A DNA stretch of 63,090 bases, the filler included. It is 7 parts of 7 records of this genome, joined end to end, with 100 filler letters (N's around TTAATTAATTAA, not from the genome) between each part and the next. Parts side by side here need not be neighbours in the genome. Positions count along the whole stretch, not along the records: positions 44,127 to 55,537 come from SRR31156797_31252; 6 more parts are not named here. One strand, written 5' to 3'. Shown piece after piece: positions 1-63,090 of the stretch. The first letter of the stretch is position 1. Each line of letters begins with the position of its first letter. The position numbers were made by a program, and so were the translations under genes. The notes under the pieces are model-generated. The model searched no databases and had not been told where the DNA came from. It was given only the letters and a program-made list of their open reading frames with translations.

Positions 1-1
1 T

Positions 2-29
2 GTAGGGGCAATTCATGAATTGCCCCTAC
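2..29. repeat. GTAG-type REP-like perfect 28-bp palindrome
   Basis: GTAGGGGCAATTCA|TGAATTGCCCCTAC is its own reverse complement. A GTAG head plus hairpin is the REP architecture recognised by RAYT/Y1 transposases. Confidence 0.8.
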
Positions 30-48
30 GGGAAAGTACTTAGAACTT

Positions 49-74
49 GTAGGGGTTGACTCCTATGTCAACCC
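49..74 (+). repeat. Second GTAG-type REP-like hairpin
   Basis: GTAG followed by the hairpin GGGTTGAC-TCCTAT-GTCAACCC. Confidence 0.7.
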
Positions 75-103
75 TGCCTACACGGGTAAGAAAATTAATA
101 ATC

Positions 104-441
104 AAAAAAGTCCCCCTTTTCTTCAAAGGGGATTAGGGGGATTTAGGGAGATTTGAATTTAAGGATTCAAAAAATAACTTTCCTGCCTAATTCACATTAC
201 CATCTTAATAAAATAATTCACTATATGGGCGGGATTCTTCCGCCCACTTTTAATGTAAACAGAATTTTCTGTCCACCAAAAAAGTCCCCCTTTCTTTCAA
301 AGGGGGTAGTACCCGCAGGATATTTCAATGTTTTTCTGAAATATTAATTAGGGATTTAGGGGGATTTGAATTTAAGGATTCAAAAAAGAACTTTCCTGCC
401 TAATTCACTCTACCATCTTAATAAAATAATTCTCTATATGG
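104..441. repeat. Imperfect direct repeat (~90 bp, 138-228 and 351-441), each copy preceded by an AAAAAGTCCCCCTTT..AAAGGGG hairpin
   Basis: GGGATTTAGGG(A/G)GATTTGAATTTAAGGATTCAAAAAA...CTTTCCTGCCTAATTCAC..TACCATCTTAATAAAATAATTC.CTATATGG occurs twice. Confidence 0.85.
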
Positions 442-601
442 AGGATTTAACGGGATTTGAATTTCAGAAATAGCAATACTTCCACTATTATAAGATTAAT
501 TATAAAAAACTTTACAAAAAGACTATAATATTGTAAAATATAAAACTAATTCTTGCATATACACGCTAAAATTAGCAAGGTAGTAACAATGAGGAGAAGT
601 A

Positions 602-1681
602 ATGCAAAGAACTATATTAATTTATATTTTAATAAATATTATAAACTATGCGGAAATTAATGAGGGAAAAAAGAATATACTAATTCTATATTCATATTCG
701 GAAGACTACTTATGGACTCAACAAATCCAAAACGGAATATGGAAAAATATGGATATAGATGAAAGAAAGTATAATTTTTCTGTTGAATATATGGATGCAA
801 AGAAAAAGAGCAGTCAAACTGCTATAGAGAAGTTTGACTTATATTTTGAAAAAAAATACTCTGTTAAGCACTTTGATTTGATATTGGCAATTGATGATTT
901 TGCTCATAACTATATTATAGATAAAAATAAACGATTTTTCACAGATACTCCTGTTATCTCTGTAGGAGTGAATAATCTGGAGAAAAAGTATAAATATGAT
1001 AAAGCTAATCATTATTTGATGTTGGAGGAACCAAACTATAAAGAAAATATATATCTAGCCCTAAAGCAGAATCCTGATGCAAAAAAGATGTATTTGATTA
1101 CAGATCTGACAATAACCGGGCAGAGTATAAAAGAGAAAGTTAATACTATAATTGATAAGCTGGATTATGATTTTACTTTTGAATGGCTTGATGATATTAC
1201 TTATACTGAATTAAAGGAAAAAATTCATAATGTAAAAGAAGATGAGATAATAATGTATTATGTTTTCTTTAGAGATAATGAAATGAGGAGTTTTACTTAC
1301 GATCAAGTGATATCAAAATTAAGTAAAATTACAAGGAATCAAATATATGTCAATTGGAGTTTCTATATGGGAACAGGGGCCTTCGGCGGTGACTTATATG
1401 ACGGAAAGGTTTTGGGAGAGAAACTACTATCTGTGTCAAAATCTATACTTGAAAACAAAAAAGTTCCTATGATTATAGATGCCAAGCAGAGTAGTAATTT
1501 TACTTTTGACTTCGATGTTATTAAGAGTAAAGAAATCAAATTGGAATATCCCTTAGATTCAAAATTTTATAATAAATCTTTTTTCTTTTTTCCGATTAAT
1601 AATAAGATAATCATAAAACTTATATCTTATATTGTTTTAGGAGTAGGTATACTATTTGTTACGTTTGCAATAATTTTGTAA
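602..1681 (+). CDS. Membrane-anchored extracytoplasmic sensor (ABC substrate-binding-like fold) with no cytoplasmic output domain
   Basis: GAGGAG RBS and N-terminal hydrophobic segment. The KNILILYSY...WT...GI and EYMDAK motifs resemble SBP-like sensor domains of HK/GGDEF proteins. A C-terminal TM helix is followed directly by the stop. Confidence 0.65.
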   Translation: MQRTILIYILINIINYAEINEGKKNILILYSYSEDYLWTQQIQNGIWKNMDIDERKYNFSVEYMDAKKKSSQTAIEKFDLYFEKKYSVKHFDLILAIDDFAHNYIIDKNKRFFTDTPVISVGVNNLEKKYKYDKANHYLMLEEPNYKENIYLALKQNPDAKKMYLITDLTITGQSIKEKVNTIIDKLDYDFTFEWLDDITYTELKEKIHNVKEDEIIMYYVFFRDNEMRSFTYDQVISKLSKITRNQIYVNWSFYMGTGAFGGDLYDGKVLGEKLLSVSKSILENKKVPMIIDAKQSSNFTFDFDVIKSKEIKLEYPLDSKFYNKSFFFFPINNKIIIKLISYIVLGVGILFVTFAIIL

Positions 1682-1689
1682 TTATAAAA

Positions 1690-1731
1690 TAAAACTCTGT
1701 ATGCAGATATCACTTATACAGAGTTTTTTTT
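1690..1731. terminator. Bidirectional intrinsic terminator
   Basis: AAAACTCTGTAT...ATACAGAGTTTTTTT between convergent genes. Confidence 0.75.
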
Positions 1732-1732
1732 A

Positions 1733-2416
1733 TTAAATTTTTACATAAGATTTTTTCTTAGCTTTTAGCTCTAGTATTCCCAGTTTATGATTAAAATACG
1801 AACCACAATCGATACTTATAGTATGATTTCGATAAAAATGTATTCTACCATCCAGATTTGGAGTATGGCCGAATACTATGGTTTTATCGATTTTATTTAT
1901 TTTTTTCCTAATAAACTGCTCCCTTATCCACAGGACATCTTCTCTCTTTTGTTCTTCCAAACTTAGTTCAGGATTAATCCCTGCATGAAGGACAATATAA
2001 TCGCCTATTTCAACTGCTAAAGGCATCTCTTCGATAAATTTCAGATGTTTTGCCAAAAACTCAATATTATCCCTGTATGATACCAGAGTAGCTTCACCAC
2101 CACAAAAATACCATACAAAGGCATTATCCTGTGTAGTGATATACTCATAAAACATATCTTCATGATTACCCAGTAAATGAATGATGTTATAGCCATTTTC
2201 CTGCATTCCGATAATAGTCTCATATATTTGCGGAGTATTTTTTCCTCTGTCACAACTATCACCAGCGATAATCAGTAGATCGTCTTTTGTAAGTTTCATT
2301 TTATCTATAGCGTTATTTAATAGTTCAAGGCTACCATGGAGATCACTTATTACATATATTTTATTATAATCTTGGAAATTACGCTTAACGATATTAATCA
2401 TAATTCTCACATCCAA
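1733..2416 (-). CDS. Metallophosphoesterase, PrpA/ApaH-like Ser/Thr protein phosphatase (start may be 2401)
   Basis: SDLHG, GDSCDRG, LGNHE, HAG, FGHTP and IDCG motifs. Confidence 0.9.
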   Translation of the reverse strand: MDVRIMINIVKRNFQDYNKIYVISDLHGSLELLNNAIDKMKLTKDDLLIIAGDSCDRGKNTPQIYETIIGMQENGYNIIHLLGNHEDMFYEYITTQDNAFVWYFCGGEATLVSYRDNIEFLAKHLKFIEEMPLAVEIGDYIVLHAGINPELSLEEQKREDVLWIREQFIRKKINKIDKTIVFGHTPNLDGRIHFYRNHTISIDCGSYFNHKLGILELKAKKKSYVKI

Positions 2417-2574
2417 TTAGATTTATTAGTTCACTAAATCTATTTTTTTATATAGTTTTGACATATTAAAACTCTTTCTATTTAATTATAATCTATTTTT
2501 TTATAAAATCTATATAAAAACAGAAAAAAAGTAAGTTTTTTTAAAATTAGCAAGTTTATATCTCTCAAAATAAT

Positions 2575-2611
2575 AAAAAATCCACTAAAAAATATTCTTT
2601 AGTGGATTTTT
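2575..2611 (-). terminator. Intrinsic terminator after the SBP pair
   Basis: AAAAAATCCACTAAAA...TTTTAGTGGATTTTT hairpin. Confidence 0.7.
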
Positions 2612-2685
2612 CGTATTGATAATTTTCTATTTTTATTCAAACTGTCGATAAAGTTTGATTTTAGTATTTTTTGATCTAAGAAGTT

Positions 2686-3426
2686 CTAAAAACCATAATC
2701 TTTTAAAATTTCATCAAATGTTCCGTTACTTTTAATCTCTTTTAATCCTTTATTAAATACCTCTATGATCTCTTTATGATCCGGATTTTTATATCCTGCA
2801 GAAATATAGAGTTTGTTAGATGATAATGGAGTGTCTAAAAATTTAATTTTTGTTAGTAAATCCGGATTTTCCTGTGCAATTCTTACCCGTGCAACGATCT
2901 CATCCTCCAGTGTCAGGTCAATTCTTTTAAGGATGAGTTTTTTGATATTTTGAATGAGGTCATTTACCTCTGTTTTAGTAAAATTACTTGCATTAGTAAA
3001 GTCTAATCCATACCCATAACCTCTTATGATTCCTACTTTTTTTCCTGTTAAACTATCAAGATCATTATAATCTATATTACTGTTTTTAAGAGTAATGAAT
3101 TTGATTTTATTCACTGCATATGAATCACTGTAGATCATTTTCTTTGCTCTCTCTTTATTAAACCACACATTAGGTAAAATATCATATTCACCGGATTTAA
3201 CGCCGTTTTCTGCTCTTGCCCACGGCACATAGACCATTTTAACTGTGTATCCCTGAGTTTGATATGCTGCTCTAACTACTTCAAGACTCAATCCTTCTTT
3301 TGGATTTTGAGGATCAATAAAAGGTGGCCAAGGATCAGCAGCAGCGGTTATTGTTTTTCCTAGCATTCCAAAACTTAAAACTGAGTAGAGAAAAAATAAA
3401 ATAGTAATTCCTAATTTCTTGTTCAT
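2686..3426 (-). CDS. Family 3 (polar amino acid-type) solute-binding protein, paralog 2
   Basis: Signal peptide; DPWPPF, VPWARA, GIIRGYGY and FNKGL..IKSNGTF..I motifs; AGGAG RBS. Confidence 0.85.
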   Translation of the reverse strand: MNKKLGITILFFLYSVLSFGMLGKTITAAADPWPPFIDPQNPKEGLSLEVVRAAYQTQGYTVKMVYVPWARAENGVKSGEYDILPNVWFNKERAKKMIYSDSYAVNKIKFITLKNSNIDYNDLDSLTGKKVGIIRGYGYGLDFTNASNFTKTEVNDLIQNIKKLILKRIDLTLEDEIVARVRIAQENPDLLTKIKFLDTPLSSNKLYISAGYKNPDHKEIIEVFNKGLKEIKSNGTFDEILKDYGF

Positions 3427-3481
3427 AAAAACTCCTCCTTTTTAGTTTGTTGAATTGTCAATAAAGTGAGTAAAAATACAA

Positions 3482-4222
3482 TTAAAAACCATAATCTTTC
3501 AAGATTTCATCAAAAGTTCCATTACTCTTGATTTCAGCTAAACCATTATTAAATGCTTCAATAATCTCTTTGTGGTCCGGATTTTTATAACCGGTTGTTA
3601 TATATAGTTTATTTGATGATAATGGAGGATCTAAAAACTGGATTTTATTTAATAAATTTGGATCTTCCTGCGCAATTCTAACTCTGGCAACTATTTCATC
3701 CTCGAGAGTCAGGTCAATTCTTTCAAAAAGCAGCCTTTTTATATTTTGAATAAAATCATTCACTTCTGATCTATTTATATCGTTGAACTTAGCAAACTTA
3801 TCACCATAACCATAACCTCTGACAACTCCTACAGTTTTATCAGAGATACTCTCCAATCCGGAATATTGAATATTACTATCTTTTAGCGTAATAAATTTAA
3901 TTTCATTTACTGCATAAGCGTCGCTGAATAACATTTCCTTTGCTCTCTCCTCTGTATACCATGCATCAGGCAGGATATCATATTCTCCATTTATAACTCC
4001 TCTTAATGCTCTTGCCCAGGGCACATACTCCATTTTAACCACATAACCTTGAGTTTGATATGCTGCTCTAATTATCTCCATAGAAAATCCCTCTTTTGGA
4101 TTTTTAGGATCAACAAAAGGTGGCCATGGATCAGCAGCAGCAGTTATTACTCTTCCCTCCAGTGCAAAACTTAGTATTGAACAAAACAGGATTAAAATTA
4201 CAATTAATAATTTATTTTTCAT
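3482..4222 (-). CDS. Family 3 solute-binding protein, paralog 1
   Basis: Same motifs and same 246-aa length as its neighbour, with long identical stretches. Confidence 0.85.
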   Translation of the reverse strand: MKNKLLIVILILFCSILSFALEGRVITAAADPWPPFVDPKNPKEGFSMEIIRAAYQTQGYVVKMEYVPWARALRGVINGEYDILPDAWYTEERAKEMLFSDAYAVNEIKFITLKDSNIQYSGLESISDKTVGVVRGYGYGDKFAKFNDINRSEVNDFIQNIKRLLFERIDLTLEDEIVARVRIAQEDPNLLNKIQFLDPPLSSNKLYITTGYKNPDHKEIIEAFNNGLAEIKSNGTFDEILKDYGF

Positions 4223-4548
4223 GTTTCACCCCTCAATCTTTTTCTTATAAACGCAGAGTCTTGTCTTATTGTTATTATACGATGTTTTTCATAAGAACCT
4301 CTTAATTTTAGAGGTTTTTTTTGACAATTTTATTTTGTTTTAAATTTTAAATTAAATGTATATTAAAAAAGAGTTTTTATTTTCAAATAAAGTTTTATAT
4401 ATCGAAGAATATTATTTTGTTTTTAAAAAAACAGAGGACTATGCCACCTGCAAAAAAAATATAAAAAAATAATAGCTCAAAAAAGCCCTATTTTATTGAG
4501 AAGTGAACGGAATAAGAAAAAATAATTACAAAAACGAACAAAAAGCTA

Positions 4549-4577
4549 TTGACATATAAAATAATAGCTGGTAATAT
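4549..4577 (+). promoter_or_regulatory. Sigma70 promoter of PTS EIIA
   Basis: TTGACA (4549-4554), 17-bp spacer, TAATAT (4572-4577) with an extended -10 TG. Confidence 0.75.
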
Positions 4578-4593
4578 AGTGGCATAGACCACT
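4578..4593. promoter_or_regulatory. DasR/NagR (GntR-HutC) dre-like operator
   Basis: AGTGGCATAGACCACT matches the palindromic dre AGTGGTCTAGACCACT at 14 of 16 positions and overlaps the predicted TSS. Confidence 0.65.
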
Positions 4594-4690
4594 AAGCCAC
4601 ATCGGAAGGGTGGCCAGAAAAGAAAAAAATGAAAGATATAATTTGTAATTATCTAAAATTAAATTTTGAAATTAGTTTAGAGGAGGAAAG

Positions 4691-5179
4691 ATGTTTAAAA
4701 AATTATTTGGAAAGGGAAATGACTTAATAGAAGTTTACTCACCACTTGATGGAGAGGTAATCGAATTAAGCAGAGTACCAGACGAAGGTTTTTCAACAGG
4801 AGCAATAGGAGAGGGAGTAGCAATAATTCCAAATGGAGATACGATCTATTCACCAATTGACTCAGAAGAAACAGGGATATTCAGCACAAAACATGCAGTT
4901 TCATTTGTAAAAGGCAATCTTGAATTAATAGTTCACTTCGGAATTGATACTGTGAAATTAGAGGGACAAGGGTTTGAGACTTTAATTGATGAAGAAAAAG
5001 AGGTAGTAAAAAAAGGGGAAAAGCTAATTAAGTACAATAAAGAATATATAGAAGAAAACGCAAAATCAATAATCACCCCTGTAGTAGTAAGTGAAATGGA
5101 CGAGGTAGAAGAGATACTGGATATAAAGTATGGTCAGATAAAAGCGGGAGATTTACTATTTAGAGTAAAATTAAAATAG
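4691..5179 (+). CDS. crr: PTS glucose-family EIIA component
   Basis: SPLDGEVI.LSRVPDE.F, TKHA and LIVHFGIDTVKL.G.GF motifs; GGAGG RBS. Confidence 0.9.
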   Translation: MFKKLFGKGNDLIEVYSPLDGEVIELSRVPDEGFSTGAIGEGVAIIPNGDTIYSPIDSEETGIFSTKHAVSFVKGNLELIVHFGIDTVKLEGQGFETLIDEEKEVVKKGEKLIKYNKEYIEENAKSIITPVVVSEMDEVEEILDIKYGQIKAGDLLFRVKLK

Positions 5180-5233
5180 TTATTTATAACGTTCATTGTA
5201 TATAAAATTTATATATATAAATTTTAGTTTCTT

Positions 5234-5333
5234 NNNNNNNNNNNNNNNNNNNNNNNNNNNNNNNNNNNNNNNNNNNNTTAATTAATTAANNNNNNNNNNN
5301 NNNNNNNNNNNNNNNNNNNNNNNNNNNNNNNNN
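5234..5333. other. Artificial contig linker
   Basis: 44 N + TTAATTAATTAA (stops in all frames) + 44 N, with an abrupt GC shift across it. Confidence 0.98.
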
Positions 5334-5950
5334 TCGAAGAGGATATCGGCAGCCTCAAGATAGGCGTTGGCGTCGCTGACCACAGGCGGGGGGACCGCTA
5401 CCGTATGCATCCCCGCCCGCCTGGCCGCTTCCACGCCCACGGGGGAGTCCTCCATGACAAGACAGTTACCGGGATCGACGCCCAGCCGTTTCGCGGTTTC
5501 CAGAAAAACATCCGGTTCGGGCTTCCCCTTCCCCACCTCGTGTGCGGACACCCTCAAGGGGAAGAGATGGGAAACCCCGGCCGCCCTGGTGGTCTCCTCT
5601 ATGATCAGAGGGGATGAGCCCGAAGCGATGGCGACGGGAATCTTCTCCCCTATGGCCCACTGGGCGAACCTGACCATCTCCGGGAAGGCCTGGATCTCCT
5701 CGCGGGCGATCTCCAGGTAGGTCGTCTGCTGCAGGTCATGGATCTCCTCATAGGAAGCCTGTATGCCGTACTTCTCTTTGATCAGGGGGATGAAGGAGAC
5801 CGCGCCCATGCCGATGTAGGCGTCATGTTCTTCCTCACTCATAAAACCGCCGTAGGAGGCGATCATAGCCAGATCGGCTCGCAGCCAGAGAGGCTCGCTG
5901 TCCAGCAGGGTTCCGTCCATATCAAAGATTACGGCTTCTATCTTACTCAC
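5334..5950 (-). CDS. HAD-superfamily (beta-PGM/CbbY-like) phosphatase, 3'-truncated
   Basis: FDMDGTLLDSE, ASGS, KPEPD and MEDS..G motifs. The likely start is GTG at 5950 after GAGGA, overlapping the upstream stop. Confidence 0.85.
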
Positions 5951-7025
5951 TATCGTCCTCGTTCTCATTGTTTTCGTCGCATATTTCATTCCCTTTCAGT
6001 TCTTCCGATCCCAGGGCCCTTCCGCTGCTCATCAGTATGCTGACGGGCCTGAGGGCGTCTATATTGGCGCAGATGATCTTAATCGTCTCGGTCAGGGGAA
6101 TAGCCAGGAACATCCCCGTGATCCCCCAGATCCATCCCCAGAAGACCAGAGAGATAAGGATGATCACCGGCGACAGGTCCAGCTGGTTCCCCAGGAGCTT
6201 GGGATCCAGAAAGTTGCCCAGAACCATCTGGATAAGGGGCATGGTGATCAGGGTCGCCAGTATGGGATTCCAATCGGGATAGAACTGTATGAATGACATA
6301 AGGATGGTCAGCAGCATGATGATGGTGGAACCGATATTGGGGATAAAGTTGAACAATATGGCCAGGAATCCCCAGAGCAGATGGAAGTCCAGCCCGATGA
6401 AGTAGAGGGTCGTCCCTACGAGAAGCCCCGTGGCCGTGGAGATCCCCAGCTTTACCGAAAGGTAACGGGCTATCTGAGAGTTGATCTTCCGTATGATCCT
6501 CCGTATGCGGCCCCGCTCGTTCTGTCCGGGAAAGGCCATCCGCATTTTCCTCTCGGAAAGGGGATTTTCAAGCAGCATGAAGACCACGAAAAAAAGAACG
6601 ATCACCAGCTGCCCCGCAAAAGAGACGAAGGAGATGGAGAAGTTGTAAAGGCCCGAGCGGAGGCCGCCCGACAGCTGCAGGATCTCCAGGAAATCCTCTG
6701 GGAGGTTGTAACGTATTACCAGCTCATGGATGATGATACTGAAACGATCCTGATAATAGCCCAGAACGGATATAAACGAGGTGATGCTGGTATAGAAGAA
6801 CCATCCTATCATGTAGAGCCCCACCATCAGGATGACGATAACCAGAATCACCGCCATGACGCGGGGGATCCTCTTGTTAAAATGGGCGACCAGAGGCGAC
6901 AGGATGAAGGAGAGGAGCAGCGCGATGACCAGGGGAAGGAAGAGAGGCTGCAGGATATGGAGTACGGCTCCCAGGGCTATGGTGGTCAGGATGCCCAGGA
7001 AGACCGTATTTAAACGCATTTTCAT
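5943..7025 (-). CDS. AI-2E (PerM/TqsA) family transporter
   Basis: Multi-TM protein with LNFIPNIGS-like, P..LG..LDLSP and FWG.IWG..GMFLAIPL motifs. Confidence 0.9.
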   Translation of the reverse strand: MKMRLNTVFLGILTTIALGAVLHILQPLFLPLVIALLLSFILSPLVAHFNKRIPRVMAVILVIVILMVGLYMIGWFFYTSITSFISVLGYYQDRFSIIIHELVIRYNLPEDFLEILQLSGGLRSGLYNFSISFVSFAGQLVIVLFFVVFMLLENPLSERKMRMAFPGQNERGRIRRIIRKINSQIARYLSVKLGISTATGLLVGTTLYFIGLDFHLLWGFLAILFNFIPNIGSTIIMLLTILMSFIQFYPDWNPILATLITMPLIQMVLGNFLDPKLLGNQLDLSPVIILISLVFWGWIWGITGMFLAIPLTETIKIICANIDALRPVSILMSSGRALGSEELKGNEICDENNENEDDSE

Positions 7026-7125
7026 AACCTGATCATAGTATGAATCATCCCCCTCTGCCTATAGTTTTGCCCAACTGGGGAGGCGGCTCTTTCCTCGCAG
7101 GGCCGTTTTGCGCTAAGATACCGCC

Positions 7126-7728
7126 GTGGCAGACATTAACTTCAATAAGATCAGTTTCAGCATAAGCGCGCCCTACGTGAAGGGCCTACCGGCGGACCGG
7201 GGAATGGAGATAGCCTTCGCGGGCCGCTCCAACGCGGGAAAATCCAGTGCCCTGAACGCCCTGGCAGGGAGAAAGAACCTTGCCAAGACCTCATCCGTTC
7301 CCGGCAAGACACAGCATATAAACCTCTTTCGGGTTCTTGACGACCTGTACATCGCCGACCTGCCCGGTTACGGCTACGCCAAGGTTCCCCCTTCGGAGAA
7401 GAAGCGCTGGCAGCAGGAGATGACCGATTACATCCTCCACAGGGAGTGTCTGGCCGGCATCGTCCTCCTGATGGATATACGACATCCCCTGACCGAGCTG
7501 GACCGGTCCATGCTGGACCTGGCCGTCGCCGGAGACAGGGAGGTGCACATCGTGCTGAGCAAAGCGGACAAGCTGAAAACGGGCGCCCGCAAGAAAACCC
7601 TGAGCGATATGAACAAGGCCCTCAGGGGCCTGACCGTGCCCTGGAGCATACAGACTCTTTCGGCGGTGAAGAAAGACGGCGTGAAGGAGCTTCAGCAGCA
7701 GATCCGTTTCTGGTACGACGAGGCCTGA
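7126..7728 (+). CDS. engB: Ribosome biogenesis GTP-binding protein YihA/YsxC
   Basis: EIAFAGRSNAGKSS, PGKTQ, DLPGYGYA and SKADK motifs. Confidence 0.95.
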   Translation: MADINFNKISFSISAPYVKGLPADRGMEIAFAGRSNAGKSSALNALAGRKNLAKTSSVPGKTQHINLFRVLDDLYIADLPGYGYAKVPPSEKKRWQQEMTDYILHRECLAGIVLLMDIRHPLTELDRSMLDLAVAGDREVHIVLSKADKLKTGARKKTLSDMNKALRGLTVPWSIQTLSAVKKDGVKELQQQIRFWYDEA

Positions 7729-7752
7729 GGGATACGCAGTCAGTTCTGCAGC

Positions 7753-7796
7753 AAAAAACCCGTCCGTTCGGTTCCTAGGACCGCTCAGGACGGGTT
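7753..7796 (-). terminator. Intrinsic terminator between convergent genes
   Basis: AAAAAACCCGTCC...GGACGGGTT. Confidence 0.65.
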
Positions 7797-7851
7797 CGAC
7801 TTTATGAAATGATCCTTACCCGTCACATTGTGACCGGGAACGGGACTAGCT

Positions 7852-8049
7852 TTACAGATTCGTTTCTTTCAGGTATTCGGTCCTCAGGCAGCTCTCGAAA
7901 AGGGCCTTGGGCATGAACTCCTTGCGCTCTTCCATCCAGCCGCTTCTGTCTCTCGTTATCTTGACCTGATAGCCGTCCTTGCTTTCCCGCAGGATTTCCA
8001 GGATCTCCTTCCGTCCCGGAGTGCCTTTGATCGTATAGGCTTTATTCAT
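7852..8049 (-). CDS. Small hypothetical protein (65 aa, MNKAYTIKG...)
   Basis: AAGGAG RBS before the ATG at 8049, host-like codon usage, downstream terminator. Confidence 0.7.
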   Translation of the reverse strand: MNKAYTIKGTPGRKEILEILRESKDGYQVKITRDRSGWMEERKEFMPKALFESCLRTEYLKETNL

Positions 8050-8200
8050 TTTGAACTCCTTTCCCGGTGCGCTATTGCCTCTCATCAGAAAAACCTCACT
8101 CGGGTACAGTAAGATTATCGGCATATAAGAATCCGATATTAGCAGCACTTATATCTTTCCGGGTCTTGCCTTTTCACCGAGGGTTTGAAAAGATAAGGCT

Positions 8201-8740
8201 ATGCCTGTAATTGCACTGGGAGGAATAAAGCACAGCGGGAAATCCACGGTGGGTCGCATCCTGTCCACCGAAAGGAACATCCCCTTTCACGATCTGGACG
8301 ATCTGATACGGACCACCCTCCCCCCGAAGTGGACGATCCGGAAATGGTACACAGAGAAGGGCCGTCAGGCCTTTATGGACAGCGAGGCCGAGTCTCTCCG
8401 GCGCTATATGGACGCGGCGGCTCCCGAGGACCTGCGGCTTCTCGGCCTGGGAGGAGGAACCCTTGAGAACCCTGCGGCCCTGGAGATCCTCAAGACGGAG
8501 AAGGCCTGCATCATCATCCTGGACGAGGAGGAAGCTGTCCTCTTTCACAGGATTATGCGAAACGGGCTCCCCCCCTTCCTGGATCCCGACTCTCCGGAAG
8601 AGTCATTTCACGGTCTCTACGAGCACAGGCGCGGAACCCTGCTGAAGCAGGGAGATCAAATCGTAAATATCCACGGTCTGGAGCGGCAGGAAAGCGCCGC
8701 GGCGGTAGACCGGGTCATCAGGAGTTTATATGGCGGGTAA
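8201..8740 (+). CDS. aroK: Shikimate kinase
   Basis: GIKHSGKSTVG P-loop, DLDD, GGG; overlaps aroC. Confidence 0.85.
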   Translation: MPVIALGGIKHSGKSTVGRILSTERNIPFHDLDDLIRTTLPPKWTIRKWYTEKGRQAFMDSEAESLRRYMDAAAPEDLRLLGLGGGTLENPAALEILKTEKACIIILDEEEAVLFHRIMRNGLPPFLDPDSPEESFHGLYEHRRGTLLKQGDQIVNIHGLERQESAAAVDRVIRSLYGG

Positions 8741-9797
8741 CAGTTTCGGAACGGCATTCAGAATCACAACCTTCGGCGAGTCTCACGGACGGGGCGTCGG
8801 CGTCACCGTGGACGGTATCCCTCCCGGACTTCCCATTTGCGAGGAAGATATCCAGCCGGAGATGGATCGCCGCAAGCCGGGTCAGTCTGACATGACCACC
8901 CCCCGGAAAGAGAGCGACACCGTAACCATACAGAGCGGCGTTTTCGAAGGAAAGGCGACGGGCACACCCCTGATGATGATCCTCCACAACACCAATACCA
9001 TCAGCAGCGACTACAATGACGTGAAGGACAAATACCGTCCCGGCCACGCCGACTACACCTATCACAAGAAGTACGGCATCCGCGACTGGCGGGGCAGCGG
9101 CCGCGCCTCCGGAAGGGAGACGGCCGGCCGTGTGGCCGCAGGCGCCGTGGCGAAGAAAATCCTCGCCCGGAAGGGGATCAAGGTATCCGCCTACACCCTG
9201 GCCGCCGCGGGCATCCGATGCGAAAAGTACATTCCCGAACAGATAGAGAAGAACCCTCTGAGAGCCTGCGATCCCGACGCCGCCGTCAGGATGGCCGAGG
9301 TAGTGGAGCGCCTGATAGCCGAGGGCAACAGCGCCGGAGGCATCATCGAATGCAGGATAAACGGAGTGCCCGCAGGTCTGGGAGAACCTGTCTTCGACAA
9401 GCTGGAGGCAGATCTGGGCAAAGCCATCCTCTCCATCGGCGCCGTCAAGGGTTTTGAGCTGGGAGAGGGCTTCGGCGTTGCGGATATGTTCGGCACCGAG
9501 CATAACGACGATATGGACGCTTCCGGCTTCATGACCAACCATGCCGGCGGCATCACAGGCGGTATTTCCACGGGACAGGAGATCATCTTCCGGGCGGCCG
9601 TAAAGCCCACCGCCTCCATCTCGGCCCCCCAGCGCACCGTCGATACGGAGGGAAGGGAAACGGAGATCCGTACCGAGGGGCGCCACGACCCCATCATCTG
9701 CCCCCGTATCGTGCCTGTGATGGAAGCCATGGCCGCCATAGTCCTCTGCGACCACTTACTGCGATTCGAGGGCCAGAAGGCCCTTCAGATGAGCTGA
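8730..9797 (+). CDS. aroC: Chorismate synthase
   Basis: TTFGESHG, RPGHADYT, GRASGRETA and GRHDP motifs. Confidence 0.97.
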   Translation: MAGNSFGTAFRITTFGESHGRGVGVTVDGIPPGLPICEEDIQPEMDRRKPGQSDMTTPRKESDTVTIQSGVFEGKATGTPLMMILHNTNTISSDYNDVKDKYRPGHADYTYHKKYGIRDWRGSGRASGRETAGRVAAGAVAKKILARKGIKVSAYTLAAAGIRCEKYIPEQIEKNPLRACDPDAAVRMAEVVERLIAEGNSAGGIIECRINGVPAGLGEPVFDKLEADLGKAILSIGAVKGFELGEGFGVADMFGTEHNDDMDASGFMTNHAGGITGGISTGQEIIFRAAVKPTASISAPQRTVDTEGRETEIRTEGRHDPIICPRIVPVMEAMAAIVLCDHLLRFEGQKALQMS

Positions 9798-9800
9798 GGA

Positions 9801-10526
9801 TTACTTTTCAGATCGGGCCGTCACGATCAGGGGAAGTCGGCCGCTCCCGGCGGCCGAACCGTCCCAGCCTCCCATGGTCTCCCACTCGGCAAAGGCGTTC
9901 ATACTCAAGAGAGCCATAAGGGCTTCGGGCATGAGGGGATAATGGGTGACCGAGCTCCGGTAAGTCTCACCGCTTTTCTTGTCTTCCAGGGAGGTGTGAA
10001 AAAAGAGCCTTCCCTTCTCTTCTGAGCTCTTGTACTCCCGGACGAACCGGCAGTGATCGCTCTCCAGAACCGGAAAAGCCTGCCCCTCCTCCAGGATATT
10101 CGAGTAGTTCAGGATCTGGAGGATCAGTAGGCCTCCGGGCTTGAGGGAGGCGCATACCTGTCCCAGGAATCGAATCTGTCTGGAAAAATCTATATGAACG
10201 GCCGTATTTCCAAGACATGTGATGACGTCGAATTTTTCATCGCCGCAGAGAGCGGCGATATCGGAGATGTCGCCGACGCGGAACAGGCCATCTTCCCCGG
10301 GAGCGGAGAGACGTGCCCGGGCCTTGCCCACCATGGCCGGATCCAGATCAAAGCCTCTGGCGTCCACCCCGCTGCCTCTCAGCCGCTCTACCAGGGCGCC
10401 GCTCCCGCAGCCGGCGTCCATCAGCGTCATACCCGGTTTGCAATGGCCGCCAACGAAACGGGCGCAATCCTCATCCAGGGGAAATATTTCATCGTAGTAA
10501 CGTGACAATAGCGTATAAAAATCCAT
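9801..10526 (-). CDS. Class I SAM-dependent methyltransferase
   Basis: MDAGCGSG, GFDLD, CLGNT..H and LKPGG motifs. Confidence 0.9.
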   Translation of the reverse strand: MDFYTLLSRYYDEIFPLDEDCARFVGGHCKPGMTLMDAGCGSGALVERLRGSGVDARGFDLDPAMVGKARARLSAPGEDGLFRVGDISDIAALCGDEKFDVITCLGNTAVHIDFSRQIRFLGQVCASLKPGGLLILQILNYSNILEEGQAFPVLESDHCRFVREYKSSEEKGRLFFHTSLEDKKSGETYRSSVTHYPLMPEALMALLSMNAFAEWETMGGWDGSAAGSGRLPLIVTARSEK

Positions 10527-10565
10527 AATTCAGTATACCTTATCTTCCATTATGCCCCATATACG

Positions 10566-10593
10566 AAAAAAAAACCGCCCCGAAAGGCGGTTT
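10566..10593 (-). terminator. Terminator of the oxidative-stress operon
   Basis: A-run followed by CCGCC-CCGAAA-GGCGG (U-tail on the minus strand). Confidence 0.8.
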
Positions 10594-10615
10594 CTATAAA
10601 ACGGACTCTTATCTG

Positions 10616-10774
10616 TCAGTCTGCGGGTGAAAAGTCGGACTTCTCGGCACCGCAGAGAGGGCAGACCCAATCCTCGGGAATATCGGCGAACTGGGTTCCG
10701 GCGGGAACGCCGTTGTCGGGATCGCCTTCGGCGGGATCGTAGATATAGCCGCATACATCACATACATATTTCAT
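10616..10774 (-). CDS. rub: Rubredoxin (52 aa; absent from the ORF track)
   Basis: Manual translation gives [52 protein letters not shown], with two CxxC motifs and a GGAGG RBS. Confidence 0.96.
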
Positions 10775-10854
10775 TACATTACCTCCGATTCCGGATTGAT
10801 TCCGGTTTCAATTTCTAGTATCCGCTCCGGGGAGCGATATTGCAAGTATTTATT

Positions 10855-11229
10855 TCAGCCCTTCCAGAGACCGTGCAGATTGCAGTACTCTCTGGCACTC
10901 ACTTCGCCGGCTTCCACACAGAATTCGGCCACCGGCTGATCGCCGGGTTTCAGATTCTGACGATAGACCTTGCCGTCGGCAATCAGCTCGATCCACTGAA
11001 TGGAATGCTCTTCCGTCATGGGGTGAAGGGTGCTTCCCACGGTGACCTTGAATCCCTTGTCGGTCTTCTCGATAACGGGAACGTGCTTCTCCGTCGACGA
11101 GTCGGCCGTTTTCTCTTCCAGAAGCTTCATATTCTCACCGCAGCAGACGAGGGGAGCCCCTCCCGCATAGAGTACCTCAACGATATTTCCGCAGTGCTCG
11201 CATTTGTATACCTGATTCACAGCATTCAT
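10855..11229 (-). CDS. dfx: Desulfoferrodoxin (2Fe superoxide reductase)
   Basis: CEHC...CCG desulforedoxin site, EKHVP, HPM.EEH.I and CNLHG. Confidence 0.96.
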
Positions 11230-11256
11230 TTTCTTTCTCCTAATGTATAGATTCTC

Positions 11257-11832
11257 TTACCAGTTCTCGCCGAGAAGTTCGAAGTGGGCCTGGGGATGAT
11301 CGCACGCGGGACACTTGGCGGGGGCGATCTTACCTTCGTAGAGATAACCGCAGTTCCTGCATCTCCATACGACGTCCTCGCTCTTTTCGAACATGGTCCC
11401 TTCGTCGATAAGCTTTTTCAGGCCGAGATAGCGTTTCTCATGCTGTTTTTCGGCTACGGCGATGGCCTCGAAAACGGCGGCGATGACATTGAACCCCTCT
11501 TCCCTCGCGGTTTCCGCAAACTCGGGGTACATCGTCGTCCACTCGTAGTGTTCTCCCGCGGCTGCTTCTGCCAGGTTCTCGCTTGTGGTTCCGATCACGC
11601 CGGCGGGGAAGCTGCCGGTAATCTCAACCTCGCCGCCTTCCAGCAGCTTAAACAGTCTCTTGGCATGTTCTTTTTCCTGATTAGCAGTCTCCTCGAACAC
11701 ATCGGCAATCTGAACGAAACCTTCCTTCTTCGCTTTGGATACGAAGTATGTATAGCGATTTCTAGCCTGAGACTCTCCGCAGAAAGCGGTGAGGATATTC
11801 TTTTCTGTCTTAGTACCTTTCAAACTTGCCAT
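11257..11832 (-). CDS. rbr: Rubrerythrin
   Basis: MASLKGTKTEKN..GESQARNRY, EKEHA, EKQHE and C-terminal CRNC...CPAC. Confidence 0.96.
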   Translation of the reverse strand: MASLKGTKTEKNILTAFCGESQARNRYTYFVSKAKKEGFVQIADVFEETANQEKEHAKRLFKLLEGGEVEITGSFPAGVIGTTSENLAEAAAGEHYEWTTMYPEFAETAREEGFNVIAAVFEAIAVAEKQHEKRYLGLKKLIDEGTMFEKSEDVVWRCRNCGYLYEGKIAPAKCPACDHPQAHFELLGENW

Positions 11833-11954
11833 AGAAAACTCCTTGATAACAATAAAATATTTTGAACAGACGCCCCATCCTTCATACAAAGGGGTGTATA
11901 TGGGTATTGCCGCCTGTATGGAAACCAGATTAATCCGATTTAAACTATAGACGA

Positions 11955-12359
11955 TCAGTCCTGATTTTCAAGCAACTTCGCACATTCGCTGCAAAAACCC
12001 TGGTAATTGAGGGTTTTCGAAGTAATCCTGCGCTCCTTGACCCAGGGATGATCCCCGTCAAGATCCGGAGCCCCAAGTTCGAAGGGTATGTCCTCGATCT
12101 TGCCGCAGGCCTCGCAGCGAAAATGGGGATGGGGGTCCACATTGTAATCAAAGCGCTTCTGCCCCCCCGTGGTCTCGATCTTAACGATAATCCCCTGCTG
12201 CGCCAGGCTTTCCAGGTTTCTGTAAACGGTTCCCAGGCTAATCCGGGGCAGCTCCTTTCTCACCAGCTCAAAAACCATATCCGCGGAGGGATGCTCCTTG
12301 CTCCTGCTCAGGGTGTCCAGAATGATTTTTTTCTGGGCGGTCATCCGTGTCGCTTTCAT
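11955..12359 (-). CDS. perR: Fur-family peroxide regulator PerR-like
   Basis: HPSA, ISLGTVYRNL, HPHFRCEACG and CSEC motifs; first gene of the rbr-dfx-rub operon. Confidence 0.85.
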   Translation of the reverse strand: MKATRMTAQKKIILDTLSRSKEHPSADMVFELVRKELPRISLGTVYRNLESLAQQGIIVKIETTGGQKRFDYNVDPHPHFRCEACGKIEDIPFELGAPDLDGDHPWVKERRITSKTLNYQGFCSECAKLLENQD

Positions 12360-12396
12360 ATTAATGATAATAATTACTATTACTGTTTATTGTCAA
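12360..12396 (-). promoter_or_regulatory. Promoter with overlapping Fur/Per box; probably leaderless
   Basis: Minus strand reads TTGACA-18bp-TATTAT-7nt-ATG. A 7-1-7 box TGATAAT-A-ATTACTA lies at 12365-12379. Confidence 0.65.
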
Positions 12397-12450
12397 GGAG
12401 ATTCGCGTTTTTTTTTCAGCTCCGCCTTCCCGGACCTTCACAGCGATGAA

Positions 12451-12643
12451 TCAGACATAGTAAGACTGCTGGCTCTTAAGCACCCTTCTTCTGGAGGCCC
12501 GGATTTCATCGGCATAGCTTTCTATCAATTCGGCCAGACTCTCCTTCAGTCTGGTGTAGCCGAACTCCATGGCGGCGGCATTGAAGCTGTCCTCCGTCCG
12601 TTTGCGAGCATACTCCCTGTCCATAAGGAGCCGATAGACGGCT
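12451..12643 (-). CDS. C-terminal fragment of a protein, possibly a GT-B glycosyltransferase; 5'-truncated
   Basis: Open frame AVYRLLMDREYARKRTEDSFNAAAMEFGYTRLKESLAELIESY...YYV* running from the contig edge. Confidence 0.45.
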
Positions 12644-12743
12644 NNNNNNNNNNNNNNNNNNNNNNNNNNNNNNNNNNNNNNNNNNNNTTAATTAATTAAN
12701 NNNNNNNNNNNNNNNNNNNNNNNNNNNNNNNNNNNNNNNNNNN
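12644..12743. other. Artificial contig linker
   Basis: 44 N + TTAATTAATTAA + 44 N. Confidence 0.98.
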
Positions 12744-12904
12744 ACGTATTCAACGTCCGATTTTTTCTCGAGATCTCCACCAAATACGCTGTGTAGTATT
12801 CGGGTTACATCTCCGATAGTTAAACCGGTAAACTCAATCTCATAACCAACACAGCGAACCTGTTCTTTTTCTGTTGTGGTTAACGGCGGGGTTTTAAAAG
12901 CCAT
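12744..12904 (-). CDS. Putative amidoligase (COOH-NH2 ligase, Amidoligase_2-like) N-terminus, truncated
   Basis: GGAGG RBS; MAFKTPP...VRCVGYEIEFTGL carries the G.E.EF motif. Confidence 0.6.
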
Positions 12905-13023
12905 TATCGCCTCCACTCATTTATCTGATGACTGTATTAAGAACAATGTTCTAACGTGACACTATTCATAACATAAATGAGTCACTCAAAAAACCTTGCG
13001 TCTTTTAAGTTTAAAAAACTCGG

Positions 13024-13653
13024 TCACTCAAAAGCGCCTTTACGAAATCCTTTTAGCCATTGATCAGCGATCCTTCTCCCCTTTGCGGCATCTGGCACAC
13101 CTGACGAGGACAAACACTCTCTTAACCAAATTCCGTCTATCAGCGCCATTAAACTGTCTGCTGCAAATGCGATGTTCTCAGTAGAGAGATTTTCTTCAAC
13201 ACAAATATCGGTCAGCAGCGCTTTAAGTAACCCAAGAGTTTGTTGGTTCACTTCTGAATATGTCTGATACATTTCTTGTGAATCACGAGTCAGGCTCCAG
13301 AAAACAAGCCAGGCTTTGAGTAAGTCTGGGTCAAGTACCTCAGCAGAAATATACTCATCAAAAAACAGCGCCATTTTTGCTGAAGCACTCTCTTGAGGGC
13401 TATTTTTGATCTTGTCTTTAATCAGCGTTAAATACTTTTCAGAAATGTAGCGGTATGACTCAGCAATTAAGTTGTAAACCGAACCAAAGTGATGGTTAAC
13501 CAAACCTTGTGACACTTCTGCATGCTTGGTAATTTTTCTCACTGAAAGACCCGCATAGCCTTCGGTAATTAAACACTGAATAGCACTGTTGATGAGCAAC
13601 GCTTTCCGTTCATCAGGCTCACAACGGGCAAACTTTTTATCCTGACTGGCCAT
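13024..13653 (-). CDS. TetR family regulator (BetI-like C-terminal domain)
   Basis: HTH LSVRKITKHAEVSQGLVNHHFGS; W..FW and ALIDGIWL motifs. Confidence 0.9.
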   Translation of the reverse strand: MASQDKKFARCEPDERKALLINSAIQCLITEGYAGLSVRKITKHAEVSQGLVNHHFGSVYNLIAESYRYISEKYLTLIKDKIKNSPQESASAKMALFFDEYISAEVLDPDLLKAWLVFWSLTRDSQEMYQTYSEVNQQTLGLLKALLTDICVEENLSTENIAFAADSLMALIDGIWLRECLSSSGVPDAAKGRRIADQWLKGFRKGAFE

Positions 13654-13706
13654 ATTTCTCCGACTAGGGTCTATTGACTAAGGTTTTGTAGCTAATCATA
13701 AACCAC

Positions 13707-13733
13707 TCGGGACTCGAAAACACGGAGTCCCGA
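13707..13733. terminator. Intergenic hairpin / possible terminator
   Basis: TCGGGACTC-N9-GAGTCCCGA. Confidence 0.5.
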
Positions 13734-13781
13734 AACGGTCAGATCACAACAATAATTTATAACAGGAGGGGTGAGCAGAGG

Positions 13782-14654
13782 CTATTCACGCACAATAGGG
13801 TTAGTTAAGCACGTTGGCCCACCTTCACAAGCGACACATAACGCATCACCATCGAAAACACTCACTTTAACGCCATGCTCTTCCATCACTTGTTTCGTTT
13901 TTGGAAAGCCGTCAATCATGATGCAATTATCTGGTGTAGTAGGTAATACGTTTAAATTCAGACCAAATGACGCTTCGAATTCATCAGCAGGCGCAACCAC
14001 AAACTCGATACCTTCTGCTTGCATTAACTGCCATAAACGAGTCGGGATCAGTGGAGGGTGCACGAGATATTTCTTCTCTGTGAGTGGAGAAATAACCGAC
14101 ATTAAATGCAAACATGCACTCTCACCTGACCAATAAGGCATATCAAAGCCAAGAACTTTAACACCGTGAGGGTTGAGCAATGCATTTAACTGATTAACAC
14201 CTTCTTCATTTGAACGGAAACCGATGCCGACAAGTAATGTATTGTCGTTAAGCCAGATAAGATCACCACCTTCAATTTTGGCGTCACCGGTAAGTTCGCC
14301 AAGAATCGGAATATTAAGCTGACTAAATTTGCTCTTATGAAGCTCCGGCTCAGGCGTTCGCAGCGGTTTACCCATTCGTAGAGGGATGACGCCCGCTTTG
14401 GTGACCAAAGATGCGTCACGCGTGAACATGGCATCAGAAAGACCATCACCCTCATCATCAATCCAATCGATTCTCGCACCACTTTGCTCAATCAGGTGGC
14501 AAAACTCTTCATATTGCTTAATCGCTTTCTCAGGATTAAAAAGATGGTTGTAATGCCACTCTTCTGCGTCTGCCTGTAAAAAACTTGCACCAGGTTTACG
14601 CATCAATACACGTGACATCTTCCCAGCCATTGACTGACATCCATAATCTGACAT
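13782..14654 (-). CDS. Guanidino-group modifying enzyme (DDAH / arginine deiminase / amidinotransferase superfamily)
   Basis: DAMFTRD, IEGGD, CLHL and C-terminal GGPTCLT provide the Asp/Glu-His-Cys catalytic set. Likely start MSDYGCQ at 14654. Confidence 0.88.
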   Translation of the reverse strand: MSDYGCQSMAGKMSRVLMRKPGASFLQADAEEWHYNHLFNPEKAIKQYEEFCHLIEQSGARIDWIDDEGDGLSDAMFTRDASLVTKAGVIPLRMGKPLRTPEPELHKSKFSQLNIPILGELTGDAKIEGGDLIWLNDNTLLVGIGFRSNEEGVNQLNALLNPHGVKVLGFDMPYWSGESACLHLMSVISPLTEKKYLVHPPLIPTRLWQLMQAEGIEFVVAPADEFEASFGLNLNVLPTTPDNCIMIDGFPKTKQVMEEHGVKVSVFDGDALCVACEGGPTCLTNPIVRE

Positions 14655-14725
14655 TAACTTCTCCCTCATAATGAATGAAATAGATTGGGCGGACGACGTT
14701 AGCCCGCCAATAAAATTTAAGTGGT

Positions 14726-15481
14726 TTACGGCGCGATGTTAGTGCCGAAGTACTGCATTGACAGCTTGTCGTAGTAATCGCTTTTCACGATTTTGTCGAT
14801 GGTCGCACTGAGTTTTTGCTCAAGCGCGGTTTCTTCCAATCTGACTGCCGCTGCAATACCTTTACCCAGAATTGGCTCATAAGGCACTTTGCCGTAGTAC
14901 TCCAAACCCGCTTTGTTTGCGTTAAAGAACTCTGTTGCAGGAATATCATCCGCGATCATGTAATCGAGACGACCCGCCATTAGATCAGAGTTAACCGCAT
15001 CTTGTGTATCGTATTGACGAACAGTCGCAAACTTGCCGAACTTCTCTTTTGCATAGAAAGCCGCGATTGTAGATGTTTGAACACCAATAATTTTGCCTTT
15101 TAACGCGTCTTTAGTCGGTGCAAATTCCTGACCCGCCAGACCGACAAACGCAGGGATAGTATTGTAGTAAGGATGAGTAAACAGCACTTTCTTCGAGCGT
15201 TCATCGGTAACCGTCATGGACGCAAAAATCACATCAATTTTGTCACTGACCAATGCGGGAATAATGCCATCCCATGCAATCTCTTTGATTTGGCAATCTA
15301 AGCTCGCTTCCTCACAAATCTTGTGAATCAAATCGATTTCAAATCCTTTCCAGCTACCATCCGATTGCTTAGTCGCAAATGGTGGGTACGGTTCTGCTGC
15401 AACAGAGAACTTAACGGTATCTGCTGCATTGACAGCTTGAGCGGCCAACAGGCCAGTGAGTATTAGTAGCGCCTTTTTCAT
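14726..15481 (-). CDS. Basic amino acid ABC substrate-binding protein (ArgT/HisJ-like)
   Basis: Signal peptide; YPPF, GFEIDL, WDGIIPAL, SMTVTDER and IGVQ motifs. Confidence 0.9.
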   Translation of the reverse strand: MKKALLILTGLLAAQAVNAADTVKFSVAAEPYPPFATKQSDGSWKGFEIDLIHKICEEASLDCQIKEIAWDGIIPALVSDKIDVIFASMTVTDERSKKVLFTHPYYNTIPAFVGLAGQEFAPTKDALKGKIIGVQTSTIAAFYAKEKFGKFATVRQYDTQDAVNSDLMAGRLDYMIADDIPATEFFNANKAGLEYYGKVPYEPILGKGIAAAVRLEETALEQKLSATIDKIVKSDYYDKLSMQYFGTNIAP

Positions 15482-15506
15482 TTCAACTTCTCCATGTTTT
15501 ACTGAA

Positions 15507-16388
15507 CTAAGAACCAGCATTGCAGGCTAACATTCGTGTTTTTCGCCCGTTCGCAATCACTGAAATAATTCCGCTAAACGCTATCAATAACGCGCCTAGC
15601 ACTAAGAAAGTGTCCGGTGTATCTCCCCAAATAAAGAACGAAAGTAAGAACGCCCAAATCAACCCGCTGTATTCAATCGGAGCTAATGTTGACGCTTCTA
15701 CACGCTCGAAACTTGCAAATAAAAAGTACTGACCCAGCCCACCAATCAAGCCAATACCAAGCATCAGGACTATGGTGCCCGAATCCCACGCGGTGAAAGT
15801 CCAAGGTAAGCTGGCACCTGTGGTCGCAACAAACATAGAGTTCGCTGCAAACATCTGAATCAAAACGCTCACTTTGCCAGAAAGCTTACGCAGCAATATG
15901 TAGGTATAAGCCCAAAGCACTGCTGAAAATAACGCATACCCCACAGCCAGAGTTTGATTGGTAAATCCGGGGCGCGATGCGATAAGCACGCCGACAAACC
16001 CTATGGCGACGGCTGACCACTGCATCTTTGTTGGCTGCTCTTTTAGCAATACCACCGCTAAAGCCACCACGATGACAGGAGCGGAATAATAAAGAGTCGT
16101 CATCTGTGCCAGTGATAATGTAATCGCAGACAAGTAGTAGAAAACCCACGCCATTGCAGCAATAAAACTGCGCCATAGAAGCGGCTTAAGTACTGGTGAG
16201 TCTAAAGTATTCATTACCATGGTTTTGCCGCCAACCACTAAGCAGACAATCACCATGGATAAGCTGCGCCAAAACAGAAGTTCAGCCACCGAGAAATCCG
16301 AAACCAGCCATTTCATCACCGCGTCTTGCGCTGCGAGACATATATAGGCCGCAAAGCTAAACAGAATACCTTTGTTTACTTCTGTCAT
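15507..16388 (-). CDS. DMT/EamA family transporter
   Basis: About ten TM segments in two EamA repeats; GFVGVLIASRPG and ASTLAPIEY motifs. Confidence 0.9.
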   Translation of the reverse strand: MTEVNKGILFSFAAYICLAAQDAVMKWLVSDFSVAELLFWRSLSMVIVCLVVGGKTMVMNTLDSPVLKPLLWRSFIAAMAWVFYYLSAITLSLAQMTTLYYSAPVIVVALAVVLLKEQPTKMQWSAVAIGFVGVLIASRPGFTNQTLAVGYALFSAVLWAYTYILLRKLSGKVSVLIQMFAANSMFVATTGASLPWTFTAWDSGTIVLMLGIGLIGGLGQYFLFASFERVEASTLAPIEYSGLIWAFLLSFFIWGDTPDTFLVLGALLIAFSGIISVIANGRKTRMLACNAGS

Positions 16389-16396
16389 GTTGCCTC

Positions 16397-17083
16397 CTAG
16401 GCTCGTACCGGAATACGTTTTTCAACGCGATAAAAGAAAAACTCAATTAGATACGTCAGAACAACGTAGATAACCGCTACCAATAAAAGTGGCTTATAAA
16501 TATCAAATGTCATTGAACGCAACTGGTTGGCTGCACCGAGAAGATCAACCACAGCAATGGTTGAAGCCAGAGCAGTGGATTTTAATAACAGCACCGTTTC
16601 CCCTGCTAACGTCGGCGTAAGCTGGTACAAAGCACGAGGGAGCTTTACTCGCAGCATAACTTTAGCTGACTTCATGCCAAACGCTTTTGCCGCTTCCACT
16701 TCACCTTTTGGTACGGAAAGCAAACCGCCTCGGAGAACCTCTCCCAGATAGGCGCCCGTGGATAAAATCAAAGCGAACGCTACATACCAGTATCCATCTC
16801 TTAGATAAGGCCAAATAAAGCTAGTACGGATACTTGGGTTAAACGCAAACAACGTCCCTAACCCGTAATAATAAACGTAGATCTGAACCAAAAGAGGCGT
16901 TCCTCTCGTCACACTGGTAAACATAAAAGCACATGCACCAATGATTCGGTTTGATGACAGACGCGCTAATGCCACCAATATGGATAACGCAAAACCCAAC
17001 ACAAGGGAGATAGCCAACAGTGAGATCGTTGTTTGCAAACCGCCCAAGAGTAAATCTGAATATTCGAGTAATTCTTCCATCAT
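16397..17083 (-). CDS. Amino acid ABC permease, HisM-like
   Basis: RGTPLLVQ, EAA loop GEVEAAKAFGM and LLKSTAL. Confidence 0.92.
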   Translation of the reverse strand: MMEELLEYSDLLLGGLQTTISLLAISLVLGFALSILVALARLSSNRIIGACAFMFTSVTRGTPLLVQIYVYYYGLGTLFAFNPSIRTSFIWPYLRDGYWYVAFALILSTGAYLGEVLRGGLLSVPKGEVEAAKAFGMKSAKVMLRVKLPRALYQLTPTLAGETVLLLKSTALASTIAVVDLLGAANQLRSMTFDIYKPLLLVAVIYVVLTYLIEFFFYRVEKRIPVRA

Positions 17084-17091
17084 TATTCCCC

Positions 17092-17802
17092 TTAGTGTTT
17101 AGGCTGCCAACGGCGTAAGTTGATCTCCAGCTGTCTTAAAACAAAGCTGGAGATAAGCGTAATCACGTAATAAATTGCGGCTGCGGTGAGGAAGAAAATT
17201 AGATACTCACGAGTGGAACCGCCTGCTTGCTTTGCGGTATATAACAGCTCATTCGTTCCCACAACACTGATTAGTGCGCTGTCTTTGATAAGGTTAAGCC
17301 ACAGGTTAGATAACCCAGCCAGAACATTTGGTGCCATCATTGGCAAAGTCATACGCCAGAACAGTTTACGTCCTGACATACCGTAAGCTTTCGCCGCTTC
17401 AATATGCCCTGAGTTGAGAGAAACGATGGCACCTCGGAATATTTCAGAAGAATAAGCCCCCTGCACTAAACCAAGAACAAGAATTGCAACCGGCAAACCA
17501 GCCACTTCGATTTCACCGAAACCCAGCGTTGCTGCGACAGTGGTAATCACGCTACTACCGCCATAAAACAACACAATAATTAGCAGCAATTCAGGTACCG
17601 CGCGACAAACCGTCGTGTAAACTTTTGCTATCTGATACCAAAAGCCACTGCCACGTAACTTAACAACGGCAGCAATCAACCCAATAACAATGCCAACAAT
17701 GAAAGCACCAACCGAAATCTGCATTGTTACCCAAGTACCTTTGAGTAATGCAGCTCCCCAGCCCTCACTGCCAAATCCGATAAGTTGAAGTATGTGATCC
17801 AT
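17092..17802 (-). CDS. Amino acid ABC permease, HisQ-like
   Basis: RAVPELL, EIFRGA, GHIEAAKAYGM and LIKDSALISV. Confidence 0.92.
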   Translation of the reverse strand: MDHILQLIGFGSEGWGAALLKGTWVTMQISVGAFIVGIVIGLIAAVVKLRGSGFWYQIAKVYTTVCRAVPELLLIIVLFYGGSSVITTVAATLGFGEIEVAGLPVAILVLGLVQGAYSSEIFRGAIVSLNSGHIEAAKAYGMSGRKLFWRMTLPMMAPNVLAGLSNLWLNLIKDSALISVVGTNELLYTAKQAGGSTREYLIFFLTAAAIYYVITLISSFVLRQLEINLRRWQPKH

Positions 17803-17817
17803 CTTTCACTCCACCTT

Positions 17818-19827
17818 TTAACGGTTATGTTGTGCGTTAATAAACTGACGACAACGTTCACTGCTTGGATTATTGAACAACTTGGAGGGATGCCCTTCAT
17901 CCTCAATAATACCCTGATGAAGAAATGCCACATGTGACGAAACCTCTCGGGCAAATGCCATCTCATGAGTAACCAGAATCATGGTGCGCCCTTCTTCCGC
18001 CAGAGAGCGGATGACTTTCAGCACTTCCCCCACTAACTCTGGATCGAGCGCCGATGTTGGCTCATCAAATAGCATCGCTTTCGGTTCTACCGCTAACGCT
18101 CGCGCAATAGCAACTCGTTGTTGCTGACCACCTGAAAGAAAGCCCGGATAAGCATCTTTTTTGTGTGCCATACCGACTCTCTCTAACAAGGCCATTGCTC
18201 TGTCGATGGCTTCTGCCTTAGATTCTCCAAATACGTGGATCGGTGCTTCAATCAGGTTTTCCAATACGGTTCTATGTGGCCATAAATTGAAGTTTTGGAA
18301 TACCATCCCTAATCGAGAACGAATATCGAGAATCTGTTTAGGATTACGGATAAACGGTTCGCCCTTATGGTCGACATCTGTTTCAATCCCCTCACCGTTG
18401 ACATAAACCAAGCCCTGATTAGGTACTTCTAACATATTGATGCAACGCAATAAGGTACTTTTACCTGAGCCTGAACCGCCAATCAGTGAAATAACATCCC
18501 CTTGACGAGCCGTCAGAGAAACACCTTTAAGCACTTCGTTATCACCAAATTTCTTGTGCAGGTCGACAACCTCAATCACTTTCTCAGGCTTTTTCAGTTT
18601 TATCGCTTCTGGGCTGCTTGAAAACAGTGACGATTTAAACGATTTTGGCTGTTCAAAGTCCAAACCGGAAATGTAGATTTTAATTCGCTCACACGCTTCA
18701 ACTAAGCGGTCTTCACCAATGGCAAAAGAAAGTCGAATAAAACCACTGGCAGCTTTGCCAAAAGCCGCTGCGTCAAGCGTAGCCACCAGCTGACTATCAA
18801 ATAAACCCCAGATAAACTGCTCGGAAGTGACAGGTAGCTCCCGGATGTCTAACAAAACAAACATCCCTGCATCTGGCTTCATCACTTTCAACGATGGACA
18901 ATCGCTTAAGTGCTCAATAACTAAGTCACAGCGTCGTTGATACACTTCTCGCATCTGAGTTGAGATTTCATCAAAGTGTTCGATCGCCGTAATCGCGGCT
19001 TTTTGTATAAAGCCCGGTAAGCCATAGAACATATTCAAAGCCAAGCGTTCTATATGCTCGGTGAGTTCTCTGTTTGCGATAACCCAACCAGATCGCCAAC
19101 CTGTCATCGCATGAGATTTAGATAAACTACTGATCACCACAGTTCGTTCTGCCATGCCCGGCAAGTCACGAATATTGAGATGTGGTTTGTCAAAATTCAG
19201 ATAACCGTACACTTCATCGGAAACCACCCATAAATCAAACTCTTTTGCCAAGTCTGCAATAGCCTGAATCTCGCTAAGATCCATCATTCGGCCTGTTGGG
19301 TTATTAGGGTTGGCAAAGAATATTGCTTTGGTTTTTGCGGTAACTGCCTGACGAAGAGCGTCCGCATCAAGCCTGAAGTAATCGTCACCAAGCGTTGGTA
19401 CAGAAACCACTTTAGCGCCTGTTGCCTGAAGTGTTGCCTGATAAGTGACGTAAGAAGGGTCAAGCATTAAGACTTCATCACCTTCACTCAATATACATTG
19501 AGCGGTGGAGTACAAGCCATTTTGAGTGCCGGGTACGATGATGATTTCATCCCGCGAGACAGAAGACTTAGCAGTGCGATTATAATGTTCGGCAATTGCG
19601 TCACGAAGTTCATCATAACCACGCATTTCGGTGTAGTGTGTCTCACCACTTTTTAGAGCATTAATCGCTTCATTAGTGACAACATCAGGGGTATTAAACT
19701 CTGGGTCCCCTACGCTCAAGATAATCACATCCTGACCGTTTTGCTGTGCCTCAAGCGCTTTAGTATGAATTAGCCACGCATCACCGCCTTCACTTTTAAT
19801 GCGCTCAACTAATGGAGAATATTCCAT
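17818..19827 (-). CDS. Fusion: AruH-like class I/II PLP aminotransferase (~aa 1-388) + HisP-type ABC ATPase (~aa 415-669)
   Basis: N-terminal half has LSVGDP.F, NPNNPTG, SDEVY and SLSKSHAMTGWR. C-terminal half has GGSGSGKST, VFQNFNL, LSGGQQQR, LFDEP and VTHEM. One uninterrupted frame. Confidence 0.9.
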   Translation of the reverse strand: MEYSPLVERIKSEGGDAWLIHTKALEAQQNGQDVIILSVGDPEFNTPDVVTNEAINALKSGETHYTEMRGYDELRDAIAEHYNRTAKSSVSRDEIIIVPGTQNGLYSTAQCILSEGDEVLMLDPSYVTYQATLQATGAKVVSVPTLGDDYFRLDADALRQAVTAKTKAIFFANPNNPTGRMMDLSEIQAIADLAKEFDLWVVSDEVYGYLNFDKPHLNIRDLPGMAERTVVISSLSKSHAMTGWRSGWVIANRELTEHIERLALNMFYGLPGFIQKAAITAIEHFDEISTQMREVYQRRCDLVIEHLSDCPSLKVMKPDAGMFVLLDIRELPVTSEQFIWGLFDSQLVATLDAAAFGKAASGFIRLSFAIGEDRLVEACERIKIYISGLDFEQPKSFKSSLFSSSPEAIKLKKPEKVIEVVDLHKKFGDNEVLKGVSLTARQGDVISLIGGSGSGKSTLLRCINMLEVPNQGLVYVNGEGIETDVDHKGEPFIRNPKQILDIRSRLGMVFQNFNLWPHRTVLENLIEAPIHVFGESKAEAIDRAMALLERVGMAHKKDAYPGFLSGGQQQRVAIARALAVEPKAMLFDEPTSALDPELVGEVLKVIRSLAEEGRTMILVTHEMAFAREVSSHVAFLHQGIIEDEGHPSKLFNNPSSERCRQFINAQHNR

Positions 19828-19885
19828 TTTGCTCTCCTTCTATTATCCCGTTTCCTTACGGATTAAAAATCAGCCTAATAGAAAA

Positions 19886-19934
19886 TGAACGGTCGTTCAA
19901 TAGCGTAAAATCCATTATTTATACGATCGTTCAA
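19886..19934. promoter_or_regulatory. Two related palindromic operators, probably for the TetR
   Basis: TGAACG-GT-CGTTCA (19886-19899) and TTATACG-AT-CGTTCAA (19919-19934) upstream of the operon. Confidence 0.65.
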
Positions 19935-20185
19935 CAAGCAATAATTTGGTGCAAAAAGCCATTATATTGGTGCATCAAAAACACTGATAAACAATTAATT
20001 TTAAAGGGTAAATTTAGATATTACTGTGGAACTCCCAATCTCAGTGCAAAAAACTTTTTTTGTTTTTTTTCTTGCTACTGGTGACAAGTCAGGGAAGTAA
20101 AATATGGGATATCTAAGAGATGAGTTGAGTAAGGCTAACCCGCCTTTTTGTACAGGCTCTGAAGTGGAAGGAACTCTCTTCTTGC

Positions 20186-20689
20186 CTACTTCATTAAGTC
20201 ACAAATTTCCTTGAGATGTTTTACTCGTATAAGCTTATGGTAATCCTCCGTCTTTTCCGAATCTGAACTAAACCACACCGCATTAATCCCAGCGTCAATG
20301 GCTGGACCAATATCGTTATCGTAATTGTCTCCGACCATCACAACTTCATCGTAATTCACTCCAAGTTGTTGAACAATTTTATGGAAAAATTCCGGGCTCC
20401 CTTTACCAATGCCTAAGTTCGCCTTACAGAAGTACCCGTCGATATATTGATCCAAACCGACTCGTTCAAAAGCCAACTTAATGTCTTGCTCGGTAGAATC
20501 GGCTGCATTCGTTGCGACATAAATCGAGCAAGACTCAGATAAATGCCTTAACGTTTCTCTCGCACCATCCACAGCTTGAACGTTTTCCCACTCACACATC
20601 TTTCCCTTTTGATCTGGGAAGTCAATCATCAGGGTATCGCCCCAATCAAACAAATAGACTTTTGGCACGTATCTCTCCCTATATCGCAA
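20186..20689 (-). CDS. HAD family hydrolase
   Basis: FDWGDTL, ATNA and MVGD...DI..A..AG motifs. Confidence 0.88.
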   Translation of the reverse strand: MRYRERYVPKVYLFDWGDTLMIDFPDQKGKMCEWENVQAVDGARETLRHLSESCSIYVATNAADSTEQDIKLAFERVGLDQYIDGYFCKANLGIGKGSPEFFHKIVQQLGVNYDEVVMVGDNYDNDIGPAIDAGINAVWFSSDSEKTEDYHKLIRVKHLKEICDLMK

Positions 20690-20691
20690 AA

Positions 20692-21249
20692 CTATTTACT
20701 CTGCTTCAACCACTGCTTCTTTGTAATTCCATAAAGGCAATGACGGACTAACGGATGATCCGGTTCCACCTTTGGATGATTAAAATCCTGTTTGGTATCC
20801 GTCATACCCAGCTTCATCATCACTCGCTGCGAAGGCAGATTCGTTTTGGTGGTAAACGCGTACACCACAGGAGAGTCCAGCTGGTCAAAAGCAAACTCTA
20901 ACGCTTTTTGCGCTGCTTCTGGCGCGTAACCGCATCCCCAATGTTCGGATGCCAACCGCCAACCAATTTCAACAAAGGGCGCATTAGGAATTCCACTGTT
21001 CTCATCCTGATAATGTAAACCGACGAAACCAATAAATTGACCTGTCGACTTCAATTCAACCGCCCAGAAACCCCACCCCCTTTCAGTAATCAGGTTTTGA
21101 ATAATACTCATCTGTTCATCGCTTTCCTGAAATGTAAGAGGGGATACAAAATACCTCATGACATGATCATCAGCGCATAATTCAGCGTAAGGTTGTAAGT
21201 CTTCACTCTTCCAGTGACGAAGTATGAGCCTGCTTGTTTCCATTTTCAT
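20692..21249 (-). CDS. GNAT acetyltransferase (RimJ/RimL-like)
   Basis: ETSRLILR, FIGFVGL, EIGWRL...WG.GYA.EAA and N..SQRVM.KLGM. Confidence 0.9.
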   Translation of the reverse strand: MKMETSRLILRHWKSEDLQPYAELCADDHVMRYFVSPLTFQESDEQMSIIQNLITERGWGFWAVELKSTGQFIGFVGLHYQDENSGIPNAPFVEIGWRLASEHWGCGYAPEAAQKALEFAFDQLDSPVVYAFTTKTNLPSQRVMMKLGMTDTKQDFNHPKVEPDHPLVRHCLYGITKKQWLKQSK

Positions 21250-21281
21250 TCAGCATTCCAAAACTAAAAACAGACGCTAAT

Positions 21282-21315
21282 AAAAAAGCCACCTTGTCGA
21301 ATAACTCGGTGGCTT
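21282..21315 (-). terminator. Terminator after trpB
   Basis: AAAAAAGCCACC...GGTGGCTT. Confidence 0.7.
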
Positions 21316-21332
21316 ATAAACTTAATTAGCGT

Positions 21333-21849
21333 TTAAGTGAGTGATTCAATACCGTATTTTGCACCATAGTTTTCTACAACGAAATCAATATCTTTGTCGC
21401 CACGTCCTGACAAGTTAATCAAGATCGAACCTTTTAAGCCTTGTTTTGCTAACTTGGTGGCGTAAGCCACTGCATGAGAGGATTCGATAGCCGGAATGAT
21501 CCCTTCTGCGCGAGATAACTCAAAGAATGCATCAATAGCTTCTTCGTCGGTTACCGTGCCATAGCTAGCTCGACCAGCATCTTTTAGGTAACTATGTTGG
21601 GGGCCAACAGATGGATAATCCAAACCACTTGCTACGGAATACACTTCTTGCGGCTCACCGTTATCATCCTTCAGCATGTAAGATTTAAATCCGTGCATCA
21701 CACCTGGCTCGCCCATAGAAAGCGTTGCAGCATGTTCACCAACTAAGTCTAACGAGCGGCCGGCTGGCTCAACACCATGAATCGCCACTTGTTTATCGTC
21801 CAAAAACGCACTGAAGAGCCCCATTGCATTTGAACCACCACCAACACAA
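21333..21849 (-). CDS. trpB: Tryptophan synthase beta chain (C-terminal part; 5'-truncated)
   Basis: [34 protein letters not shown] and NLSGRGDKD. Confidence 0.9.
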
Positions 21850-21949
21850 NNNNNNNNNNNNNNNNNNNNNNNNNNNNNNNNNNNNNNNNNNNNTTAATTA
21901 ATTAANNNNNNNNNNNNNNNNNNNNNNNNNNNNNNNNNNNNNNNNNNNN
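21850..21949. other. Artificial contig linker
   Basis: 44 N + TTAATTAATTAA + 44 N. Confidence 0.98.
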
Positions 21950-22000
21950 AAAAACATCAGAAAAGGTCGTTTAGAAGTGGATATTAGTGTTACGGTTTAA
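21950..22000 (+). CDS. 3' end of a truncated gene (...KNIRKGRLEVDISVTV*)
   Basis: Open frame from the contig edge, followed immediately by a strong terminator. Confidence 0.5.
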   Translation, partial: KNIRKGRLEVDISVTV

Positions 22001-22014
22001 TACCTACATACCCT

Positions 22015-22046
22015 AAAAAAAGCCGAATTAACCTTCGGCTTTTTTT
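22015..22046 (+). terminator. Intrinsic terminator
   Basis: AAAAAAAGCCGAA-TTAACC-TTCGGCTTTTTTT. Confidence 0.85.
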
Positions 22047-22061
22047 ATGCCTATATGCTCA

Positions 22062-22176
22062 GATTATCTGATCCAGTACCTCATGATTGTCTGACACGGT
22101 ACCTCATGATTGTTTGACCCGATACCTCATGGTTGTTTGATCCAATACCTCATGGTTATCTGACACGAGTACTACA
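22062..22176. repeat. Five degenerate 23-bp tandem repeats
   Basis: GATTATCTGATCCAGTACCTCAT / GATTGTCTGACACGGTACCTCAT / GATTGTTTGACCCGATACCTCAT / GGTTGTTTGATCCAATACCTCAT / GGTTATCTGACACGAGTACTACA. Confidence 0.9.
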
Positions 22177-22317
22177 GATAGTATGAGCAGTGTGCTCAAG
22201 GTTTGTTAGTATGTTATATCTGATGATGAACCTTGTATTTAGATACAAGTTTTCAGGACTTAGATTGATTTAACTGACCCTCATTTATACCTATAATCTA
22301 CCTTTTTGCCTTGCTAT

Positions 22318-23967
22318 TTATTTTAATAATTCATCCAGTACTTTTCTTACCTCGTTGGCATTCGGACTTATCGCTAGTATTTTACCCTCCTGGTCAACCA
22401 AAAATGTGCCGCCCCCGGAGTTACCAAGACCATATTTTTCCCATAGTTTACCCTTATCGTTGAATTCAATTAAGTTTAACCATGGGTAATTGTCTTTTTT
22501 AGCTGCATTTACTCCGGCCGATAAATCTCTTTCCCTTGCAATACCTACAATTGTAAACCCTTTATCTTTATAGGCTTCATAAATGGGAATCATACTCATC
22601 GCTTTTTTTCGGCATGGCCCACACCACGAAGCCCAGAAATCAACCAAAGCTACTTTACCCTTTATTTGTTCCGAAAGTTGAACAGGGTTCCCTGAAAAAT
22701 CGGGAGCTGAAAAATCAAGGAATGTACCGCCTACCTTAATGGATAAATAGCTATTAACCAGGTTTTCCATTTTTATGGTATATGGATGTGTAGGATACTT
22801 TTTTGCAAAAACGGATTGGTATAGTGCTATATATTCCGAAACCTTGTCTTTATGACGATCAAGAAACTCACCCAACCTATTAACCAACAAACTGTAGGTC
22901 ATAATGGAAACATTTTCTTTGATATATTGCATTTCCCAATGACAAGCCTTCATATACATAGCTTCATTCTCCTTATTGAGTTGAATGGCTTCAGGAGTAT
23001 ATGCCTCGCCTGAATCTGCCATTTTATACAAAATGGTGCGCAGACTATCTTGTTTTGTTCTATCATCAGCTTTCTCAACTTTCTTTTCAAGTTTCATAAA
23101 CTCTTTAGTGTAGTACTCTTTAGCAGCATACAAATGATCCATCTTTTTATTTAACTCTTCTGTCTCTTTCATGAATGAATTTTTAAAGAGTGAATCCTGT
23201 AAGGCCATATAATCATTATAAGCGGTATTAAGGGCACCACCTTGTACAACATTCTGCTCGTATTCTTCCATAGGAAAAAGGGTAAAATTTATTGTATCTG
23301 CATCGGTGAAGAATTTAACCGGTCTCCAGGCTCCATTCATCGACTCATCGAAAAAAGTGAGTTCGTATGATTCCTGATGATTACATCGCAATACATATTC
23401 AAACTTTCCGTCGTTTATAGGGATATATTTTGCCGAAACCCGATCATCACCCCGTTCTTTAGTCAGTATTAAGCGACTGCTATAAGGGCGGTTTATCACC
23501 TCTCCTTTTAAAGTACATTGTATAGCGGTTACTGGTGGTGGCGTTTTAAATGTCTTAATACCTAAAATACGAAAAGCCCTATCAAATTCACCTTCCATAA
23601 AGTCAAATGAAGTTTCCTCTTTTAGCAAGGGTTCTGTATATAGGGTAAAGGATAAATGTCCTGTAATAGGCATGGTTACCCGTTCATCTAGCTTATATCC
23701 CTCGGAACTTAACAGTTTATAGATATGCCCTGATTGTCCTTTCAGGTAACTCCCTGAATAAATAGATACCCATGCGTCAGGGTTTGTTGAGCTATAGAAA
23801 TCGCAATGTAAAACAGTAACAGAATCTCGTAATTCTAATTTATTAATAGCAAAGGCTATTGTATTGCTTGCTTCAAAATCAGGATACTCAATAATGTTAT
23901 TTTGAGCTTTGATAGTTGTGTTGTTTAGTATTAAGCCTAAACACATTAAGAATAATAATTTCTGCAT
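22318..23967 (-). CDS. Secreted TlpA/ResA-like thiol-disulfide oxidoreductase with N-terminal accessory domains
   Basis: Signal peptide; C-terminal LVDFWASWCGPCR and FLVDQEGKI. Confidence 0.88.
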   Translation of the reverse strand: MQKLLFLMCLGLILNNTTIKAQNNIIEYPDFEASNTIAFAINKLELRDSVTVLHCDFYSSTNPDAWVSIYSGSYLKGQSGHIYKLLSSEGYKLDERVTMPITGHLSFTLYTEPLLKEETSFDFMEGEFDRAFRILGIKTFKTPPPVTAIQCTLKGEVINRPYSSRLILTKERGDDRVSAKYIPINDGKFEYVLRCNHQESYELTFFDESMNGAWRPVKFFTDADTINFTLFPMEEYEQNVVQGGALNTAYNDYMALQDSLFKNSFMKETEELNKKMDHLYAAKEYYTKEFMKLEKKVEKADDRTKQDSLRTILYKMADSGEAYTPEAIQLNKENEAMYMKACHWEMQYIKENVSIMTYSLLVNRLGEFLDRHKDKVSEYIALYQSVFAKKYPTHPYTIKMENLVNSYLSIKVGGTFLDFSAPDFSGNPVQLSEQIKGKVALVDFWASWCGPCRKKAMSMIPIYEAYKDKGFTIVGIARERDLSAGVNAAKKDNYPWLNLIEFNDKGKLWEKYGLGNSGGGTFLVDQEGKILAISPNANEVRKVLDELLK

Positions 23968-24112
23968 AGTTTAAATATGTTAATTAGTTATTGATAGTAT
24001 TATTTTTAATGGTATTCTAGTCTTTTAATTTATGGTTGGCGAACTAATGGAAATTAAACAAGCTTTAAAATCTTCTACTATTAGTAAAAGTTTAATTAGC
24101 TATTTAAGCTTC

Positions 24113-25498
24113 TTACTCTACGCTAAATACCATATTATTAAAATCAAAAATGGCTTTATTGCAGTATTTAAAAATATCATTTCCTAAAACGCCACCTTCA
24201 ATAGTGCCATCTCTATTATCATTTTCTTTGTCTTTTGATACGGTACAGTCGTTTATCATTGTTATCTTTTTGTCGTTAATTTGAATCTCAATTTCAGGGC
24301 ACTGGTATAAATCCCTGTTATATATACTTCCCTCATCGCAGCCGCCAATAAAACCTGTTTCTTGTTTCGCTTCTGTTTCAGTCGATATACCTTGTTTGTG
24401 ATTCTCGTAAAAATCACTACCAATTGATAATCCACCATATGCACCCGTATCAAAAAAATGAAAGAAGTTATCATTACATATCTTCATATTCATGTAGAGT
24501 CTGCCGCTATAAGCCATCTTTTTATCTATGCCGCCTTCACTTATACATAAATTCCGTTGTTTAGGAGATGTGTTATTTACAGGAAATGACATTGTATTTT
24601 TTTCAAAATCAAACTCAATAACACCTAGCTTTTTGATAATCGGCATACCGAGTACTACGTCAAACTTAGAATTCAATATCGAATCACAAGTAGTTTGATA
24701 ATGATTAGTGCTATCTACACTTTCAATATTAACGGTAACCGGGACATTGCTTATAATGAATTTTCCTAAAATAAGGCTGTCTATTGTGCCAGTAAGAGCT
24801 TTCGTATTCCCATTTAGCAATAAAGTGTCGGCATAATTGAATTTCACGCCAATTCTTTCAGCTGTTGCTCTATTAAATATATAGCAGGTGCTAAAACCTG
24901 TGTCGAAATAAGTTCGTAAATCAACGCCGTTCCATTGGGCATTAAAATAAATTCCGTTATCGGATGTACTGGGTGATAATTCAACTTCTCCATTGTTATA
25001 TGATCTTTTATCAACGATTTCCGGAATTATTACTTTACTCTTCCAATCGTTAAATGTGCTAGCTGCAATCTCTAAATCTTGTATTAAAGTAGAGGATTCT
25101 ATGGTTGTATCGCTTTGCACAAGATTGATCATTTTTCGGCATAATATTTCGCCTTTCTCAAATTCTTGTTCTCTGGCACAAATATGTAATAAATAATTAC
25201 CTATTCCCGATATTAAAGTAGGTGTATCTTCGTTTCGTAAATTCTTCTCTAACAATTGCTCGTAAGCATGAATACTTTGGAGCGGTTGATTAAACGCTTT
25301 ACTTGTTTCGGCTACATATAAGAGTTTTACAAATTCGTTATTGATACTATCCTTATGTTGATGGTAATATTGGTCAATTTCAAACCATTTTTTAGTTGAA
25401 ATTAAATCGAATAATTCTTGATTATAATTAACCTGTTGTGCTGAAGTCAATGCACTTATTAATATGACAAGAAGGAGGGTTAAATTTATTTTTCGCAT
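24113..25498 (-). CDS. Secreted two-domain retropepsin-like aspartic protease
   Basis: Signal peptide; two FDTG motifs, each with a downstream hydrophobic-G motif (VVLG, GVLGND). Confidence 0.8.
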   Translation of the reverse strand: MRKINLTLLLVILISALTSAQQVNYNQELFDLISTKKWFEIDQYYHQHKDSINNEFVKLLYVAETSKAFNQPLQSIHAYEQLLEKNLRNEDTPTLISGIGNYLLHICAREQEFEKGEILCRKMINLVQSDTTIESSTLIQDLEIAASTFNDWKSKVIIPEIVDKRSYNNGEVELSPSTSDNGIYFNAQWNGVDLRTYFDTGFSTCYIFNRATAERIGVKFNYADTLLLNGNTKALTGTIDSLILGKFIISNVPVTVNIESVDSTNHYQTTCDSILNSKFDVVLGMPIIKKLGVIEFDFEKNTMSFPVNNTSPKQRNLCISEGGIDKKMAYSGRLYMNMKICNDNFFHFFDTGAYGGLSIGSDFYENHKQGISTETEAKQETGFIGGCDEGSIYNRDLYQCPEIEIQINDKKITMINDCTVSKDKENDNRDGTIEGGVLGNDIFKYCNKAIFDFNNMVFSVE

Positions 25499-25537
25499 TA
25501 GATTAGTGTTTGTTCTATTTTAAGTGATTTATAGAGT

Positions 25538-26086
25538 TTATTCCCCTTTTAAATATTGTTGTGTTGTTTTTACAGAGGCATAGAAATAGTTTAAGGCTGC
25601 CAAAAAACTATTTTGTACATCGGCTGCTTTAACTTCTGCTCCATTTACTTCCAGGTCTTTTGTTGCACAGGCATCGCAGATTAATTCAATGTTAAAGCCA
25701 AAATCTTTAGCTGCTCTTGTGGTGGCATCCACACACATGTGGGTCATCATACCACAAATAACCAAGTCTGTAATATTTTCACTTTTTAGATACTTCAGTA
25801 ATTCGGTTTCTCTAAAACTATTGGGATAATGCTTTATAATCACTTTTTCCTGAGCTACTGGTTTTACGTTTTCATGTATTTCAGCACCTATCGTTTCCGG
25901 CAAAAAGAATGTGGCTGTTGGTCTTGTGGCAATATGTTGTATATGCACAATCGGTAAGTTATGCGCTCTAAAGCTTTCCAGTATATGTTTTGCATTTATA
26001 CTTGCTTCGTCGGCATCAACAAGTGGCATTGTTCCTTTTTCGAAATAGTCGTTCTGAATATCAATAATGATTAAGGCTTTTTTCAT
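25538..26086 (-). CDS. Isochorismatase-family cysteine hydrolase
   Basis: ALIIIDIQNDYF, KHYPNSF and GMMTHMCVDAT. Confidence 0.92.
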   Translation of the reverse strand: MKKALIIIDIQNDYFEKGTMPLVDADEASINAKHILESFRAHNLPIVHIQHIATRPTATFFLPETIGAEIHENVKPVAQEKVIIKHYPNSFRETELLKYLKSENITDLVICGMMTHMCVDATTRAAKDFGFNIELICDACATKDLEVNGAEVKAADVQNSFLAALNYFYASVKTTQQYLKGE

Positions 26087-26119
26087 ATGGAGGTTTATTA
26101 ATTATTCTATGTTGATCGC

Positions 26120-26292
26120 TTAATCTATAGTTTTTCTTTTATTGCTTTTCGCCAAAAGTAAACAAACTGCTAATATCTGATAAAAGTGATAGACGCATTA
26201 CTAATCTTAAGGTCTGGAATATATGTCAAAAGGTGAAATACAATACTTATAGCTAAAAGTATGATACCAATAAAGTAAAAAAAACGAGTCAT
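26120..26292 (-). pseudogene. Possible remnant of a small membrane-protein gene
   Basis: ATG frame MTRFFYFIGIILLAISIVFHLLTYIPDL... stops after 40 aa. A different frame gives a hydrophobic/basic tail YQILAVCLLLAKSNKRKTID*. Confidence 0.3.
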
Positions 26293-26489
26293 TTTCTGGG
26301 TTAAGTTTACTGAATTAAAAAGCCTCTACATTACAATAAACACTATATGTGTATAGCGTTTTCTTAAGATTTGTATAAACAATCACCCAATATACATAAT
26401 ATTTCGACATGTGAAGTGTGGATTGTTAAGGAGAATTCGTTTTGTAGAGATACGAATATAATATGCAATAACATATTTAGTAAACAACA

Positions 26490-26510
26490 AAAGCCCTTAA
26501 AAAGGGCTTT
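26490..26510 (-). terminator. Terminator
   Basis: AAAGCCCTT-AAA-AAGGGCTTT downstream of the XRE-propeller gene. Confidence 0.55.
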
Positions 26511-26540
26511 ATGAAGTATAATTTGTCTTGGTGTATCTAT

Positions 26541-27830
26541 TTACCACTGAATATCTACGGATGATTTCAATCGATTTGTCCAAGACTTATTTTTTTCCGA
26601 AACATAGAAATGGCCTACGCTGGGTCTGTAAACGCTTACTTCCTGTTTTTTGTCTCCGTCAAAATCAATAGGTAATGGTAAATCACCATTTACGCCCCAC
26701 TGAATTACTTTTCTGTTTTTATCTTCATCGCCGGTATAAGACTCGTTATTTAAACTTATGTGCCATTCTCCAGTACTGGGTCTCCAAATGGCTACTTCTA
26801 ATTTTCCATCTCCATTGGAGTCAATAGGTCGAGGAATATCATTGTTGGTACCCCATTGGATAGTCCAGAATTCTTTGTTTTCTGCTGAAGAGGAGCTATT
26901 ATCCAGTGATATATACCAGCTTCCGATAGAGCCGGGACGGTAGGTAGCAATATTGGTTTTGCCATCACCATTATAATCGCCAGGCACGGGAATATCTTTC
27001 TCGCCTCCCCACTGTATGGTTTCAATTGTATTGTCATCTTCAGAAAAAGGGTGGTTGTCCATAGAGATTATCCAGTTTCCTAAATATGGTCGCCATACAG
27101 CTATTTCTATTTGTCCATCACCATCGTAATCACCAGGAACAGGTATATCACCCCATTGACCAAAATGAATAGCCCTGTAATTTTGTGCATCGGAGTTAAA
27201 TGATTGATTATCCAGCGAAATATACCATACGCCTTCTGAGGGACGCCAAACAGCCATTTCATCTTTACCATCTCCATTATAATCGCCCGGAACAGGAATA
27301 TCTCCTTTAGTTCCAAACTGACTTATAATACATTCGTCTCCTTTAGAATTCCAGGGTTTGTTGGCTGTAGAAATATACCAATAGCCATTCTCAGGTCGCC
27401 ATATCGCCACTTCCTCTATTCCATCTCCGTCGTAATCTGCTGGAACAGGTATATTGGCATTAACGCTTAATGGAAGGGCTAATGAGCAAATAAGTAGTTC
27501 CTTGGCCAATGTGTTTTTCTTAAAAAAGAATAAGAAAAAAGGAACAAAAGCTGCTATTAGAGGAACATAAAAGTACTTGGTCAATACTGACTTTACTCTT
27601 CCTGAAGCACTTGGTTTAATTTCAGGTTCATCATGAGTATTTCTTAACTGGTTCATTGGTACACCTAGTACTTCTGCTATGCGTTTCATTGAATCACCTC
27701 TTGGAACTGTTTCCTGGTTTTCTATTCTCTGAACGGTTCTTAAACTTAAGCCACTTTGTTCCGATAATTTTTCCTGTGATAAGCCTTTTAATTCTCTTAG
27801 CTGTTTAATCTTCTCTGCGTGAATTGTCAT
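26541..27830 (-). CDS. XRE-family HTH + membrane segment + six FG-GAP/VCBS-like repeats
   Basis: IKQLRELKGLSQEKLSEQSGLSLRTVQRIE; TM YFYVPLIAAFVPFFLFFF; six DIPVPGDY.GDG...AVWRP..G.W.IS repeats. Confidence 0.85.
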   Translation of the reverse strand: MTIHAEKIKQLRELKGLSQEKLSEQSGLSLRTVQRIENQETVPRGDSMKRIAEVLGVPMNQLRNTHDEPEIKPSASGRVKSVLTKYFYVPLIAAFVPFFLFFFKKNTLAKELLICSLALPLSVNANIPVPADYDGDGIEEVAIWRPENGYWYISTANKPWNSKGDECIISQFGTKGDIPVPGDYNGDGKDEMAVWRPSEGVWYISLDNQSFNSDAQNYRAIHFGQWGDIPVPGDYDGDGQIEIAVWRPYLGNWIISMDNHPFSEDDNTIETIQWGGEKDIPVPGDYNGDGKTNIATYRPGSIGSWYISLDNSSSSAENKEFWTIQWGTNNDIPRPIDSNGDGKLEVAIWRPSTGEWHISLNNESYTGDEDKNRKVIQWGVNGDLPLPIDFDGDKKQEVSVYRPSVGHFYVSEKNKSWTNRLKSSVDIQW

Positions 27831-27856
27831 AATATTATTTTAAGGTTTGCTTTGTT

Positions 27857-27939
27857 CAAAGGTATCATTTTAGCCATGTAGAATATAACAATTGCTTACG
27901 TCATTTTTACGTCATTTCAATGAAAGTACCGGATGACGT
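27857..27939 (-). promoter_or_regulatory. Bacteroidota -7 promoter element plus tandem 11-bp direct repeat operator
   Basis: TACCTTTG (TAnnTTTG) on the minus strand at 27857-27864; TTACGTCATTT twice at 27896-27917; inverted ATGACGT at 27933-27939. Confidence 0.6.
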
Positions 27940-27999
27940 GGGAAAGGAGAGGAGCATGGGCATCGATGGAAGATAGTAATTTATAAAGTATTCTTAAGA

Positions 28000-28638
28000 T
28001 TATAATCCATCAGCAAACATAGCATTTACAATTTTACAGTGGTTTATTAAATCTTCTCTACAAGTATATTCGTGCGTGTAGTTAATACCAAATGGCCAAA
28101 AATGCTGATGGTCTTTATATAAATGAACTGATGAGTCTCCTTTTATTTCTCTTAATACTTTGGTTGCGTTAACCCCATTGTATATTGAGCATTTTATAGA
28201 ATCGTTATATGCACCTAAGGATGACCATTTGTAACTGGTTCCTACTCCAAGTGTATGTGAGATCTCATGAATAGCGGTGCCTGTGTTCATAAAAGTACGA
28301 TTAGGGCCGAATCTTATATTTCCGTTAATATTTCCATCAGCCCTAACCGAAGGATCATTCACATAATAAACCGTAATGTGTTTGGTGATATTAGTGTATT
28401 GATTGTAGATGTTAACAGCAGAATCCATAATAAAGGTGATGCGTTTGTAGGCTTCCATTTCATCACTATTGGGGTTTTTAGATTTTACAAGTGTATAGCT
28501 TATACTATCTGCAGGGTAGGAATTCTGGCTTGTGTGATCTTTTTTTAAGAAGAACTTGTGACAACACGAAGTATGGTTTAATAGTACAAATACACTAAGA
28601 ATAAGTGTAATAAATAGAAATTGTATTCTTTTAATCAT
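28000..28638 (-). CDS. Putative lipoprotein with an HExxH zincin-like motif
   Basis: Signal peptide ending in TSC; AIHEISHTLGVG and HFWPFG motifs. Confidence 0.6.
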   Translation of the reverse strand: MIKRIQFLFITLILSVFVLLNHTSCCHKFFLKKDHTSQNSYPADSISYTLVKSKNPNSDEMEAYKRITFIMDSAVNIYNQYTNITKHITVYYVNDPSVRADGNINGNIRFGPNRTFMNTGTAIHEISHTLGVGTSYKWSSLGAYNDSIKCSIYNGVNATKVLREIKGDSSVHLYKDHQHFWPFGINYTHEYTCREDLINHCKIVNAMFADGL

Positions 28639-28775
28639 GATTATAATTGTTTTATGTATGTGCTTATGACGGGTTAATGACCGAATAGTTACAGGAGATA
28701 GAATAAAAAGAACTTTATTGTAAGCTGCATGAATGGTATCTGGGGTATCACTTTCTTTTTAGGAACTGCACGACA

Positions 28776-29239
28776 TCATTTATCCAGATCTTCAAATATA
28801 AATTGGTTCTTAAACTCAATTTCATACTTATTTAGAAAACCAATATATTCTTCTCTAAAACTTTTTTGTTGATGATGATTTTTTTGGTTGGCAATATATT
28901 GACAGACCTTATCTAATTGCGAATGACTATAAGAGAACGCGCCAAAACCCTCTTGCCATTTAAACTTGTATTTACAAAAGCGATTATGAATTACAAAATT
29001 CGTAGAAGCTTTCTTTATTTCACGTACTAGGTCTGATAAATTACAATTTGGCTTCATCCCAATAAGAAAATGTATATGATTTTCTGTTCCATAATGGCGA
29101 TTAATTTCTGTCCTTGATTATTAATAATGCCGGAAATATATTTATGTAGTTCTGGTTCCCATTTAGGATTAATGGACGCTTCTCTGTTTTGAATAGCGAA
29201 TATTATTTGGATATAAATCTGAGAATATGTATCTGCCAT
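28776..29239 (-). pseudogene. tnpA: IS200/IS605-family Y1 (TnpA/RAYT-like) transposase with a 1-nt frameshift near 29092
   Basis: MADTYSQIYIQIIFAI... Restoring one A gives AINGTENHIHFLIGMKP (HUH motif), then IKKAS, FKWQEGFGAFS and YIANQ (catalytic Tyr). Confidence 0.85.
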
Positions 29240-29294
29240 GCCTGTAGGTATTTTATTAATAAAATTATTCAATTTAACGCTTTTTGTGGTAAAG

Positions 29295-29511
29295 TTCGAC
29301 TCCTCCGGAGTCGCAATAAACCGAAACATCTATGTTCTATAAATATATCATCCCTCCAGGGTGAATCATGATAACATTTTGTTGTTTATGATAGATGTTT
29401 TTAACCTGTTCTATTAAAATTTCTATTTGTGTAGTTTATATGATACTAGCGGTATCAAATATCTATAGAAATGAATGGAGAAAAGGGTGTAACGACTCCG
29501 GAGGAGTCGAA
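29295..29511. repeat. REP/REPIN-like inverted repeat pair beside the Y1 transposase
   Basis: TTCGACTCCTCCGGAGTCG (29295-29313) is the exact reverse complement of CGACTCCGGAGGAGTCGAA (29493-29511). An inner pair TTCTATAAATAT / ATATCTATAGAA lies between them. Confidence 0.75.
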
Positions 29512-29608
29512 TATGTATTATTACTTTTATTACCAAGTTTCTTCGATCTTGCATTCCTCAATTAATTCTATATTTTTGCATGCTTAATACTTACTAACGC
29601 TATATATT

Positions 29609-30163
29609 ATGATCAAATTAATTTTATCAACTGTATTTATTATTCTCTTTTTTTCGATAAGTATTCGAGCACAAGAACCTACTGATTCTATAACAAAGCC
29701 TCATTTAGGAGAAACCATTTCAGCCGGCATTGGAATTGGACAAACATATGGAGGTATAGGTGGTAACCTTTCAATCTTTCCTCAAAGAAATATTGGTGTT
29801 TTCGTGGGAGTAGGTTATGCTTTAGCTGATTTGGGTCATAATTTAGGATTAAAACTGCGTTTCTTTCCTAAAAAGGATACTAAAGCAAATATGTATCTGA
29901 TTGGGATGTATGGTTATAATGCTGCTGTTAAGGTTTCAGGTGCAAGTGATTATAATAAAATGTTTTATGGGAAAACATTTGGGTGGGGTATTGATTTTGG
30001 TAGAAAACCTAACAAACATAGCTATTGGAGTTTTGCAATGTTATTTCCATTTCGCGATGCAGAGGTTCAAGATTATATGGATGATCTGGAAGATAATCAT
30101 GGAGTAGAGTTTAAGCGTGAATTGTTTCCGTTTACTTTTTCCATTGGGTTACATTTTAGATAA
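29609..30163 (+). CDS. Secreted hypothetical protein, probable small outer-membrane beta-barrel
   Basis: Signal peptide, alternating Gly/aromatic strands, C-terminal FSIGLHFR; upstream TATTTTTG. Confidence 0.6.
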   Translation: MIKLILSTVFIILFFSISIRAQEPTDSITKPHLGETISAGIGIGQTYGGIGGNLSIFPQRNIGVFVGVGYALADLGHNLGLKLRFFPKKDTKANMYLIGMYGYNAAVKVSGASDYNKMFYGKTFGWGIDFGRKPNKHSYWSFAMLFPFRDAEVQDYMDDLEDNHGVEFKRELFPFTFSIGLHFR

Positions 30164-30200
30164 TAAGATATTGACTAGTCCTAAATAACCGTTACAGATT

Positions 30201-30300
30201 NNNNNNNNNNNNNNNNNNNNNNNNNNNNNNNNNNNNNNNNNNNNTTAATTAATTAANNNNNNNNNNNNNNNNNNNNNNNNNNNNNNNNNNNNNNNNNNNN
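30201..30300. other. Artificial contig linker
   Basis: 44 N + TTAATTAATTAA + 44 N. Confidence 0.98.
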
Positions 30301-31633
30301 TGCTGCATTAATTGCATCCGCAGATTCTCAATTTGGTGAGAAAAATTACACCAATGCAAAAGCTAAATATCGCGAAGCATTAAGCTTAAAGTCAAATGAA
30401 TCATATCCAAAATCACAAATATCGAAAATTGATGAATTACTTGCAGAATTACAAAGACAGGCGGATGAGGAAGTTAAATTATTGGCTGAACAAAAAGCAA
30501 ATGATGCGAAGTATTTGTCTTTAATTAATTCGGCAGATAAATTCTTTGAGTCGGAGAGATGGCAATCATCAGCAGAGGATTATCGTGGTGCTCTGAAGTT
30601 AAAACCTGAGGAAACTTATCCAAAAGAAAGATTAGAGGAGATTGATGAAATTCTTGCTGAAATTGAGAGAAAAAACAAAGAAAAACTAACCCGTAAATAT
30701 CAGTACGAAGAACTTATTAAAGAGGCTGATGAAAGGTTTACTAGTGAAGAATATAGTTTAGCAGTTGCCAAATATGAGGAAGCCTTAAATTTAAAACCAA
30801 AAGAATCTTATCCGGTAAAGCAAATTAAAAAGATTGAGGTGATTTTGGAACGATTGGCACTTGCAGAAAGAAAACAGAAGGAATTAGATCAAAAATATAG
30901 TGAGGAATTAGAAAAGGCAGAAGAATTTTTCAGTGATGAGAAATTTAGTGTTGCTCGTCATCATTATAAAGCGGCTCTTGATATTAAGCCTAAAGAAGAA
31001 TACCCGAAGGAGAAATTAGCAGAAATTAAGAAGAGATTAGAAGCTTTAAAAATAGCTGAACAGGAAGCAATTGCTAATAACCCAACGAATTTTGAGAATA
31101 AACTTTCTATTAAAAAGGAACGTGAATATGCCAATATTATAGCTAAAGGAGACGAATCATTTAAATCAAATCAGTATACAGTTGCTAAGGTAATGTACGA
31201 AAGAGCATTGAATTTATTTGACAGAGAGTATCCTAAAAAGCAGTTGAAGGAGATCAAAAAACTGATTCGAGATGGGAAGTATTCTATTCTTTCCGAAGAA
31301 TACAGAAAATTGATTGCACAAGGAGATAAGGAGTTGGCTGCGAATCATTATTCGGTTGCTAAATTTTATTATAAGAAAGCAATACGTTTGAATTCGTCAG
31401 AGAAATATCCAAAAACTCAACTTGCTAAGATTGATGAATTGGTGAATTCAAAAAAGAATCAGAAAATCGATAAAGAGTACAATGAATTAATTGATAAAGC
31501 TGATGATGCTTTTGATAAAGGAAGTTTAACGGTAGCGAGATTTTATTATCAAAAAGCATCGAAATTGAAGTCAAATGAAAAATATCCAAAAGAAAAACTG
31601 AAAATGATTCAAACTAAGCAAAGCAAAAGGTAA
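30301..31633 (+). CDS. TPR-like helical repeat protein, 5'-truncated
   Basis: Frame open from the contig edge; repeated Y..LI..AD..F....Y..A...Y..AL.LK..E.YPK..L..I units. Confidence 0.8.
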
Positions 31634-31664
31634 TTTTGCATTATACATCCTATCAAAATACACT

Positions 31665-32897
31665 ATGGCTTTAAACTATCTTTTTATTTTCTTTTTCCTG
31701 ATTGCATTTGTAGTGGGTTTAATCAAACTCATTTTCTGGGGAGACATGGATGTGTTTCCAGCGATGATTGATTCCACTTTTAACATGGCAAAAACAGGTT
31801 TTGACATTTCCCTGGGGCTAACAGGTGTTTTGACGTTATGGTTGGGTATCATGAAAATTGGTGAGAAGGGTGGAATTATAAAGGTATTTTCCCGATTAAT
31901 AGGACCATTTTTTAACAAGTTATTTCCCGAACTGCCAAAGGGGCATCCGGCTCATGGTTCTATAATGATGAATTTGGCAGCAAATATGCTTGGATTAGAT
32001 AATGCTGCAACTCCACTAGGTTTAAAGGCCATGAAAGAGATGCACGAGGTTAATCCAACAAAGGATAGGGCTTCTAATGCACAAATCATGTTTTTGGTAT
32101 TGAATACCTCAGGCTTAACAATTATTCCAATCTCAATTATGGTTTATCGAGCTCAATTAGGAGCAGTAAATCCATCAGATATTTTTATTCCCATTTTGTT
32201 GGCAACCTATTTTTCAACCATTGCCGGATTAATAAGTGTTTCTATTGTTCAGAAAATAAAACTCTGGGATAAGGTAATATTAGCCTATTTGGGTGGATTA
32301 ACTGCTTTTATCATTGCATTGATTGCCTATTTTTCAAGCCTTGAAAAAGAGCAGATCACCACAATATCTACAGTGGTAAGTAATGTCTTTTTGTTTTCCA
32401 TTATTATATCATTCATTTTATTAGCGGTTCGTAAAAAAGTGAATGTCTACGAAAGTTTTATCGATGGAGCAAAAGAAGGATTTAATATTGCGGTTAAAAT
32501 TATACCATATTTGATTGCAATATTGGTGGCTATTGGAGTATTCAGGGCTTCAGGAACTATGGATTTATTGGTTGAAGGAATGAGACAGTTGTGTATTTTT
32601 CTTTCGGTAGATCCTGATTTTGTAGAAGCCTTACCAACTGCAATGATGAAACCATTAAGTGGGAGTGGTGCTCGTGGAATGATGGTGGATGCAATGCAGA
32701 CACATGGAGCTGATAGTTTTGTTGGAAAATTGGCATCGACTTTACAAGGAGCTACTGATACTACATTTTATATTATTGCAGTGTACTTTGGAGCTGTAGG
32801 TATTAAGAATACCAGATATGCAGTTACATGTGGATTAATTGCTGATTTTGCAGGTATAATTGCTGCAATAGCAATTGCCTACCTTTTCTTTCATTAA
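31665..32897 (+). CDS. SpmA/SpmB fused nucleoside-recognition (Gate) membrane protein
   Basis: ANMLGLDNAATPLGLKAM, KPLSGSGARG and TDTTFY. Confidence 0.88.
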   Translation: MALNYLFIFFFLIAFVVGLIKLIFWGDMDVFPAMIDSTFNMAKTGFDISLGLTGVLTLWLGIMKIGEKGGIIKVFSRLIGPFFNKLFPELPKGHPAHGSIMMNLAANMLGLDNAATPLGLKAMKEMHEVNPTKDRASNAQIMFLVLNTSGLTIIPISIMVYRAQLGAVNPSDIFIPILLATYFSTIAGLISVSIVQKIKLWDKVILAYLGGLTAFIIALIAYFSSLEKEQITTISTVVSNVFLFSIIISFILLAVRKKVNVYESFIDGAKEGFNIAVKIIPYLIAILVAIGVFRASGTMDLLVEGMRQLCIFLSVDPDFVEALPTAMMKPLSGSGARGMMVDAMQTHGADSFVGKLASTLQGATDTTFYIIAVYFGAVGIKNTRYAVTCGLIADFAGIIAAIAIAYLFFH

Positions 32898-32939
32898 AGA
32901 AGGATTTGCCTTACATTTGTCATCCTTAAAATTACGGAT

Positions 32940-33146
32940 ATGATAAAGTTTAAAATTGAAACAGAATATATTGAGTTGATAAAATTATTGAAAGCAACTC
33001 ATGTTAGTGAAAGTGGTGCTCAGGCAAAAATATTTGTAGAGGATGGTATTGTTGTTCGAAATGGAGAAGTTGAAACCAGAAAAAGAGCAAAAATCCGTCC
33101 AGGAGATAAAATTGAAATTTTCGATGAGGTGATTATCGTAGAATGA
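32940..33146 (+). CDS. S4-domain RNA-binding protein (YbcJ-like)
   Basis: YIELIKLLK...SGAQAK...VVRNGEVETRKRAKI.PGD. Confidence 0.9.
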   Translation: MIKFKIETEYIELIKLLKATHVSESGAQAKIFVEDGIVVRNGEVETRKRAKIRPGDKIEIFDEVIIVE

Positions 33147-33164
33147 TATACTCTAAAAACATAG

Positions 33165-33204
33165 AAAAAGCGCAAATACATTCTTGTATTTGCGCTTTCT
33201 TTTT
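33165..33204. terminator. Bidirectional terminator
   Basis: AAAAAGCGCAAATACA-TTCT-TGTATTTGCGCTTTCTTTTT between convergent genes. Confidence 0.85.
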
Positions 33205-33238
33205 AGCCAAGGATGAATGATTTTCAGCTAAAAATCTA

Positions 33239-33622
33239 TTAATAAAATTCTAAGAAGTTTTTCATCGAACCTAGGTAATACTCTTCCCAGCCTTCAACAA
33301 TTTCTTCGTAAGCTTCATCTGGAATATTGGTGTGAACAAGTTCTATTTTAGTAGCATTTCCTGCCTTTTTAAGAACAATTGTAACTATTGATGGATGTTC
33401 TGTTTCACCAAAAAACCATTCCTGAACAATCTTATAATCTTTCACAATTTCAAGGTTACAACCGGTAATATCACCTTCCCACAAAGAGAATACTGTTCCA
33501 ACTTTGTCATCCATCACGGCAGGATATCCTGTCCAAAGTTCTATTTGAAATGAATTGGTAAAGGCATTAAATACCTCTTCCTGGCTTGCGCTGATATTAA
33601 AATTACAATTGAATTCTTTCAT
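33239..33622 (-). CDS. SRPBCC/AHSA1-like domain protein
   Basis: EVFNAFT, FSLWEGDITG, KIVQEW and GWEEYY. Confidence 0.85.
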   Translation of the reverse strand: MKEFNCNFNISASQEEVFNAFTNSFQIELWTGYPAVMDDKVGTVFSLWEGDITGCNLEIVKDYKIVQEWFFGETEHPSIVTIVLKKAGNATKIELVHTNIPDEAYEEIVEGWEEYYLGSMKNFLEFY

Positions 33623-33846
33623 GGTATAAATAGGATTTTCAGCCTCAAAATTAGCTCGAATTATTTAGAAATCGATAACTTTTTTCAAATGAAATTGTTT
33701 CCTATAAAGGAAATCAATTAACCTATAAAAAATTGCAATGTCGAGATAGCAAAATATTCTAAGTTAAATCAGTCTAAATAAGAATTAATTTTTATATTTG
33801 TATCGATACATTTAAATATGAGTATAAATATTAAACTATAAGTTAT

Positions 33847-35151
33847 ATGTCTAGCTTTGAAATCCTAATGCCAAAATTGGGCGAGAGTGTACAAGAGGCT
33901 ACTATCACGAAGATGTTCGTGAAGTTGAATGATCAGGTGGAAGAGGATGATATGCTTTTTGAAATTGCAACCGATAAAGTGGATTCTGAAATACCTTGTC
34001 CGGTAGATGGGAAAGTAATTGAAATCAGATTTAAGGAAGATGATGTTGTTCCAGTTGGAGAAGTGGTTGCAATAATTGCCTTAGGAGATGCCGATGATGT
34101 TGAAGAGTCTGTTGTTGAAGAAAGCGTTGCCCCAAAAGAAGAAGTAGTAGAACAAGTCGCAGGTTCTGTCGGTGCCTCAACAGAGAGCTATCAATCAGAT
34201 CGTTTTTATTCTCCATTGGTTAAGAGTATAGCATCTAGCGAGAATATATCTGTTCAGGAACTGGATTCAATTCAAGGTCATGGCAAGGATGGGAGAGTTC
34301 AAAAGCAAGATATTTTGAATTATATAGCTCAGAGAAATGGTTCTGCCGTGAGCACATCAGCTAAAGTTGCAAGCCCGGAAGTTTCTGCTCCAAAAACAAG
34401 TAAAACAGAAGAGAAACCAAAAGTATCTGCGTCAATTGGTGCTCAAGATACTATTGTAGAAATGGATCGCATGAGAAGAATTATTGCGGATCATATGGTA
34501 ATGTCGAAGCAAACCTCGCCTCACGTTACTGCCATGGTCGAAGCCGATGTTACTGACATGGTGAATTGGAGAAATAAGGTTAAGGATGAATTCTTGAAAA
34601 AGGAGAAAACCAAGCTGACCTTTATGCCAATCATTATTGAAGCAGTTGCCAAATCTCTTCGTGAATTCCCAGGTGTGAATGCTTCTGTTGATGGATATAA
34701 TATCATTCTTAAAAAAGATATAAATATTGGAGTAGCGGTTGCTTTGCCAAGTAACAATCTAATTGTGCCGGTTGTAAAAAATGCCGATCACAAAAATCTA
34801 ATAGGATTGGCTAATGATATGAATCAAATGGCTGATAATGCAAGAAATAACAAATTAAGTCCTGATGATATCCAGGGAGGAACTTTCACGATTTCCAACT
34901 TTGGTTCTTTCAAGAATGTAATGGGAACACCTATCATTAATCAACCTCAGGTAGCTATTTTGGCTGTTGGCACAATTGAAAAGAAGCCAGCAGTATTGGA
35001 AACAGCAGCTGGCGATGTAATTGTAGCACGTCAGAAAATGTTCCTTTCTCTTTCATACGATCACAGAGTGGTTGATGGAGCTTTAGGTGGAGCATTCCTT
35101 AGAAAAATAGCAGATTACCTTGAAGAATTTGATATCAACAGATCGATTTAA
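33847..35151 (+). CDS. 2-oxoacid dehydrogenase E2 (dihydrolipoamide acyltransferase)
   Basis: Lipoyl TDKV, E3-binding YSPLV...G.DGRV.K.D, GGTFTISNFG and SYDHRVVDG. Confidence 0.95.
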   Translation: MSSFEILMPKLGESVQEATITKMFVKLNDQVEEDDMLFEIATDKVDSEIPCPVDGKVIEIRFKEDDVVPVGEVVAIIALGDADDVEESVVEESVAPKEEVVEQVAGSVGASTESYQSDRFYSPLVKSIASSENISVQELDSIQGHGKDGRVQKQDILNYIAQRNGSAVSTSAKVASPEVSAPKTSKTEEKPKVSASIGAQDTIVEMDRMRRIIADHMVMSKQTSPHVTAMVEADVTDMVNWRNKVKDEFLKKEKTKLTFMPIIIEAVAKSLREFPGVNASVDGYNIILKKDINIGVAVALPSNNLIVPVVKNADHKNLIGLANDMNQMADNARNNKLSPDDIQGGTFTISNFGSFKNVMGTPIINQPQVAILAVGTIEKKPAVLETAAGDVIVARQKMFLSLSYDHRVVDGALGGAFLRKIADYLEEFDINRSI

Positions 35152-35153
35152 TT

Positions 35154-37244
35154 ATGGAGACAATAGAATTAACCTCAGTTAAGACTGAAAACAATAACAA
35201 AATGACCGAATCAAAGAAATTTAGTATTAAAAGTACCTCGAAAGAGTTATTAGGTCGTTGGTATCATATGATGACTCTGGGTAGAGCATTAGATGAAAAA
35301 GCACCTAATTATCTGAAGCAGGCAATCGGATGGTCATACCACGCGCCGTATGCAGGTCATGATGGAATTCAGTTAGCCATTGGTCAGGTGTTTGACAGAG
35401 AAAGTGATCACCTTTTCCCTTACTATAGAGATATGCTGACTTCGATTTCAGCAGGTTTAACTGCCGAAGAAGTTATTTTTAATGGAATCTCTAAAGATAC
35501 CGATGTTGCAGGTGGTGGACGACACATGTCGAATCACTTTGCCAAGCCGGAATGGAACATTCACAATGTTTCCTCTTGTACAGGAAATCATACTTTACAT
35601 GCGGTAGGATTAGGACGTGCAGTTAAGAAATACGATCATAAAGGTGTGGTATTTAGCTCTCAGGGAGAATCTTCGGTATCTGAAGGATATGTTTACGAAG
35701 CGATAAACGGAGCAACAAACGAGCAATTGCCAGTTGTTTTTGTTTTTCAGGATAATGGATATGGAATCTCTGTTCCAAAGAAAGATCAAACAGCGAATCG
35801 TAAAGTGGCGGATAACTTTCGAGGAATGAAATATCTAAAAATCATTCATTGTAATGGTAAGGATGTTTTTGATTCGATGAATGCAATGACTGAAGCAAAG
35901 AAAATTGCTTTGGAGACCTCAACACCTGTAATTGTTCAGGCGAATTGTGTTCGTATGGGTTCTCATTCGAATTCAGATAAGCACGAATTGTATCGTGATA
36001 ATGCTGAGTTGAATTATGTGACAGAATACGATCCATTGGCAAAATATAGAAGACTACTGGTTCGTTACAAACGATTTACTGAGGAAGAATTGCTGGCTAT
36101 TGAAGCAGAGGTAAAGTTGGAGGTAAAGAAGGCACACAAAGCCGGATTAACTGCACCTGATCCTACTCCTGAATCAATTCATGAATTTGTGATTCCAGAG
36201 CCTTATGTATCTGAAAAATATCCAGAGGGATTACATACCTATACGGGAAATAATAAGAAATTAATTGAAGGATTGAATGAGACTTTAAAAGCAGAATTTC
36301 GTCACAATCCTGATACATACATTTGGGGGCAGGATATTGCCAACAAAGATAAAGGTGGTATTTTTAATGTATCCAAAGGGATGCAGCAAGAATTTGGTAA
36401 AGAGAGAGTTTTTAATGCTCCTATTGCCGAAGATTATATTATGGGAACGGCAAATGGTATGAGCCGTTTCAACGACAAATTAAGAATTGTTGTGGAAGGT
36501 GCTGAGTTTGCAGATTACTTCTGGCCAGCAATGGAGCAGTTTGTTGAAACCACACATGAATATTGGAGAACAAAAGGGCAATACTCACCAAATATTACAG
36601 TTCGTTTGGCATCTGGAGGATATATAGGTGGAGGATTGTATCATTCACAAAATATCGAAGGTGCACTGTCAACTTTTCCTGGCGTAAGAATTGTTTATCC
36701 TTCGTATGCTGATGATGCAGCAGGTTTGTTGAGAACAAGTATGCGTTCGAAAGGAATGACGGTATTTATGGAACCTAAGGCTTTGTATAACGATCCAAAA
36801 GCATCGGCTGCTGTACCTGAGGATTTCGAAGTACCATTTGGAAAAGCAAGAGTAAGAAGAGAAGGAACAGATCTTACAATTGTTACCTACGGAAATACAA
36901 CGCACATGTGTGTTGAGGTGGCAGATAAATTAGCCGAAGATACAGGAAAGCAGGTTGAGGTAATTGACCTTCGCTCATTGGTACCGTTGGATAAGGAAAC
37001 TATTTTGCAGTCGATTGAAAAGACGAATAAAGTATTGATTGTTCATGAAGATAAGGTGTTCTCTGGTTTTGGAGCTGAAGTTTCAGCAACAATTACTGAA
37101 GAAGCATTTGAAAAATTGGACGCTCCTGTAAAACGTGTAGGATCAACATTTACACCTGTCGGTTTCAATAGAATATTAGAGAAGGCAGTTCTTCCGAATA
37201 ACGATAGAATTTATGTGGCAGCAAAAGAGCTGTTAGATTATTAG
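35154..37244 (+). CDS. 2-oxoacid (branched-chain-type) dehydrogenase E1, fused alpha/beta
   Basis: PYYRD, TPP motif GESS...DN, SHSNSD, RVFNAPIAE, LYHSQ and EVIDLRSLVPLD. Confidence 0.92.
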   Translation: METIELTSVKTENNNKMTESKKFSIKSTSKELLGRWYHMMTLGRALDEKAPNYLKQAIGWSYHAPYAGHDGIQLAIGQVFDRESDHLFPYYRDMLTSISAGLTAEEVIFNGISKDTDVAGGGRHMSNHFAKPEWNIHNVSSCTGNHTLHAVGLGRAVKKYDHKGVVFSSQGESSVSEGYVYEAINGATNEQLPVVFVFQDNGYGISVPKKDQTANRKVADNFRGMKYLKIIHCNGKDVFDSMNAMTEAKKIALETSTPVIVQANCVRMGSHSNSDKHELYRDNAELNYVTEYDPLAKYRRLLVRYKRFTEEELLAIEAEVKLEVKKAHKAGLTAPDPTPESIHEFVIPEPYVSEKYPEGLHTYTGNNKKLIEGLNETLKAEFRHNPDTYIWGQDIANKDKGGIFNVSKGMQQEFGKERVFNAPIAEDYIMGTANGMSRFNDKLRIVVEGAEFADYFWPAMEQFVETTHEYWRTKGQYSPNITVRLASGGYIGGGLYHSQNIEGALSTFPGVRIVYPSYADDAAGLLRTSMRSKGMTVFMEPKALYNDPKASAAVPEDFEVPFGKARVRREGTDLTIVTYGNTTHMCVEVADKLAEDTGKQVEVIDLRSLVPLDKETILQSIEKTNKVLIVHEDKVFSGFGAEVSATITEEAFEKLDAPVKRVGSTFTPVGFNRILEKAVLPNNDRIYVAAKELLDY

Positions 37245-37323
37245 ATTAGGCAATTAGATTTTAGAAATGGGATATGAGTGTAAAGCTCATATCTCTCTTT
37301 TCAAAACTCAAATCCAAAAACAA

Positions 37324-37833
37324 ATGAAAAAAATAGGATTATTCTATAGTTTCAATACAAATAAAACAGCCAAGAATGCTTCTAAAATCAAGAAAGCTTT
37401 TGGCGATACAGTTGAAATCGAAAATGTAAATGTTGAAGAGGTTGATGAGGAAACATTCCTTAGCTATGATAACATGGTGCTAGGTGTTCCAACCTGGTTC
37501 GACGGAGAATTACCAAACTATTGGGATGAGTTCATGCCAGCTATCGAGGATCTGAAATTAAAGGGAAAAACAGTAGCCTTGTTCGGATTAGGTGATCAGG
37601 TTGGATACCCTGAGAACTTTGTAGATGCAATTGGTATCTTAGCAAAAGCACTGGAAGAAAGAGGAGCCAAGGTGATTGGTCTGACTTCAACCGAAGGATT
37701 TACTTTCGAAAGATCAGCAGCTTTACGTAACGATCAATTCTTAGGTCTGGCTCTTGATATTGAAAATCAGGCAGCATTAACCGATGATCGAATTAAGACT
37801 TGGGTGAAACAGTTGAAAACTGAATTCAAATAA
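37324..37833 (+). CDS. Long-chain flavodoxin
   Basis: MKKIGLFY, GVPTWFDGEL, ALFGLGDQ.GYPENF.DA and GLALD..NQ. Confidence 0.92.
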   Translation: MKKIGLFYSFNTNKTAKNASKIKKAFGDTVEIENVNVEEVDEETFLSYDNMVLGVPTWFDGELPNYWDEFMPAIEDLKLKGKTVALFGLGDQVGYPENFVDAIGILAKALEERGAKVIGLTSTEGFTFERSAALRNDQFLGLALDIENQAALTDDRIKTWVKQLKTEFK

Positions 37834-37864
37834 GCGATTACACAAATTAATTAATTAACGAAAT

Positions 37865-37900
37865 AAAATTAGAGATGCACGACAGTGTGTCTCTAATTTT
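37865..37900. terminator. Hairpin/terminator with a REP-like core
   Basis: AAAATTAGAGATGCAC-GACA-GTGTGTCTCTAATTTT. Confidence 0.6.
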
Positions 37901-38190
37901 ATGCAACTAACTTAGATTCATTATAAATCACCGTCAGCAATAACTACAAGGCAATCAGAAAACGAAAAAATTCATAGCTTTACCAAACAAGGATATTGTA
38001 TATGAATGAAATAACCCTCATACTACAAAACAGAACCTACAAAGGACTCTACGAATGCTGGATGTGTTGATTCAGTAAACTTGCCTGTCCCATAATTTAA
38101 GGGAAAACAATCTACATTTTATTACTAGCCATAGAACTGTCATTTAAATGATGACCAGTTGCTAATGTCTAACATACTAAAGTCTAAAAT

Positions 38191-38985
38191 ATGGACGGTA
38201 TCGTATTTGATATCAAACGATATGCTGTGCACGATGGACCAGGGATTCGCACGACAATCTTTCTGAAAGGATGTCCATTGAGATGCATCTGGTGTCACAA
38301 TCCTGAAAGCTTTTCTGCAAAAGTGGAAGAGTTTGAATTGCCTGAACAATTGGGCGATGTAAGTTTGATGAGGAAGAAACAAATTGGTCAAACCTACAGC
38401 AAACAGGAGCTAATAAAGGAAATTGAAAAGGACATTCTGTTTTTCGATGAGTCGGAAGGGGGAGTTACCTTTTCGGGTGGTGAACCATTGATGCAAATTG
38501 ATTTTCTAGAAGAAATGCTTAAGGAGTGCAAGGCAAAAGACATTCACACAGTTGTGGATACTTCTGGTTTAGCACCATTGGATCATCTGAAAAGAATCAT
38601 CGATAATGTTGATTTGTTCTTGTTCGATGTAAAGCACATGAAGGATGAAGAACACAAGAAGCTAACCGGTGTTTCCAACAAGCAGATTCTTGAAAATCTC
38701 GATCATTTAATGCAATTGCAGCAGTCTCTCATTATCCGTTATCCAATGATTCCGGATTGTAATGATTCAAATGACAATATCAATCAAATGATTAACTTCC
38801 TTCAACAGTACAGTTGGAAACCTGAAGTTCACATTTTACCTTATCACAGAATTGGAAAGGATAAGTATGATCGATTCAACAAAGAGAATCACATGCTGGA
38901 TATTCCATCTTTAAAAGAAGAAGATTGTGAATGGGCAAAAGCCCAATTTGAACAAGAAGGTTTCAAAATCTGCATTGGAGGGTAA
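38191..38985 (+). CDS. Glycyl-radical enzyme activating protein (radical SAM)
   Basis: HDGPGIRTTIFLKGCPLRCIWCHNPES, GGVTFSGGEP and LPYH..G. Confidence 0.95.
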   Translation: MDGIVFDIKRYAVHDGPGIRTTIFLKGCPLRCIWCHNPESFSAKVEEFELPEQLGDVSLMRKKQIGQTYSKQELIKEIEKDILFFDESEGGVTFSGGEPLMQIDFLEEMLKECKAKDIHTVVDTSGLAPLDHLKRIIDNVDLFLFDVKHMKDEEHKKLTGVSNKQILENLDHLMQLQQSLIIRYPMIPDCNDSNDNINQMINFLQQYSWKPEVHILPYHRIGKDKYDRFNKENHMLDIPSLKEEDCEWAKAQFEQEGFKICIGG

Positions 38986-39077
38986 ATCAATTATTAATTA
39001 ACAATGAGTAATTATTAATTAATCTTGAGAATAGAGGAATCTAAAATCTCTGATCTCATATCTAGTATCTAAAGAAA

Positions 39078-41441
39078 ATGAACAATAGAATAAAGCAATT
39101 ACGCGAGCAGAGTTTAAATGCCATTAACAGTATTTCTCACGAGAGAGCTTTGTTGATGACTGAATTTTATAAATCGGATGAAGCACAAATGGTATCTACG
39201 CCAGTAAAGCGAGCTTTGTCTTTTAAATACATATTTGCCAATAAATCCATTTGTATCAACGAGAATGAATTGATTGTTGGTGAACGTGGACCCGCACCAA
39301 AATCATGTCCGACTTATCCTGAGATTTGTATTCACTCTTTGGAGGATTTACAAATTCTGAACGACAGACCTAAGGTTTCGTTTAGGGTGGAGCAGGACAC
39401 GGTTGAGGTGTACAGAGATACCATTATTCCGTTCTGGAAAGGAAAAACAAATCGCGATCGCTTGATCAATAACATGACCGATGAGTGGTTGAATGCTTAT
39501 GGTGCTGGTGTCTTTACAGAATTTCAGGAGCAAAGAGCACCGGGACATACTGTGTTGGGGAAGAAAATGTTCCAACGTGGCTTCCTTGAAGTGAAAGAAG
39601 AAGTGCGACAGGCGATAGAGGCATTGGATTTCTTTGCAGATCCTTTGGCATATGAGAAACAAGAGGAGTTGAAAGCCATGGAAATTGTTTGCGACGGAAT
39701 TATTCTGTTTGCAGAACGCCATGCCGATGAATTGGAGCGTTTGGCTACAAAAGAAAAGGATGACAAACGTAAAGCAGAGTTGGAACAAATGGCAGCGGTC
39801 TGTCGCAGAGTTCCTGCACATGCACCTGAAACGATGCACGAAGCCTTACAGCATTACTGGTTCATTCATCTGGGTGTGATTACAGAGTTAAATCCATGGG
39901 ATTCCTTTAATCCGGGAAGATTAGACCAGCACTTGTTGCCATTTTACGAAAAGGAAGTGTTGGGGGGAACATTGCCAAAAGAGGACATGTATGAATTGTT
40001 GCATGCCTTTTGGATCAAGTTCAACAACCACCCGGCACCACCAAAAATGGGGGTGACAGCCAAAGAGAGCAATACCTACACCGATTTCTGTTTGATCAAT
40101 ATGGGTGGTGTAAAAGAAGATGGATCGGATGCGGTGAACGAAATGTCCTATGTCTTGTTGGACGTGATTGAAGAGATGAGATTGCTTCAGCCAAGTTCGA
40201 TGGTGCAAGTGAGCAAGAAGAATCCGGATCGCTTTATCAAGCGCACTCTAAAGATTTTGAAAACAGGATTTGGACAGCCATCCATATTCAATACCGATGC
40301 GGTTGTACAGGAAATGCTTCGACAAGGAAAGAGCATTGAAGATGCACGTAATGGAGGATGTAGCGGATGTGTTGAAACAGGAGCTTTTGGAACGGAAAAC
40401 TATTCCTTGAGTGGCTATTTCAACTTGGCGAAGATTCTGGAATTGACCTTAAATAATGGATTTGATCCAAGAACGAAAAAGCAGATTGGTTTACAAACCG
40501 GAAATGTATCCGATTTTAAATCGTATGAAGATGTATTTGCGGCATGGCAAAAGCAGGTGCAGTACTTTGCAGATATCAAGATCAGGGGAAACAATGTAAT
40601 TGAGAAACTGTATGCCAACTACCTGCCAGTACCATTCCTTTCGGTATTGGTTGACGATTGTATCTCGAAAGGGAGAGATTACAATGCAGGTGGCGCAAGA
40701 TACAATACCAGCTATGTGCAAGGAGTTGGATTGGGAAGTTTGGCAGATATGCTAAGTGCCATTAAATTACATGTGTTCGAGAAAGAAAAGCTTTCTTTGG
40801 CAGAATTGAAGTATGCCATGGATCAGAACTTTGAAGGGTACAATGAGTTGAGATCGGATTTGGTATACAACACGCCAAAATATGGAAATGATAATGACTA
40901 TGCAGATGATGAGGCTGTAGCTATTTTCGAGACATTCTACTCGGCAGTAAATGGTCGTCCTTCGGCAAAAGGGGGAGTATTCCGCATAAACATGTTGCCA
41001 ACCACCTGTCACGTGTATTTTGGAAATGTAATGGGCGCGTCAGCAGATGGACGTTTGGCAGAAAAACCACTATCGGAAGGGATTTCTCCTTTCCAGGGAG
41101 CAGACACCAAAGGACCGACTGCAGTGGTAAAATCAGCTTCGAAGATTGATCATTTGAGAACAGGAGGAACGTTATTGAATCAGAAGTTTAGTCCTTCTTT
41201 TATGGCGAACGATGCAGGAATAGAACAGGTAACGAAATTGGTGCGTTCTTATTTCCGTATGGACGGACATCACATTCAGTTTAATGTGGTAAGTGTGGAT
41301 ACCTTGAAAGATGCACAAAAGAATCCAGAGAACTATAAGGATTTAATCGTTCGAGTTGCCGGATACAGTGATTACTTTAATGATCTGGGTGAAGACCTGC
41401 AGAACGAGATCATCGAACGAAACGAACATACGGGTTTCTAA
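39078..41441 (+). CDS. hypD: trans-4-hydroxy-L-proline dehydratase (glycyl radical enzyme)
   Basis: EQRAPGHTV, ELNPWDSF, KESNTYTDF, SGCVETG, LSGYF, MLPTTCH and RVAGYS include the HypD-type His/Asp/Ser/Asp-Phe/Cys-x-Glu/Tyr/Thr active-site set. Confidence 0.88.
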   Translation: MNNRIKQLREQSLNAINSISHERALLMTEFYKSDEAQMVSTPVKRALSFKYIFANKSICINENELIVGERGPAPKSCPTYPEICIHSLEDLQILNDRPKVSFRVEQDTVEVYRDTIIPFWKGKTNRDRLINNMTDEWLNAYGAGVFTEFQEQRAPGHTVLGKKMFQRGFLEVKEEVRQAIEALDFFADPLAYEKQEELKAMEIVCDGIILFAERHADELERLATKEKDDKRKAELEQMAAVCRRVPAHAPETMHEALQHYWFIHLGVITELNPWDSFNPGRLDQHLLPFYEKEVLGGTLPKEDMYELLHAFWIKFNNHPAPPKMGVTAKESNTYTDFCLINMGGVKEDGSDAVNEMSYVLLDVIEEMRLLQPSSMVQVSKKNPDRFIKRTLKILKTGFGQPSIFNTDAVVQEMLRQGKSIEDARNGGCSGCVETGAFGTENYSLSGYFNLAKILELTLNNGFDPRTKKQIGLQTGNVSDFKSYEDVFAAWQKQVQYFADIKIRGNNVIEKLYANYLPVPFLSVLVDDCISKGRDYNAGGARYNTSYVQGVGLGSLADMLSAIKLHVFEKEKLSLAELKYAMDQNFEGYNELRSDLVYNTPKYGNDNDYADDEAVAIFETFYSAVNGRPSAKGGVFRINMLPTTCHVYFGNVMGASADGRLAEKPLSEGISPFQGADTKGPTAVVKSASKIDHLRTGGTLLNQKFSPSFMANDAGIEQVTKLVRSYFRMDGHHIQFNVVSVDTLKDAQKNPENYKDLIVRVAGYSDYFNDLGEDLQNEIIERNEHTGF

Positions 41442-41495
41442 AGTCGAATGGTCGAATAGTCAAAAAGTCAAATGGTTTAAAAGTGGAATAGTTGT
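41440..41495 (+). repeat. Seven degenerate 8-bp tandem repeats
   Basis: AAAGTCGA ATGGTCGA ATAGTCAA AAAGTCAA ATGGTTTA AAAGTGGA ATAGTTGT. Confidence 0.7.
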
Positions 41496-41505
41496 ATTGT
41501 GGGTG

Positions 41506-41551
41506 TTTTTAACCACAAAGGAAAACGAAGTATTTCACAAAGGACAGAAAG
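41506..41551 (+). repeat. Dispersed ~45-bp repeat, copy 1 (copy 2 at 43961-44004)
   Basis: TTTT(A)ACCACAAAGGAAA(A)CGAAGTA..TCACAAAG...A.AAAG on both sides of the DPP-IV gene. Confidence 0.75.
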
Positions 41552-41556
41552 TAAAG

Positions 41557-41601
41557 AGCCTGAAAGGTTCTAATAATTATAGCCCGGGGCATCGCCCCGG
41601 G
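41557..41601. repeat. REP-like double hairpin
   Basis: AGCCT-GAA-AGGCT followed by CCCGGGGC-ATC-GCCCCGGG. Confidence 0.6.
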
Positions 41602-41723
41602 TAATTAGCATATAGGTAAATCTGTCGCACGAGAAAATGCTGATTAAAGAAATACAGTTCTTTGCGACGGAAATATCAAATGCTGGATTCATAGAATAAA
41701 TAAGCAAACATCAACAATAAACA

Positions 41724-43904
41724 ATGAAAAAACTGACCTTATTACTAATGGCATTCCTGTGTGTAGCGGGCGTGCAAGCCCAAAAGAGTTTCGAATTGGA
41801 GGACATCACCAATAGGGGAACATTTCGTGCCCGTTCGGTATATGGATTGCGATCGATGAATAGCGGAGAGAGCTATACAGTGCTGAAATCTGGATTAAAG
41901 ATTGAACAGTATTCCTATGCTACGGGCGAATTGGAGGAAATCATCTTCGATTTGGCAGAGATTGGGAAAGATCAAATACAGAGCATCGATAGCTACGAAT
42001 TTTCGGCTGATGAAAGAAAGATATTGATAGCCGGTAATCGTGAAGACATATACAGACACTCCTATTCGGCAGAGTTTTATGTGTACGATAGAGATCAGAA
42101 AACAATCGAAGCCTTATCGACAGGAAGACAGCAGCTGGCAGACTTTTCTCCATCGGGAGATAGAGTGTGCTTTTTTAGAAAGAACAACCTGTTTGTGAAA
42201 GATCTGCAAAAGGGAAAAGAGGCACAGATTACCTTCGATGGCAAATACAATCATATCATTAACGGTGCGCCCGATTGGGTTTACGAAGAGGAGTTCTCCT
42301 TCTCGCAAGGCTTTCAATGGTCGCCTGATGGCAAGAGAATTGCCTATCTGCGTTTCGACGAGAGCAAGGTAAAACAATTCAACATGACCGTATTTAAGGG
42401 AATGAATCCTGAAAAGAAAGCCAATGCTTTGTATCCTGAGAATTACACCTTTAAATATCCAAAAGCAGGAGAGGACAACTCCATTGTGAGTGTTCATGTT
42501 TACGATCTGGCAAAAGCCAATACCACAACAATTAATGTGGGTGAAGAAACCGATCAGTACATTCCGAGAATCAAATGGACACAAGACCCAAAGGTGTTGA
42601 GTTTGGTGAGAATGAACCGTCATCAAAATCATTACGAATTGTTATTGGCAGATGCGGAAAGCGGAAAAACCCATTTGCTTTACGAAGAGAAGAACAAAGC
42701 ATGGATTGATATCAACGATGATTTAAGCTTCCTGAAAGATGGAAAACATTTTATCCTAACAAGTGAGAAATCGGGTTTCAACCACGTGTATTTGTACAAT
42801 ATGAAAGGTGAATTGGTGAGACAAATCACTAAAGGAGACTGGGAAGTGACTCAATTTTTAGGATACAATGAAGCAAAGAAACTGTTCTATTATCAGGCTG
42901 CAGCTGTATCGCCTTTGCAAAGAGAGATTTATTCGGTAGACAGCAAGGGGAAAAAGACTACTTTACTGAGTGAGCAAAAAGGAACCAATAATGCCAACTT
43001 TAGCAAGGGACACAAGTACTACATCAACTATTTTTCGAGCAATGAGCAGCCTACCTTGGTGACTTTGCACAATGCCAAAGGAAAATTGGTGAGAACCCTG
43101 GAAGACAATAAAGATCTGCAAAAGAGAATGCAAGAATACAAGTTGCCAAAGCGTGAGTTCTTTAGTTTTACCACATCGGAAGGTGTGGAGTTGAATGTCT
43201 GGATGATTAAACCTGTAGACTTTGATGAGAACAAAGAGTATCCTGCATTGTTGACTTTTTACGGTGGACCGGGATCTCAGCAGGTATTGGATCGTTACAG
43301 ATTCGATTGGTCGGATTACCTGGCACAGGAAGGATTCGTAGTGGTTTGTGTAGACAACCGGGGAACTGGCGCAAGAGGGGAAGCCTTTAAGAAATGCACC
43401 TACATGCAAATACAGAATCTGGAAGCAATCGACTTGATTGAAACCGGAAAGTACATGGGCAAACAGCCGTTTATTGCTGCCGATAAAATTGCGGTATATG
43501 GATGGAGCTTTGGAGGACAAATGTCGTCGCTATGCATGTTCCGTGGAGCAGATGTGTTTGCAGCGGGTATTGCTGTGGCTCCTGTAACTACCTACAGATA
43601 TTACGATAGCATTTACTCGGAAAGATATTTAAGAACACCACAGGAAAATCCTGAAGGATACGATGAGTACGCTCCTATTTATTTTGCCGATCAGCTGAAA
43701 GGAAAGTTTCTGTTGGTACACGGAACATCAGACGATAATGTGCACATGCAAAACACATTGGAGTTAGCAGAAGCATTGGTGCAAAACAACAAGAAATTTC
43801 AGATGCATTTGTATACCAATCGCAATCATGGGATTTATGGCGGACAAACAAGATTGCATTTGCATACTATGATGACAGACTTTTTGAAGGAAAGTTTGAA
43901 GTAG
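41724..43904 (+). CDS. Dipeptidyl peptidase IV (S9B)
   Basis: Signal peptide, DWVYEEEF, YPKAG, YGGPGSQ, GWSFGG, DDNVH and NHGI. Confidence 0.93.
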   Translation: MKKLTLLLMAFLCVAGVQAQKSFELEDITNRGTFRARSVYGLRSMNSGESYTVLKSGLKIEQYSYATGELEEIIFDLAEIGKDQIQSIDSYEFSADERKILIAGNREDIYRHSYSAEFYVYDRDQKTIEALSTGRQQLADFSPSGDRVCFFRKNNLFVKDLQKGKEAQITFDGKYNHIINGAPDWVYEEEFSFSQGFQWSPDGKRIAYLRFDESKVKQFNMTVFKGMNPEKKANALYPENYTFKYPKAGEDNSIVSVHVYDLAKANTTTINVGEETDQYIPRIKWTQDPKVLSLVRMNRHQNHYELLLADAESGKTHLLYEEKNKAWIDINDDLSFLKDGKHFILTSEKSGFNHVYLYNMKGELVRQITKGDWEVTQFLGYNEAKKLFYYQAAAVSPLQREIYSVDSKGKKTTLLSEQKGTNNANFSKGHKYYINYFSSNEQPTLVTLHNAKGKLVRTLEDNKDLQKRMQEYKLPKREFFSFTTSEGVELNVWMIKPVDFDENKEYPALLTFYGGPGSQQVLDRYRFDWSDYLAQEGFVVVCVDNRGTGARGEAFKKCTYMQIQNLEAIDLIETGKYMGKQPFIAADKIAVYGWSFGGQMSSLCMFRGADVFAAGIAVAPVTTYRYYDSIYSERYLRTPQENPEGYDEYAPIYFADQLKGKFLLVHGTSDDNVHMQNTLELAEALVQNNKKFQMHLYTNRNHGIYGGQTRLHLHTMMTDFLKESLK

Positions 43905-44004
43905 AAAGGATATAAGGAGAAAGAAATAAGGAGAAAGTAAAAAGTATGTACAATCGTAGTTTTTACCACAAAGGAAACGAAGTACATCACAAAGTAACAC
44001 AAAG
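43904..44004 (+). repeat. Heptamer-like tandem run (43904-43946) and copy 2 of the 45-bp repeat (43961-44004)
   Basis: ATAAGGA GAAAGAA ATAAGGA GAAAGTA AAAAGTA; TTTTACCACAAAGGAAACGAAGTACATCACAAAGTAACACAAAG. Confidence 0.65.
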
Positions 44005-44026
44005 AAAAAAGGAAGGCATCTTCCTT

Positions 44027-44126
44027 NNNNNNNNNNNNNNNNNNNNNNNNNNNNNNNNNNNNNNNNNNNNTTAATTAATTAANNNNNNNNNNNNNNNNNN
44101 NNNNNNNNNNNNNNNNNNNNNNNNNN
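44027..44126. other. Artificial contig linker
   Basis: 44 N + TTAATTAATTAA + 44 N. Confidence 0.98.
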
Positions 44127-44976
44127 CTGCAAAAATCTTTAATCCATCTTCTTCAATAATATTAGCCGAGGTTGGTGGAGTATATGTACCATAGACCTTT
44201 AAATCGTGAATACGAACGGTTTGAATAGCTCCTGCAGGGGGAACGACACATGCGAAACGAAGCATAACCTTTTGGTCGTACACATCTACTCTGTCTGCCC
44301 ATGTCATACCATATCCTGACGGATCACATCGATACCCATTGGTAGTTTTAATTCCAAATACATCCTTGGTAAAACTATATCCCCATAATTCACCTGGTTG
44401 GTAACGAAGGGTATCCCAGGTAACACCTTCGTCTAGAGAAATTTCGCATAACACTCCCCGTTTTCCGCCACCGGTACTGGAATGTGTCCATTGTATCATT
44501 TCAACAGCCTCTAACTCACGAAGGTCCACAACCATACTACCGGCTAATGTAGGAATTGTAGAGTAAGTAGTATCAAAACGACTTATTTCAACAAAACCAT
44601 TACTAACATTATCCGTTTGAGCACCATCTCTGTAACCGTAAGATGTAGCCCACTCGGGAGCAAAAGCACATTGGGTGAAATAGTACTTAATTTTACCGGT
44701 TGGATTCTCATATACCGATACTTCAACTGTATCATTTTTATAACCAGGAATAATTGTAACCCCATCATTATCCAGAACATGTTCACTATTCCCTTCATTA
44801 GGATTATCATCCGAATGAAAAAACTCAAAACCCGTGAAATCCTCATTTAACATCAAGTCGGTAGTAGGATCCATCTCGCTCCAATTAACTCCTGTCCCCA
44901 AATTCATCTGCCCATATACAGAAAAAGTTACGCCTGTAATCAGGCAAATCATTAAAGTAAAAATTTTTGCTTTCAT
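44127..44976 (-). CDS. Secreted hypothetical protein (probably T9SS cargo), 3'-truncated
   Basis: Signal peptide; beta-rich domain ending IHDLKVYG; then PPTSA...LKIF, which resembles the start of a T9SS CTD. Confidence 0.6.
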
Positions 44977-45024
44977 AGTATTAATTTTTAATTAGTATTG
45001 AAATAGTATCTACGTAATATTCTT

Positions 45025-46593
45025 CTATGCGTTATTATTATTCTCTTTTTTCAATTTTGCCCAACCATAATATGTCAGGCTTTCATCAACCGGCTTTTCT
45101 TTAAAAATAAAACTTGATACAAAGCCCACCATCATTAAAACAAGATGACTGTACACTCCAATCATGTATTTATGATGCGTAAAATTCAAATTTCCTAAAT
45201 CGAGCAATAATGTCTTATCTTCTCCTGCACCTATTGGTGTTGAAGACAACAAGGCATAAATTGTAAACAAAATACTGGCAATAATTCCGGCATAAATGGC
45301 CTTTTTATTCACTCTTTTACTAAAAATTCCTAAAAGGAACATTCCTGCTATTCCGCCGGAAAAAATGGCATATAGTGTAAAAATAATTCCAAGAACTCCT
45401 TTCCCTCCTGCAGCAACATACGACAGCGCCACCCCAATAGCTACTACTCCTGCCAAAACCGTAAAAATCCGGCTCAAACGTAATTGTTTTGCTTCTGGTG
45501 TATTCGGTCTCCACCTCAGGTAGTAATCTTCCAGGCATATAGCTGACAGGCAATTCAGGTCAGAATCCAGGCTGGAAAAAGCGGCTGCAATCAATGCCGA
45601 AAGAATAAGACCGACAACTCCAACAGGGAGTTTAGTCATTATAAAAAATGGAAATACTTTATCTGCAATAATATCGGAAGGAAGACCTCCCATAATATGA
45701 TAGTAAGCAAAAAGTGCTGTACCAATAAACATAAACAAAGCCCAAACCGGAACACTCAACAACACACCAATCAATGAAGCTTTTACTGCTTCCTTATCTG
45801 ATTTTGCAGTTAAATATCGTTGTACAATGGTTTGATCGGTTCCGTACTTTTGAATGGCATAAAACACTCCGTTAAGCGCCATTACCCAAAAAGTTAAATT
45901 GACAAATTCAAGATCAAAAGGCCCAAAACCTATGCGTCCGTTTTCCATAGCCGTGTCCCAAATGGCGGCCGGACCTCCTTCAACAGAAAACAAAAGAATT
46001 CCTAGCGAAATAAGCCCTCCAAATATCAATAAAAATCCCTGAATCACGTCCAGCCATATTACTGCTTCAATTCCTCCGATCATAGTAATGGCAACTACGA
46101 TTACACCAATTACCAGGATAATATATACCGTATTAACTCCTGTCATTTCGGTTAGTGCCAATGAGATGATATAAAATACAGTTCCCATTTTAGCAAAATG
46201 ATTGAGCACAAATCCTAAAGAAGCGTATAAACGTGCTGCAAAACCAAAACGACGTTCAAAGTATTCATAAGCACTTAGTCTTATCACCCTTCGGAAAAGT
46301 GGAACAATTACACCAACGATAAAAACCAGCACAATTGGCACCATAAGCCCCTGTACCAAACGAATCCAGTTTGTGGCATATCCCTCGCCCGGATAAGCAA
46401 GAAATGTTACACTACTGATTAAAGTTGCCAATATGGACATGCCAATTGCCCATGACGGTATTTTCCCACTGGCTTTAAAATAATTGCCGGTATCTTTTTG
46501 GCGTTTGGAAAAACGCAAACCCACTAAAATAGTAATAGCAAATGTCGCTATAATTATGATCCAGTCAATTATATGTACAGAAGTAGAATTCAT
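45025..46593 (-). CDS. Sodium:solute symporter (SiaT/sialic-acid-like branch)
   Basis: WAIGMSILATLISSVTFLAYPG, SAYEYFERRF, GGIEAVIWLDVIQ and TDQTIVQRYL. Confidence 0.9.
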   Translation of the reverse strand: MNSTSVHIIDWIIIIATFAITILVGLRFSKRQKDTGNYFKASGKIPSWAIGMSILATLISSVTFLAYPGEGYATNWIRLVQGLMVPIVLVFIVGVIVPLFRRVIRLSAYEYFERRFGFAARLYASLGFVLNHFAKMGTVFYIISLALTEMTGVNTVYIILVIGVIVVAITMIGGIEAVIWLDVIQGFLLIFGGLISLGILLFSVEGGPAAIWDTAMENGRIGFGPFDLEFVNLTFWVMALNGVFYAIQKYGTDQTIVQRYLTAKSDKEAVKASLIGVLLSVPVWALFMFIGTALFAYYHIMGGLPSDIIADKVFPFFIMTKLPVGVVGLILSALIAAAFSSLDSDLNCLSAICLEDYYLRWRPNTPEAKQLRLSRIFTVLAGVVAIGVALSYVAAGGKGVLGIIFTLYAIFSGGIAGMFLLGIFSKRVNKKAIYAGIIASILFTIYALLSSTPIGAGEDKTLLLDLGNLNFTHHKYMIGVYSHLVLMMVGFVSSFIFKEKPVDESLTYYGWAKLKKENNNNA

Positions 46594-47774
46594 TATAGTT
46601 TATTGGTTATTCTTTCATGCTTATTTGACAGCATAATATTTTCGGGCCAGGGATAACTACCTGGTTTAGTCGTTAAAATAAGTCCCGGACATTCTTGCGC
46701 AGTCATCTGAATTATTCCTTGTAGAACCAACTTGTTCGGAAAAAGCTTGCTAATGCCAATGGCTTTTAATATTTCTGAAGTAGTTGCACCACCTTCAATT
46801 AATAAATCGCTAAGCCTGATTTTCTGAGCAACCTGCTTTACAACTTCTCCAATATTTTTGCGAATGTGCTCTGCAATGTCCGGATCTTTACTATAATCCT
46901 GAGCCACAGTAACAATTACGTTCTTTCTCTTTTTCAAATTTTCAACGATTTTCATTGCCCAATCGTTAAGCATTTGAAAACTAAGATCCGGGTTCTCATA
47001 TATCTCATCGGGCATGTTCATCCTTACAGTATCCTTTTCGTCAAGCCCCATTGGTAGTTTATCTGATTTTGGATACTTACTGCCAAAAATAAACAAGGCA
47101 TACTCTCCCAACTCAAGGTTCCCTTCGAAGCTTGGCTGTACTACGTTGTAAATTTTACTCATTAGCACATCGAAAAAGCCAGCTCCTCCTGCAACAACAG
47201 TACCCTCATCAATCTTTCTTGCCCATTCATCCATGTCTTCCTGGCTCTTAACATCACCAACAATAATCCCTTCCTCCGGAATTTCATCATTTGCTGAGAA
47301 AGATCCAATTTCAATATCATCCGATTTTATTATATCGGTTACAACCGAGGATTGAACCGGAAAATCGGGATCGTTCGCAAACGAAGTTTCTGCCAAAGGA
47401 ATTCCATTTATGGAATAATTACCGTGCTCAATTATCCGACCAAAAGATGGATTTCCGGCAACCATAATAGCCCGTTTTTTTCCGGTAACATCTAGCTGTG
47501 CTTTAATTTCAACAGCTATATTACCTCTTAATACAGAGTCGAGCTTTTTAAAAATATATTTTGGGTTCTGTTTAAGCAACTTTTTTGTAATCTTTTCAAT
47601 TTCTTTATAAGCATCAGCTTCGTTAAGCGTTCTTGTATCAGCCGCAATAATCATCAGGTCGGTTTCTTCAACTCTTTTCACCTGAGTCTCAATTACCACC
47701 TTCAATCCATACTTTAATCCAACCCCACCTATCTCTGCCGCACCAGTAAAATCATCTGCAATTACTGCAATCAT
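46593..47774 (-). CDS. Four-carbon acid sugar kinase (DUF1537; DtnK/DenK-like)
   Basis: IADDFTGA, FKKLDSVLRGN, EGGAT and TKPGS. Confidence 0.9.
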   Translation of the reverse strand: MIAVIADDFTGAAEIGGVGLKYGLKVVIETQVKRVEETDLMIIAADTRTLNEADAYKEIEKITKKLLKQNPKYIFKKLDSVLRGNIAVEIKAQLDVTGKKRAIMVAGNPSFGRIIEHGNYSINGIPLAETSFANDPDFPVQSSVVTDIIKSDDIEIGSFSANDEIPEEGIIVGDVKSQEDMDEWARKIDEGTVVAGGAGFFDVLMSKIYNVVQPSFEGNLELGEYALFIFGSKYPKSDKLPMGLDEKDTVRMNMPDEIYENPDLSFQMLNDWAMKIVENLKKRKNVIVTVAQDYSKDPDIAEHIRKNIGEVVKQVAQKIRLSDLLIEGGATTSEILKAIGISKLFPNKLVLQGIIQMTAQECPGLILTTKPGSYPWPENIMLSNKHERITNKL

Positions 47775-47786
47775 CTCAATTTTTTG

Positions 47787-48815
47787 TTAGTTGTCAATTG
47801 TTAGCTTTACTGCATACTCAATAGCATACAGCAGTGCATCCGGGCTGGCAATACCTTTGCCTGCAATCTCGAATGCGGTTCCATGATCGACTGAAGTTCG
47901 TATTATCGGCAATCCTAACGTAATATTCACACCTTTTACGCTTTTCATCTTTTTTGTTTCTTCATCCCACTCAAATCCAACCAGTTTAAAAGGAATGTGC
48001 CCCTGATCATGGTACATGGCCACACACCCGTCGAATCGTCCTCCCGCTGCCAATGCAAACAGTGTATCAGGAGGTACCGGCCCGGTTACATCCAGTCCGT
48101 TATTTTTGGCTTCTTCAACTGCCGGACTTATTTCTTTTATTTCTTCATCTCCAAATAAACCATCATCTCCTGAATGTGGATTTAATCCTGCAACACCTAT
48201 CCTTGGAGATTTGATTCCCAATTTCTTTAAACCTTTATCAAGAATATCAATCACCTCCAATATCCTTTCTTTCTTTGCTAAATCACAAGCTTGCCGTAGC
48301 GACACATGCGTGCTAACATGAATTACTTTTATCTTTTCATCGGCAAGCAACATGGCATACTTTGAAGTATTGGTATAATGAGCATATATTTCGGTATGTC
48401 CTGAAAAATGATGTCCGGCTTCGTTAATAGCCTTTTTATTGATCGGATTAGTAACGGTACCGTCAACTTCTCCATTTTTTGCCAGTTCAATTGCTTTAAT
48501 CACCGAATGAAACGCAAGGTTTCCTGCCTGAGCGTTTACTTTACCAAATTCAATTGGATCAGTGCTTACCCCAATATCCAGAAGATCGATTGTACCATTT
48601 CGGAATAAAGCTTCTGAAATTTTGTCGATAACATTTAATGACAAGTTTTTATCACTAAATTCAATTGCACGATTCATTATACTGGCACTTCCAATTAAAA
48701 CCGGGTTACACACATCGTATACTTCAGGGTTAGCGAAAGCCTTCACTGCTATTTCCGGTCCTATTCCTGCCGGATCACCCATCGTTATTGCCAATATTGG
48801 TTTCTTTTCTGCCAT
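47787..48815 (-). CDS. pdxA: PdxA-family dehydrogenase, probably PdxA2 (4-phospho-threonate/erythronate dehydrogenase)
   Basis: TMGDPAGIGPE, GHTE, GLNPH, AMYHDQGHIP and RTSVDHGTAF; adjacent to a DUF1537 kinase. Confidence 0.9.
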   Translation of the reverse strand: MAEKKPILAITMGDPAGIGPEIAVKAFANPEVYDVCNPVLIGSASIMNRAIEFSDKNLSLNVIDKISEALFRNGTIDLLDIGVSTDPIEFGKVNAQAGNLAFHSVIKAIELAKNGEVDGTVTNPINKKAINEAGHHFSGHTEIYAHYTNTSKYAMLLADEKIKVIHVSTHVSLRQACDLAKKERILEVIDILDKGLKKLGIKSPRIGVAGLNPHSGDDGLFGDEEIKEISPAVEEAKNNGLDVTGPVPPDTLFALAAGGRFDGCVAMYHDQGHIPFKLVGFEWDEETKKMKSVKGVNITLGLPIIRTSVDHGTAFEIAGKGIASPDALLYAIEYAVKLTIDN

Positions 48816-48819
48816 TGTT

Positions 48820-49734
48820 TTAAAATGCAGGATTTAATATTTTATCTTCCATTTGTGTTAAATAAGCCTTTTCTTCTTCTAATCCCATACGCTGCATTGG
48901 GGGCATAACGTCAAGCCCACACAATCCTTTTATCGACATCAATGCTTTTAATGCAGGAATAGCTTCTGTTACAGTTCTTCCTTGTTGATTGTATTTGGAA
49001 AGTTCGTTTGTTAGTACTTGTAGTTGATCGCAAACTTTCCAGTCTTTTTGTTTAGCAGCACTATATAAATCAGCATACAATTCAGGAAACAAATTTCCGA
49101 GACTTGGAACAATACCGTCGGCTCCATTTTTTAGTCCCAGACTAGAGTTTGCCGCACAACCAACCAAAAACAAGAAATCATCACGCTTAGCCCACCTGTC
49201 AAGAGATTCACTTAATCGATCCTGATCTGGCTGAGAATCTTTTATACCGATGATATTTGTATGATGACTCATTTTCTCAATTACATCAAGCGATATAGAA
49301 TGATGGGTGGTTGCTGGAATATTGTATAAAAAAACGGGCAACGGCAGTTCATCTGCAAGCTTTTCAAACCAATTAAGTGCATGAGAATCGTTTGCAGGAT
49401 AGTAATTCGGAGCTAATGCAACCAACGCATCTACTCCTAAATCTGCGTATTTTTCACCTTCTTCAATCAGAGATGGTAATGCATTCCCACACAATCCTGC
49501 AACTATTGGCATTTTACCATTTGCTTCTGTTACTGCAACCTTTGCAAGTTTCTCTTTTTGCGATGTAGATAACGAAGCCACTTCCCCAGTAGTTCCCAGT
49601 ACCAATGGCTGAACCTTATTCTCCACAAACGATGATATTATTTTTTTCACCGCACCTTCATCAATGGTTAACTCCTCTGTTAATGGAGTAACCATTGGCA
49701 CCACCACTCCTCTGTATTTATTTAAATCCTTCAT
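48820..49734 (-). CDS. DHDPS/NAL-family class I aldolase/lyase
   Basis: VPMVTP, LGTTGE, LYNIP and Schiff-base GIKDS. Confidence 0.9.
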   Translation of the reverse strand: MKDLNKYRGVVVPMVTPLTEELTIDEGAVKKIISSFVENKVQPLVLGTTGEVASLSTSQKEKLAKVAVTEANGKMPIVAGLCGNALPSLIEEGEKYADLGVDALVALAPNYYPANDSHALNWFEKLADELPLPVFLYNIPATTHHSISLDVIEKMSHHTNIIGIKDSQPDQDRLSESLDRWAKRDDFLFLVGCAANSSLGLKNGADGIVPSLGNLFPELYADLYSAAKQKDWKVCDQLQVLTNELSKYNQQGRTVTEAIPALKALMSIKGLCGLDVMPPMQRMGLEEEKAYLTQMEDKILNPAF

Positions 49735-49736
49735 TA

Positions 49737-50885
49737 TTAATATGCTTTCCTGTATATATCAATGGCATCCTGCAATTCTACTTTCCGAACATTATTTTTT
49801 AATAACCTTTGAATTTTTATTGCTGAATTTGCCATTTCCTCAATATGTTTTTCTTCCAGTTTTAATTCCGAAAGGCGACCAGGAATTTTAAAATATGTAA
49901 TCAAATCGCGAATTAACTGAATCCCCTGCAATGCAACTGATTTATTGTCATCATTAGATTCATCTCCAATAGCCCTGGCAACTTTTGCATATTTCTCAAC
50001 AGCATATTCAAGATTATACTCTAAGATAAAAGGTAATAACATAGCATTTGAAACACCATGCGAGATCTTAAATGTACTTCCAAGCGGATAAGCAAGTGCG
50101 TGTACAGCTCCAGTATTAACCGGCCCCAGACACATTCCGCCATACATACTTCCCAATGCCACTTTTTCCCGGGCTACAACATCATCCCCCTTATCAAAAG
50201 CCTGCTTCAAATTTCTTCCTATTAGACGAATACCTTCCAGTGCTAAAAGATCATTAATAGGGTTTGAAAAATTATTAACATAGGCTTCGATGCAATGCGT
50301 TAAAGCATCCAATCCGGTTGCTGCTGTAACAGAAGGAGGCACACCTATTGTCAATAAAGGATCAACGTAAGTTGCATCCGGAACCAGCTGCGGATCAATT
50401 ACCCCAACCTTTCCCCCTGTTTCAGGGTCAAAAAAGATCGCATTGGGCGAAACTTCACTTCCTGTTCCTGCTGTTGTAGGCAAACAAATCATTTTTTTGC
50501 CACGCGAAAGTTTTTTCACTCCTTTCAAAACATCTCTTACATCAATACTACTACCGGCCGTAGCGGCAAGCAATTTTGCTGTATCCAACACACTTCCACC
50601 ACCAATTCCAACTATACAATCCGGGTTAAAACCATTAACCTGCAAAAGTATGTTTTGGTAATCGGTAAAGGAAGGTTCTTGTTTTATCTCCTTATTTACG
50701 ATTATTTCGCAACCTGATTCCTGAATACGATTAATTTCTTCACCGATCTGCCCCATCACTTCATCAATCGCCAACACAAAAATACGCTGACAACCACTAC
50801 TAATAACGTCTTCCACAAAAGTTGAAAAACAATTATTCCCAAAAACAAGTTTCGCCGGATTATATATCGAGATGCTTAAGTTCAT
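49737..50885 (-). CDS. Iron-containing alcohol dehydrogenase family
   Basis: GIGGGSVLDTAK, PTTAGTGSEV, DALTHCIE, VHALAY and HGVSN. Confidence 0.93.
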   Translation of the reverse strand: MNLSISIYNPAKLVFGNNCFSTFVEDVISSGCQRIFVLAIDEVMGQIGEEINRIQESGCEIIVNKEIKQEPSFTDYQNILLQVNGFNPDCIVGIGGGSVLDTAKLLAATAGSSIDVRDVLKGVKKLSRGKKMICLPTTAGTGSEVSPNAIFFDPETGGKVGVIDPQLVPDATYVDPLLTIGVPPSVTAATGLDALTHCIEAYVNNFSNPINDLLALEGIRLIGRNLKQAFDKGDDVVAREKVALGSMYGGMCLGPVNTGAVHALAYPLGSTFKISHGVSNAMLLPFILEYNLEYAVEKYAKVARAIGDESNDDNKSVALQGIQLIRDLITYFKIPGRLSELKLEEKHIEEMANSAIKIQRLLKNNVRKVELQDAIDIYRKAY

Positions 50886-50955
50886 TCTTCTCCTTTAGTA
50901 TTTACTGGTTGAATTTACTTCAGATTGTAAAAATAGGAAAAATAATGCAAAAAAG

Positions 50956-51036
50956 TGTAATCGTTTACATTATTTATTTTCTCTATTAATAAAGTGTTTA
51001 AACAAAAAAAAAACTCACAGGATGTAAACGTTTTTC
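50956..51036. promoter_or_regulatory. LacI-type operators upstream of the catabolic genes
   Basis: TGTAATCGTTTACA (50956-50969) and TGTAAACGTTTTTC (51023-51036). Confidence 0.75.
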
Positions 51037-51105
51037 TTTATTTTAAAAACACGCAACAGTAGGGCTTTTTTAACTACAACGCAACATAACAACAGCCCTT
51101 ATCAC

Positions 51106-51141
51106 AAAAAAAAGGTGAAGCTAAATGCTTCACCTTTTTTT
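51106..51141 (-). terminator. Intrinsic terminator
   Basis: AAAAAAAAGGTGAAGC-TAAAT-GCTTCACCTTTTTTT. Confidence 0.85.
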
Positions 51142-51157
51142 CAACTGGAATCTTATT

Positions 51158-54100
51158 TTATTTTACAATATTCAATTTTCCATTATATCTCTCATCACCA
51201 ACTTTAAGCATGTAAATGTACATTCCTCTATTAAGATCCTGTAGATTTACACCTATTTCGTGAGTTCCACCGGTATAAACCTGAGGGGTGGTAATTTTAA
51301 CTTGCTGTCCAAGCATGTTATATAACGAAAGACTAACTTCTTCCATGTCATTCAATGTAAACCTCACCTTAGCTTGATTTACAGCAGGATTAGGATAAAC
51401 CAACACCTCTTTATCCAACTCAATTGCTGTAGCCGAAGTAATTGGACCAGCTCCTAACACCCATTCCAATGAACGCTCAACAAGCAAATTGAAATCAGCA
51501 GTTGCTGCATCTAATCCTTTTGCATTTGCAGCAAATATTACAATTCGGTGATCATTTGTTTGGCCACTTGCCCCTAAAGTAGAACCTTCAGGAACAGCCC
51601 ACATCATAGGTGCAGTAATTTCTGCGTTGGTATTCTGACCAAGTGCAATAGCAGCTGGTAAATCAGTAGCCAATGCAAGCCCCCAGGCATAAATATCACC
51701 ACTAGGATCGGCTGTTGACAATGACACAACCTGATCAATATCAAGATCTTCCGTAATATAATGCGAATTATTAAGAATCTTCATATCCATATTCTCAACA
51801 GCTGTTCTGCTTTCCTGAAAATTAGTATCATCAGTTAACCATCCCCATTTATTACTTTTCACACCAAATCCTTCCATTGACACCAATGGGATAGGATAAT
51901 TATCATCTTTACCAAACGGAACAACTTTACTCGAGCTTGCTGATTCACCTACAATAAGTGCCTCGTATGGAGAATAGTCATACCCAGCCACACCTATATC
52001 ATTGTCATCAACATATTTTACGTTGTAACCGGCATTGGTTAAATAGTCAACCAATAAGGAATCGCTCATTTCCATTGCTTCCGGGGTACCAGCACCTGCG
52101 TATAACAAGTAAACTGTTGTATCTTCGTAAACCCAACGAGGATCACCAATACCCTTATTTGCATTTGATTCGCTGGCAAAGTTGAAGTTGCCCATTGCAG
52201 GATCAATCCAAAGTTCGTAAGAACTTTCTTCGAATGTGTTTGTGGGCATACCAGGAATAGTATCGCTTGAGAAAGAAAAATCGCTGGTAGCGTAAACATT
52301 TTTAATAGTGAAAGAAGTACTACCTAAACCATCATAACCTTTTATGCCATAAATAGTGTCACCTGCCATATTCCAACCATGACCAAATAATGATTTTTCG
52401 ATTTTTAAGCCACCCCAGATATTATCAGCTCCATCTTCACGATATCTGATTAACTGGCGCCCCTTTTCAGGAGCAGAAAAGAAAGTACATTTTTCAATAG
52501 TCATAGAGCTTGAATTACCTTTGCTAACGATAAAATAAACAAAATGAGAAAAAGTAGACTTTGTAATTGTGATATTATTAACTGCTCCTCCTGCTTTATC
52601 CATGGTCAATAAGCCGTAATTATTAATGCTATCCATTACACAATCGGTTACAATAAAGTTCTCAATTGTTGAAGGATCATTTTTTATCCTGGTTATACCT
52701 CTTAACGACTTAGCAGTACACGACTCAAGAACAAAATCCTGAATAGCACTTTGTGAACTAATATTAATAACATAATCTCCATCGAACTCACCTGAGAAAT
52801 GAATATTTGAGAAAGCAACATATGCTACATCTGCATTTTCAACCATATCGAAATTCGAATCACAGAAAATATGAGGTTTTTCACTTGCAGACGGATCACT
52901 GCTTTCGAACTTAACTGACTTGTCAATTTTATGCCCACCAATATTATACATTTTTCCAGGTGCCAGTATAATTGAAGAACTATCTGGTACATTACCCAAT
53001 GTATCTGCCAGGCTATAACCATCTTCTTCTCCTGTTAAATCAATAATATTAGAGCCTTCACCTTGCACATAAAGCTGATAGAATACACGAACGCCAGCAT
53101 CAATCTCCATATTTGAATAATACGTCGCAGCCTGTGGCATTACCTTTAAATAAAACATCAGGTCATCATCAGTAGCAGATTCAGGAGCTGCTATCACAAT
53201 TTTCTGTTTTGACCATTCCATTGTTCCTGCATCCAAAACAGCTGGAGTATGAGTATAAGGCACCTCAACAGTGTAGTTACCATTTCCATCATTTGCCATA
53301 ATAGCTAATGTATCTGGAAAAGTCAGCATCTTATTCATCTTATCTCCTTTACCGTTTATATAAAGATTATCTTCAATCTTTAATTCAGCAACACGGCCTT
53401 TAATCTTTAATGGAATACCAATTAAAGTTTCTTCTCCAATTTTCCCAACATAAGGACTGTCAGAATTAGCATAAGTACCACCGTCCAAGCCCATATCTGG
53501 CTCAATCCAAACTGGAGCAGCAAATGTTACTGTAAAATCATCAAAAACAATGGTTGGATCATAACTACCTTCTGCAATTGGAGTTCCTGTACCATCTGTA
53601 TCAAAATACAAATGCAACTCACTGTCTCCATCAAATTCTGAGATATCTACTCCTAGTGTCTCTGCAAGTTTTACTTGCTTTAAGCCACTTCCCGAAACAT
53701 AAAAATCTGTTATAGTTGTATCAATCCCATTTTTGCCTTTAACCCTTAAATCGTAACTAGCCGTTGAACCTGTGTTACCTTCATCGTATGTATCAATGGA
53801 AAACTCAAGATCAGAGGTCAAAACCATATTTTTAAAGGTGAAGACAATTTCATGCTGCAACTTTTTATAAATTCCAGGATGAGCACCATATGCCTGGTTG
53901 GTAGGGTCACCACCTACATCAAAAACACAGGCAGAATAATTATTAAGTGTGTTTTTAGCCGAATCTTCAGTACCGGCATAAACCTCTTCCCATTTTGCCA
54001 ACAATCCTTGCAAAGAATCGATACTGGCAACATGGTTTGGATTCTCATTGCTACGCCATCTGTTAGCACGCACTTTAAAATCATCATTTGGATTAACAGT

Positions 54101-54394
54101 AGGGGCATTTGCTGTATCGGCAGCCCATACAGTAACAGCAAAACCTTTGTTTGTTCTTGCTTTCCCCCAAGAAAACTCGACAGTAGAATCATTAACTTGT
54201 GTCCATGTACTGGTAGCCTGGTCGGTATTAAAGTCAATCGTTAAAGTGGCTGACTGCGTTTCGGCATCTTTTACATACGTTTGCCCAATTGACGAATAGT
54301 CGCTAAGTTTTACCTGAGCGTTCGAAAAGCCTGCAACAAATAAGAAGCAAGCCATAATTAAAAACTTAAAGTAATTTTTCTTCATAGGTATCAT
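51158..54394 (-). CDS. Large T9SS-secreted multidomain protein with a DUF4957/DUF5123-like beta-helix
   Basis: Signal peptide; beta-helix-like repeats ending GIGDPRW; C-terminal VYPNP...LYNMLGQ...GMYIY...KLNIVK sorting domain. Confidence 0.75.
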   Translation of the reverse strand: MIPMKKNYFKFLIMACFLFVAGFSNAQVKLSDYSSIGQTYVKDAETQSATLTIDFNTDQATSTWTQVNDSTVEFSWGKARTNKGFAVTVWAADTANAPTVNPNDDFKVRANRWRSNENPNHVASIDSLQGLLAKWEEVYAGTEDSAKNTLNNYSACVFDVGGDPTNQAYGAHPGIYKKLQHEIVFTFKNMVLTSDLEFSIDTYDEGNTGSTASYDLRVKGKNGIDTTITDFYVSGSGLKQVKLAETLGVDISEFDGDSELHLYFDTDGTGTPIAEGSYDPTIVFDDFTVTFAAPVWIEPDMGLDGGTYANSDSPYVGKIGEETLIGIPLKIKGRVAELKIEDNLYINGKGDKMNKMLTFPDTLAIMANDGNGNYTVEVPYTHTPAVLDAGTMEWSKQKIVIAAPESATDDDLMFYLKVMPQAATYYSNMEIDAGVRVFYQLYVQGEGSNIIDLTGEEDGYSLADTLGNVPDSSSIILAPGKMYNIGGHKIDKSVKFESSDPSASEKPHIFCDSNFDMVENADVAYVAFSNIHFSGEFDGDYVINISSQSAIQDFVLESCTAKSLRGITRIKNDPSTIENFIVTDCVMDSINNYGLLTMDKAGGAVNNITITKSTFSHFVYFIVSKGNSSSMTIEKCTFFSAPEKGRQLIRYREDGADNIWGGLKIEKSLFGHGWNMAGDTIYGIKGYDGLGSTSFTIKNVYATSDFSFSSDTIPGMPTNTFEESSYELWIDPAMGNFNFASESNANKGIGDPRWVYEDTTVYLLYAGAGTPEAMEMSDSLLVDYLTNAGYNVKYVDDNDIGVAGYDYSPYEALIVGESASSSKVVPFGKDDNYPIPLVSMEGFGVKSNKWGWLTDDTNFQESRTAVENMDMKILNNSHYITEDLDIDQVVSLSTADPSGDIYAWGLALATDLPAAIALGQNTNAEITAPMMWAVPEGSTLGASGQTNDHRIVIFAANAKGLDAATADFNLLVERSLEWVLGAGPITSATAIELDKEVLVYPNPAVNQAKVRFTLNDMEEVSLSLYNMLGQQVKITTPQVYTGGTHEIGVNLQDLNRGMYIYMLKVGDERYNGKLNIVK

Positions 54395-54442
54395 TTTTAG
54401 TTTGACATAAATTGAATTATTTATTTAGTATCTTTCTTTATC

Positions 54443-54521
54443 GTCTATCGTTTACACTCTCATCATCCTAACTAACTGACAGATACAACTGCCTTTTTCT
54501 GCCATTATGTAAACGTTTACA
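54443..54521. promoter_or_regulatory. LacI-type operators upstream of the T9SS gene
   Basis: Perfect palindrome TGTAAACGTTTACA (54508-54521) and GTCTATCGTTTACA (54443-54456). Confidence 0.78.
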
Positions 54522-54564
54522 CTCTTCGATCTAATCAAAGCAGAACCAATCTCCTTCTTTAAAA

Positions 54565-55537
54565 TTACGCTGAACTTCGTTTCATCAATTCAGCATTAAG
54601 CATCATCTGGATACTTGAGCGCTCTGGTTCATTTACTCTCTGAATTAACAATTCACCAGCTCTTCTTCCAATCTCTCTTGCTGGTTGACGCACCGCTGTT
54701 AATGGCGGATTAAGAGAACTCGCCCAATGCATATCGTCAAAACCTACGATTGCAACATCATTCGGAATATGCAATTTGCGCGTATGTATCATTTCAAGTG
54801 CACCTAAGGTTATCAGGTTATTTCCCGTAAAAATTGCATCGGGAGGTTCAGGTAAGTCCAACAACTCACCACAAAGTTTTACACCGCTTGGCAATTTTGA
54901 ATCACCAAATTTTATTAAATCCTCATCAATTGTTAATCCATTTTCAATTAGTGCCCGTCGATATCCCTGTTCGCGATACTTTGTTGAAGGAATTGAAGGC
55001 AGACCAGAAATTATGGCTATTCGTTTATAACCATGTTTCGCCAAATAATCAACGGCGTTAAATGCACTTTCTTCATTATTAATCAGCACCACATCAACAT
55101 CCGTATTACTCAACCCCCTGTCAACACAAACTACGGGCAATCCCTCCTTAACCATATTTTTCAACATCAGGTCGTCTTCGCTGGCGGGTGCTGCAATAAG
55201 TCCATCAATACCCTCTGATTGAAGAATTTCAAGATAAAGTTTTTCTTTCTTCTCGTCCTGACTAAAATTACACATTATAAGTGCGTAATTATTATTATAC
55301 GCTACTTCTTCAATGCCTTCAAGTACATCTACATAAAACGGGTTTTGAATATCGGGAATAAGCACGCCAAGTAAATTGCCGGAAATACTTTTTGATCGTA
55401 ACCGCTTTGCAACCCTACTCGGTTGATACTTTAATTCTTTGATTGCTTTTAGAATACGTGCCCGGGTAGCTTCGTTAACTTTGCCATTATTATTTAGCAC
55501 ACGTGATACCGTTGCAATTGATACTCCGGCTCGTTTT
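54565..55537 (-). CDS. LacI family regulator, 5'-truncated
   Basis: KRAGVSIATVSRVLN HTH at the contig edge; NPFY, IPNDVAIVGFDD and PPLTAVRQP. Confidence 0.93.
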
Positions 55538-55637
55538 NNNNNNNNNNNNNNNNNNNNNNNNNNNNNNNNNNNNNNNNNNNNTTAATTAATTAANNNNNNN
55601 NNNNNNNNNNNNNNNNNNNNNNNNNNNNNNNNNNNNN
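55538..55637. other. Artificial contig linker
   Basis: 44 N + TTAATTAATTAA + 44 N. Confidence 0.98.
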
Positions 55638-55833
55638 AGTGACTGTACAAGAAACTAATTAAAATCTTTATAAGGTGGCACCCGCAGAAATTTTTGAATT
55701 GCAAAATTTTAACTAGGGGAAAGATAGAAAGGGTTGGTCTTAATCTTTCAGTCTCTCGCAATTAGATTATTTTTAAAAACATTTCAATTTCGAATCTTGA
55801 TTGAAATTGAAAAATAATTAGGAGTTGGAGAAA

Positions 55834-57342
55834 ATGCAGAAAATACAAGATGTATTAAGTATGAGAGGCATTCATAAAAAATTTCCCGGCGTGCATGCAT
55901 TAAAAGGAATAGACCTAAATGTCAAAAGAGGTGAAGTTCATGCTCTATTAGGGGAAAATGGTGCAGGAAAGTCAACTCTCATGAAAATTTTAGGTGGAAT
56001 ATATAGCAAAACTGAAGGTTCAGTTTATATAAATGGAAAAGAAGCTGAAATAAACAGCGTACATGACTCACAAGCTCATGGAGTAAGTATCATCCATCAG
56101 GAATTATGTCTTGCACCAAATATGACAGTTGCTGAGAATATATTTTTAGGTAGAGAGAAGTTAAAAAAGGGCTTATTCAAATTTGTAGATTTCAATTCTC
56201 ATAATGATAAAGCTCAACTACTGCTTGATTCATTAGGACTTGAATTCAAACCAACTGATCTGGTGAGCACACTTAGTCTGGCACAACAGCAAATGGTAGA
56301 GATAGCCAAGGCCCTGTCTATCAATGCAGAAATTATCGTAATGGATGAACCAACAGCAGCTATTTCAAAAAAAGAAGTAGAGATGCTTTTCAAAATGATA
56401 GAGGAATTAAAATCAAAGAATATATCAGTTATCTACATCTCTCACAGGATGGAGGAACTATTTAGAATAACAGACAGAATCACTATCATGAGAGATGGTG
56501 AATATATAGGCACTGAGGAAACAAAAGCTACTACTCATGACAGATTAGTTGCAATGATGGTTGGTAGAGAGCTGAAAGACCTCTATATGAGAAGTAAACA
56601 TGAAAAAGGCGAGACTATTCTGGAAGTAAAGAACATAAGTCAAAAAGGTGTTCTGGATAATATAAGTTTTTCACTTAAAAAAGGGGAAATATTAGGTTTA
56701 TCAGGAATAGTTGGAGCAGGTAGAACGGAACTGGCTGAAGTTCTATTTGGAATCAGAAAAATTGATAATGGTGAAATAATTATAGAAGATCAAAATGCTG
56801 TGATAAATAATCCGGCTGATGCTATGAAAAAAGGTATCGCATTGGTTCCTGAAGACAGAAAAGCTCAAGGCTTAGTTCTGGGAGAAACGGTAGGATACAA
56901 TATCACCCTTACGGTTCTGGATAAATTCATAAGTGGAATCAAAGTAAATGATTCAATAGAAAATCAATTAATCAGTAAATATATTAAAGAGTTATCAATT
57001 AAAACTCCGTCGAAAGATCAGAAGGTTAAAAATCTAAGCGGAGGTAATCAGCAAAAGATAGTCATTGCAAAATGGCTTGCAACCTCTCCGAAAGTTCTGA
57101 TACTTGATGAGCCTACCAGAGGTGTTGATATCGGTGCAAAATCAGAGATATATGCGATAATCAGTGCTCTGGCAAAATCAGGAGTCGCAATTATTATGAT
57201 ATCATCTGAACTACCTGAGATTATCAATATGAGTGACAGAGTTTTGGTAATGGCAAATGGGAAAATAACTGGAAATATTACCGATAAAAACGATATAAAT
57301 CAGGAGAAAATCATGCACTATGCAACTGGAGGGGTTAATTAA
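55834..57342 (+). CDS. Monosaccharide ABC ATPase (RbsA/MglA-like, two NBDs)
   Basis: GENGAGKST, IIHQEL, MDEPT, YISHRM, VPEDRK, LSGGNQQK and ISSEL; ATG at 55834 after GGAG. Confidence 0.93.
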   Translation: MQKIQDVLSMRGIHKKFPGVHALKGIDLNVKRGEVHALLGENGAGKSTLMKILGGIYSKTEGSVYINGKEAEINSVHDSQAHGVSIIHQELCLAPNMTVAENIFLGREKLKKGLFKFVDFNSHNDKAQLLLDSLGLEFKPTDLVSTLSLAQQQMVEIAKALSINAEIIVMDEPTAAISKKEVEMLFKMIEELKSKNISVIYISHRMEELFRITDRITIMRDGEYIGTEETKATTHDRLVAMMVGRELKDLYMRSKHEKGETILEVKNISQKGVLDNISFSLKKGEILGLSGIVGAGRTELAEVLFGIRKIDNGEIIIEDQNAVINNPADAMKKGIALVPEDRKAQGLVLGETVGYNITLTVLDKFISGIKVNDSIENQLISKYIKELSIKTPSKDQKVKNLSGGNQQKIVIAKWLATSPKVLILDEPTRGVDIGAKSEIYAIISALAKSGVAIIMISSELPEIINMSDRVLVMANGKITGNITDKNDINQEKIMHYATGGVN

Positions 57343-58340
57343 TGAGTTCAAATAGTAATACTTTAACTAATAAAAATAATAGCAGTAGTTCAAATCCTTT
57401 TATCATAGGATCTGTTAACTATTTCAAACGAAATGCAGGTATTCTAATAGGTTTTCTAATTATGTGTGTTGTACTTAGTGTTATGACTGATGTATTCTTG
57501 ACATCCAGTAATATCCTAAATGTACTTCGACAGGTATCAACAAATGCAATATTAGCATTTGGTATGACATTCGCAATTATTATTACAGGTATTGATCTGT
57601 CTGTTGGTTCTATACTTGCATTTGCAGGGACATTATCAGCAGGACTTATCACACTAGGTGGTTTACCTGCACCGATCGCTGTCCTGATCGGATTAGCAGT
57701 AGGGACTTCTCTGGGATTATTCAACGGAGTAGTAATCGCCAAGACAGGAATGCCGCCATTTATCGTAACGCTATGTATGATGATCATGGCCAGAGGAGCA
57801 GCCTATGTTTATACAGGTGGTATGCCGGTTAGAACAATTGATCCTTTGTTTAATGTAATTGGTAACGGTTATGTCGGTCCTATCCCGCTGCCTGTTATAT
57901 ATATGTTTGTTTTCTTTATAATTATGGCACTTCTACTTAATAAAACTAAATTCGGTAGGCATATCTATGCTCTCGGTGGAAATGAAGAAGCTGCTAAATT
58001 CTCAGGAATTAATATCAAAAAAGTACAGATTTTAGTTTATACAATTATTGGATTTTTATCTGCTTTTACAGGAATAGTACTATGTGCGAGAATGTATTCC
58101 GGTCAGCCTACAGTAGGACAGGGATTCGAGCTGGATGCAATTGCCGCAACTGTACTCGGAGGTACCAGCTTCTCAGGTGGTATTGGAACTATAGGAGGTA
58201 CATTGATAGGAGCATTAGTAATCGGTGTGCTTAATAACGGTCTTAATTTACTAAATGTATCATCATTCTGGCAGTTAATTATAAAGGGTATCGTAATACT
58301 TGTAGCAGTATATATTGATACGATGAAGAAAAAAAGATAA
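57342..58340 (+). CDS. Monosaccharide ABC permease (RbsC-like)
   Basis: GIDLSVGS, PPFIVTL, FGRHIYALGGNEEAAKFSGI and ELDAIAATVLGGTS. Confidence 0.93.
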   Translation: MSSNSNTLTNKNNSSSSNPFIIGSVNYFKRNAGILIGFLIMCVVLSVMTDVFLTSSNILNVLRQVSTNAILAFGMTFAIIITGIDLSVGSILAFAGTLSAGLITLGGLPAPIAVLIGLAVGTSLGLFNGVVIAKTGMPPFIVTLCMMIMARGAAYVYTGGMPVRTIDPLFNVIGNGYVGPIPLPVIYMFVFFIIMALLLNKTKFGRHIYALGGNEEAAKFSGINIKKVQILVYTIIGFLSAFTGIVLCARMYSGQPTVGQGFELDAIAATVLGGTSFSGGIGTIGGTLIGALVIGVLNNGLNLLNVSSFWQLIIKGIVILVAVYIDTMKKKR

Positions 58341-58495
58341 TTCTAATTATAGATTTCACCCAAATAGATAATGCTGGAAACTTTGCATAATGCAAACCTT
58401 AAAAACTAAGAGAAGATAGACTCACCCTGTTTATCTTTTCTTAATTTTGAGGTTTTTTGATTAATTTTTATACTAAAAAATACTTTATAAAGTGA

Positions 58496-59842
58496 GTGAA
58501 GAGATCAATGAGAAAAATCAGAAGTAGAAAAGAACTATTTATTTTAATCTTAATAGGAGTACTTATTCCTCTATTTGTAATTAAATATTTATTTCCTGTT
58601 TCTGATAAATTTTCAGAATATACCGAACTTAGATTAGGAATATTTTCAGGTAGTATGTATAACGTTCCTAATATGCAAAGTTATAAGATTATTGATGAAG
58701 CTATTTCAAATTTTGAAAAGGAGAATGAGAAAATAAAAATCTCATATCAATATGGAATCTTAAAAAATGATTACTCTGAATGGCTTTCAACTAAAATTCT
58801 AAAAGGTGATACACCTGATGTTTTTGTTGTTTTGGAGCAGGATTTCAATACTTTCAGCTCAATCGGAGCATTGAAGGAGTTAGAAACACTTATAAAAAAA
58901 GATAAAAAATTTAACAGCAGAAGATTCTACGAGCAAGCTGTTAACTCAGGTAAATTTAAAAACAAACTTTTTGCACTTCCTATTGAAATAGACCCTGTTC
59001 TTCTGTTTGTTAATAAATCTCTTCTGGAAAAAGAAAATATAAAAATTAATAAAGAAAATTGGACTTGGGAGGAGTTTTATAATATCTGTAAACAAGTCAC
59101 AAAAGATACAAATAATGACGGAATTATTGATCAATTCGGTGTAATTGATTTCAACTGGGAAGATGCTGTTTATACTAACGGGCAGACACTATTTACAGTT
59201 AACGGAGATCAATCAGAGTTCTCCAAAGAAGGGGTAATCGAATCTATAAAATTTGTTAAAAAACTCCATGAATTAAATAACAGAACAAAAGTTACAGACT
59301 CTGATTTCAATAACGGTAACGTATTATTTAAGCCATTTCCATTCTCATGGTACAGAGTCTACAGCTCATATCCGTATAAACTCATAAGATACGCTGATTT
59401 CGAATGGGAGTGTATAAAACTCCCACGAGGCCCACGTGGAAAAAATGCCTCGGAGCTAAAAAGTTTCCTGATAGGTATCAGCTCCAAGACAAAACATCCG
59501 GATAAAGCCTGGGAGTTCTTGAAATTTTTAACTAATAATCCTGCTACCCAGATGGACGTATTCAGATACTCACACGGAGTACCTGTATTAAAAATAGTCA
59601 CTGAATCAAATAGAGCTGATGAAGAGCTAAAAAAATATAATCCGCAAAAAGAAGTAAGTATTGATAGAAAAATATTAAGCGAAATAGTTGAGGATTCTAT
59701 TGTAACTCCAAAATTTCGAAACTATGAAAACGCTATGAAGCTTGCTGATCTTAACATAAATCAAATAATAAATGAAAATAAGGATATTGAGAGTAGCTTA
59801 CTGAAATTGGATAAGGAACTATATGAATTTCTCAATAAGTAA
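58496..59842 (+). CDS. Family 1 extracellular solute-binding protein, probably sensor-associated
   Basis: N-terminal TM anchor; GDTPDVF, LFVNK.LL, WTWEEF and AWEFLKFL; 2 nt upstream of the HK. Confidence 0.85.
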   Translation: MKRSMRKIRSRKELFILILIGVLIPLFVIKYLFPVSDKFSEYTELRLGIFSGSMYNVPNMQSYKIIDEAISNFEKENEKIKISYQYGILKNDYSEWLSTKILKGDTPDVFVVLEQDFNTFSSIGALKELETLIKKDKKFNSRRFYEQAVNSGKFKNKLFALPIEIDPVLLFVNKSLLEKENIKINKENWTWEEFYNICKQVTKDTNNDGIIDQFGVIDFNWEDAVYTNGQTLFTVNGDQSEFSKEGVIESIKFVKKLHELNNRTKVTDSDFNNGNVLFKPFPFSWYRVYSSYPYKLIRYADFEWECIKLPRGPRGKNASELKSFLIGISSKTKHPDKAWEFLKFLTNNPATQMDVFRYSHGVPVLKIVTESNRADEELKKYNPQKEVSIDRKILSEIVEDSIVTPKFRNYENAMKLADLNINQIINENKDIESSLLKLDKELYEFLNK

Positions 59843-59844
59843 CG

Positions 59845-61188
59845 GTGAATTCTATGAAACTAGACAGAAATATAACGATCGCAAGAGTTTTCTTGTATTT
59901 AATCAATTTCCTAAATGTAATTATGATCTCCACTATTTTATATAAGGGAAATGAGCTTATTTGCTGGGAAGGTGAAGCACGGAAATTTTTAGAGAAAGTT
60001 TCCAGTCTTCCTATTATTCCCTACAAAGTATTTTGGGTAAATCTCTCTTTAATGTCCATACTTTTTTTTAGTATATATATTAGAGAAAAATTCTTGAAAA
60101 ACAATAAATTCATTATGGAACTGTTTTTCTTTTTTGACATGTTTATCTGTATTCTCAGTATCATTTCACTGAATTTTTCATACAAGGGAATCATCCTGAT
60201 AGCTGTTATCAATGTAATAACTTATACCGACTCGTCGTTTAAGAGGTATATCTATCTGAGTCTGGCTCTCTTGACTTATATATTGCTCGATTATGATATT
60301 TTATCAGTTAAGCTAAATATCATCTCTATTAACGAATATATCGAGTATTTTACTTCTTCTGCTAAATTATATATCTATAGTCTGAGAAGTATATTCAATT
60401 CTTTAAATCAGGTTATATTTATCGGCTTCATGAGTTTTTCATTGCAAAAACAGATTAAAGAGACTAATGATATCAAAGTACTCTATTCAACACTGATCAA
60501 AACAATGGAGGAGTTATCCCTTGCTAATATTCAATTGGAAAATTACGCAAAAAAATCAGAGGAGATGGCCAAAGTAAAAGAGAGAAACAGACTGGCAAGA
60601 GAGATACACGATACTGTGGGACATTCACTTACAGGTATTGTTACAGGACTTGAAGCCTGCATGACAATCATTGATAACAATGCTGAGTTTGCCAAACAGC
60701 AAATTAATAAAATTATTGCCTTAGGTAGAAATGGTTTATTAGATATAAGAAGATCAGTAAAGGCTCTCAGACCTGACGCTCTGGAGAGATTTTCAATTGA
60801 TGAAGCTCTAAAAAAGATGGTACGAGATATAACAGATTGCACGGATATCAATATCAAAATGAATTTGGAAGAGGATAAACTACAAAAAGTATGCCCTGAT
60901 GAAGAGGAGATAATATATAGAATTGTGCAGGAGAGTATAACTAATTCAGTAAGGCATGGTAAATCTAAAAACATATGGATTGATATTTTATCAGAACTCA
61001 AAAGCAGCTACAATTATTTGATTATAGAGATAAGAGATGACGGGATAGGAAGTAAAAATCTAAAAGAGGGATTTGGCTTAAAGCATATAAGAGAGAGAAT
61101 TCATCTGTTAAACGGAGAGTTTCACTTTGGAAACTCATCTAATAAAGGATTCTTCATAAATGTAAAAATACCTCTACGCGTTAAATAA
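59845..61188 (+). CDS. Sensor histidine kinase (HisKA_3, NarX/DesK-like)
   Basis: Multi-TM N-terminus; ERNRLAREIHDTVGH, QESITNSVRH, DDGIG and GFGL. Confidence 0.92.
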   Translation: MNSMKLDRNITIARVFLYLINFLNVIMISTILYKGNELICWEGEARKFLEKVSSLPIIPYKVFWVNLSLMSILFFSIYIREKFLKNNKFIMELFFFFDMFICILSIISLNFSYKGIILIAVINVITYTDSSFKRYIYLSLALLTYILLDYDILSVKLNIISINEYIEYFTSSAKLYIYSLRSIFNSLNQVIFIGFMSFSLQKQIKETNDIKVLYSTLIKTMEELSLANIQLENYAKKSEEMAKVKERNRLAREIHDTVGHSLTGIVTGLEACMTIIDNNAEFAKQQINKIIALGRNGLLDIRRSVKALRPDALERFSIDEALKKMVRDITDCTDINIKMNLEEDKLQKVCPDEEEIIYRIVQESITNSVRHGKSKNIWIDILSELKSSYNYLIIEIRDDGIGSKNLKEGFGLKHIRERIHLLNGEFHFGNSSNKGFFINVKIPLRVK

Positions 61189-61214
61189 AAATCTAAAAAA
61201 GGAAATGAGTAGCC

Positions 61215-61889
61215 ATGATAAATGTAATGATTGCCGATGATCAGGAAATTATACGACAAAGTTTGGAAATAGCTGTAAATAACAGGTCAGACATGAGAGT
61301 AGTGTGCTCTGCAGAAAACGGAAAACAAACTGTAGAGTTAGCAAAAAAGCACAAACCCGATGTTCTGCTAATGGATATCAGAATGCCGGTATTTAATGGA
61401 GTAGAGTGTATAAAAATACTTAAAGAGAAGAGAGTTAAGTCAAAAATAATAGTTTTAACCACATTTGATGATGATGAATATATATTCGAAGCTCTAAAAA
61501 ATGGAGCCAGCGGATATTTACTAAAGGGAATCGCCTTAGATGAATTGATCAAATCCATTAGAATCGTTGTAAACGGTGGTTCACTAATCAGCCCCGATGT
61601 TACAACAAAAGTACTGGAACTATTCTCAAATCTGGCAAAAGCAGATTATACAAATAAAGTAGAAAATAAACTTCTAGCCAGCTTAAATTCCAGTGAGCAA
61701 GGAATTATAAAATTAATCGGAAGAGGTTTATCAAATAAAGAGATTACCTATGAGCTGGGAATAAGTGAAGGAACTGTCAGAAACTATATCAGTCATATCC
61801 TAAGTGCATTAAATCTCAAAAATAGAACACAGATAGCAATCTTTGCAGTTCAATCAGGACTTGTAGTACAAAAAATAAATCAAATATAA
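61215..61889 (+). CDS. NarL/LuxR-family response regulator
   Basis: IADD, LMDIRMP, LTTF, GYLLK and GLSNKEI...GTVRNY. Confidence 0.93.
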   Translation: MINVMIADDQEIIRQSLEIAVNNRSDMRVVCSAENGKQTVELAKKHKPDVLLMDIRMPVFNGVECIKILKEKRVKSKIIVLTTFDDDEYIFEALKNGASGYLLKGIALDELIKSIRIVVNGGSLISPDVTTKVLELFSNLAKADYTNKVENKLLASLNSSEQGIIKLIGRGLSNKEITYELGISEGTVRNYISHILSALNLKNRTQIAIFAVQSGLVVQKINQI

Positions 61890-61899
61890 ATAACAGGGA

Positions 61900-62370
61900 G
61901 TGAAGAGAATGAAAATAGCAATGGCTAATGACCATGCAGGTTATCAGTTAAAAATGGAGATTAAAGATTTATTGGAAAAAGAGGGACATGAAATAGTAGA
62001 TTTCGGGTGCTTTGATGAAGAGTCAGCTGATCTACCTGATTTCATCTATCCGGCTAGTTTAGCTGTGGGAAAAGGAGAAGTTGACAGAGCTATATTTGTA
62101 GATGGTGTCGGTTATGGTAGTGCAATGATCGCCAATAAAATTAAAGGAGTTTATGCAGCAGTTTGCCAAGACCCTTTCTGTGCTGCTTTAGCGAGATCAC
62201 ATTCGAATACAAATGTTTTATGCTTAGGAGGAAAAATTATCGGTTCAGCTATTGCTCATGAAATAGTCAAAGCATGGATGAACACTGATTACTTAGAAAA
62301 TATAGAGAAATATAAAAGACGTGTTGATAAAGTTATTGAGATTTCTGAGAAACATTTGAAAACATTATAA
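61900..62370 (+). CDS. RpiB/LacA/LacB family sugar-phosphate isomerase (start may be 61909)
   Basis: NDHAG, SAMIANKIKGVYAA and ARSHSNTNVLCLG; has VDGVGYG in place of the usual CGTGIG. Confidence 0.88.
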   Translation: MKRMKIAMANDHAGYQLKMEIKDLLEKEGHEIVDFGCFDEESADLPDFIYPASLAVGKGEVDRAIFVDGVGYGSAMIANKIKGVYAAVCQDPFCAALARSHSNTNVLCLGGKIIGSAIAHEIVKAWMNTDYLENIEKYKRRVDKVIEISEKHLKTL

Positions 62371-62466
62371 AAAATTGAGATTAAAAATTTGTATTGCCAT
62401 CAAAAAAATGATAAATTTGTAGTAAGAGAATTTTTTCTAATAATCTAATTACAGAAAGGATGTACT

Positions 62467-63063
62467 ATGAATAATATTGAATTAATAATTTTTGATCTTG
62501 GAAATATACTGGTTGAACTAGGTGAAAGCCCGTTCCCACTTGAATGGAATATGAATGGTACCAAAAATACTAAAGAGTGGTTATATGATGAGTTTGCACT
62601 GAAATTTGAAAAAGGTGAAATTGGTGAAACTGAACTAGCTAATCAGCTCATCAAAGCTCATAAGCTTAATCAAACACCGGAAACAGTTCTGTCTCATTTT
62701 ACAAACTGGATAAAGGGACTCTATCCGGAGGTGCTTGAAACTATTGAGAAGCTAAAAAGTGATTATTCACTGGCAATATTATCAAATACAAATGAAACTC
62801 ATTGGCCGGTACTAATGAAAGATTTCGGGTTAGAGGGCAATTTTGATTATTATTTTGCATCTTATCAAATGAATTTAGCAAAACCTGATCTAAAAATCTA
62901 TGAGCAGGTAATTAAAGAGACTGGCTACAAAGCTGAAAATATACTATTCTTTGATGATAATTTTGACAATATTGAGAGTGCAAAAAAATTAGGAATTAAT
63001 GCTGTTCATCTGGTAGGATTTGAAACTGTAAAAGAATATTTGACAGATAATAAATATATTTAA
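62467..63063 (+). CDS. HAD family phosphatase (YihX-like)
   Basis: FDLGNIL, LSNTN..H, KPD..IY and FFDD...N...A..LG. Confidence 0.9.
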   Translation: MNNIELIIFDLGNILVELGESPFPLEWNMNGTKNTKEWLYDEFALKFEKGEIGETELANQLIKAHKLNQTPETVLSHFTNWIKGLYPEVLETIEKLKSDYSLAILSNTNETHWPVLMKDFGLEGNFDYYFASYQMNLAKPDLKIYEQVIKETGYKAENILFFDDNFDNIESAKKLGINAVHLVGFETVKEYLTDNKYI

Positions 63064-63090
63064 TTTATAATGATGTGCGTATATTTTGGC

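What the first reader, a model, noticed from the sequence alone, without database searches (positions are those of the whole stretch)
17818..19827. In-frame fusion of an AruH-like PLP aminotransferase to the ATPase subunit of an amino acid ABC importer
Seen: one 669-aa ORF holds an intact aminotransferase (PLP Lys in SLSKSHAMTGWR), a ~25-aa Ser/Lys-rich linker and an intact HisP-type NBD (Walker A/B, LSGGQ, H-loop). It is the only ATPase for the adjacent HisQ/HisM/SBP genes. Known: the N-terminal half resembles Pseudomonas AruH (arginine:pyruvate transaminase) as I recall it; HisP-type NBDs are normally stand-alone; both domains work as dimers. Inference: the enzyme is tethered to the cytoplasmic face of the importer, allowing substrate channelling or coupling of uptake to catabolism. 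I know of no characterised example.
Basis: partly seen in the sequence, partly recalled or inferred. Interest (0 to 1): 0.82.

Follow-up and report, generated by a model that had tools for sequence, protein, structure and literature searches.

The report
Enzyme-carrying amino acid importer ATPase
In these bacteria the motor protein of an amino acid import pump is joined in one chain to the enzyme that probably starts breaking the cargo down; the join is real and widespread, and similar enzyme-motor joins exist in other bacteria, but nothing yet shows direct hand-over of cargo.

Summary
Window 17818-19827(-) encodes an intact class I PLP aminotransferase (AT), a linker and an intact HisP-type ATPase (NBD), the only NBD of its operon. 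It is no artefact: the best 120 homologs are all full-length fusions (57-92% identity), found in Vibrio, Marinomonas, 70 of 401 sampled Pseudomonas genomes and an Agrobacterium plasmid. AT, NBD, binding protein and a BetI-like TetR with a conserved palindromic operator travel as one cassette. The AT is a paralog, not an ortholog, of AruH. The linker is variable (22-71 aa) and predicted disordered. Some Pseudomonas have decayed or deleted the AT while keeping the frame to an intact NBD; others kept only the AT; sister operons encode the two separately. So the NBD is translated from the AT start, but coupling is not obligatory. Best reading: a loosely tethered importer-enzyme unit for a modified arginine-type amino acid; true channelling is unproven. 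Two further conserved enzyme-NBD fusion families turned up (DUF2817-NBD in Rhizobiales; cystine-type NBD-PatB lyase in gut Firmicutes), so the architecture recurs. Ten literature searches found no description.

The parts
17818..19827 (-). Fusion gene, 669 aa: class I PLP aminotransferase + linker + HisP-type ABC ATPase
18661..19827 (-). Aminotransferase domain, aa 1-389 (AruH-like paralog; PLP Lys237, Asp204, Arg365)
18580..18660 (-). Linker, aa 390-416; not conserved, predicted disordered (pLDDT below 50 at aa 394-412)
17818..18579 (-). HisP-type nucleotide-binding domain, aa 417-669; best solved relative HisP 1B0U (E 3e-95)
17092..17802 (-). HisQ/ArtQ-like permease
16397..17083 (-). HisM/ArtM-like permease
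15507..16388 (-). EamA/DMT transporter (present in 24 of 32 intact-fusion loci); candidate exporter of a product (inferred)
14726..15520 (-). Family 3 solute-binding protein, Lys/Arg/Orn-type (likely start near 15481)
13782..14669 (-). Pentein (ADI/DDAH-fold) amidinohydrolase with Asp85/His188/Cys287; FTRD kept, HLM in place of HLD; orthologs (76-77%) beside the fusion in 2 other loci
13024..13653 (-). BetI-like TetR regulator (31 of 32 intact-fusion loci)
19886..19899 (.). Palindromic operator (TGAAC-N4-GTTCA type), 72 nt upstream of the fusion start; predicted TetR site
19920..19933 (.). Second, imperfect operator copy
19834..19839 (-). Shine-Dalgarno-like AAGGAG of the fusion gene

Best explanation
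A TetR-controlled uptake-and-catabolism cassette for a modified basic amino acid of the arginine type, in which the first catabolic enzyme is loosely tethered to the importer's ATPase. SHOWN: one gene encodes both domains with intact catalytic residues; it is the operon's only NBD; AT, NBD, SBP and TetR are co-inherited; an operator tracks the TetR. INFERRED: one full-length chain is made from the AT start; two chains supply the NBD dimer under HisQ/HisM, so each importer carries an AT dimer on flexible tethers. The AT transaminates the imported amino acid as AruH does (amino acid + pyruvate to 2-oxo acid + alanine), releasing nitrogen and keeping the pool near the importer low. The keto acid goes to an AruI-type decarboxylase where one exists, or may leave through EamA. 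The fusion gives fixed 1:1 co-expression and co-location, not a sealed channel. Substrate guess: omega-N-methylated arginine about 0.35; N-alpha-acylated or isopeptide-bound Arg/Lys released by the linked hydrolase about 0.25; another Arg/Lys/Orn analogue about 0.3; something else about 0.1.
For: Conservation: best 120 of 6532 hits are all full-length fusions; 70 of 401 Pseudomonas genomes, none with a stop inside; 2 of 64; 3 of 401; Agrobacterium rubi plasmid. Cassette: SBP, HisQ and HisM in 32 of 32 loci, TetR 31, CphZ-like M14 hydrolase 25, EamA 24. Fused NBDs form one clade (94, 97), SBPs 0.966, ATs 83. Operator upstream in 36 of 36 fusion-type loci, 4 of 4 remnants, 3 of 3 AT-only loci that kept the TetR, 0 of 7 without a TetR in the fetched stretch, 0 of 18 canonical-type ATs and 29 of 720 random windows. 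One chain: eight loci with a decayed or deleted AT keep one frame from the AT start codon to an intact NBD; gaps in frame 7 of 7 and 4 of 4 in the two cleanly aligned cases. Loose tether: linker 22-71 aa, modal conservation 0.34 vs 0.78 (AT) and 0.89 (NBD); AlphaFold2 pLDDT 86, pTM 0.59, linker below 50. Substrate class: SBP best matches LAO and Arg-binding proteins; AruI-family decarboxylase (NF005712 above cutoff for L025) beside related ATs; a DDAH (E 2e-62 to P. aeruginosa DDAH) shares an operator-like site with the sister transporter in L070; the M14 keeps the CphZ zinc, carboxylate and acidic-pocket residues.
Against: No activity, expression or phenotype data exist. An AruI ortholog was not found in 4 of 4 marine fusion genomes tested and lies near only 5 of 32 fusion loci, so the downstream route is not uniform. 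The window's amidinohydrolase is beside only 3 of 32 fusions and no ortholog was found in 5 other fusion genomes; DDAH was not found in 5 fusion genomes. The AT clade has only moderate support (83, not starred). The window itself has a GTG with a weak SD at the NBD start, and 43 of 121 fusions have Met there, so some internal initiation is not excluded. No clean split with both halves kept in one operon was seen inside the fused clade, which could mean the join is selected more strongly than a loose tether implies.
Confidence: 0.55

Rival explanations
1. Functional coupling: the tethered enzyme regulates or is kinetically coupled to transport, either as a substrate-sensing transinhibition domain (as the MetN and ModC regulatory domains are) or by real channelling of the incoming amino acid.
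For: The architecture recurs. DUF2817-NBD: 23 plasmid records cover at least 80% of the query, top 15 rows 67-72%; single CDS before SBP/permeases in both loci examined. TcyN-like NBD-PatB C-S lyase: 22 of 37 listed clusters are full-length fusions. In 9 of those 22 the PLP-binding Asp is lost, and in 4 the Lys too, yet the domain stays full length. Decayed ATs still show dN/dS 0.41-0.49 among themselves, below 1. Both domains are dimers (family knowledge), so AT dimerisation could restrain NBD opening. Fused regulatory domains on NBDs are an established theme (PMC10710835, passages).
Against: Linker length and sequence are free. The AT has been eroded to about 10 residues in four loci while the NBD stays under purifying selection (dN/dS 0.01-0.09 in the pairs measured). 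Sister operons encode AT and NBD apart. PMC4921024 (passages) notes that fusion alone did not promote channelling in a cited test.
Confidence: 0.27
2. Neutral ratchet: adjacent AT and NBD genes lost a stop codon once; the HisP-type N-terminus tolerates cargo; the NBD lost its own start signal, so the join persists with no benefit.
For: AT-then-NBD adjacency exists unfused in related operons (L027 has stop and start back to back; also L031, L051). All full-length fusions fall in one 50% cluster and one NBD clade. Either half is lost repeatedly. All 7 sampled genomes with a decayed or deleted fused AT have another AruH-like AT elsewhere.
Against: The join is kept across lineages down to 57% identity and across apparent transfers between Vibrio, Marinomonas, Pseudomonas and Agrobacterium. 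Unrelated enzymes joined PAAT NBDs in two other conserved families. The adjacent unfused loci are not sisters of the fused clade.
Confidence: 0.16
3. Artefact, recent read-through, or two products dominated by an internal start.
For: GTG at 18579 with a 3-base SD match; Met at the NBD start in 43 of 121 fusions.
Against: More than 100 independent fused homologs, many on complete chromosomes. Non-start codons at that position in L001, L008, L010, L190, L191 and L192. Frame kept in decayed alleles. Two overlapping low-depth contigs from another study lie across the linker without gaps.
Confidence: 0.02

Closest known systems
AruH arginine:pyruvate transaminase and the aru pathway (AruH, AruI decarboxylase, KauB, guanidinobutyrase) of Pseudomonas
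   Same: Class I fold; near-identical PLP motif and N-terminal W-x-I-H motif; many sources label homologs 'arginine:pyruvate transaminase'; AruI-type and aldehyde dehydrogenase genes recur nearby. Pathway as described in bioRxiv 10.1101/2021.12.09.472016 (passages).
   Different: Separate clade, 44-47% identity to the aruI-AT-ALDH group; active-site loops differ (QN vs QC, NPNN vs SPHN, YGLPG vs YGSPD); genome G003 has both. Fused to an NBD and under a TetR operator that the canonical-type genes lack (0 of 18). I had no curated AruH sequence; the canonical group was identified by gene context.
HisJQMP / ArtPIQM / AotJQMOP polar amino acid (PAAT) ABC importers
   Same: HisP-type NBD, two permeases, family 3 SBP. 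The aot operon also carries an M14 hydrolase (AotO/CphZ) and imports beta-Asp-Arg (PMC9974463, parts 1-3 of 6 read).
   Different: The NBD carries a 390-aa enzyme. All components score below NCBIfam equivalog cutoffs. The SBP differs at side-chain positions (LAO D11 to A with a neighbouring E, F52 to W, S69 to A; numbering recalled). The regulator is a BetI-like TetR, not ArgR.
ABC importers with fused regulatory domains (MetN, ModC) and CBS-domain transporters
   Same: Extra cytoplasmic domain fused to the transporter, which can bind a small molecule (PMC10710835, passages).
   Different: Those are small non-catalytic domains, usually C-terminal. Here a complete dimeric enzyme with intact catalytic residues is joined N-terminally by a variable linker.
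Transporter-enzyme couplings (UgpQ with the Ugp importer, GlpF-GlpK, SulP-carbonic anhydrase fusions, PTS)
   Same: The idea of coupling uptake to the first metabolic step. All recalled from memory, not checked here.
   Different: None, as recalled, is an enzyme fused to the ATPase subunit of a binding-protein-dependent amino acid importer.
Mammalian AGXT2 dimethylarginine:pyruvate aminotransferase and DDAH routes
   Same: Transamination and DDAH-type hydrolysis as two routes for methylarginines (reference titles seen in PMC9309667); a model for the substrate guess.
   Different: AGXT2 is a class II enzyme (same review) and is not homologous by these tests. The link is an analogy only.

Membership tests
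Class I/II PLP aminotransferase (PF00155) | Pfam score above gathering threshold over the domain | tested here: met
   220 bits vs 19.7, aa 33-382
Class I/II PLP aminotransferase (PF00155) | Schiff-base Lys, pyridine-N Asp, carboxylate-binding Arg | tested here: met
   K237, D204, R365 in 121 of 121 fusions
AruH (arginine:pyruvate transaminase) | Orthology to the aruI-linked Pseudomonas gene | tested here: not met
   Separate clade, 44-47% identity, both present in G003; reference group defined by context, not by a curated sequence
AruH (arginine:pyruvate transaminase) | Transaminates L-arginine with pyruvate | not testable with these tools
   Needs an enzyme assay
AruH (arginine:pyruvate transaminase) | Linked AruI decarboxylase | tested here: inconclusive
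   Near 5 of 32 fusion loci; not found in 4 of 4 marine genomes but found in G002; absent from the window contig
PAAT (HisP-type) ABC importer ATPase | Walker A, Q-loop, signature, Walker B, H-loop intact | tested here: met
   Read from the translation; K456, E589, H621 in 121 of 121; Q511 and the signature invariant
PAAT (HisP-type) ABC importer ATPase | Encoded with two HisQ/M permeases and a family 3 SBP | tested here: met
   32 of 32 intact-fusion loci
HisP equivalog (NF007908) | Score at or above 466 bits | tested here: not met
   353 bits
Transinhibited ABC importer with a regulatory domain | Cytoplasmic ligand binding by the fused domain lowers ATPase or transport rate | not testable with these tools
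   Needs reconstitution
CtlX citrullinase (for the 13782-14669 gene) | FPNN and HTN in place of FTRD and HLD (PMC9007349) | tested here: not met
   Has FTRD and HLM
DDAH dimethylargininase (for the 13782-14669 gene) | NCBIfam cutoff or close similarity to solved DDAH | tested here: not met
   69.5 bits vs 340; E 4e-7 to 3RHY; triad Asp/His/Cys present
CphZ/AotO (for the M14 gene of Pseudomonas orthologous operons) | H-E-H zinc ligands, R102/N112/R113, D181, D222/E223, E251, K366 | tested here: inconclusive
   All kept in L009 except D222 to E and K366 to S (alignment to 8EIN; residues)

The most novel reading that the evidence does not exclude
Polar amino acid ABC importers have repeatedly recruited the first catabolic enzyme onto their ATPase subunit: an AruH-like transaminase in Proteobacteria, DUF2817 in Rhizobiales, a PatB C-S lyase on a cystine-type NBD in gut Firmicutes. 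These form an undescribed class of enzyme-bearing importers in which the dimeric enzyme couples to the NBD cycle, processing or sensing the cargo as it arrives. Pseudoenzyme versions would keep a regulatory role. For this member the cassette would also be a bacterial transaminase route for methylated arginines.
Probability: 0.27. Interest if true: 0.82.

Novelty: new variant of a known kind. Interest (0 to 1): 0.63.

Why it matters
ABC importer ATPases are normally stand-alone or carry small regulatory domains. A conserved family with a whole catabolic enzyme attached, plus two more families with other enzymes, gives a natural test system for an old question: does tethering an enzyme to a transporter change flux, retention or feedback? 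Nature supplies fused, decayed, AT-deleted, AT-only and split forms to compare directly. The cassette, with its operator-defined regulon, also points to an unannotated catabolic route for a modified arginine-type nutrient in about one in six sampled Pseudomonas genomes, and it explains mis-annotations where these proteins are named after only one half.

Tried and rejected
Complex prediction of the AT domain with the NBD as separate chains: score 0.00, no verdict; not used either way. Sequencing runs: no RNA holder listed. Laying contigs: near-identical runs X2 and X6 leave the linker uncovered (a hole proves nothing); X1 gave only short motif matches. Metagenome motif scan: 0 of 43 loci fused, mostly AT plus AruI pairs. 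Alphaproteobacterial class sample: 0 of 301 fused, with only 3 candidates scored per genome. No whole genome is held for the window, so its regulon could not be scanned. Promoter scan: 7 sites vs 12.2 expected, uninformative. Genome-wide operator scan: besides sites at the cassette, it hit a second SBP plus M20 locus in G856, several sites of another TetR/AhpD-type locus and unrelated places; controls also hit, and 2 of 5 Pseudomonas genomes were missed by the strict pattern. DNA-level indel counts for L130 and the four remnants were unreliable because the aligner splits large deletions; I rely on ORF continuity there. Citrullinase CtlX was rejected for the amidinohydrolase by motif. A GntC-family hit (282 vs 415 bits) was below cutoff and not pursued. 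The idea that the AT-NBD and DUF2817-NBD families have separate NBD origins was not established: one clade was not rejected (p-AU 0.70). Two AruH papers tried by recalled PMC ids were not held. Literature searches (listings only, except the papers cited) found no report of the fusion; subscription journals, including Willson et al. 2019 on transporter fusions (seen only as a reference title), could not be read. GapMind supplements gave nothing relevant; bioRxiv supplements are closed, so fitness data on these genes may exist unseen. Earlier scan findings: none.

Full report
Observation. The window is seven contigs joined by N runs; the finding lies in the 9.1-kb, 44% GC segment 12744-21849. 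Positions 17818-19827(-) translate without a stop to 669 aa. Pfam places Aminotran_1_2 at aa 33-382 and ABC_tran at 433-592. The closest solved relatives are HisP (1B0U, E 3e-95) for aa 415-665 and subgroup I-gamma-type aspartate/aromatic aminotransferases for aa 10-389; none of the 60 chains shown matches both halves. Downstream on the same strand come HisQ- and HisM-like permeases, an EamA transporter, a Lys/Arg/Orn-type binding protein, an ADI/DDAH-fold amidinohydrolase and a BetI-like TetR. AlphaFold2 with 121 aligned fusions gives two well-folded domains (mean pLDDT 86), pTM 0.59 and a linker below pLDDT 50 at aa 394-412.

The fusion is conserved. The best 120 of 6532 hits are all 662-713-aa proteins with both domains, 57-92% identical; named ones are Vibrio hippocampi, Marinomonas agarivorans and many Pseudomonas. 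Whole-genome searches found it in 70 of 401 genomes of a Pseudomonas genus sample, none with an internal stop, one cut at a contig end, with only two candidates scored per genome. It was also in 2 of 64 genomes of the Marinomonas family, 3 of 401 of the order containing Colwellia and 0 of 301 of an alphaproteobacterial class sample. One plasmid record, from Agrobacterium rubi, carries it as a single CDS; the other record covering 80% of the query is two unrelated genes. All catalytic residues checked are invariant in 121 of 121, except Y65 (120 of 121). The linker is 22-71 aa with modal conservation 0.34 against 0.78 and 0.89 for the domains. Contigs of an independent run lie across the linker region without gaps in two overlapping low-depth pieces, 18439-18664 and 18635-19173.

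It travels as a cassette. In 32 intact-fusion loci SBP and both permeases are always present, TetR in 31, an M14 hydrolase in 25, EamA in 24, AruI in 5 and the amidinohydrolase in 3. Fused NBDs form one clade (SH-aLRT 94, 97), as do their SBPs (0.966) and TetRs (91). The fused ATs with six nested unfused ones form a branch with support 83: not shown, not rejected (0.90). A profile search of 1.84 billion representatives returned one cluster of full-length fusions among the best 150. A palindrome seen upstream of the window gene recurs within 300 nt upstream in 36 of 36 fusion-type loci (the window by construction) and 4 of 4 remnants. It is in the 4 Burkholderia-type split operons with a divergent TetR (4 of 22 split loci scanned) and 3 of 10 AT-only loci, exactly the three with the TetR still beside them. 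It is in 0 of 18 canonical-type ATs and 29 of 720 random windows. It also precedes the M14 and AruI genes in several Pseudomonas loci, a second SBP plus M20 hydrolase in G856, and lies, with two mismatches, between the NBD and a DDAH in Limnohabitans L070. Its likeness to the BetI box is recalled, not tested.

It is not AruH. ATs in the aruI-AT-ALDH context, which matches the P. putida arrangement described in bioRxiv 10.1101/2021.12.09.472016 (passages), form a separate clade 44-47% identical to the window AT. They differ in several active-site loops, and G003 encodes both. I had no curated AruH sequence, so this reference group rests on context.

Natural experiments. Eight Pseudomonas loci keep the NBD (74% to the window), SBP, permeases, EamA and M14 but have lost AT function. 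Four carry a decayed AT (34-40%, small domain deleted, PLP motif altered or lost); four retain only the first few AT residues plus linker. All eight still run in one frame from the AT start codon and its SD to the NBD. In the two cleanly aligned cases 7 of 7 and 4 of 4 gaps are multiples of three; L129 has 5 of 7 plus a compensating pair; the rest could not be counted reliably. dN/dS is 0.41-0.49 among decayed ATs, 0.07-0.13 among intact ATs and 0.01-0.09 for NBDs (simple counting method). This indicates that the NBD depends on the AT start, although Pseudomonas alleles have an ATG without a conserved SD at the NBD boundary; six loci have a non-start codon there. It also shows the importer is kept without the enzyme; each of the seven sampled genomes has another AruH-like AT elsewhere. 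The reverse also occurs: ten loci keep a fused-clade AT without the transporter. Sister operons in Burkholderia, Paraburkholderia and other Pseudomonas encode NBD and AT at opposite ends. No fused-clade locus with both halves intact but split was seen.

Substrate. The SBP is closest to LAO and arginine-binding proteins and keeps the alpha-amino and carboxylate contacts (R77, D161), while side-chain positions change (D11 to A beside a new E, F52 to W, S69 to A; numbering recalled). The linked hydrolases vary. The Pseudomonas and Burkholderia M14 resembles CphZ/AotO, which cleaves beta-Asp-Arg, and keeps its acidic pocket but not K366. The window's pentein keeps the triad and FTRD but has HLM for HLD, unlike ADI or CtlX and more like DDAH's loss of the second Asp. 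L070 has a true DDAH-like gene. Together these point to a modified arginine-type amino acid; methylarginine is my leading guess (about 0.35). Against a uniform pathway: AruI was not found in four marine fusion genomes, the amidinohydrolase ortholog not in five others, and DDAH not in five.

The architecture recurs. Among the best 150 representatives were other enzyme-NBD proteins. Two are conserved families. DUF2817-NBD occurs in Rhizobium, Mesorhizobium, Ensifer, Shinella and Sinorhizobium records: 23 cover at least 80% of the query, and both loci examined show one CDS before SBP and permeases, next to a Rieske oxygenase and, in one, formaldehyde-detoxification genes. A TcyN-like NBD followed by a PatB C-S lyase (above the TIGR04350 cutoff) appears in 22 of 37 listed clusters, with members named Blautia obeum and Peptoniphilus coxii. 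Thirteen keep the PLP residues; nine have lost the Asp, and four of these the Lys, at full length. Each family is its own NBD clade (97, 99, 100). The PatB family is distant and in reverse order. A shared NBD origin for the other two was not rejected (p-AU 0.70), but their partners are unrelated domains.

Mechanism and verdict. Shown: a conserved single gene with intact active sites, sole NBD, cassette and operator. Inferred: a full-length chain, an AT dimer hanging under each importer, and transamination of a modified arginine-type cargo. I favour a loose tether giving co-expression and co-location (0.55) over regulatory or channelling coupling (0.27) and a neutral ratchet (0.16). Ten searches of the paper library and passages of three reviews or surveys (PMC4921024, PMC9309667, PMC10710835) gave no description of an enzyme fused to an amino acid importer's NBD; subscription journals were not searchable. 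It is a new variant of known parts, with a recurring, testable architecture. Interest 0.63.

Noticed in passing
P0264; L251:8001-9968; L252:7977-9941: Conserved DUF2817-NBD fusion in Rhizobiales PAAT operons, with a Rieske oxygenase, a hisC-like aminotransferase, an FAD oxidoreductase and (L252) formaldehyde-detoxification genes, suggesting demethylation of an N-methylated amino acid. DUF2817 shows GTHGVE and DLH motifs like M14 zinc hydrolases (by eye).
   Followed up: partly
P0271, P0403-P0423: Cystine-type NBD fused to a PatB C-S lyase in gut Firmicutes; a nine-cluster subgroup (Peptoniphilus coxii named) has a full-length pseudoenzyme lacking PLP-binding residues, a candidate regulatory domain.
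   Followed up: partly
P0383, P0305, P0385, P0425: Single-member fusions: NBD + AstE/AspA domain, partial gamma-glutamyltranspeptidase + NBD, aminotransferase + 2-hydroxyacid dehydrogenase, permease + PatB. May be chance read-throughs.
   Followed up: no
L127-L133, L013: Graded decay series of the fused aminotransferase, from eroded domain to a 10-residue remnant, with the frame to the NBD preserved; these loci have also lost the TetR but keep the operator.
   Followed up: yes
L027, L051, L019: Related AT + AruI genes clustered with gamma-butyrobetaine-dioxygenase-like and TmpA-like oxygenases, an HD protein, GbdR-type regulators and (L027, L051) a choline-type SBP; possibly trimethyllysine or a related quaternary amine pathway.
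   Followed up: no
L016, L018, L020, L025, L142-L146, L202-L205: A split paralogous Pseudomonas operon (NBD, SBP, permeases, AT) with AruI plus M20, Amidohydro_3/CobW or a divergent M14 gene; substrate unknown.
   Followed up: partly
L149:688-5351, L154, L061: Acyl-CoA dehydrogenase, acyl-CoA synthetase and enoyl-CoA hydratase-like genes (named from sequence starts, not profile-tested) beside AruI and the AT, suggesting beta-oxidation of the product in some lineages.
   Followed up: no
L243:5915-8260 (G856): Second operator copy before an extra SBP (61% to the window SBP) and an M20 hydrolase gene split into two ORFs; a similar M20 lies divergently upstream of the fusion in L005.
   Followed up: partly
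P0122 (Reinekea thalattae): 409-aa unfused AT nested in the marine fused clade; context not seen, so a clean fission cannot be told from transporter loss.
   Followed up: no
window 14688-14708 and 13707-13733: A GC-rich hairpin between the SBP and amidinohydrolase genes and a 9-bp inverted repeat between the amidinohydrolase and TetR genes; possible transcript boundaries, at chance level in the scan.
   Followed up: no
window 26541-27830 (-): On another contig: a helix-turn-helix-like N-terminus and a membrane segment fused to many repeats with DYDGDG-type motifs (by eye).
   Followed up: no
window 10855-12359 (-): On another contig: Fur/PerR-like regulator, rubrerythrin-like and desulfoferrodoxin-like genes, an ordinary oxidative-stress cluster (by eye).
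   Followed up: no

Follow-up and report, generated by a model that had tools for sequence, protein, structure and literature searches.

We think it rather likely that the five-gene operon analysed here is a catabolic cassette, controlled by a LacI-family regulator, for the 2-keto-3-deoxy C7 diacid Dha (3-deoxy-D-lyxo-heptulosarate). Dha is a rare plant and algal sugar acid whose breakdown route is seemingly undescribed in print; in agreement with the original prediction, which held that no such pathway was known, no Dha catabolic route was found in the literature that we searched. The same prediction had the five genes degrade Dha via D-threonate, an interpretation that is contextually supported by co-occurrence with rhamnogalacturonan-II (RG-II) genes and GH143, by stereochemistry, by the PdxA2-like character of the PdxA paralog, and by a SiaT-like transporter. 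The gene families, their intact catalytic motifs, the conservation of the cassette, its linkage to RG-II and GH143 genes, and a common operator are direct observations.

The window, the whole 63,090-nt stretch of DNA that was analysed, consists of contigs concatenated with six 100-bp spacers (44 N + TTAATTAATTAA + 44 N), one of which starts at 55538. The piece that bears the operon spans only 44127-55537. Hence, the DPP4/HypD and ABC-transporter genes of the window, which lie on separate contigs, are ruled out as operon neighbours. The other genes on the operon contig are a cut T9SS gene, a 1078-aa T9SS gene and a LacI gene (Table 1), and the contig stops before any hydrolase could appear. The operon had been described as contiguous from 45025 to 50885; five successive minus-strand ORFs lie exactly there, in the order Fe-ADH > DHDPS/NAL aldolase > PdxA > DUF1537 kinase > SSS, and Pfam confirms their families. 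The intergenic gaps are 2, 4, 12 and -1 nt, with the symporter start overlapping the kinase stop by 1 nt.

Table 1. Features of the operon contig, in positions of the window.
Feature	Position	Strand	Description
Small T9SS cargo protein	44127..44976	-	C-terminus cut by contig end
Sodium:solute symporter	45025..46593	-	522 aa; SiaT-like
DUF1537 acid-sugar kinase	46593..47774	-	393 aa; "short" subfamily
PdxA paralog	47787..48815	-	342 aa; PdxA2-like
Aldolase	48820..49734	-	304 aa; DHDPS/NAL-family class I pyruvate aldolase, "ALD2" clade
Fe-ADH	49737..50885	-	382 aa; iron-type alcohol dehydrogenase
LacI-type operator TGTAAACGATTACA	50956..50969	.	Palindrome, ~70 nt upstream of the ADH start (50885)
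1078-aa T9SS-secreted protein	51158..54394	-	Pfam and AF2 model
Second operator TGTAAACGTTTACA	54508..54521	.	Perfect; between the LacI gene and the 1078-aa T9SS gene
LacI-family regulator	54565..55537	-	Pfam; N-terminal HTH cut by contig end

How might these genes degrade Dha? GH143-type exo-hydrolases would free Dha from RG-II or other Dha-bearing glycans, and the SiaT-like symporter would take it up. The NAL-type aldolase would form a Schiff base at C2 and cleave the C3-C4 bond, giving pyruvate and D-threuronate, whose aldehyde the Fe-ADH would reduce with NAD(P)H to D-threonate. The DUF1537 kinase would convert D-threonate to 4-phospho-D-threonate, and the PdxA2-like enzyme, by C3 oxidation and decarboxylation, would yield DHAP and CO2 and regenerate NAD(P)H. 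The net reaction, Dha + ATP -> pyruvate + DHAP + CO2 + ADP, would be redox-neutral. We infer every substrate in this scheme. The stereochemical argument behind it holds when redone by hand: with the D-lyxo configuration at C4-C6 of Dha, C3-C4 cleavage leaves a threo C4 uronate, and reduction of the aldehyde gives D-threonate.

The Fe-ADH matches PF00465 (Fe-ADH, E = 5e-36) and PF25137 (ADH_Fe_C, E = 1e-53) and scores under all NCBIfam equivalog cut-offs, the top models being ErcA (249 bits) and lactaldehyde reductase (239 bits). Its nearest solved structures are methanol DH (8zrl), 1,3-propanediol oxidoreductase (3bfj) and FucO (1rrm), and the GGGS motif, the Asp/His of DALTH and two later His residues are kept across 52 orthologs. 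We propose that it is a D-threuronate (C4 uronate) reductase that makes D-threonate. The aldolase (PF00701 DHDPS, E = 5e-43) has the invariant residues G47-T-T-G-E51, Y111-Y112, Y137 and K165, and its clade (ALD2) is distinct from that of a second aldolase (ALD1) of related loci. Its best NCBIfam match is DapA, at 153 bits against a cut-off of 206; it also falls below the cut-offs for the NanA models (106 against 281, and 83 against 382) and for KDG aldolase. Thr142 occupies the position of the DapA Arg, and the NanA-type Asp-Glu after beta-7 is presumably absent, judged by motif. The proposed activity is that of a Dha aldolase yielding pyruvate and D-threuronate.

The PdxA paralog (PF04166, E = 3e-108) conserves the motifs GHTE, HVSTH, NPH and HDQGH. 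Among solved structures it is nearest to 2hi1 ("HTP dehydrogenase 2") and 6e85 ("D-threonate 4-phosphate dehydrogenase"), at 306 and 305 bits, respectively; the PdxA1 structures 1ps6 and 1r8k score lower (198 and 192 bits). It passes TIGR00557 pdxA (354 bits, cut-off 290) and is below the cut-off of NF002891 (355 bits, cut-off 583), which together with NF047819 models the D-threonate pathway. We propose that it is a decarboxylating 4-phospho-D-threonate dehydrogenase that forms DHAP and CO2. The kinase matches both DUF1537 domains (PF07005 SBD_N, E = 4e-38; PF17042 NBD_C, E = 1.5e-8). Its best NCBIfam match, the D-threonate kinase model NF047819, reaches 135.8 bits against a cut-off of 450 and covers the N-terminal half only. 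The kinase profile matches all five solved DUF1537 proteins (69-115 bits), at about equal distance to each. Sequence does not allow assignment to DtnK; the kinase belongs to a "short" subfamily with at least 150 cluster representatives scoring at least 379 bits, and we propose that it is a D-threonate 4-kinase.

NCBI-style rules would name three of these proteins DapA, vitamin B6 PdxA and a generic alcohol dehydrogenase, since TIGR00557 is passed and DapA is the best match of the aldolase. It is nonetheless highly improbable that these are ordinary housekeeping or mis-grouped genes that merely lie side by side. The aldolase misses the DapA cut-off and has no counterpart of the DapA Arg, 5/5 relatives checked encode another PdxA elsewhere in the genome that scores higher in Pfam, DUF1537 was found in only 10 of 301 sampled Bacteroidota, and the operon has an operator in common with the T9SS gene, under a sugar-type LacI regulator.

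The symporter (PF00474 SSF, E = 3e-39) passes TIGR00813 (231 bits, cut-off 184). Among solved structures, the sialic-acid transporter SiaT (5nv9, E = 5.7e-77) is its top match, so the earlier label "SiaT-like" is correct. Of 55 symporters in the cassette group, 26 have K, 26 have G and one has R at the position of SiaT Arg135, and comparison of the aldolases and symporters revealed no conserved basic residue obviously able to hold the second carboxylate. We propose that the symporter imports Dha.

In a tblastn survey of 80 related loci, the aldolase, PdxA and kinase genes occur together in 70, all five cassette genes in 55, and in 50 the five are collinear (ADH>ALD>PdxA>KIN>SSS) on the same strand and no more than 8 kb apart. 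The arrangement is therefore not due to chance. Bacteroidota are represented among the loci and, as labelled, so are Acidobacteriota, Pirellulales, Dadabacteria, Anaerohalosphaeraceae, Woeseiaceae and Hephaestia. ADH is absent from 7 of the 64 cassettes with the upstream side covered. The conserved order, with gaps of only a few bases, argues for a single pathway, and makes it quite unlikely that this is a stand-alone operon for D-threonate or D-erythronate (e.g. from ascorbate or sugar oxidation) in which the aldolase and ADH serve an unrelated or detoxifying step. DUF1537 and PdxA2 alone are reportedly enough for either tetronate, and three loci (L020, L039, L057) have the cassette and LacI with RG-II genes absent nearby, two of these genomes being without GH143. 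However, the transporter resembles a carrier of a C9 ulosonic acid, not of a small acid, and the genomic linkage to GH143 is very strong.

That linkage also gives contextual support to the Dha pathway. Neighbouring genes in related loci were grouped into BLAST clusters, and one representative of each cluster was scanned by Pfam; counted in this way, the neighbours of the cassette are RG-II enzymes: GH78 (28 loci), GH2 (21), GH141 (18), BNR_2 (16), DUF3826 (12), the BT_1020 propeller of GH143 (10), GH140 (5) and GH28 (5). Our marker for Dha hydrolases was GH143 (PF24067, BT_1020 propeller); PMC13501991 gives BT1020 (GH143) as the Dha hydrolase and the BT1013 C-terminus as a Kdo hydrolase. Of the 80 locus genomes, 68 contain PF24067; among the 70 that have the aldolase, PdxA and kinase genes the figure is 61, versus 11 of 301 sampled Bacteroidota (Fisher p = 2e-48, a value that ignores relatedness). 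Co-occurrence with GH143/GH33/RG-II loci, proposed originally as a check, is thus strongly positive in relatives. A kinase ortholog is found in 75 of the 80 genomes, 65 of them also with GH143; the two genes share a contig in 42 of these 65, lying within 44 kb in all 42 and within 20 kb in 30. GH143 was not found in 9 of the 70 cassette genomes, some of them small MAGs; Hephaestia is among the negatives, as are two loci of Cytophagales type with LacI cassettes that stand alone. In Maribellus sediminis, the closest cultured relative, the same array opens an RG-II locus on one strand: LacI>T9SS>ADH>ALD>PdxA>KIN>SSS>T9SS>T9SS>SusC>SusD>...>GH140>GH43>GH143-GH142-like>BNR_2>...>GH141.

The link to Dha, as opposed to RG-II generally, rests on chemical logic and a few compact loci. 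Two of these (L063, L081) read LacI>TBDR>sulfatase>ADH>ALD>PdxA>KIN>SSS>GH143; no hydrolase family other than GH143 is recognised there, and BNR_2 is absent. The majority of cassettes lie in multi-substrate loci, which would suit degradation of another acidic RG-II-type component (Kdo, aceric acid or an unknown ulosonic acid), or a broad Kdo and Dha aldolase with the tetronate enzymes taking part of the flux. In Sphingobacteriaceae-type loci, a Kdo-hydrolase-like BNR_2 directly precedes ADH without ALD1, and this is the arrangement in L044, L068, L084 and L047. Kdo cleavage, however, yields D-arabinose. This sugar lacks the carboxylate that a DUF1537 kinase or PdxA-type beta-hydroxy-acid decarboxylase would require. 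C1-reduced aceric acid, a 2-C-substituted tetronate, is conceivably a DUF1537/PdxA substrate, but aceric acid supplies no 2-keto-3-deoxy acid to a pyruvate aldolase. Furthermore, at least 19 related loci hold a separate module, BNR_2>SSS>ALD1, which would serve another ulosonic acid and whose aldolase falls into a clade of its own. Kdo fits that module, so that Dha is left to the one bearing the C4-acid enzymes. We therefore regard another acid, or a broad aldolase, as possible but unlikely, and retain Dha as the substrate.

The window contains the operator motif exactly twice, once ahead of the ADH gene and once ahead of the 1078-aa T9SS gene (0.03 sites expected by chance); where related loci carry LacI, the motif precedes ADH by 28-154 nt. 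The LacI protein matches Peripla_BP_1/3/4, with the LacI HTH model covered only at positions 20-46, and orthologs with 48-76% identity adjoin the cassette in related loci. We predict that it represses the operon and the 1078-aa T9SS gene. In the 1078-aa protein, a beta-sandwich region at the N-terminus is accompanied by DUF4957, DUF5123, a repeatable ~230-aa domain and a Por_Secre_tail. The search for homologs yielded just 23, and the AF2 model of residues 1-450 (pLDDT 88) gave low-TM matches only, to pilins, adhesins and Ig-like domains. The protein is in the same position in loci L009 and L088; in L011 and L022, a T9SS-protein C-terminal end occupies that position. Its probable role is glycan binding or adhesin-like function at the cell surface, and we predict that it is regulated together with the operon. 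The small T9SS cargo protein had no Pfam match. It has 151 homologs of ~335-345 aa, most with PF18962, and its AF2 model (pLDDT 87.7) weakly matches CBM32, CBM22, CBM4 and a gingipain adhesin domain (TMq 0.27-0.35), which points to a CBM-like beta-sandwich and a probable glycan-binding accessory.

How does the cassette compare with known systems? The D-threonate pathway, said to have been described by Zhang et al. in PNAS in 2016, reportedly pairs DtnK (a DUF1537 kinase) with PdxA2 (a decarboxylating 4-phospho-D-threonate dehydrogenase). The cassette likewise has these two families adjacent in one operon, a PdxA nearest to solved PdxA2, and DHAP and CO2 as predicted end products. In contrast, both of its proteins score below the equivalog cut-offs, its kinase belongs to a separate short subfamily, two additional enzymes would form its tetronate intracellularly from a C7 ulosonic diacid, and the cassette has a SiaT-like transporter in place of a tetronate binding-protein system. 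DtnK and DenK are both named in PMC10971088.

Like the sialic-acid nan cluster (sialidase, SiaT/NanT and NanA), the proposed Dha system would combine an exo-hydrolase with a sialidase-like propeller (GH143), a SiaT-like Na+ symporter and a NAL-family lyase, for a substrate that would again be a 2-keto-3-deoxy ulosonic acid. It differs in that the aldolase is under the NanA cut-offs, and the aldehyde product would be an acid needing three further enzymes. The glucarate/galactarate route uses the aldolase GarL, the tartronate-semialdehyde reductase GarR and the glycerate kinase GarK. As in the proposed scheme, a 2-keto-3-deoxy diacid is split into pyruvate and an acid-aldehyde that is next reduced and phosphorylated, but the families are different (HpcH aldolase, beta-hydroxyacid dehydrogenase, glycerate kinase), and a C6 substrate gives a C3 product without oxidative decarboxylation.

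The RG-II loci of Bacteroides thetaiotaomicron, reportedly characterised by Ndeh et al. in 2017, include BT1020 (GH143 Dha hydrolase/GH142) and BT1013 (GH78/Kdo hydrolase), and the same hydrolase families surround the cassette in related loci. As a control genome, B. thetaiotaomicron has a PF24067 match and no PF07005 match, so this model RG-II degrader appears to be without the cassette. It secretes Kdo, according to bioRxiv 10.64898/2026.03.13.711244. Finally, an "aldolase-DUF1537" cluster for L-threonate/D-erythronate (LtnD, OtnI, OtnK, OtnC) is presented in PMC10580937. As given there, and unlike the cassette, it uses the class II aldolase-like decarboxylase OtnC and 3-oxo-tetronate without PdxA; the cassette kinase, moreover, scores only 60 bits on the OtnK model (cut-off 350). 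What the two would have in common is a DUF1537 kinase in C4 acid-sugar catabolism that ends in DHAP.

The operon comprises genes for an iron-dependent alcohol dehydrogenase (ADH), a DHDPS/NAL-family aldolase, a PdxA copy, a DUF1537 kinase and a SiaT-like symporter (SSS), as five consecutive minus-strand ORFs at exactly the coordinates claimed in the original prediction. From ADH to symporter, the intergenic gaps are 2, 4, 12 and -1 nt. The window contains six identical 100-bp spacers (44 N, TTAATTAATTAA, 44 N; positions 5234-5333, 12644-12743, 21850-21949, 30201-30300, 44027-44126 and 55538-55637). Since two of these begin at 44027 and 55538, the operon's piece is 44127-55537. The order on this piece is a small T9SS protein (C-terminus cut), SSS, kinase, PdxA, aldolase, ADH, a 1078-aa T9SS protein and a LacI protein (HTH cut). 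The DPP4, HypD and ABC-transporter genes that flank it in the window belong to other contigs. The window joins seven contigs end to end, and the GC content of its pieces ranges from 29% to 59%; adjacency across a spacer is meaningless, and the pieces may come from more than one organism. An Rfam scan of the whole window gave no match, and a scan for sigma-70 promoters and terminators, of a type ill-suited to Bacteroidota, gave no excess over shuffled sequences.

Features of the operon and its putative operators
Feature	Domains	Position	Strand	Source	Remark
ADH	Fe-ADH/ADH_Fe_C	50885..49737	-	ORF call + Pfam	
Aldolase	DHDPS	49734..48820	-	ORF call + Pfam	
PdxA copy		48815..47787	-	ORF call + Pfam	
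Kinase	SBD_N+NBD_C (DUF1537)	47774..46593	-	ORF call + Pfam	
Symporter	SSF	46593..45025	-	ORF call + Pfam	
Operator 1		50956-50969			~70 nt before ADH start (50885)
Operator 2		54508-54521			before 1078-aa T9SS gene

Elsewhere in the window, a glycyl-radical enzyme at 38191-41441 (+) exceeds the cut-off of the NCBIfam equivalog model for trans-4-hydroxy-L-proline dehydratase (1281 vs 1100). The activase upstream of it reaches 309 bits, under the cut-off of 425, and a DPP-IV-type peptidase lies downstream on the same contig piece; together these genes look like an anaerobic hydroxyproline/collagen-peptide module. At 17818-19827 (-), an ORF of 669 aa encodes an aminotransferase domain (class I/II) fused to an ABC-transporter ATPase domain, and adjoins two permease genes and one binding-protein gene.

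The gene set of the operon is widely conserved. We scanned species genomes with an alignment as query and kept the best 80 of 542 confirmed relatives among 600 matched stretches, scoring the cassette by tblastn with the window's proteins; L001-L007, which came from a single-aldolase query (Clostridia, only 27-28% identical), were left out of all counts. Among these best 80 loci, 70 have the aldolase, PdxA and kinase genes, 55 have all five genes, and 50 have ADH, aldolase, PdxA, kinase and SSS collinear within 8 kb. An ADH match is missing from 13 of the 70 core loci. Six of the 13 are truncated by the locus boundary; of the 64 cassettes that can then be evaluated, 7 have no ADH next to them. 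Judged by their record titles, most loci belong to Chitinophagaceae, Sphingobacteriaceae, Cytophagales, Flavobacterium and Prolixibacteraceae, with others from Acidobacteriota, Pirellulales, Dadabacteria, Anaerohalosphaeraceae, Woeseiaceae and Hephaestia.

The genes around the cassette point to rhamnogalacturonan-II (RG-II). We clustered the ORFs of the 80 loci by BLAST (at least 28% identity and 60% coverage) and scanned one representative per cluster against Pfam. The recurrent neighbours in these best 80 of 542 relatives are GH78 rhamnosidase (28 loci), a 738-aa protein with a xylose-isomerase-like barrel (27), GH2 (21), GH141 (18), BNR_2 sialidase-like proteins (16), GFO/IDH/MocA (15), SusC (13), DUF3826 (12), the BT_1020-like propeller PF24067, which is the GH143 Dha hydrolase domain (10), GH140 apiosidase (5) and GH28 (5), with GH95, GH106, BT_3657-like GH43 and RhaT in a few loci each. 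These are families of the Bacteroides thetaiotaomicron RG-II system, in which, according to a published account, BT1020 combines an N-terminal GH143 Dha hydrolase with a C-terminal GH142, BT1013 is a GH78 plus Kdo hydrolase and BT1012 is a GH140 (PMC13501991). The barrel protein (~735 aa, with an unannotated N-terminal half before the TIM barrel) follows the cassette in its 27 loci (e.g. L045 14554-16770, L092 1876-4080), often with a 297-aa barrel protein and a GFO/IDH/MocA oxidoreductase, as a further, unassigned module within RG-II loci.

Co-occurrence with GH143 and RG-II loci, which the original prediction had proposed as a check, is positive in relatives. Of the 80 locus genomes, 68 have PF24067 above its cut-off, as do 61 of the 70 whose locus contains the three core genes; in an even sample of 301 genomes from one carrier's phylum, the Bacteroidota, 11 do (Fisher p = 2e-48 for the 70 cassette genomes against the sample, a rough guide that ignores relatedness). 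A kinase ortholog (E<=1e-20) was found in 75 of the 80 locus genomes, 65 of which also have PF24067. Kinase and GH143 share a contig in 42 of these 65 genomes and are on separate contigs in the other 23; the 42 same-contig pairs are all at most 44 kb apart, 30 of them at most 20 kb and eight at most 10 kb. The same association appears in the sample: PF07005 (DUF1537) occurs in 10 of the 301 genomes, eight of them also with GH143 (p = 5e-12), and the short DUF1537 type to which the window's kinase belongs (372-394 aa) in five, four of them with GH143 (p = 5e-6), both values being equally rough since relatedness is ignored. The short type was told apart by length and score from a long type (444-533 aa), which is also found near GH143 (L029 20-3204; genomes G001, G067 and G255). 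In L029, the long-type kinase adjoins a RuBisCO-like protein and an Asp/Glu racemase-family protein. The long type probably belongs to the apionate branch of apiose catabolism.

Synteny with the closest cultured relative, Maribellus sediminis, whose T9SS protein is 66% identical to the window's, suggests that the operon belongs to an RG-II locus. There, a single strand carries LacI, the T9SS protein, ADH, aldolase, PdxA, kinase, SSS, two small T9SS proteins, SusC and SusD, followed by a T9SS pectate-lyase-like protein, DUF3826, DUF6298, GH140 and a BT_3657-like GH43, then by a fused GH143-CBM-GH142-like protein, BNR_2, a 734-aa isomerase-like protein and GH141, and finally by a hybrid two-component regulator and a second SusC/D pair. 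Linkage to SusC/D and RG-II hydrolases is seen in relatives; the operon's contig, which spans only 44127-55537, is most likely the start of a Maribellus-type RG-II locus.

Other loci differ in what surrounds the cassette. In L063 (Acidobacteriota) and L081 (Saprospiraceae), the order is LacI, TonB receptor, sulfatase, ADH, aldolase, PdxA, kinase, SSS and GH143, continuing with a phosphoesterase or cupin protein and a LamG protein, and GH143 is the sole recognised hydrolase family. These two loci, L021 (G318, contig 1, 1399425-1457353) and L027 have the cassette with sulfatases, FAD-dependent oxidoreductases and up to three GH143 copies in place of RG-II enzymes, a hint that a sulfated, Dha-bearing glycan distinct from plant RG-II may be involved. 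A different BNR_2-containing protein adjoins the cassette in some GH143-negative genomes (L016, L023).

What does the aldolase cleave? The protein matches PF00701 (E 5e-43). K165, Y137 and the stretch G47-T48-T49-G50-E51, which we take to be the strand-6 Schiff-base Lys, the proton-relay Tyr and the pyruvate-carboxylate motif G-[ST]-T-G-E, are invariant in 26 homologs and also in 67 sequences of ALD2, the clade of the window's aldolase. By these residues and its Pfam match, it belongs to the DHDPS/NAL class I pyruvate aldolase superfamily. It is not a true DapA: it scores 153.4 against a TIGR00674 cut-off of 206.15, and Thr142, invariant across ALD2, replaces the substrate Arg. We presume, by motif offset, that this position is that of the DapA Arg five residues past the catalytic Tyr, which binds aspartate semialdehyde. 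NanA was likewise rejected (NF003164, 106.5 vs 281; TIGR00683, 82.6 vs 382). At E<=0.001, there are 3520 homologs among 5860 candidates, the best 74% identical; those with names come from Draconibacterium, Maribellus and Prolixibacteraceae. Among solved structures, 4xky is the closest (E 2e-35). This entry, deposited as a dihydrodipicolinate synthase, has His rather than Arg at the DapA substrate-Arg position in the alignment with the window's aldolase; whether it is a true DapA may be worth re-examining.

Many Chitinophagaceae loci carry two aldolases, in the array GH78, DUF3826, BNR_2, SSS, ALD1, ADH, ALD2, PdxA, kinase, SSS. ALD1, the second aldolase, and ALD2 form well-separated clades, with NCSSE in ALD1 where ALD2 has GTTGE. 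In L037 (4818-8800), L049 and L086, for example, all from Chitinophagaceae, BNR_2, a SiaT-like symporter and ALD1 lie directly upstream of the cassette, beside GH78. This trio is a candidate module for the release, uptake and cleavage of Kdo, because a sialidase-like hydrolase, a symporter and a lyase beside GH78 match RG-II side chain C (Rha-Kdo). Cleavage of Kdo gives neutral D-arabinose, and no further acid-sugar enzymes are needed. ALD2 is always accompanied by C4-acid-handling enzymes. Among the natural 2-keto-3-deoxy acids considered, only a C7 diacid gives pyruvate and a C4 uronate. Other substrates considered for ALD2 give the wrong product: unsaturated uronate products (DKI/DEH), as C6 acids, would give a C3 aldehyde, keto-deoxy-glucarate a C3 product, DAH a neutral tetrose and Kdo a neutral pentose. 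Cleavage of Dha, which has D-lyxo stereochemistry (C4 left, C5 left, C6 right), would yield D-threuronate, and reduction of the aldehyde would give D-threonate, the substrate of the known DtnK/PdxA2 pair (kinase and 4-phospho-D-threonate dehydrogenase). The original prediction had argued from D-lyxo to D-threonate in the same way, and its stereochemistry holds when redone by hand.

Of the NCBIfam equivalog cut-offs, the operon's five proteins pass only that of the general pdxA model TIGR00557 (354 vs 290). The PdxA copy (PF04166) keeps the family motifs, as do 62 orthologs. It is nearer to solved 2hi1 ("dehydrogenase 2", 306 bits) and 6e85 ("D-threonate 4-phosphate dehydrogenase", 305) than to the PdxA1 structures 1ps6 (198) and 1r8k (192), and falls under the equivalog cut-off of NF002891 (354.9 bits vs 583). 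In all five of the related carriers checked, a second PdxA with a higher Pfam score is encoded elsewhere in the genome. Its motifs, its nearness to PdxA2, the second copy in relatives and the adjacent kinase gene, which starts 12 nt downstream, mark this protein as PdxA2-like.

The kinase has both DUF1537 domains (PF07005, 131.9 bits; PF17042, 35.8 bits) and an N-terminal DDxTG motif in which D7, D8 and G11 are invariant and T10 nearly so. We rejected its identification as DtnK proper: it matches the D-threonate kinase model NF047819 over the N-terminal half only (135.8 vs a cut-off of 450), and the five solved DUF1537 proteins match the kinase profile at 115, 105, 101, 75 and 69 bits, none of them standing out as the closest. 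The 3-oxo-tetronate kinase model gives 60 against a cut-off of 350. The missed DtnK test weakens the claim that the protein is a DtnK, not that it phosphorylates a tetronate; specificity cannot be read from sequence here. With proteins clustered at 50% identity, at least 150 representatives score no lower than 379 bits with the kinase profile, and their lengths all fall within 352-421 aa.

The ADH has both Pfam halves, a GGGS nucleotide motif and Asp plus three His as metal ligands, identities that we assume to be as in FucO; the nucleotide and metal motifs are kept in 52 orthologs. Among solved proteins, it is closest to methanol, 1,3-propanediol and lactaldehyde enzymes. The symporter passes the SSS superfamily model TIGR00813 (230.8 vs 184), and its best solved relative is the sialic-acid transporter SiaT (5nv9, E 5.7e-77), in agreement with the earlier description of it as SiaT-like. 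Of Ser60, Thr63 and Arg135, presumably the substrate residues of SiaT, the first two are kept; the Arg135 position is K in the window, and among 55 symporters of the group it is K in 26, G in 26 and R in one. R78 is unconserved, and K249 and H483 are group-specific. We found no convincing conserved basic residue suited to a second carboxylate in the aldolase or the symporter.

A script search showed that many loci carry a palindrome, TGTAAACG[A/T]TTACA, ahead of the cassette. It occurs at exactly two sites in the 63-kb window (chance expectation 0.03), and in relaxed form in 13 of 15 related loci with a LacI gene, compared with 5 of 56 without one. With this upstream palindromic operator, conserved together with the regulator, the window's operon is a putative member of a LacI regulon. 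One site precedes the ADH gene and the other the 1078-aa T9SS gene, whose product is accordingly a predicted member of this regulon. Only 23 homologs of this T9SS protein were found. It consists of a conserved N-terminal region, DUF4957, DUF5123, a ~230-aa repeatable domain and a sorting tail, and a model of residues 1-450 (pLDDT 88) matches only adhesin/pilin-like beta-sandwiches, at low TM. The small downstream T9SS protein belongs to a family of ~340-aa T9SS cargo (151 matches), and its model (pLDDT 87.7) is a CBM-like beta-sandwich that weakly resembles CBM32, CBM22, CBM4 and gingipain adhesin domains. Fold searches of both proteins reached TMq <=0.35 only, with CBM/adhesin-like beta-sandwiches and no recognised catalytic fold.

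The Dha pathway put forward in the original prediction draws strong support from gene context, namely conservation of the cassette and its linkage to RG-II loci and GH143, and we regard the route as stated as reasonably probable. We searched the literature by title, abstract or passage, with subscription journals and supplements outside the scope, and found no description of Dha catabolism, which agrees with the earlier statement that none was known, nor of a NAL-family Dha aldolase or an Fe-ADH-family D-threuronate reductase. Slightly more likely than not is also a broader proposal, in which the cassette is the missing Dha route and adds these two enzymes, feeding a new D-threonate kinase subfamily and PdxA2, with coupling that depends on lineage: marine Bacteroidota such as the window's would couple it to T9SS-secreted binding proteins, and some other lineages to sulfatases and several GH143 copies. 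In these T9SS- or sulfatase-coupled settings, the cassette may serve Dha-bearing algal glycans (prasinophyte scales, thecae) besides plant RG-II.

RG-II is present in the wall of every vascular plant. How it is depolymerised has been established closely, whereas what becomes of its rare acid sugars is still open. If correct, our proposal closes one gap in that fate. It would also correct the routine annotation of "DapA", "PdxA" and "alcohol dehydrogenase" in many genomes, given the size of the kinase subfamily, and provide genome-based markers for cross-feeding on pectin or algal cell-covering sugars in soil, gut and marine sediment; the aldolase could be of use in making C7 ulosonic diacids. 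According to the accessible part of a 2026 preprint, which there mentions no aldolase, B. thetaiotaomicron secretes several RG-II sugars, with pathways unconfirmed (10.64898/2026.03.13.711244). Its genome, one of the controls, has a PF24067 match and no PF07005 match, and this model RG-II degrader therefore appears to lack the cassette. The proposal would also explain the presence in some degraders of genes that are missing from the model organism.
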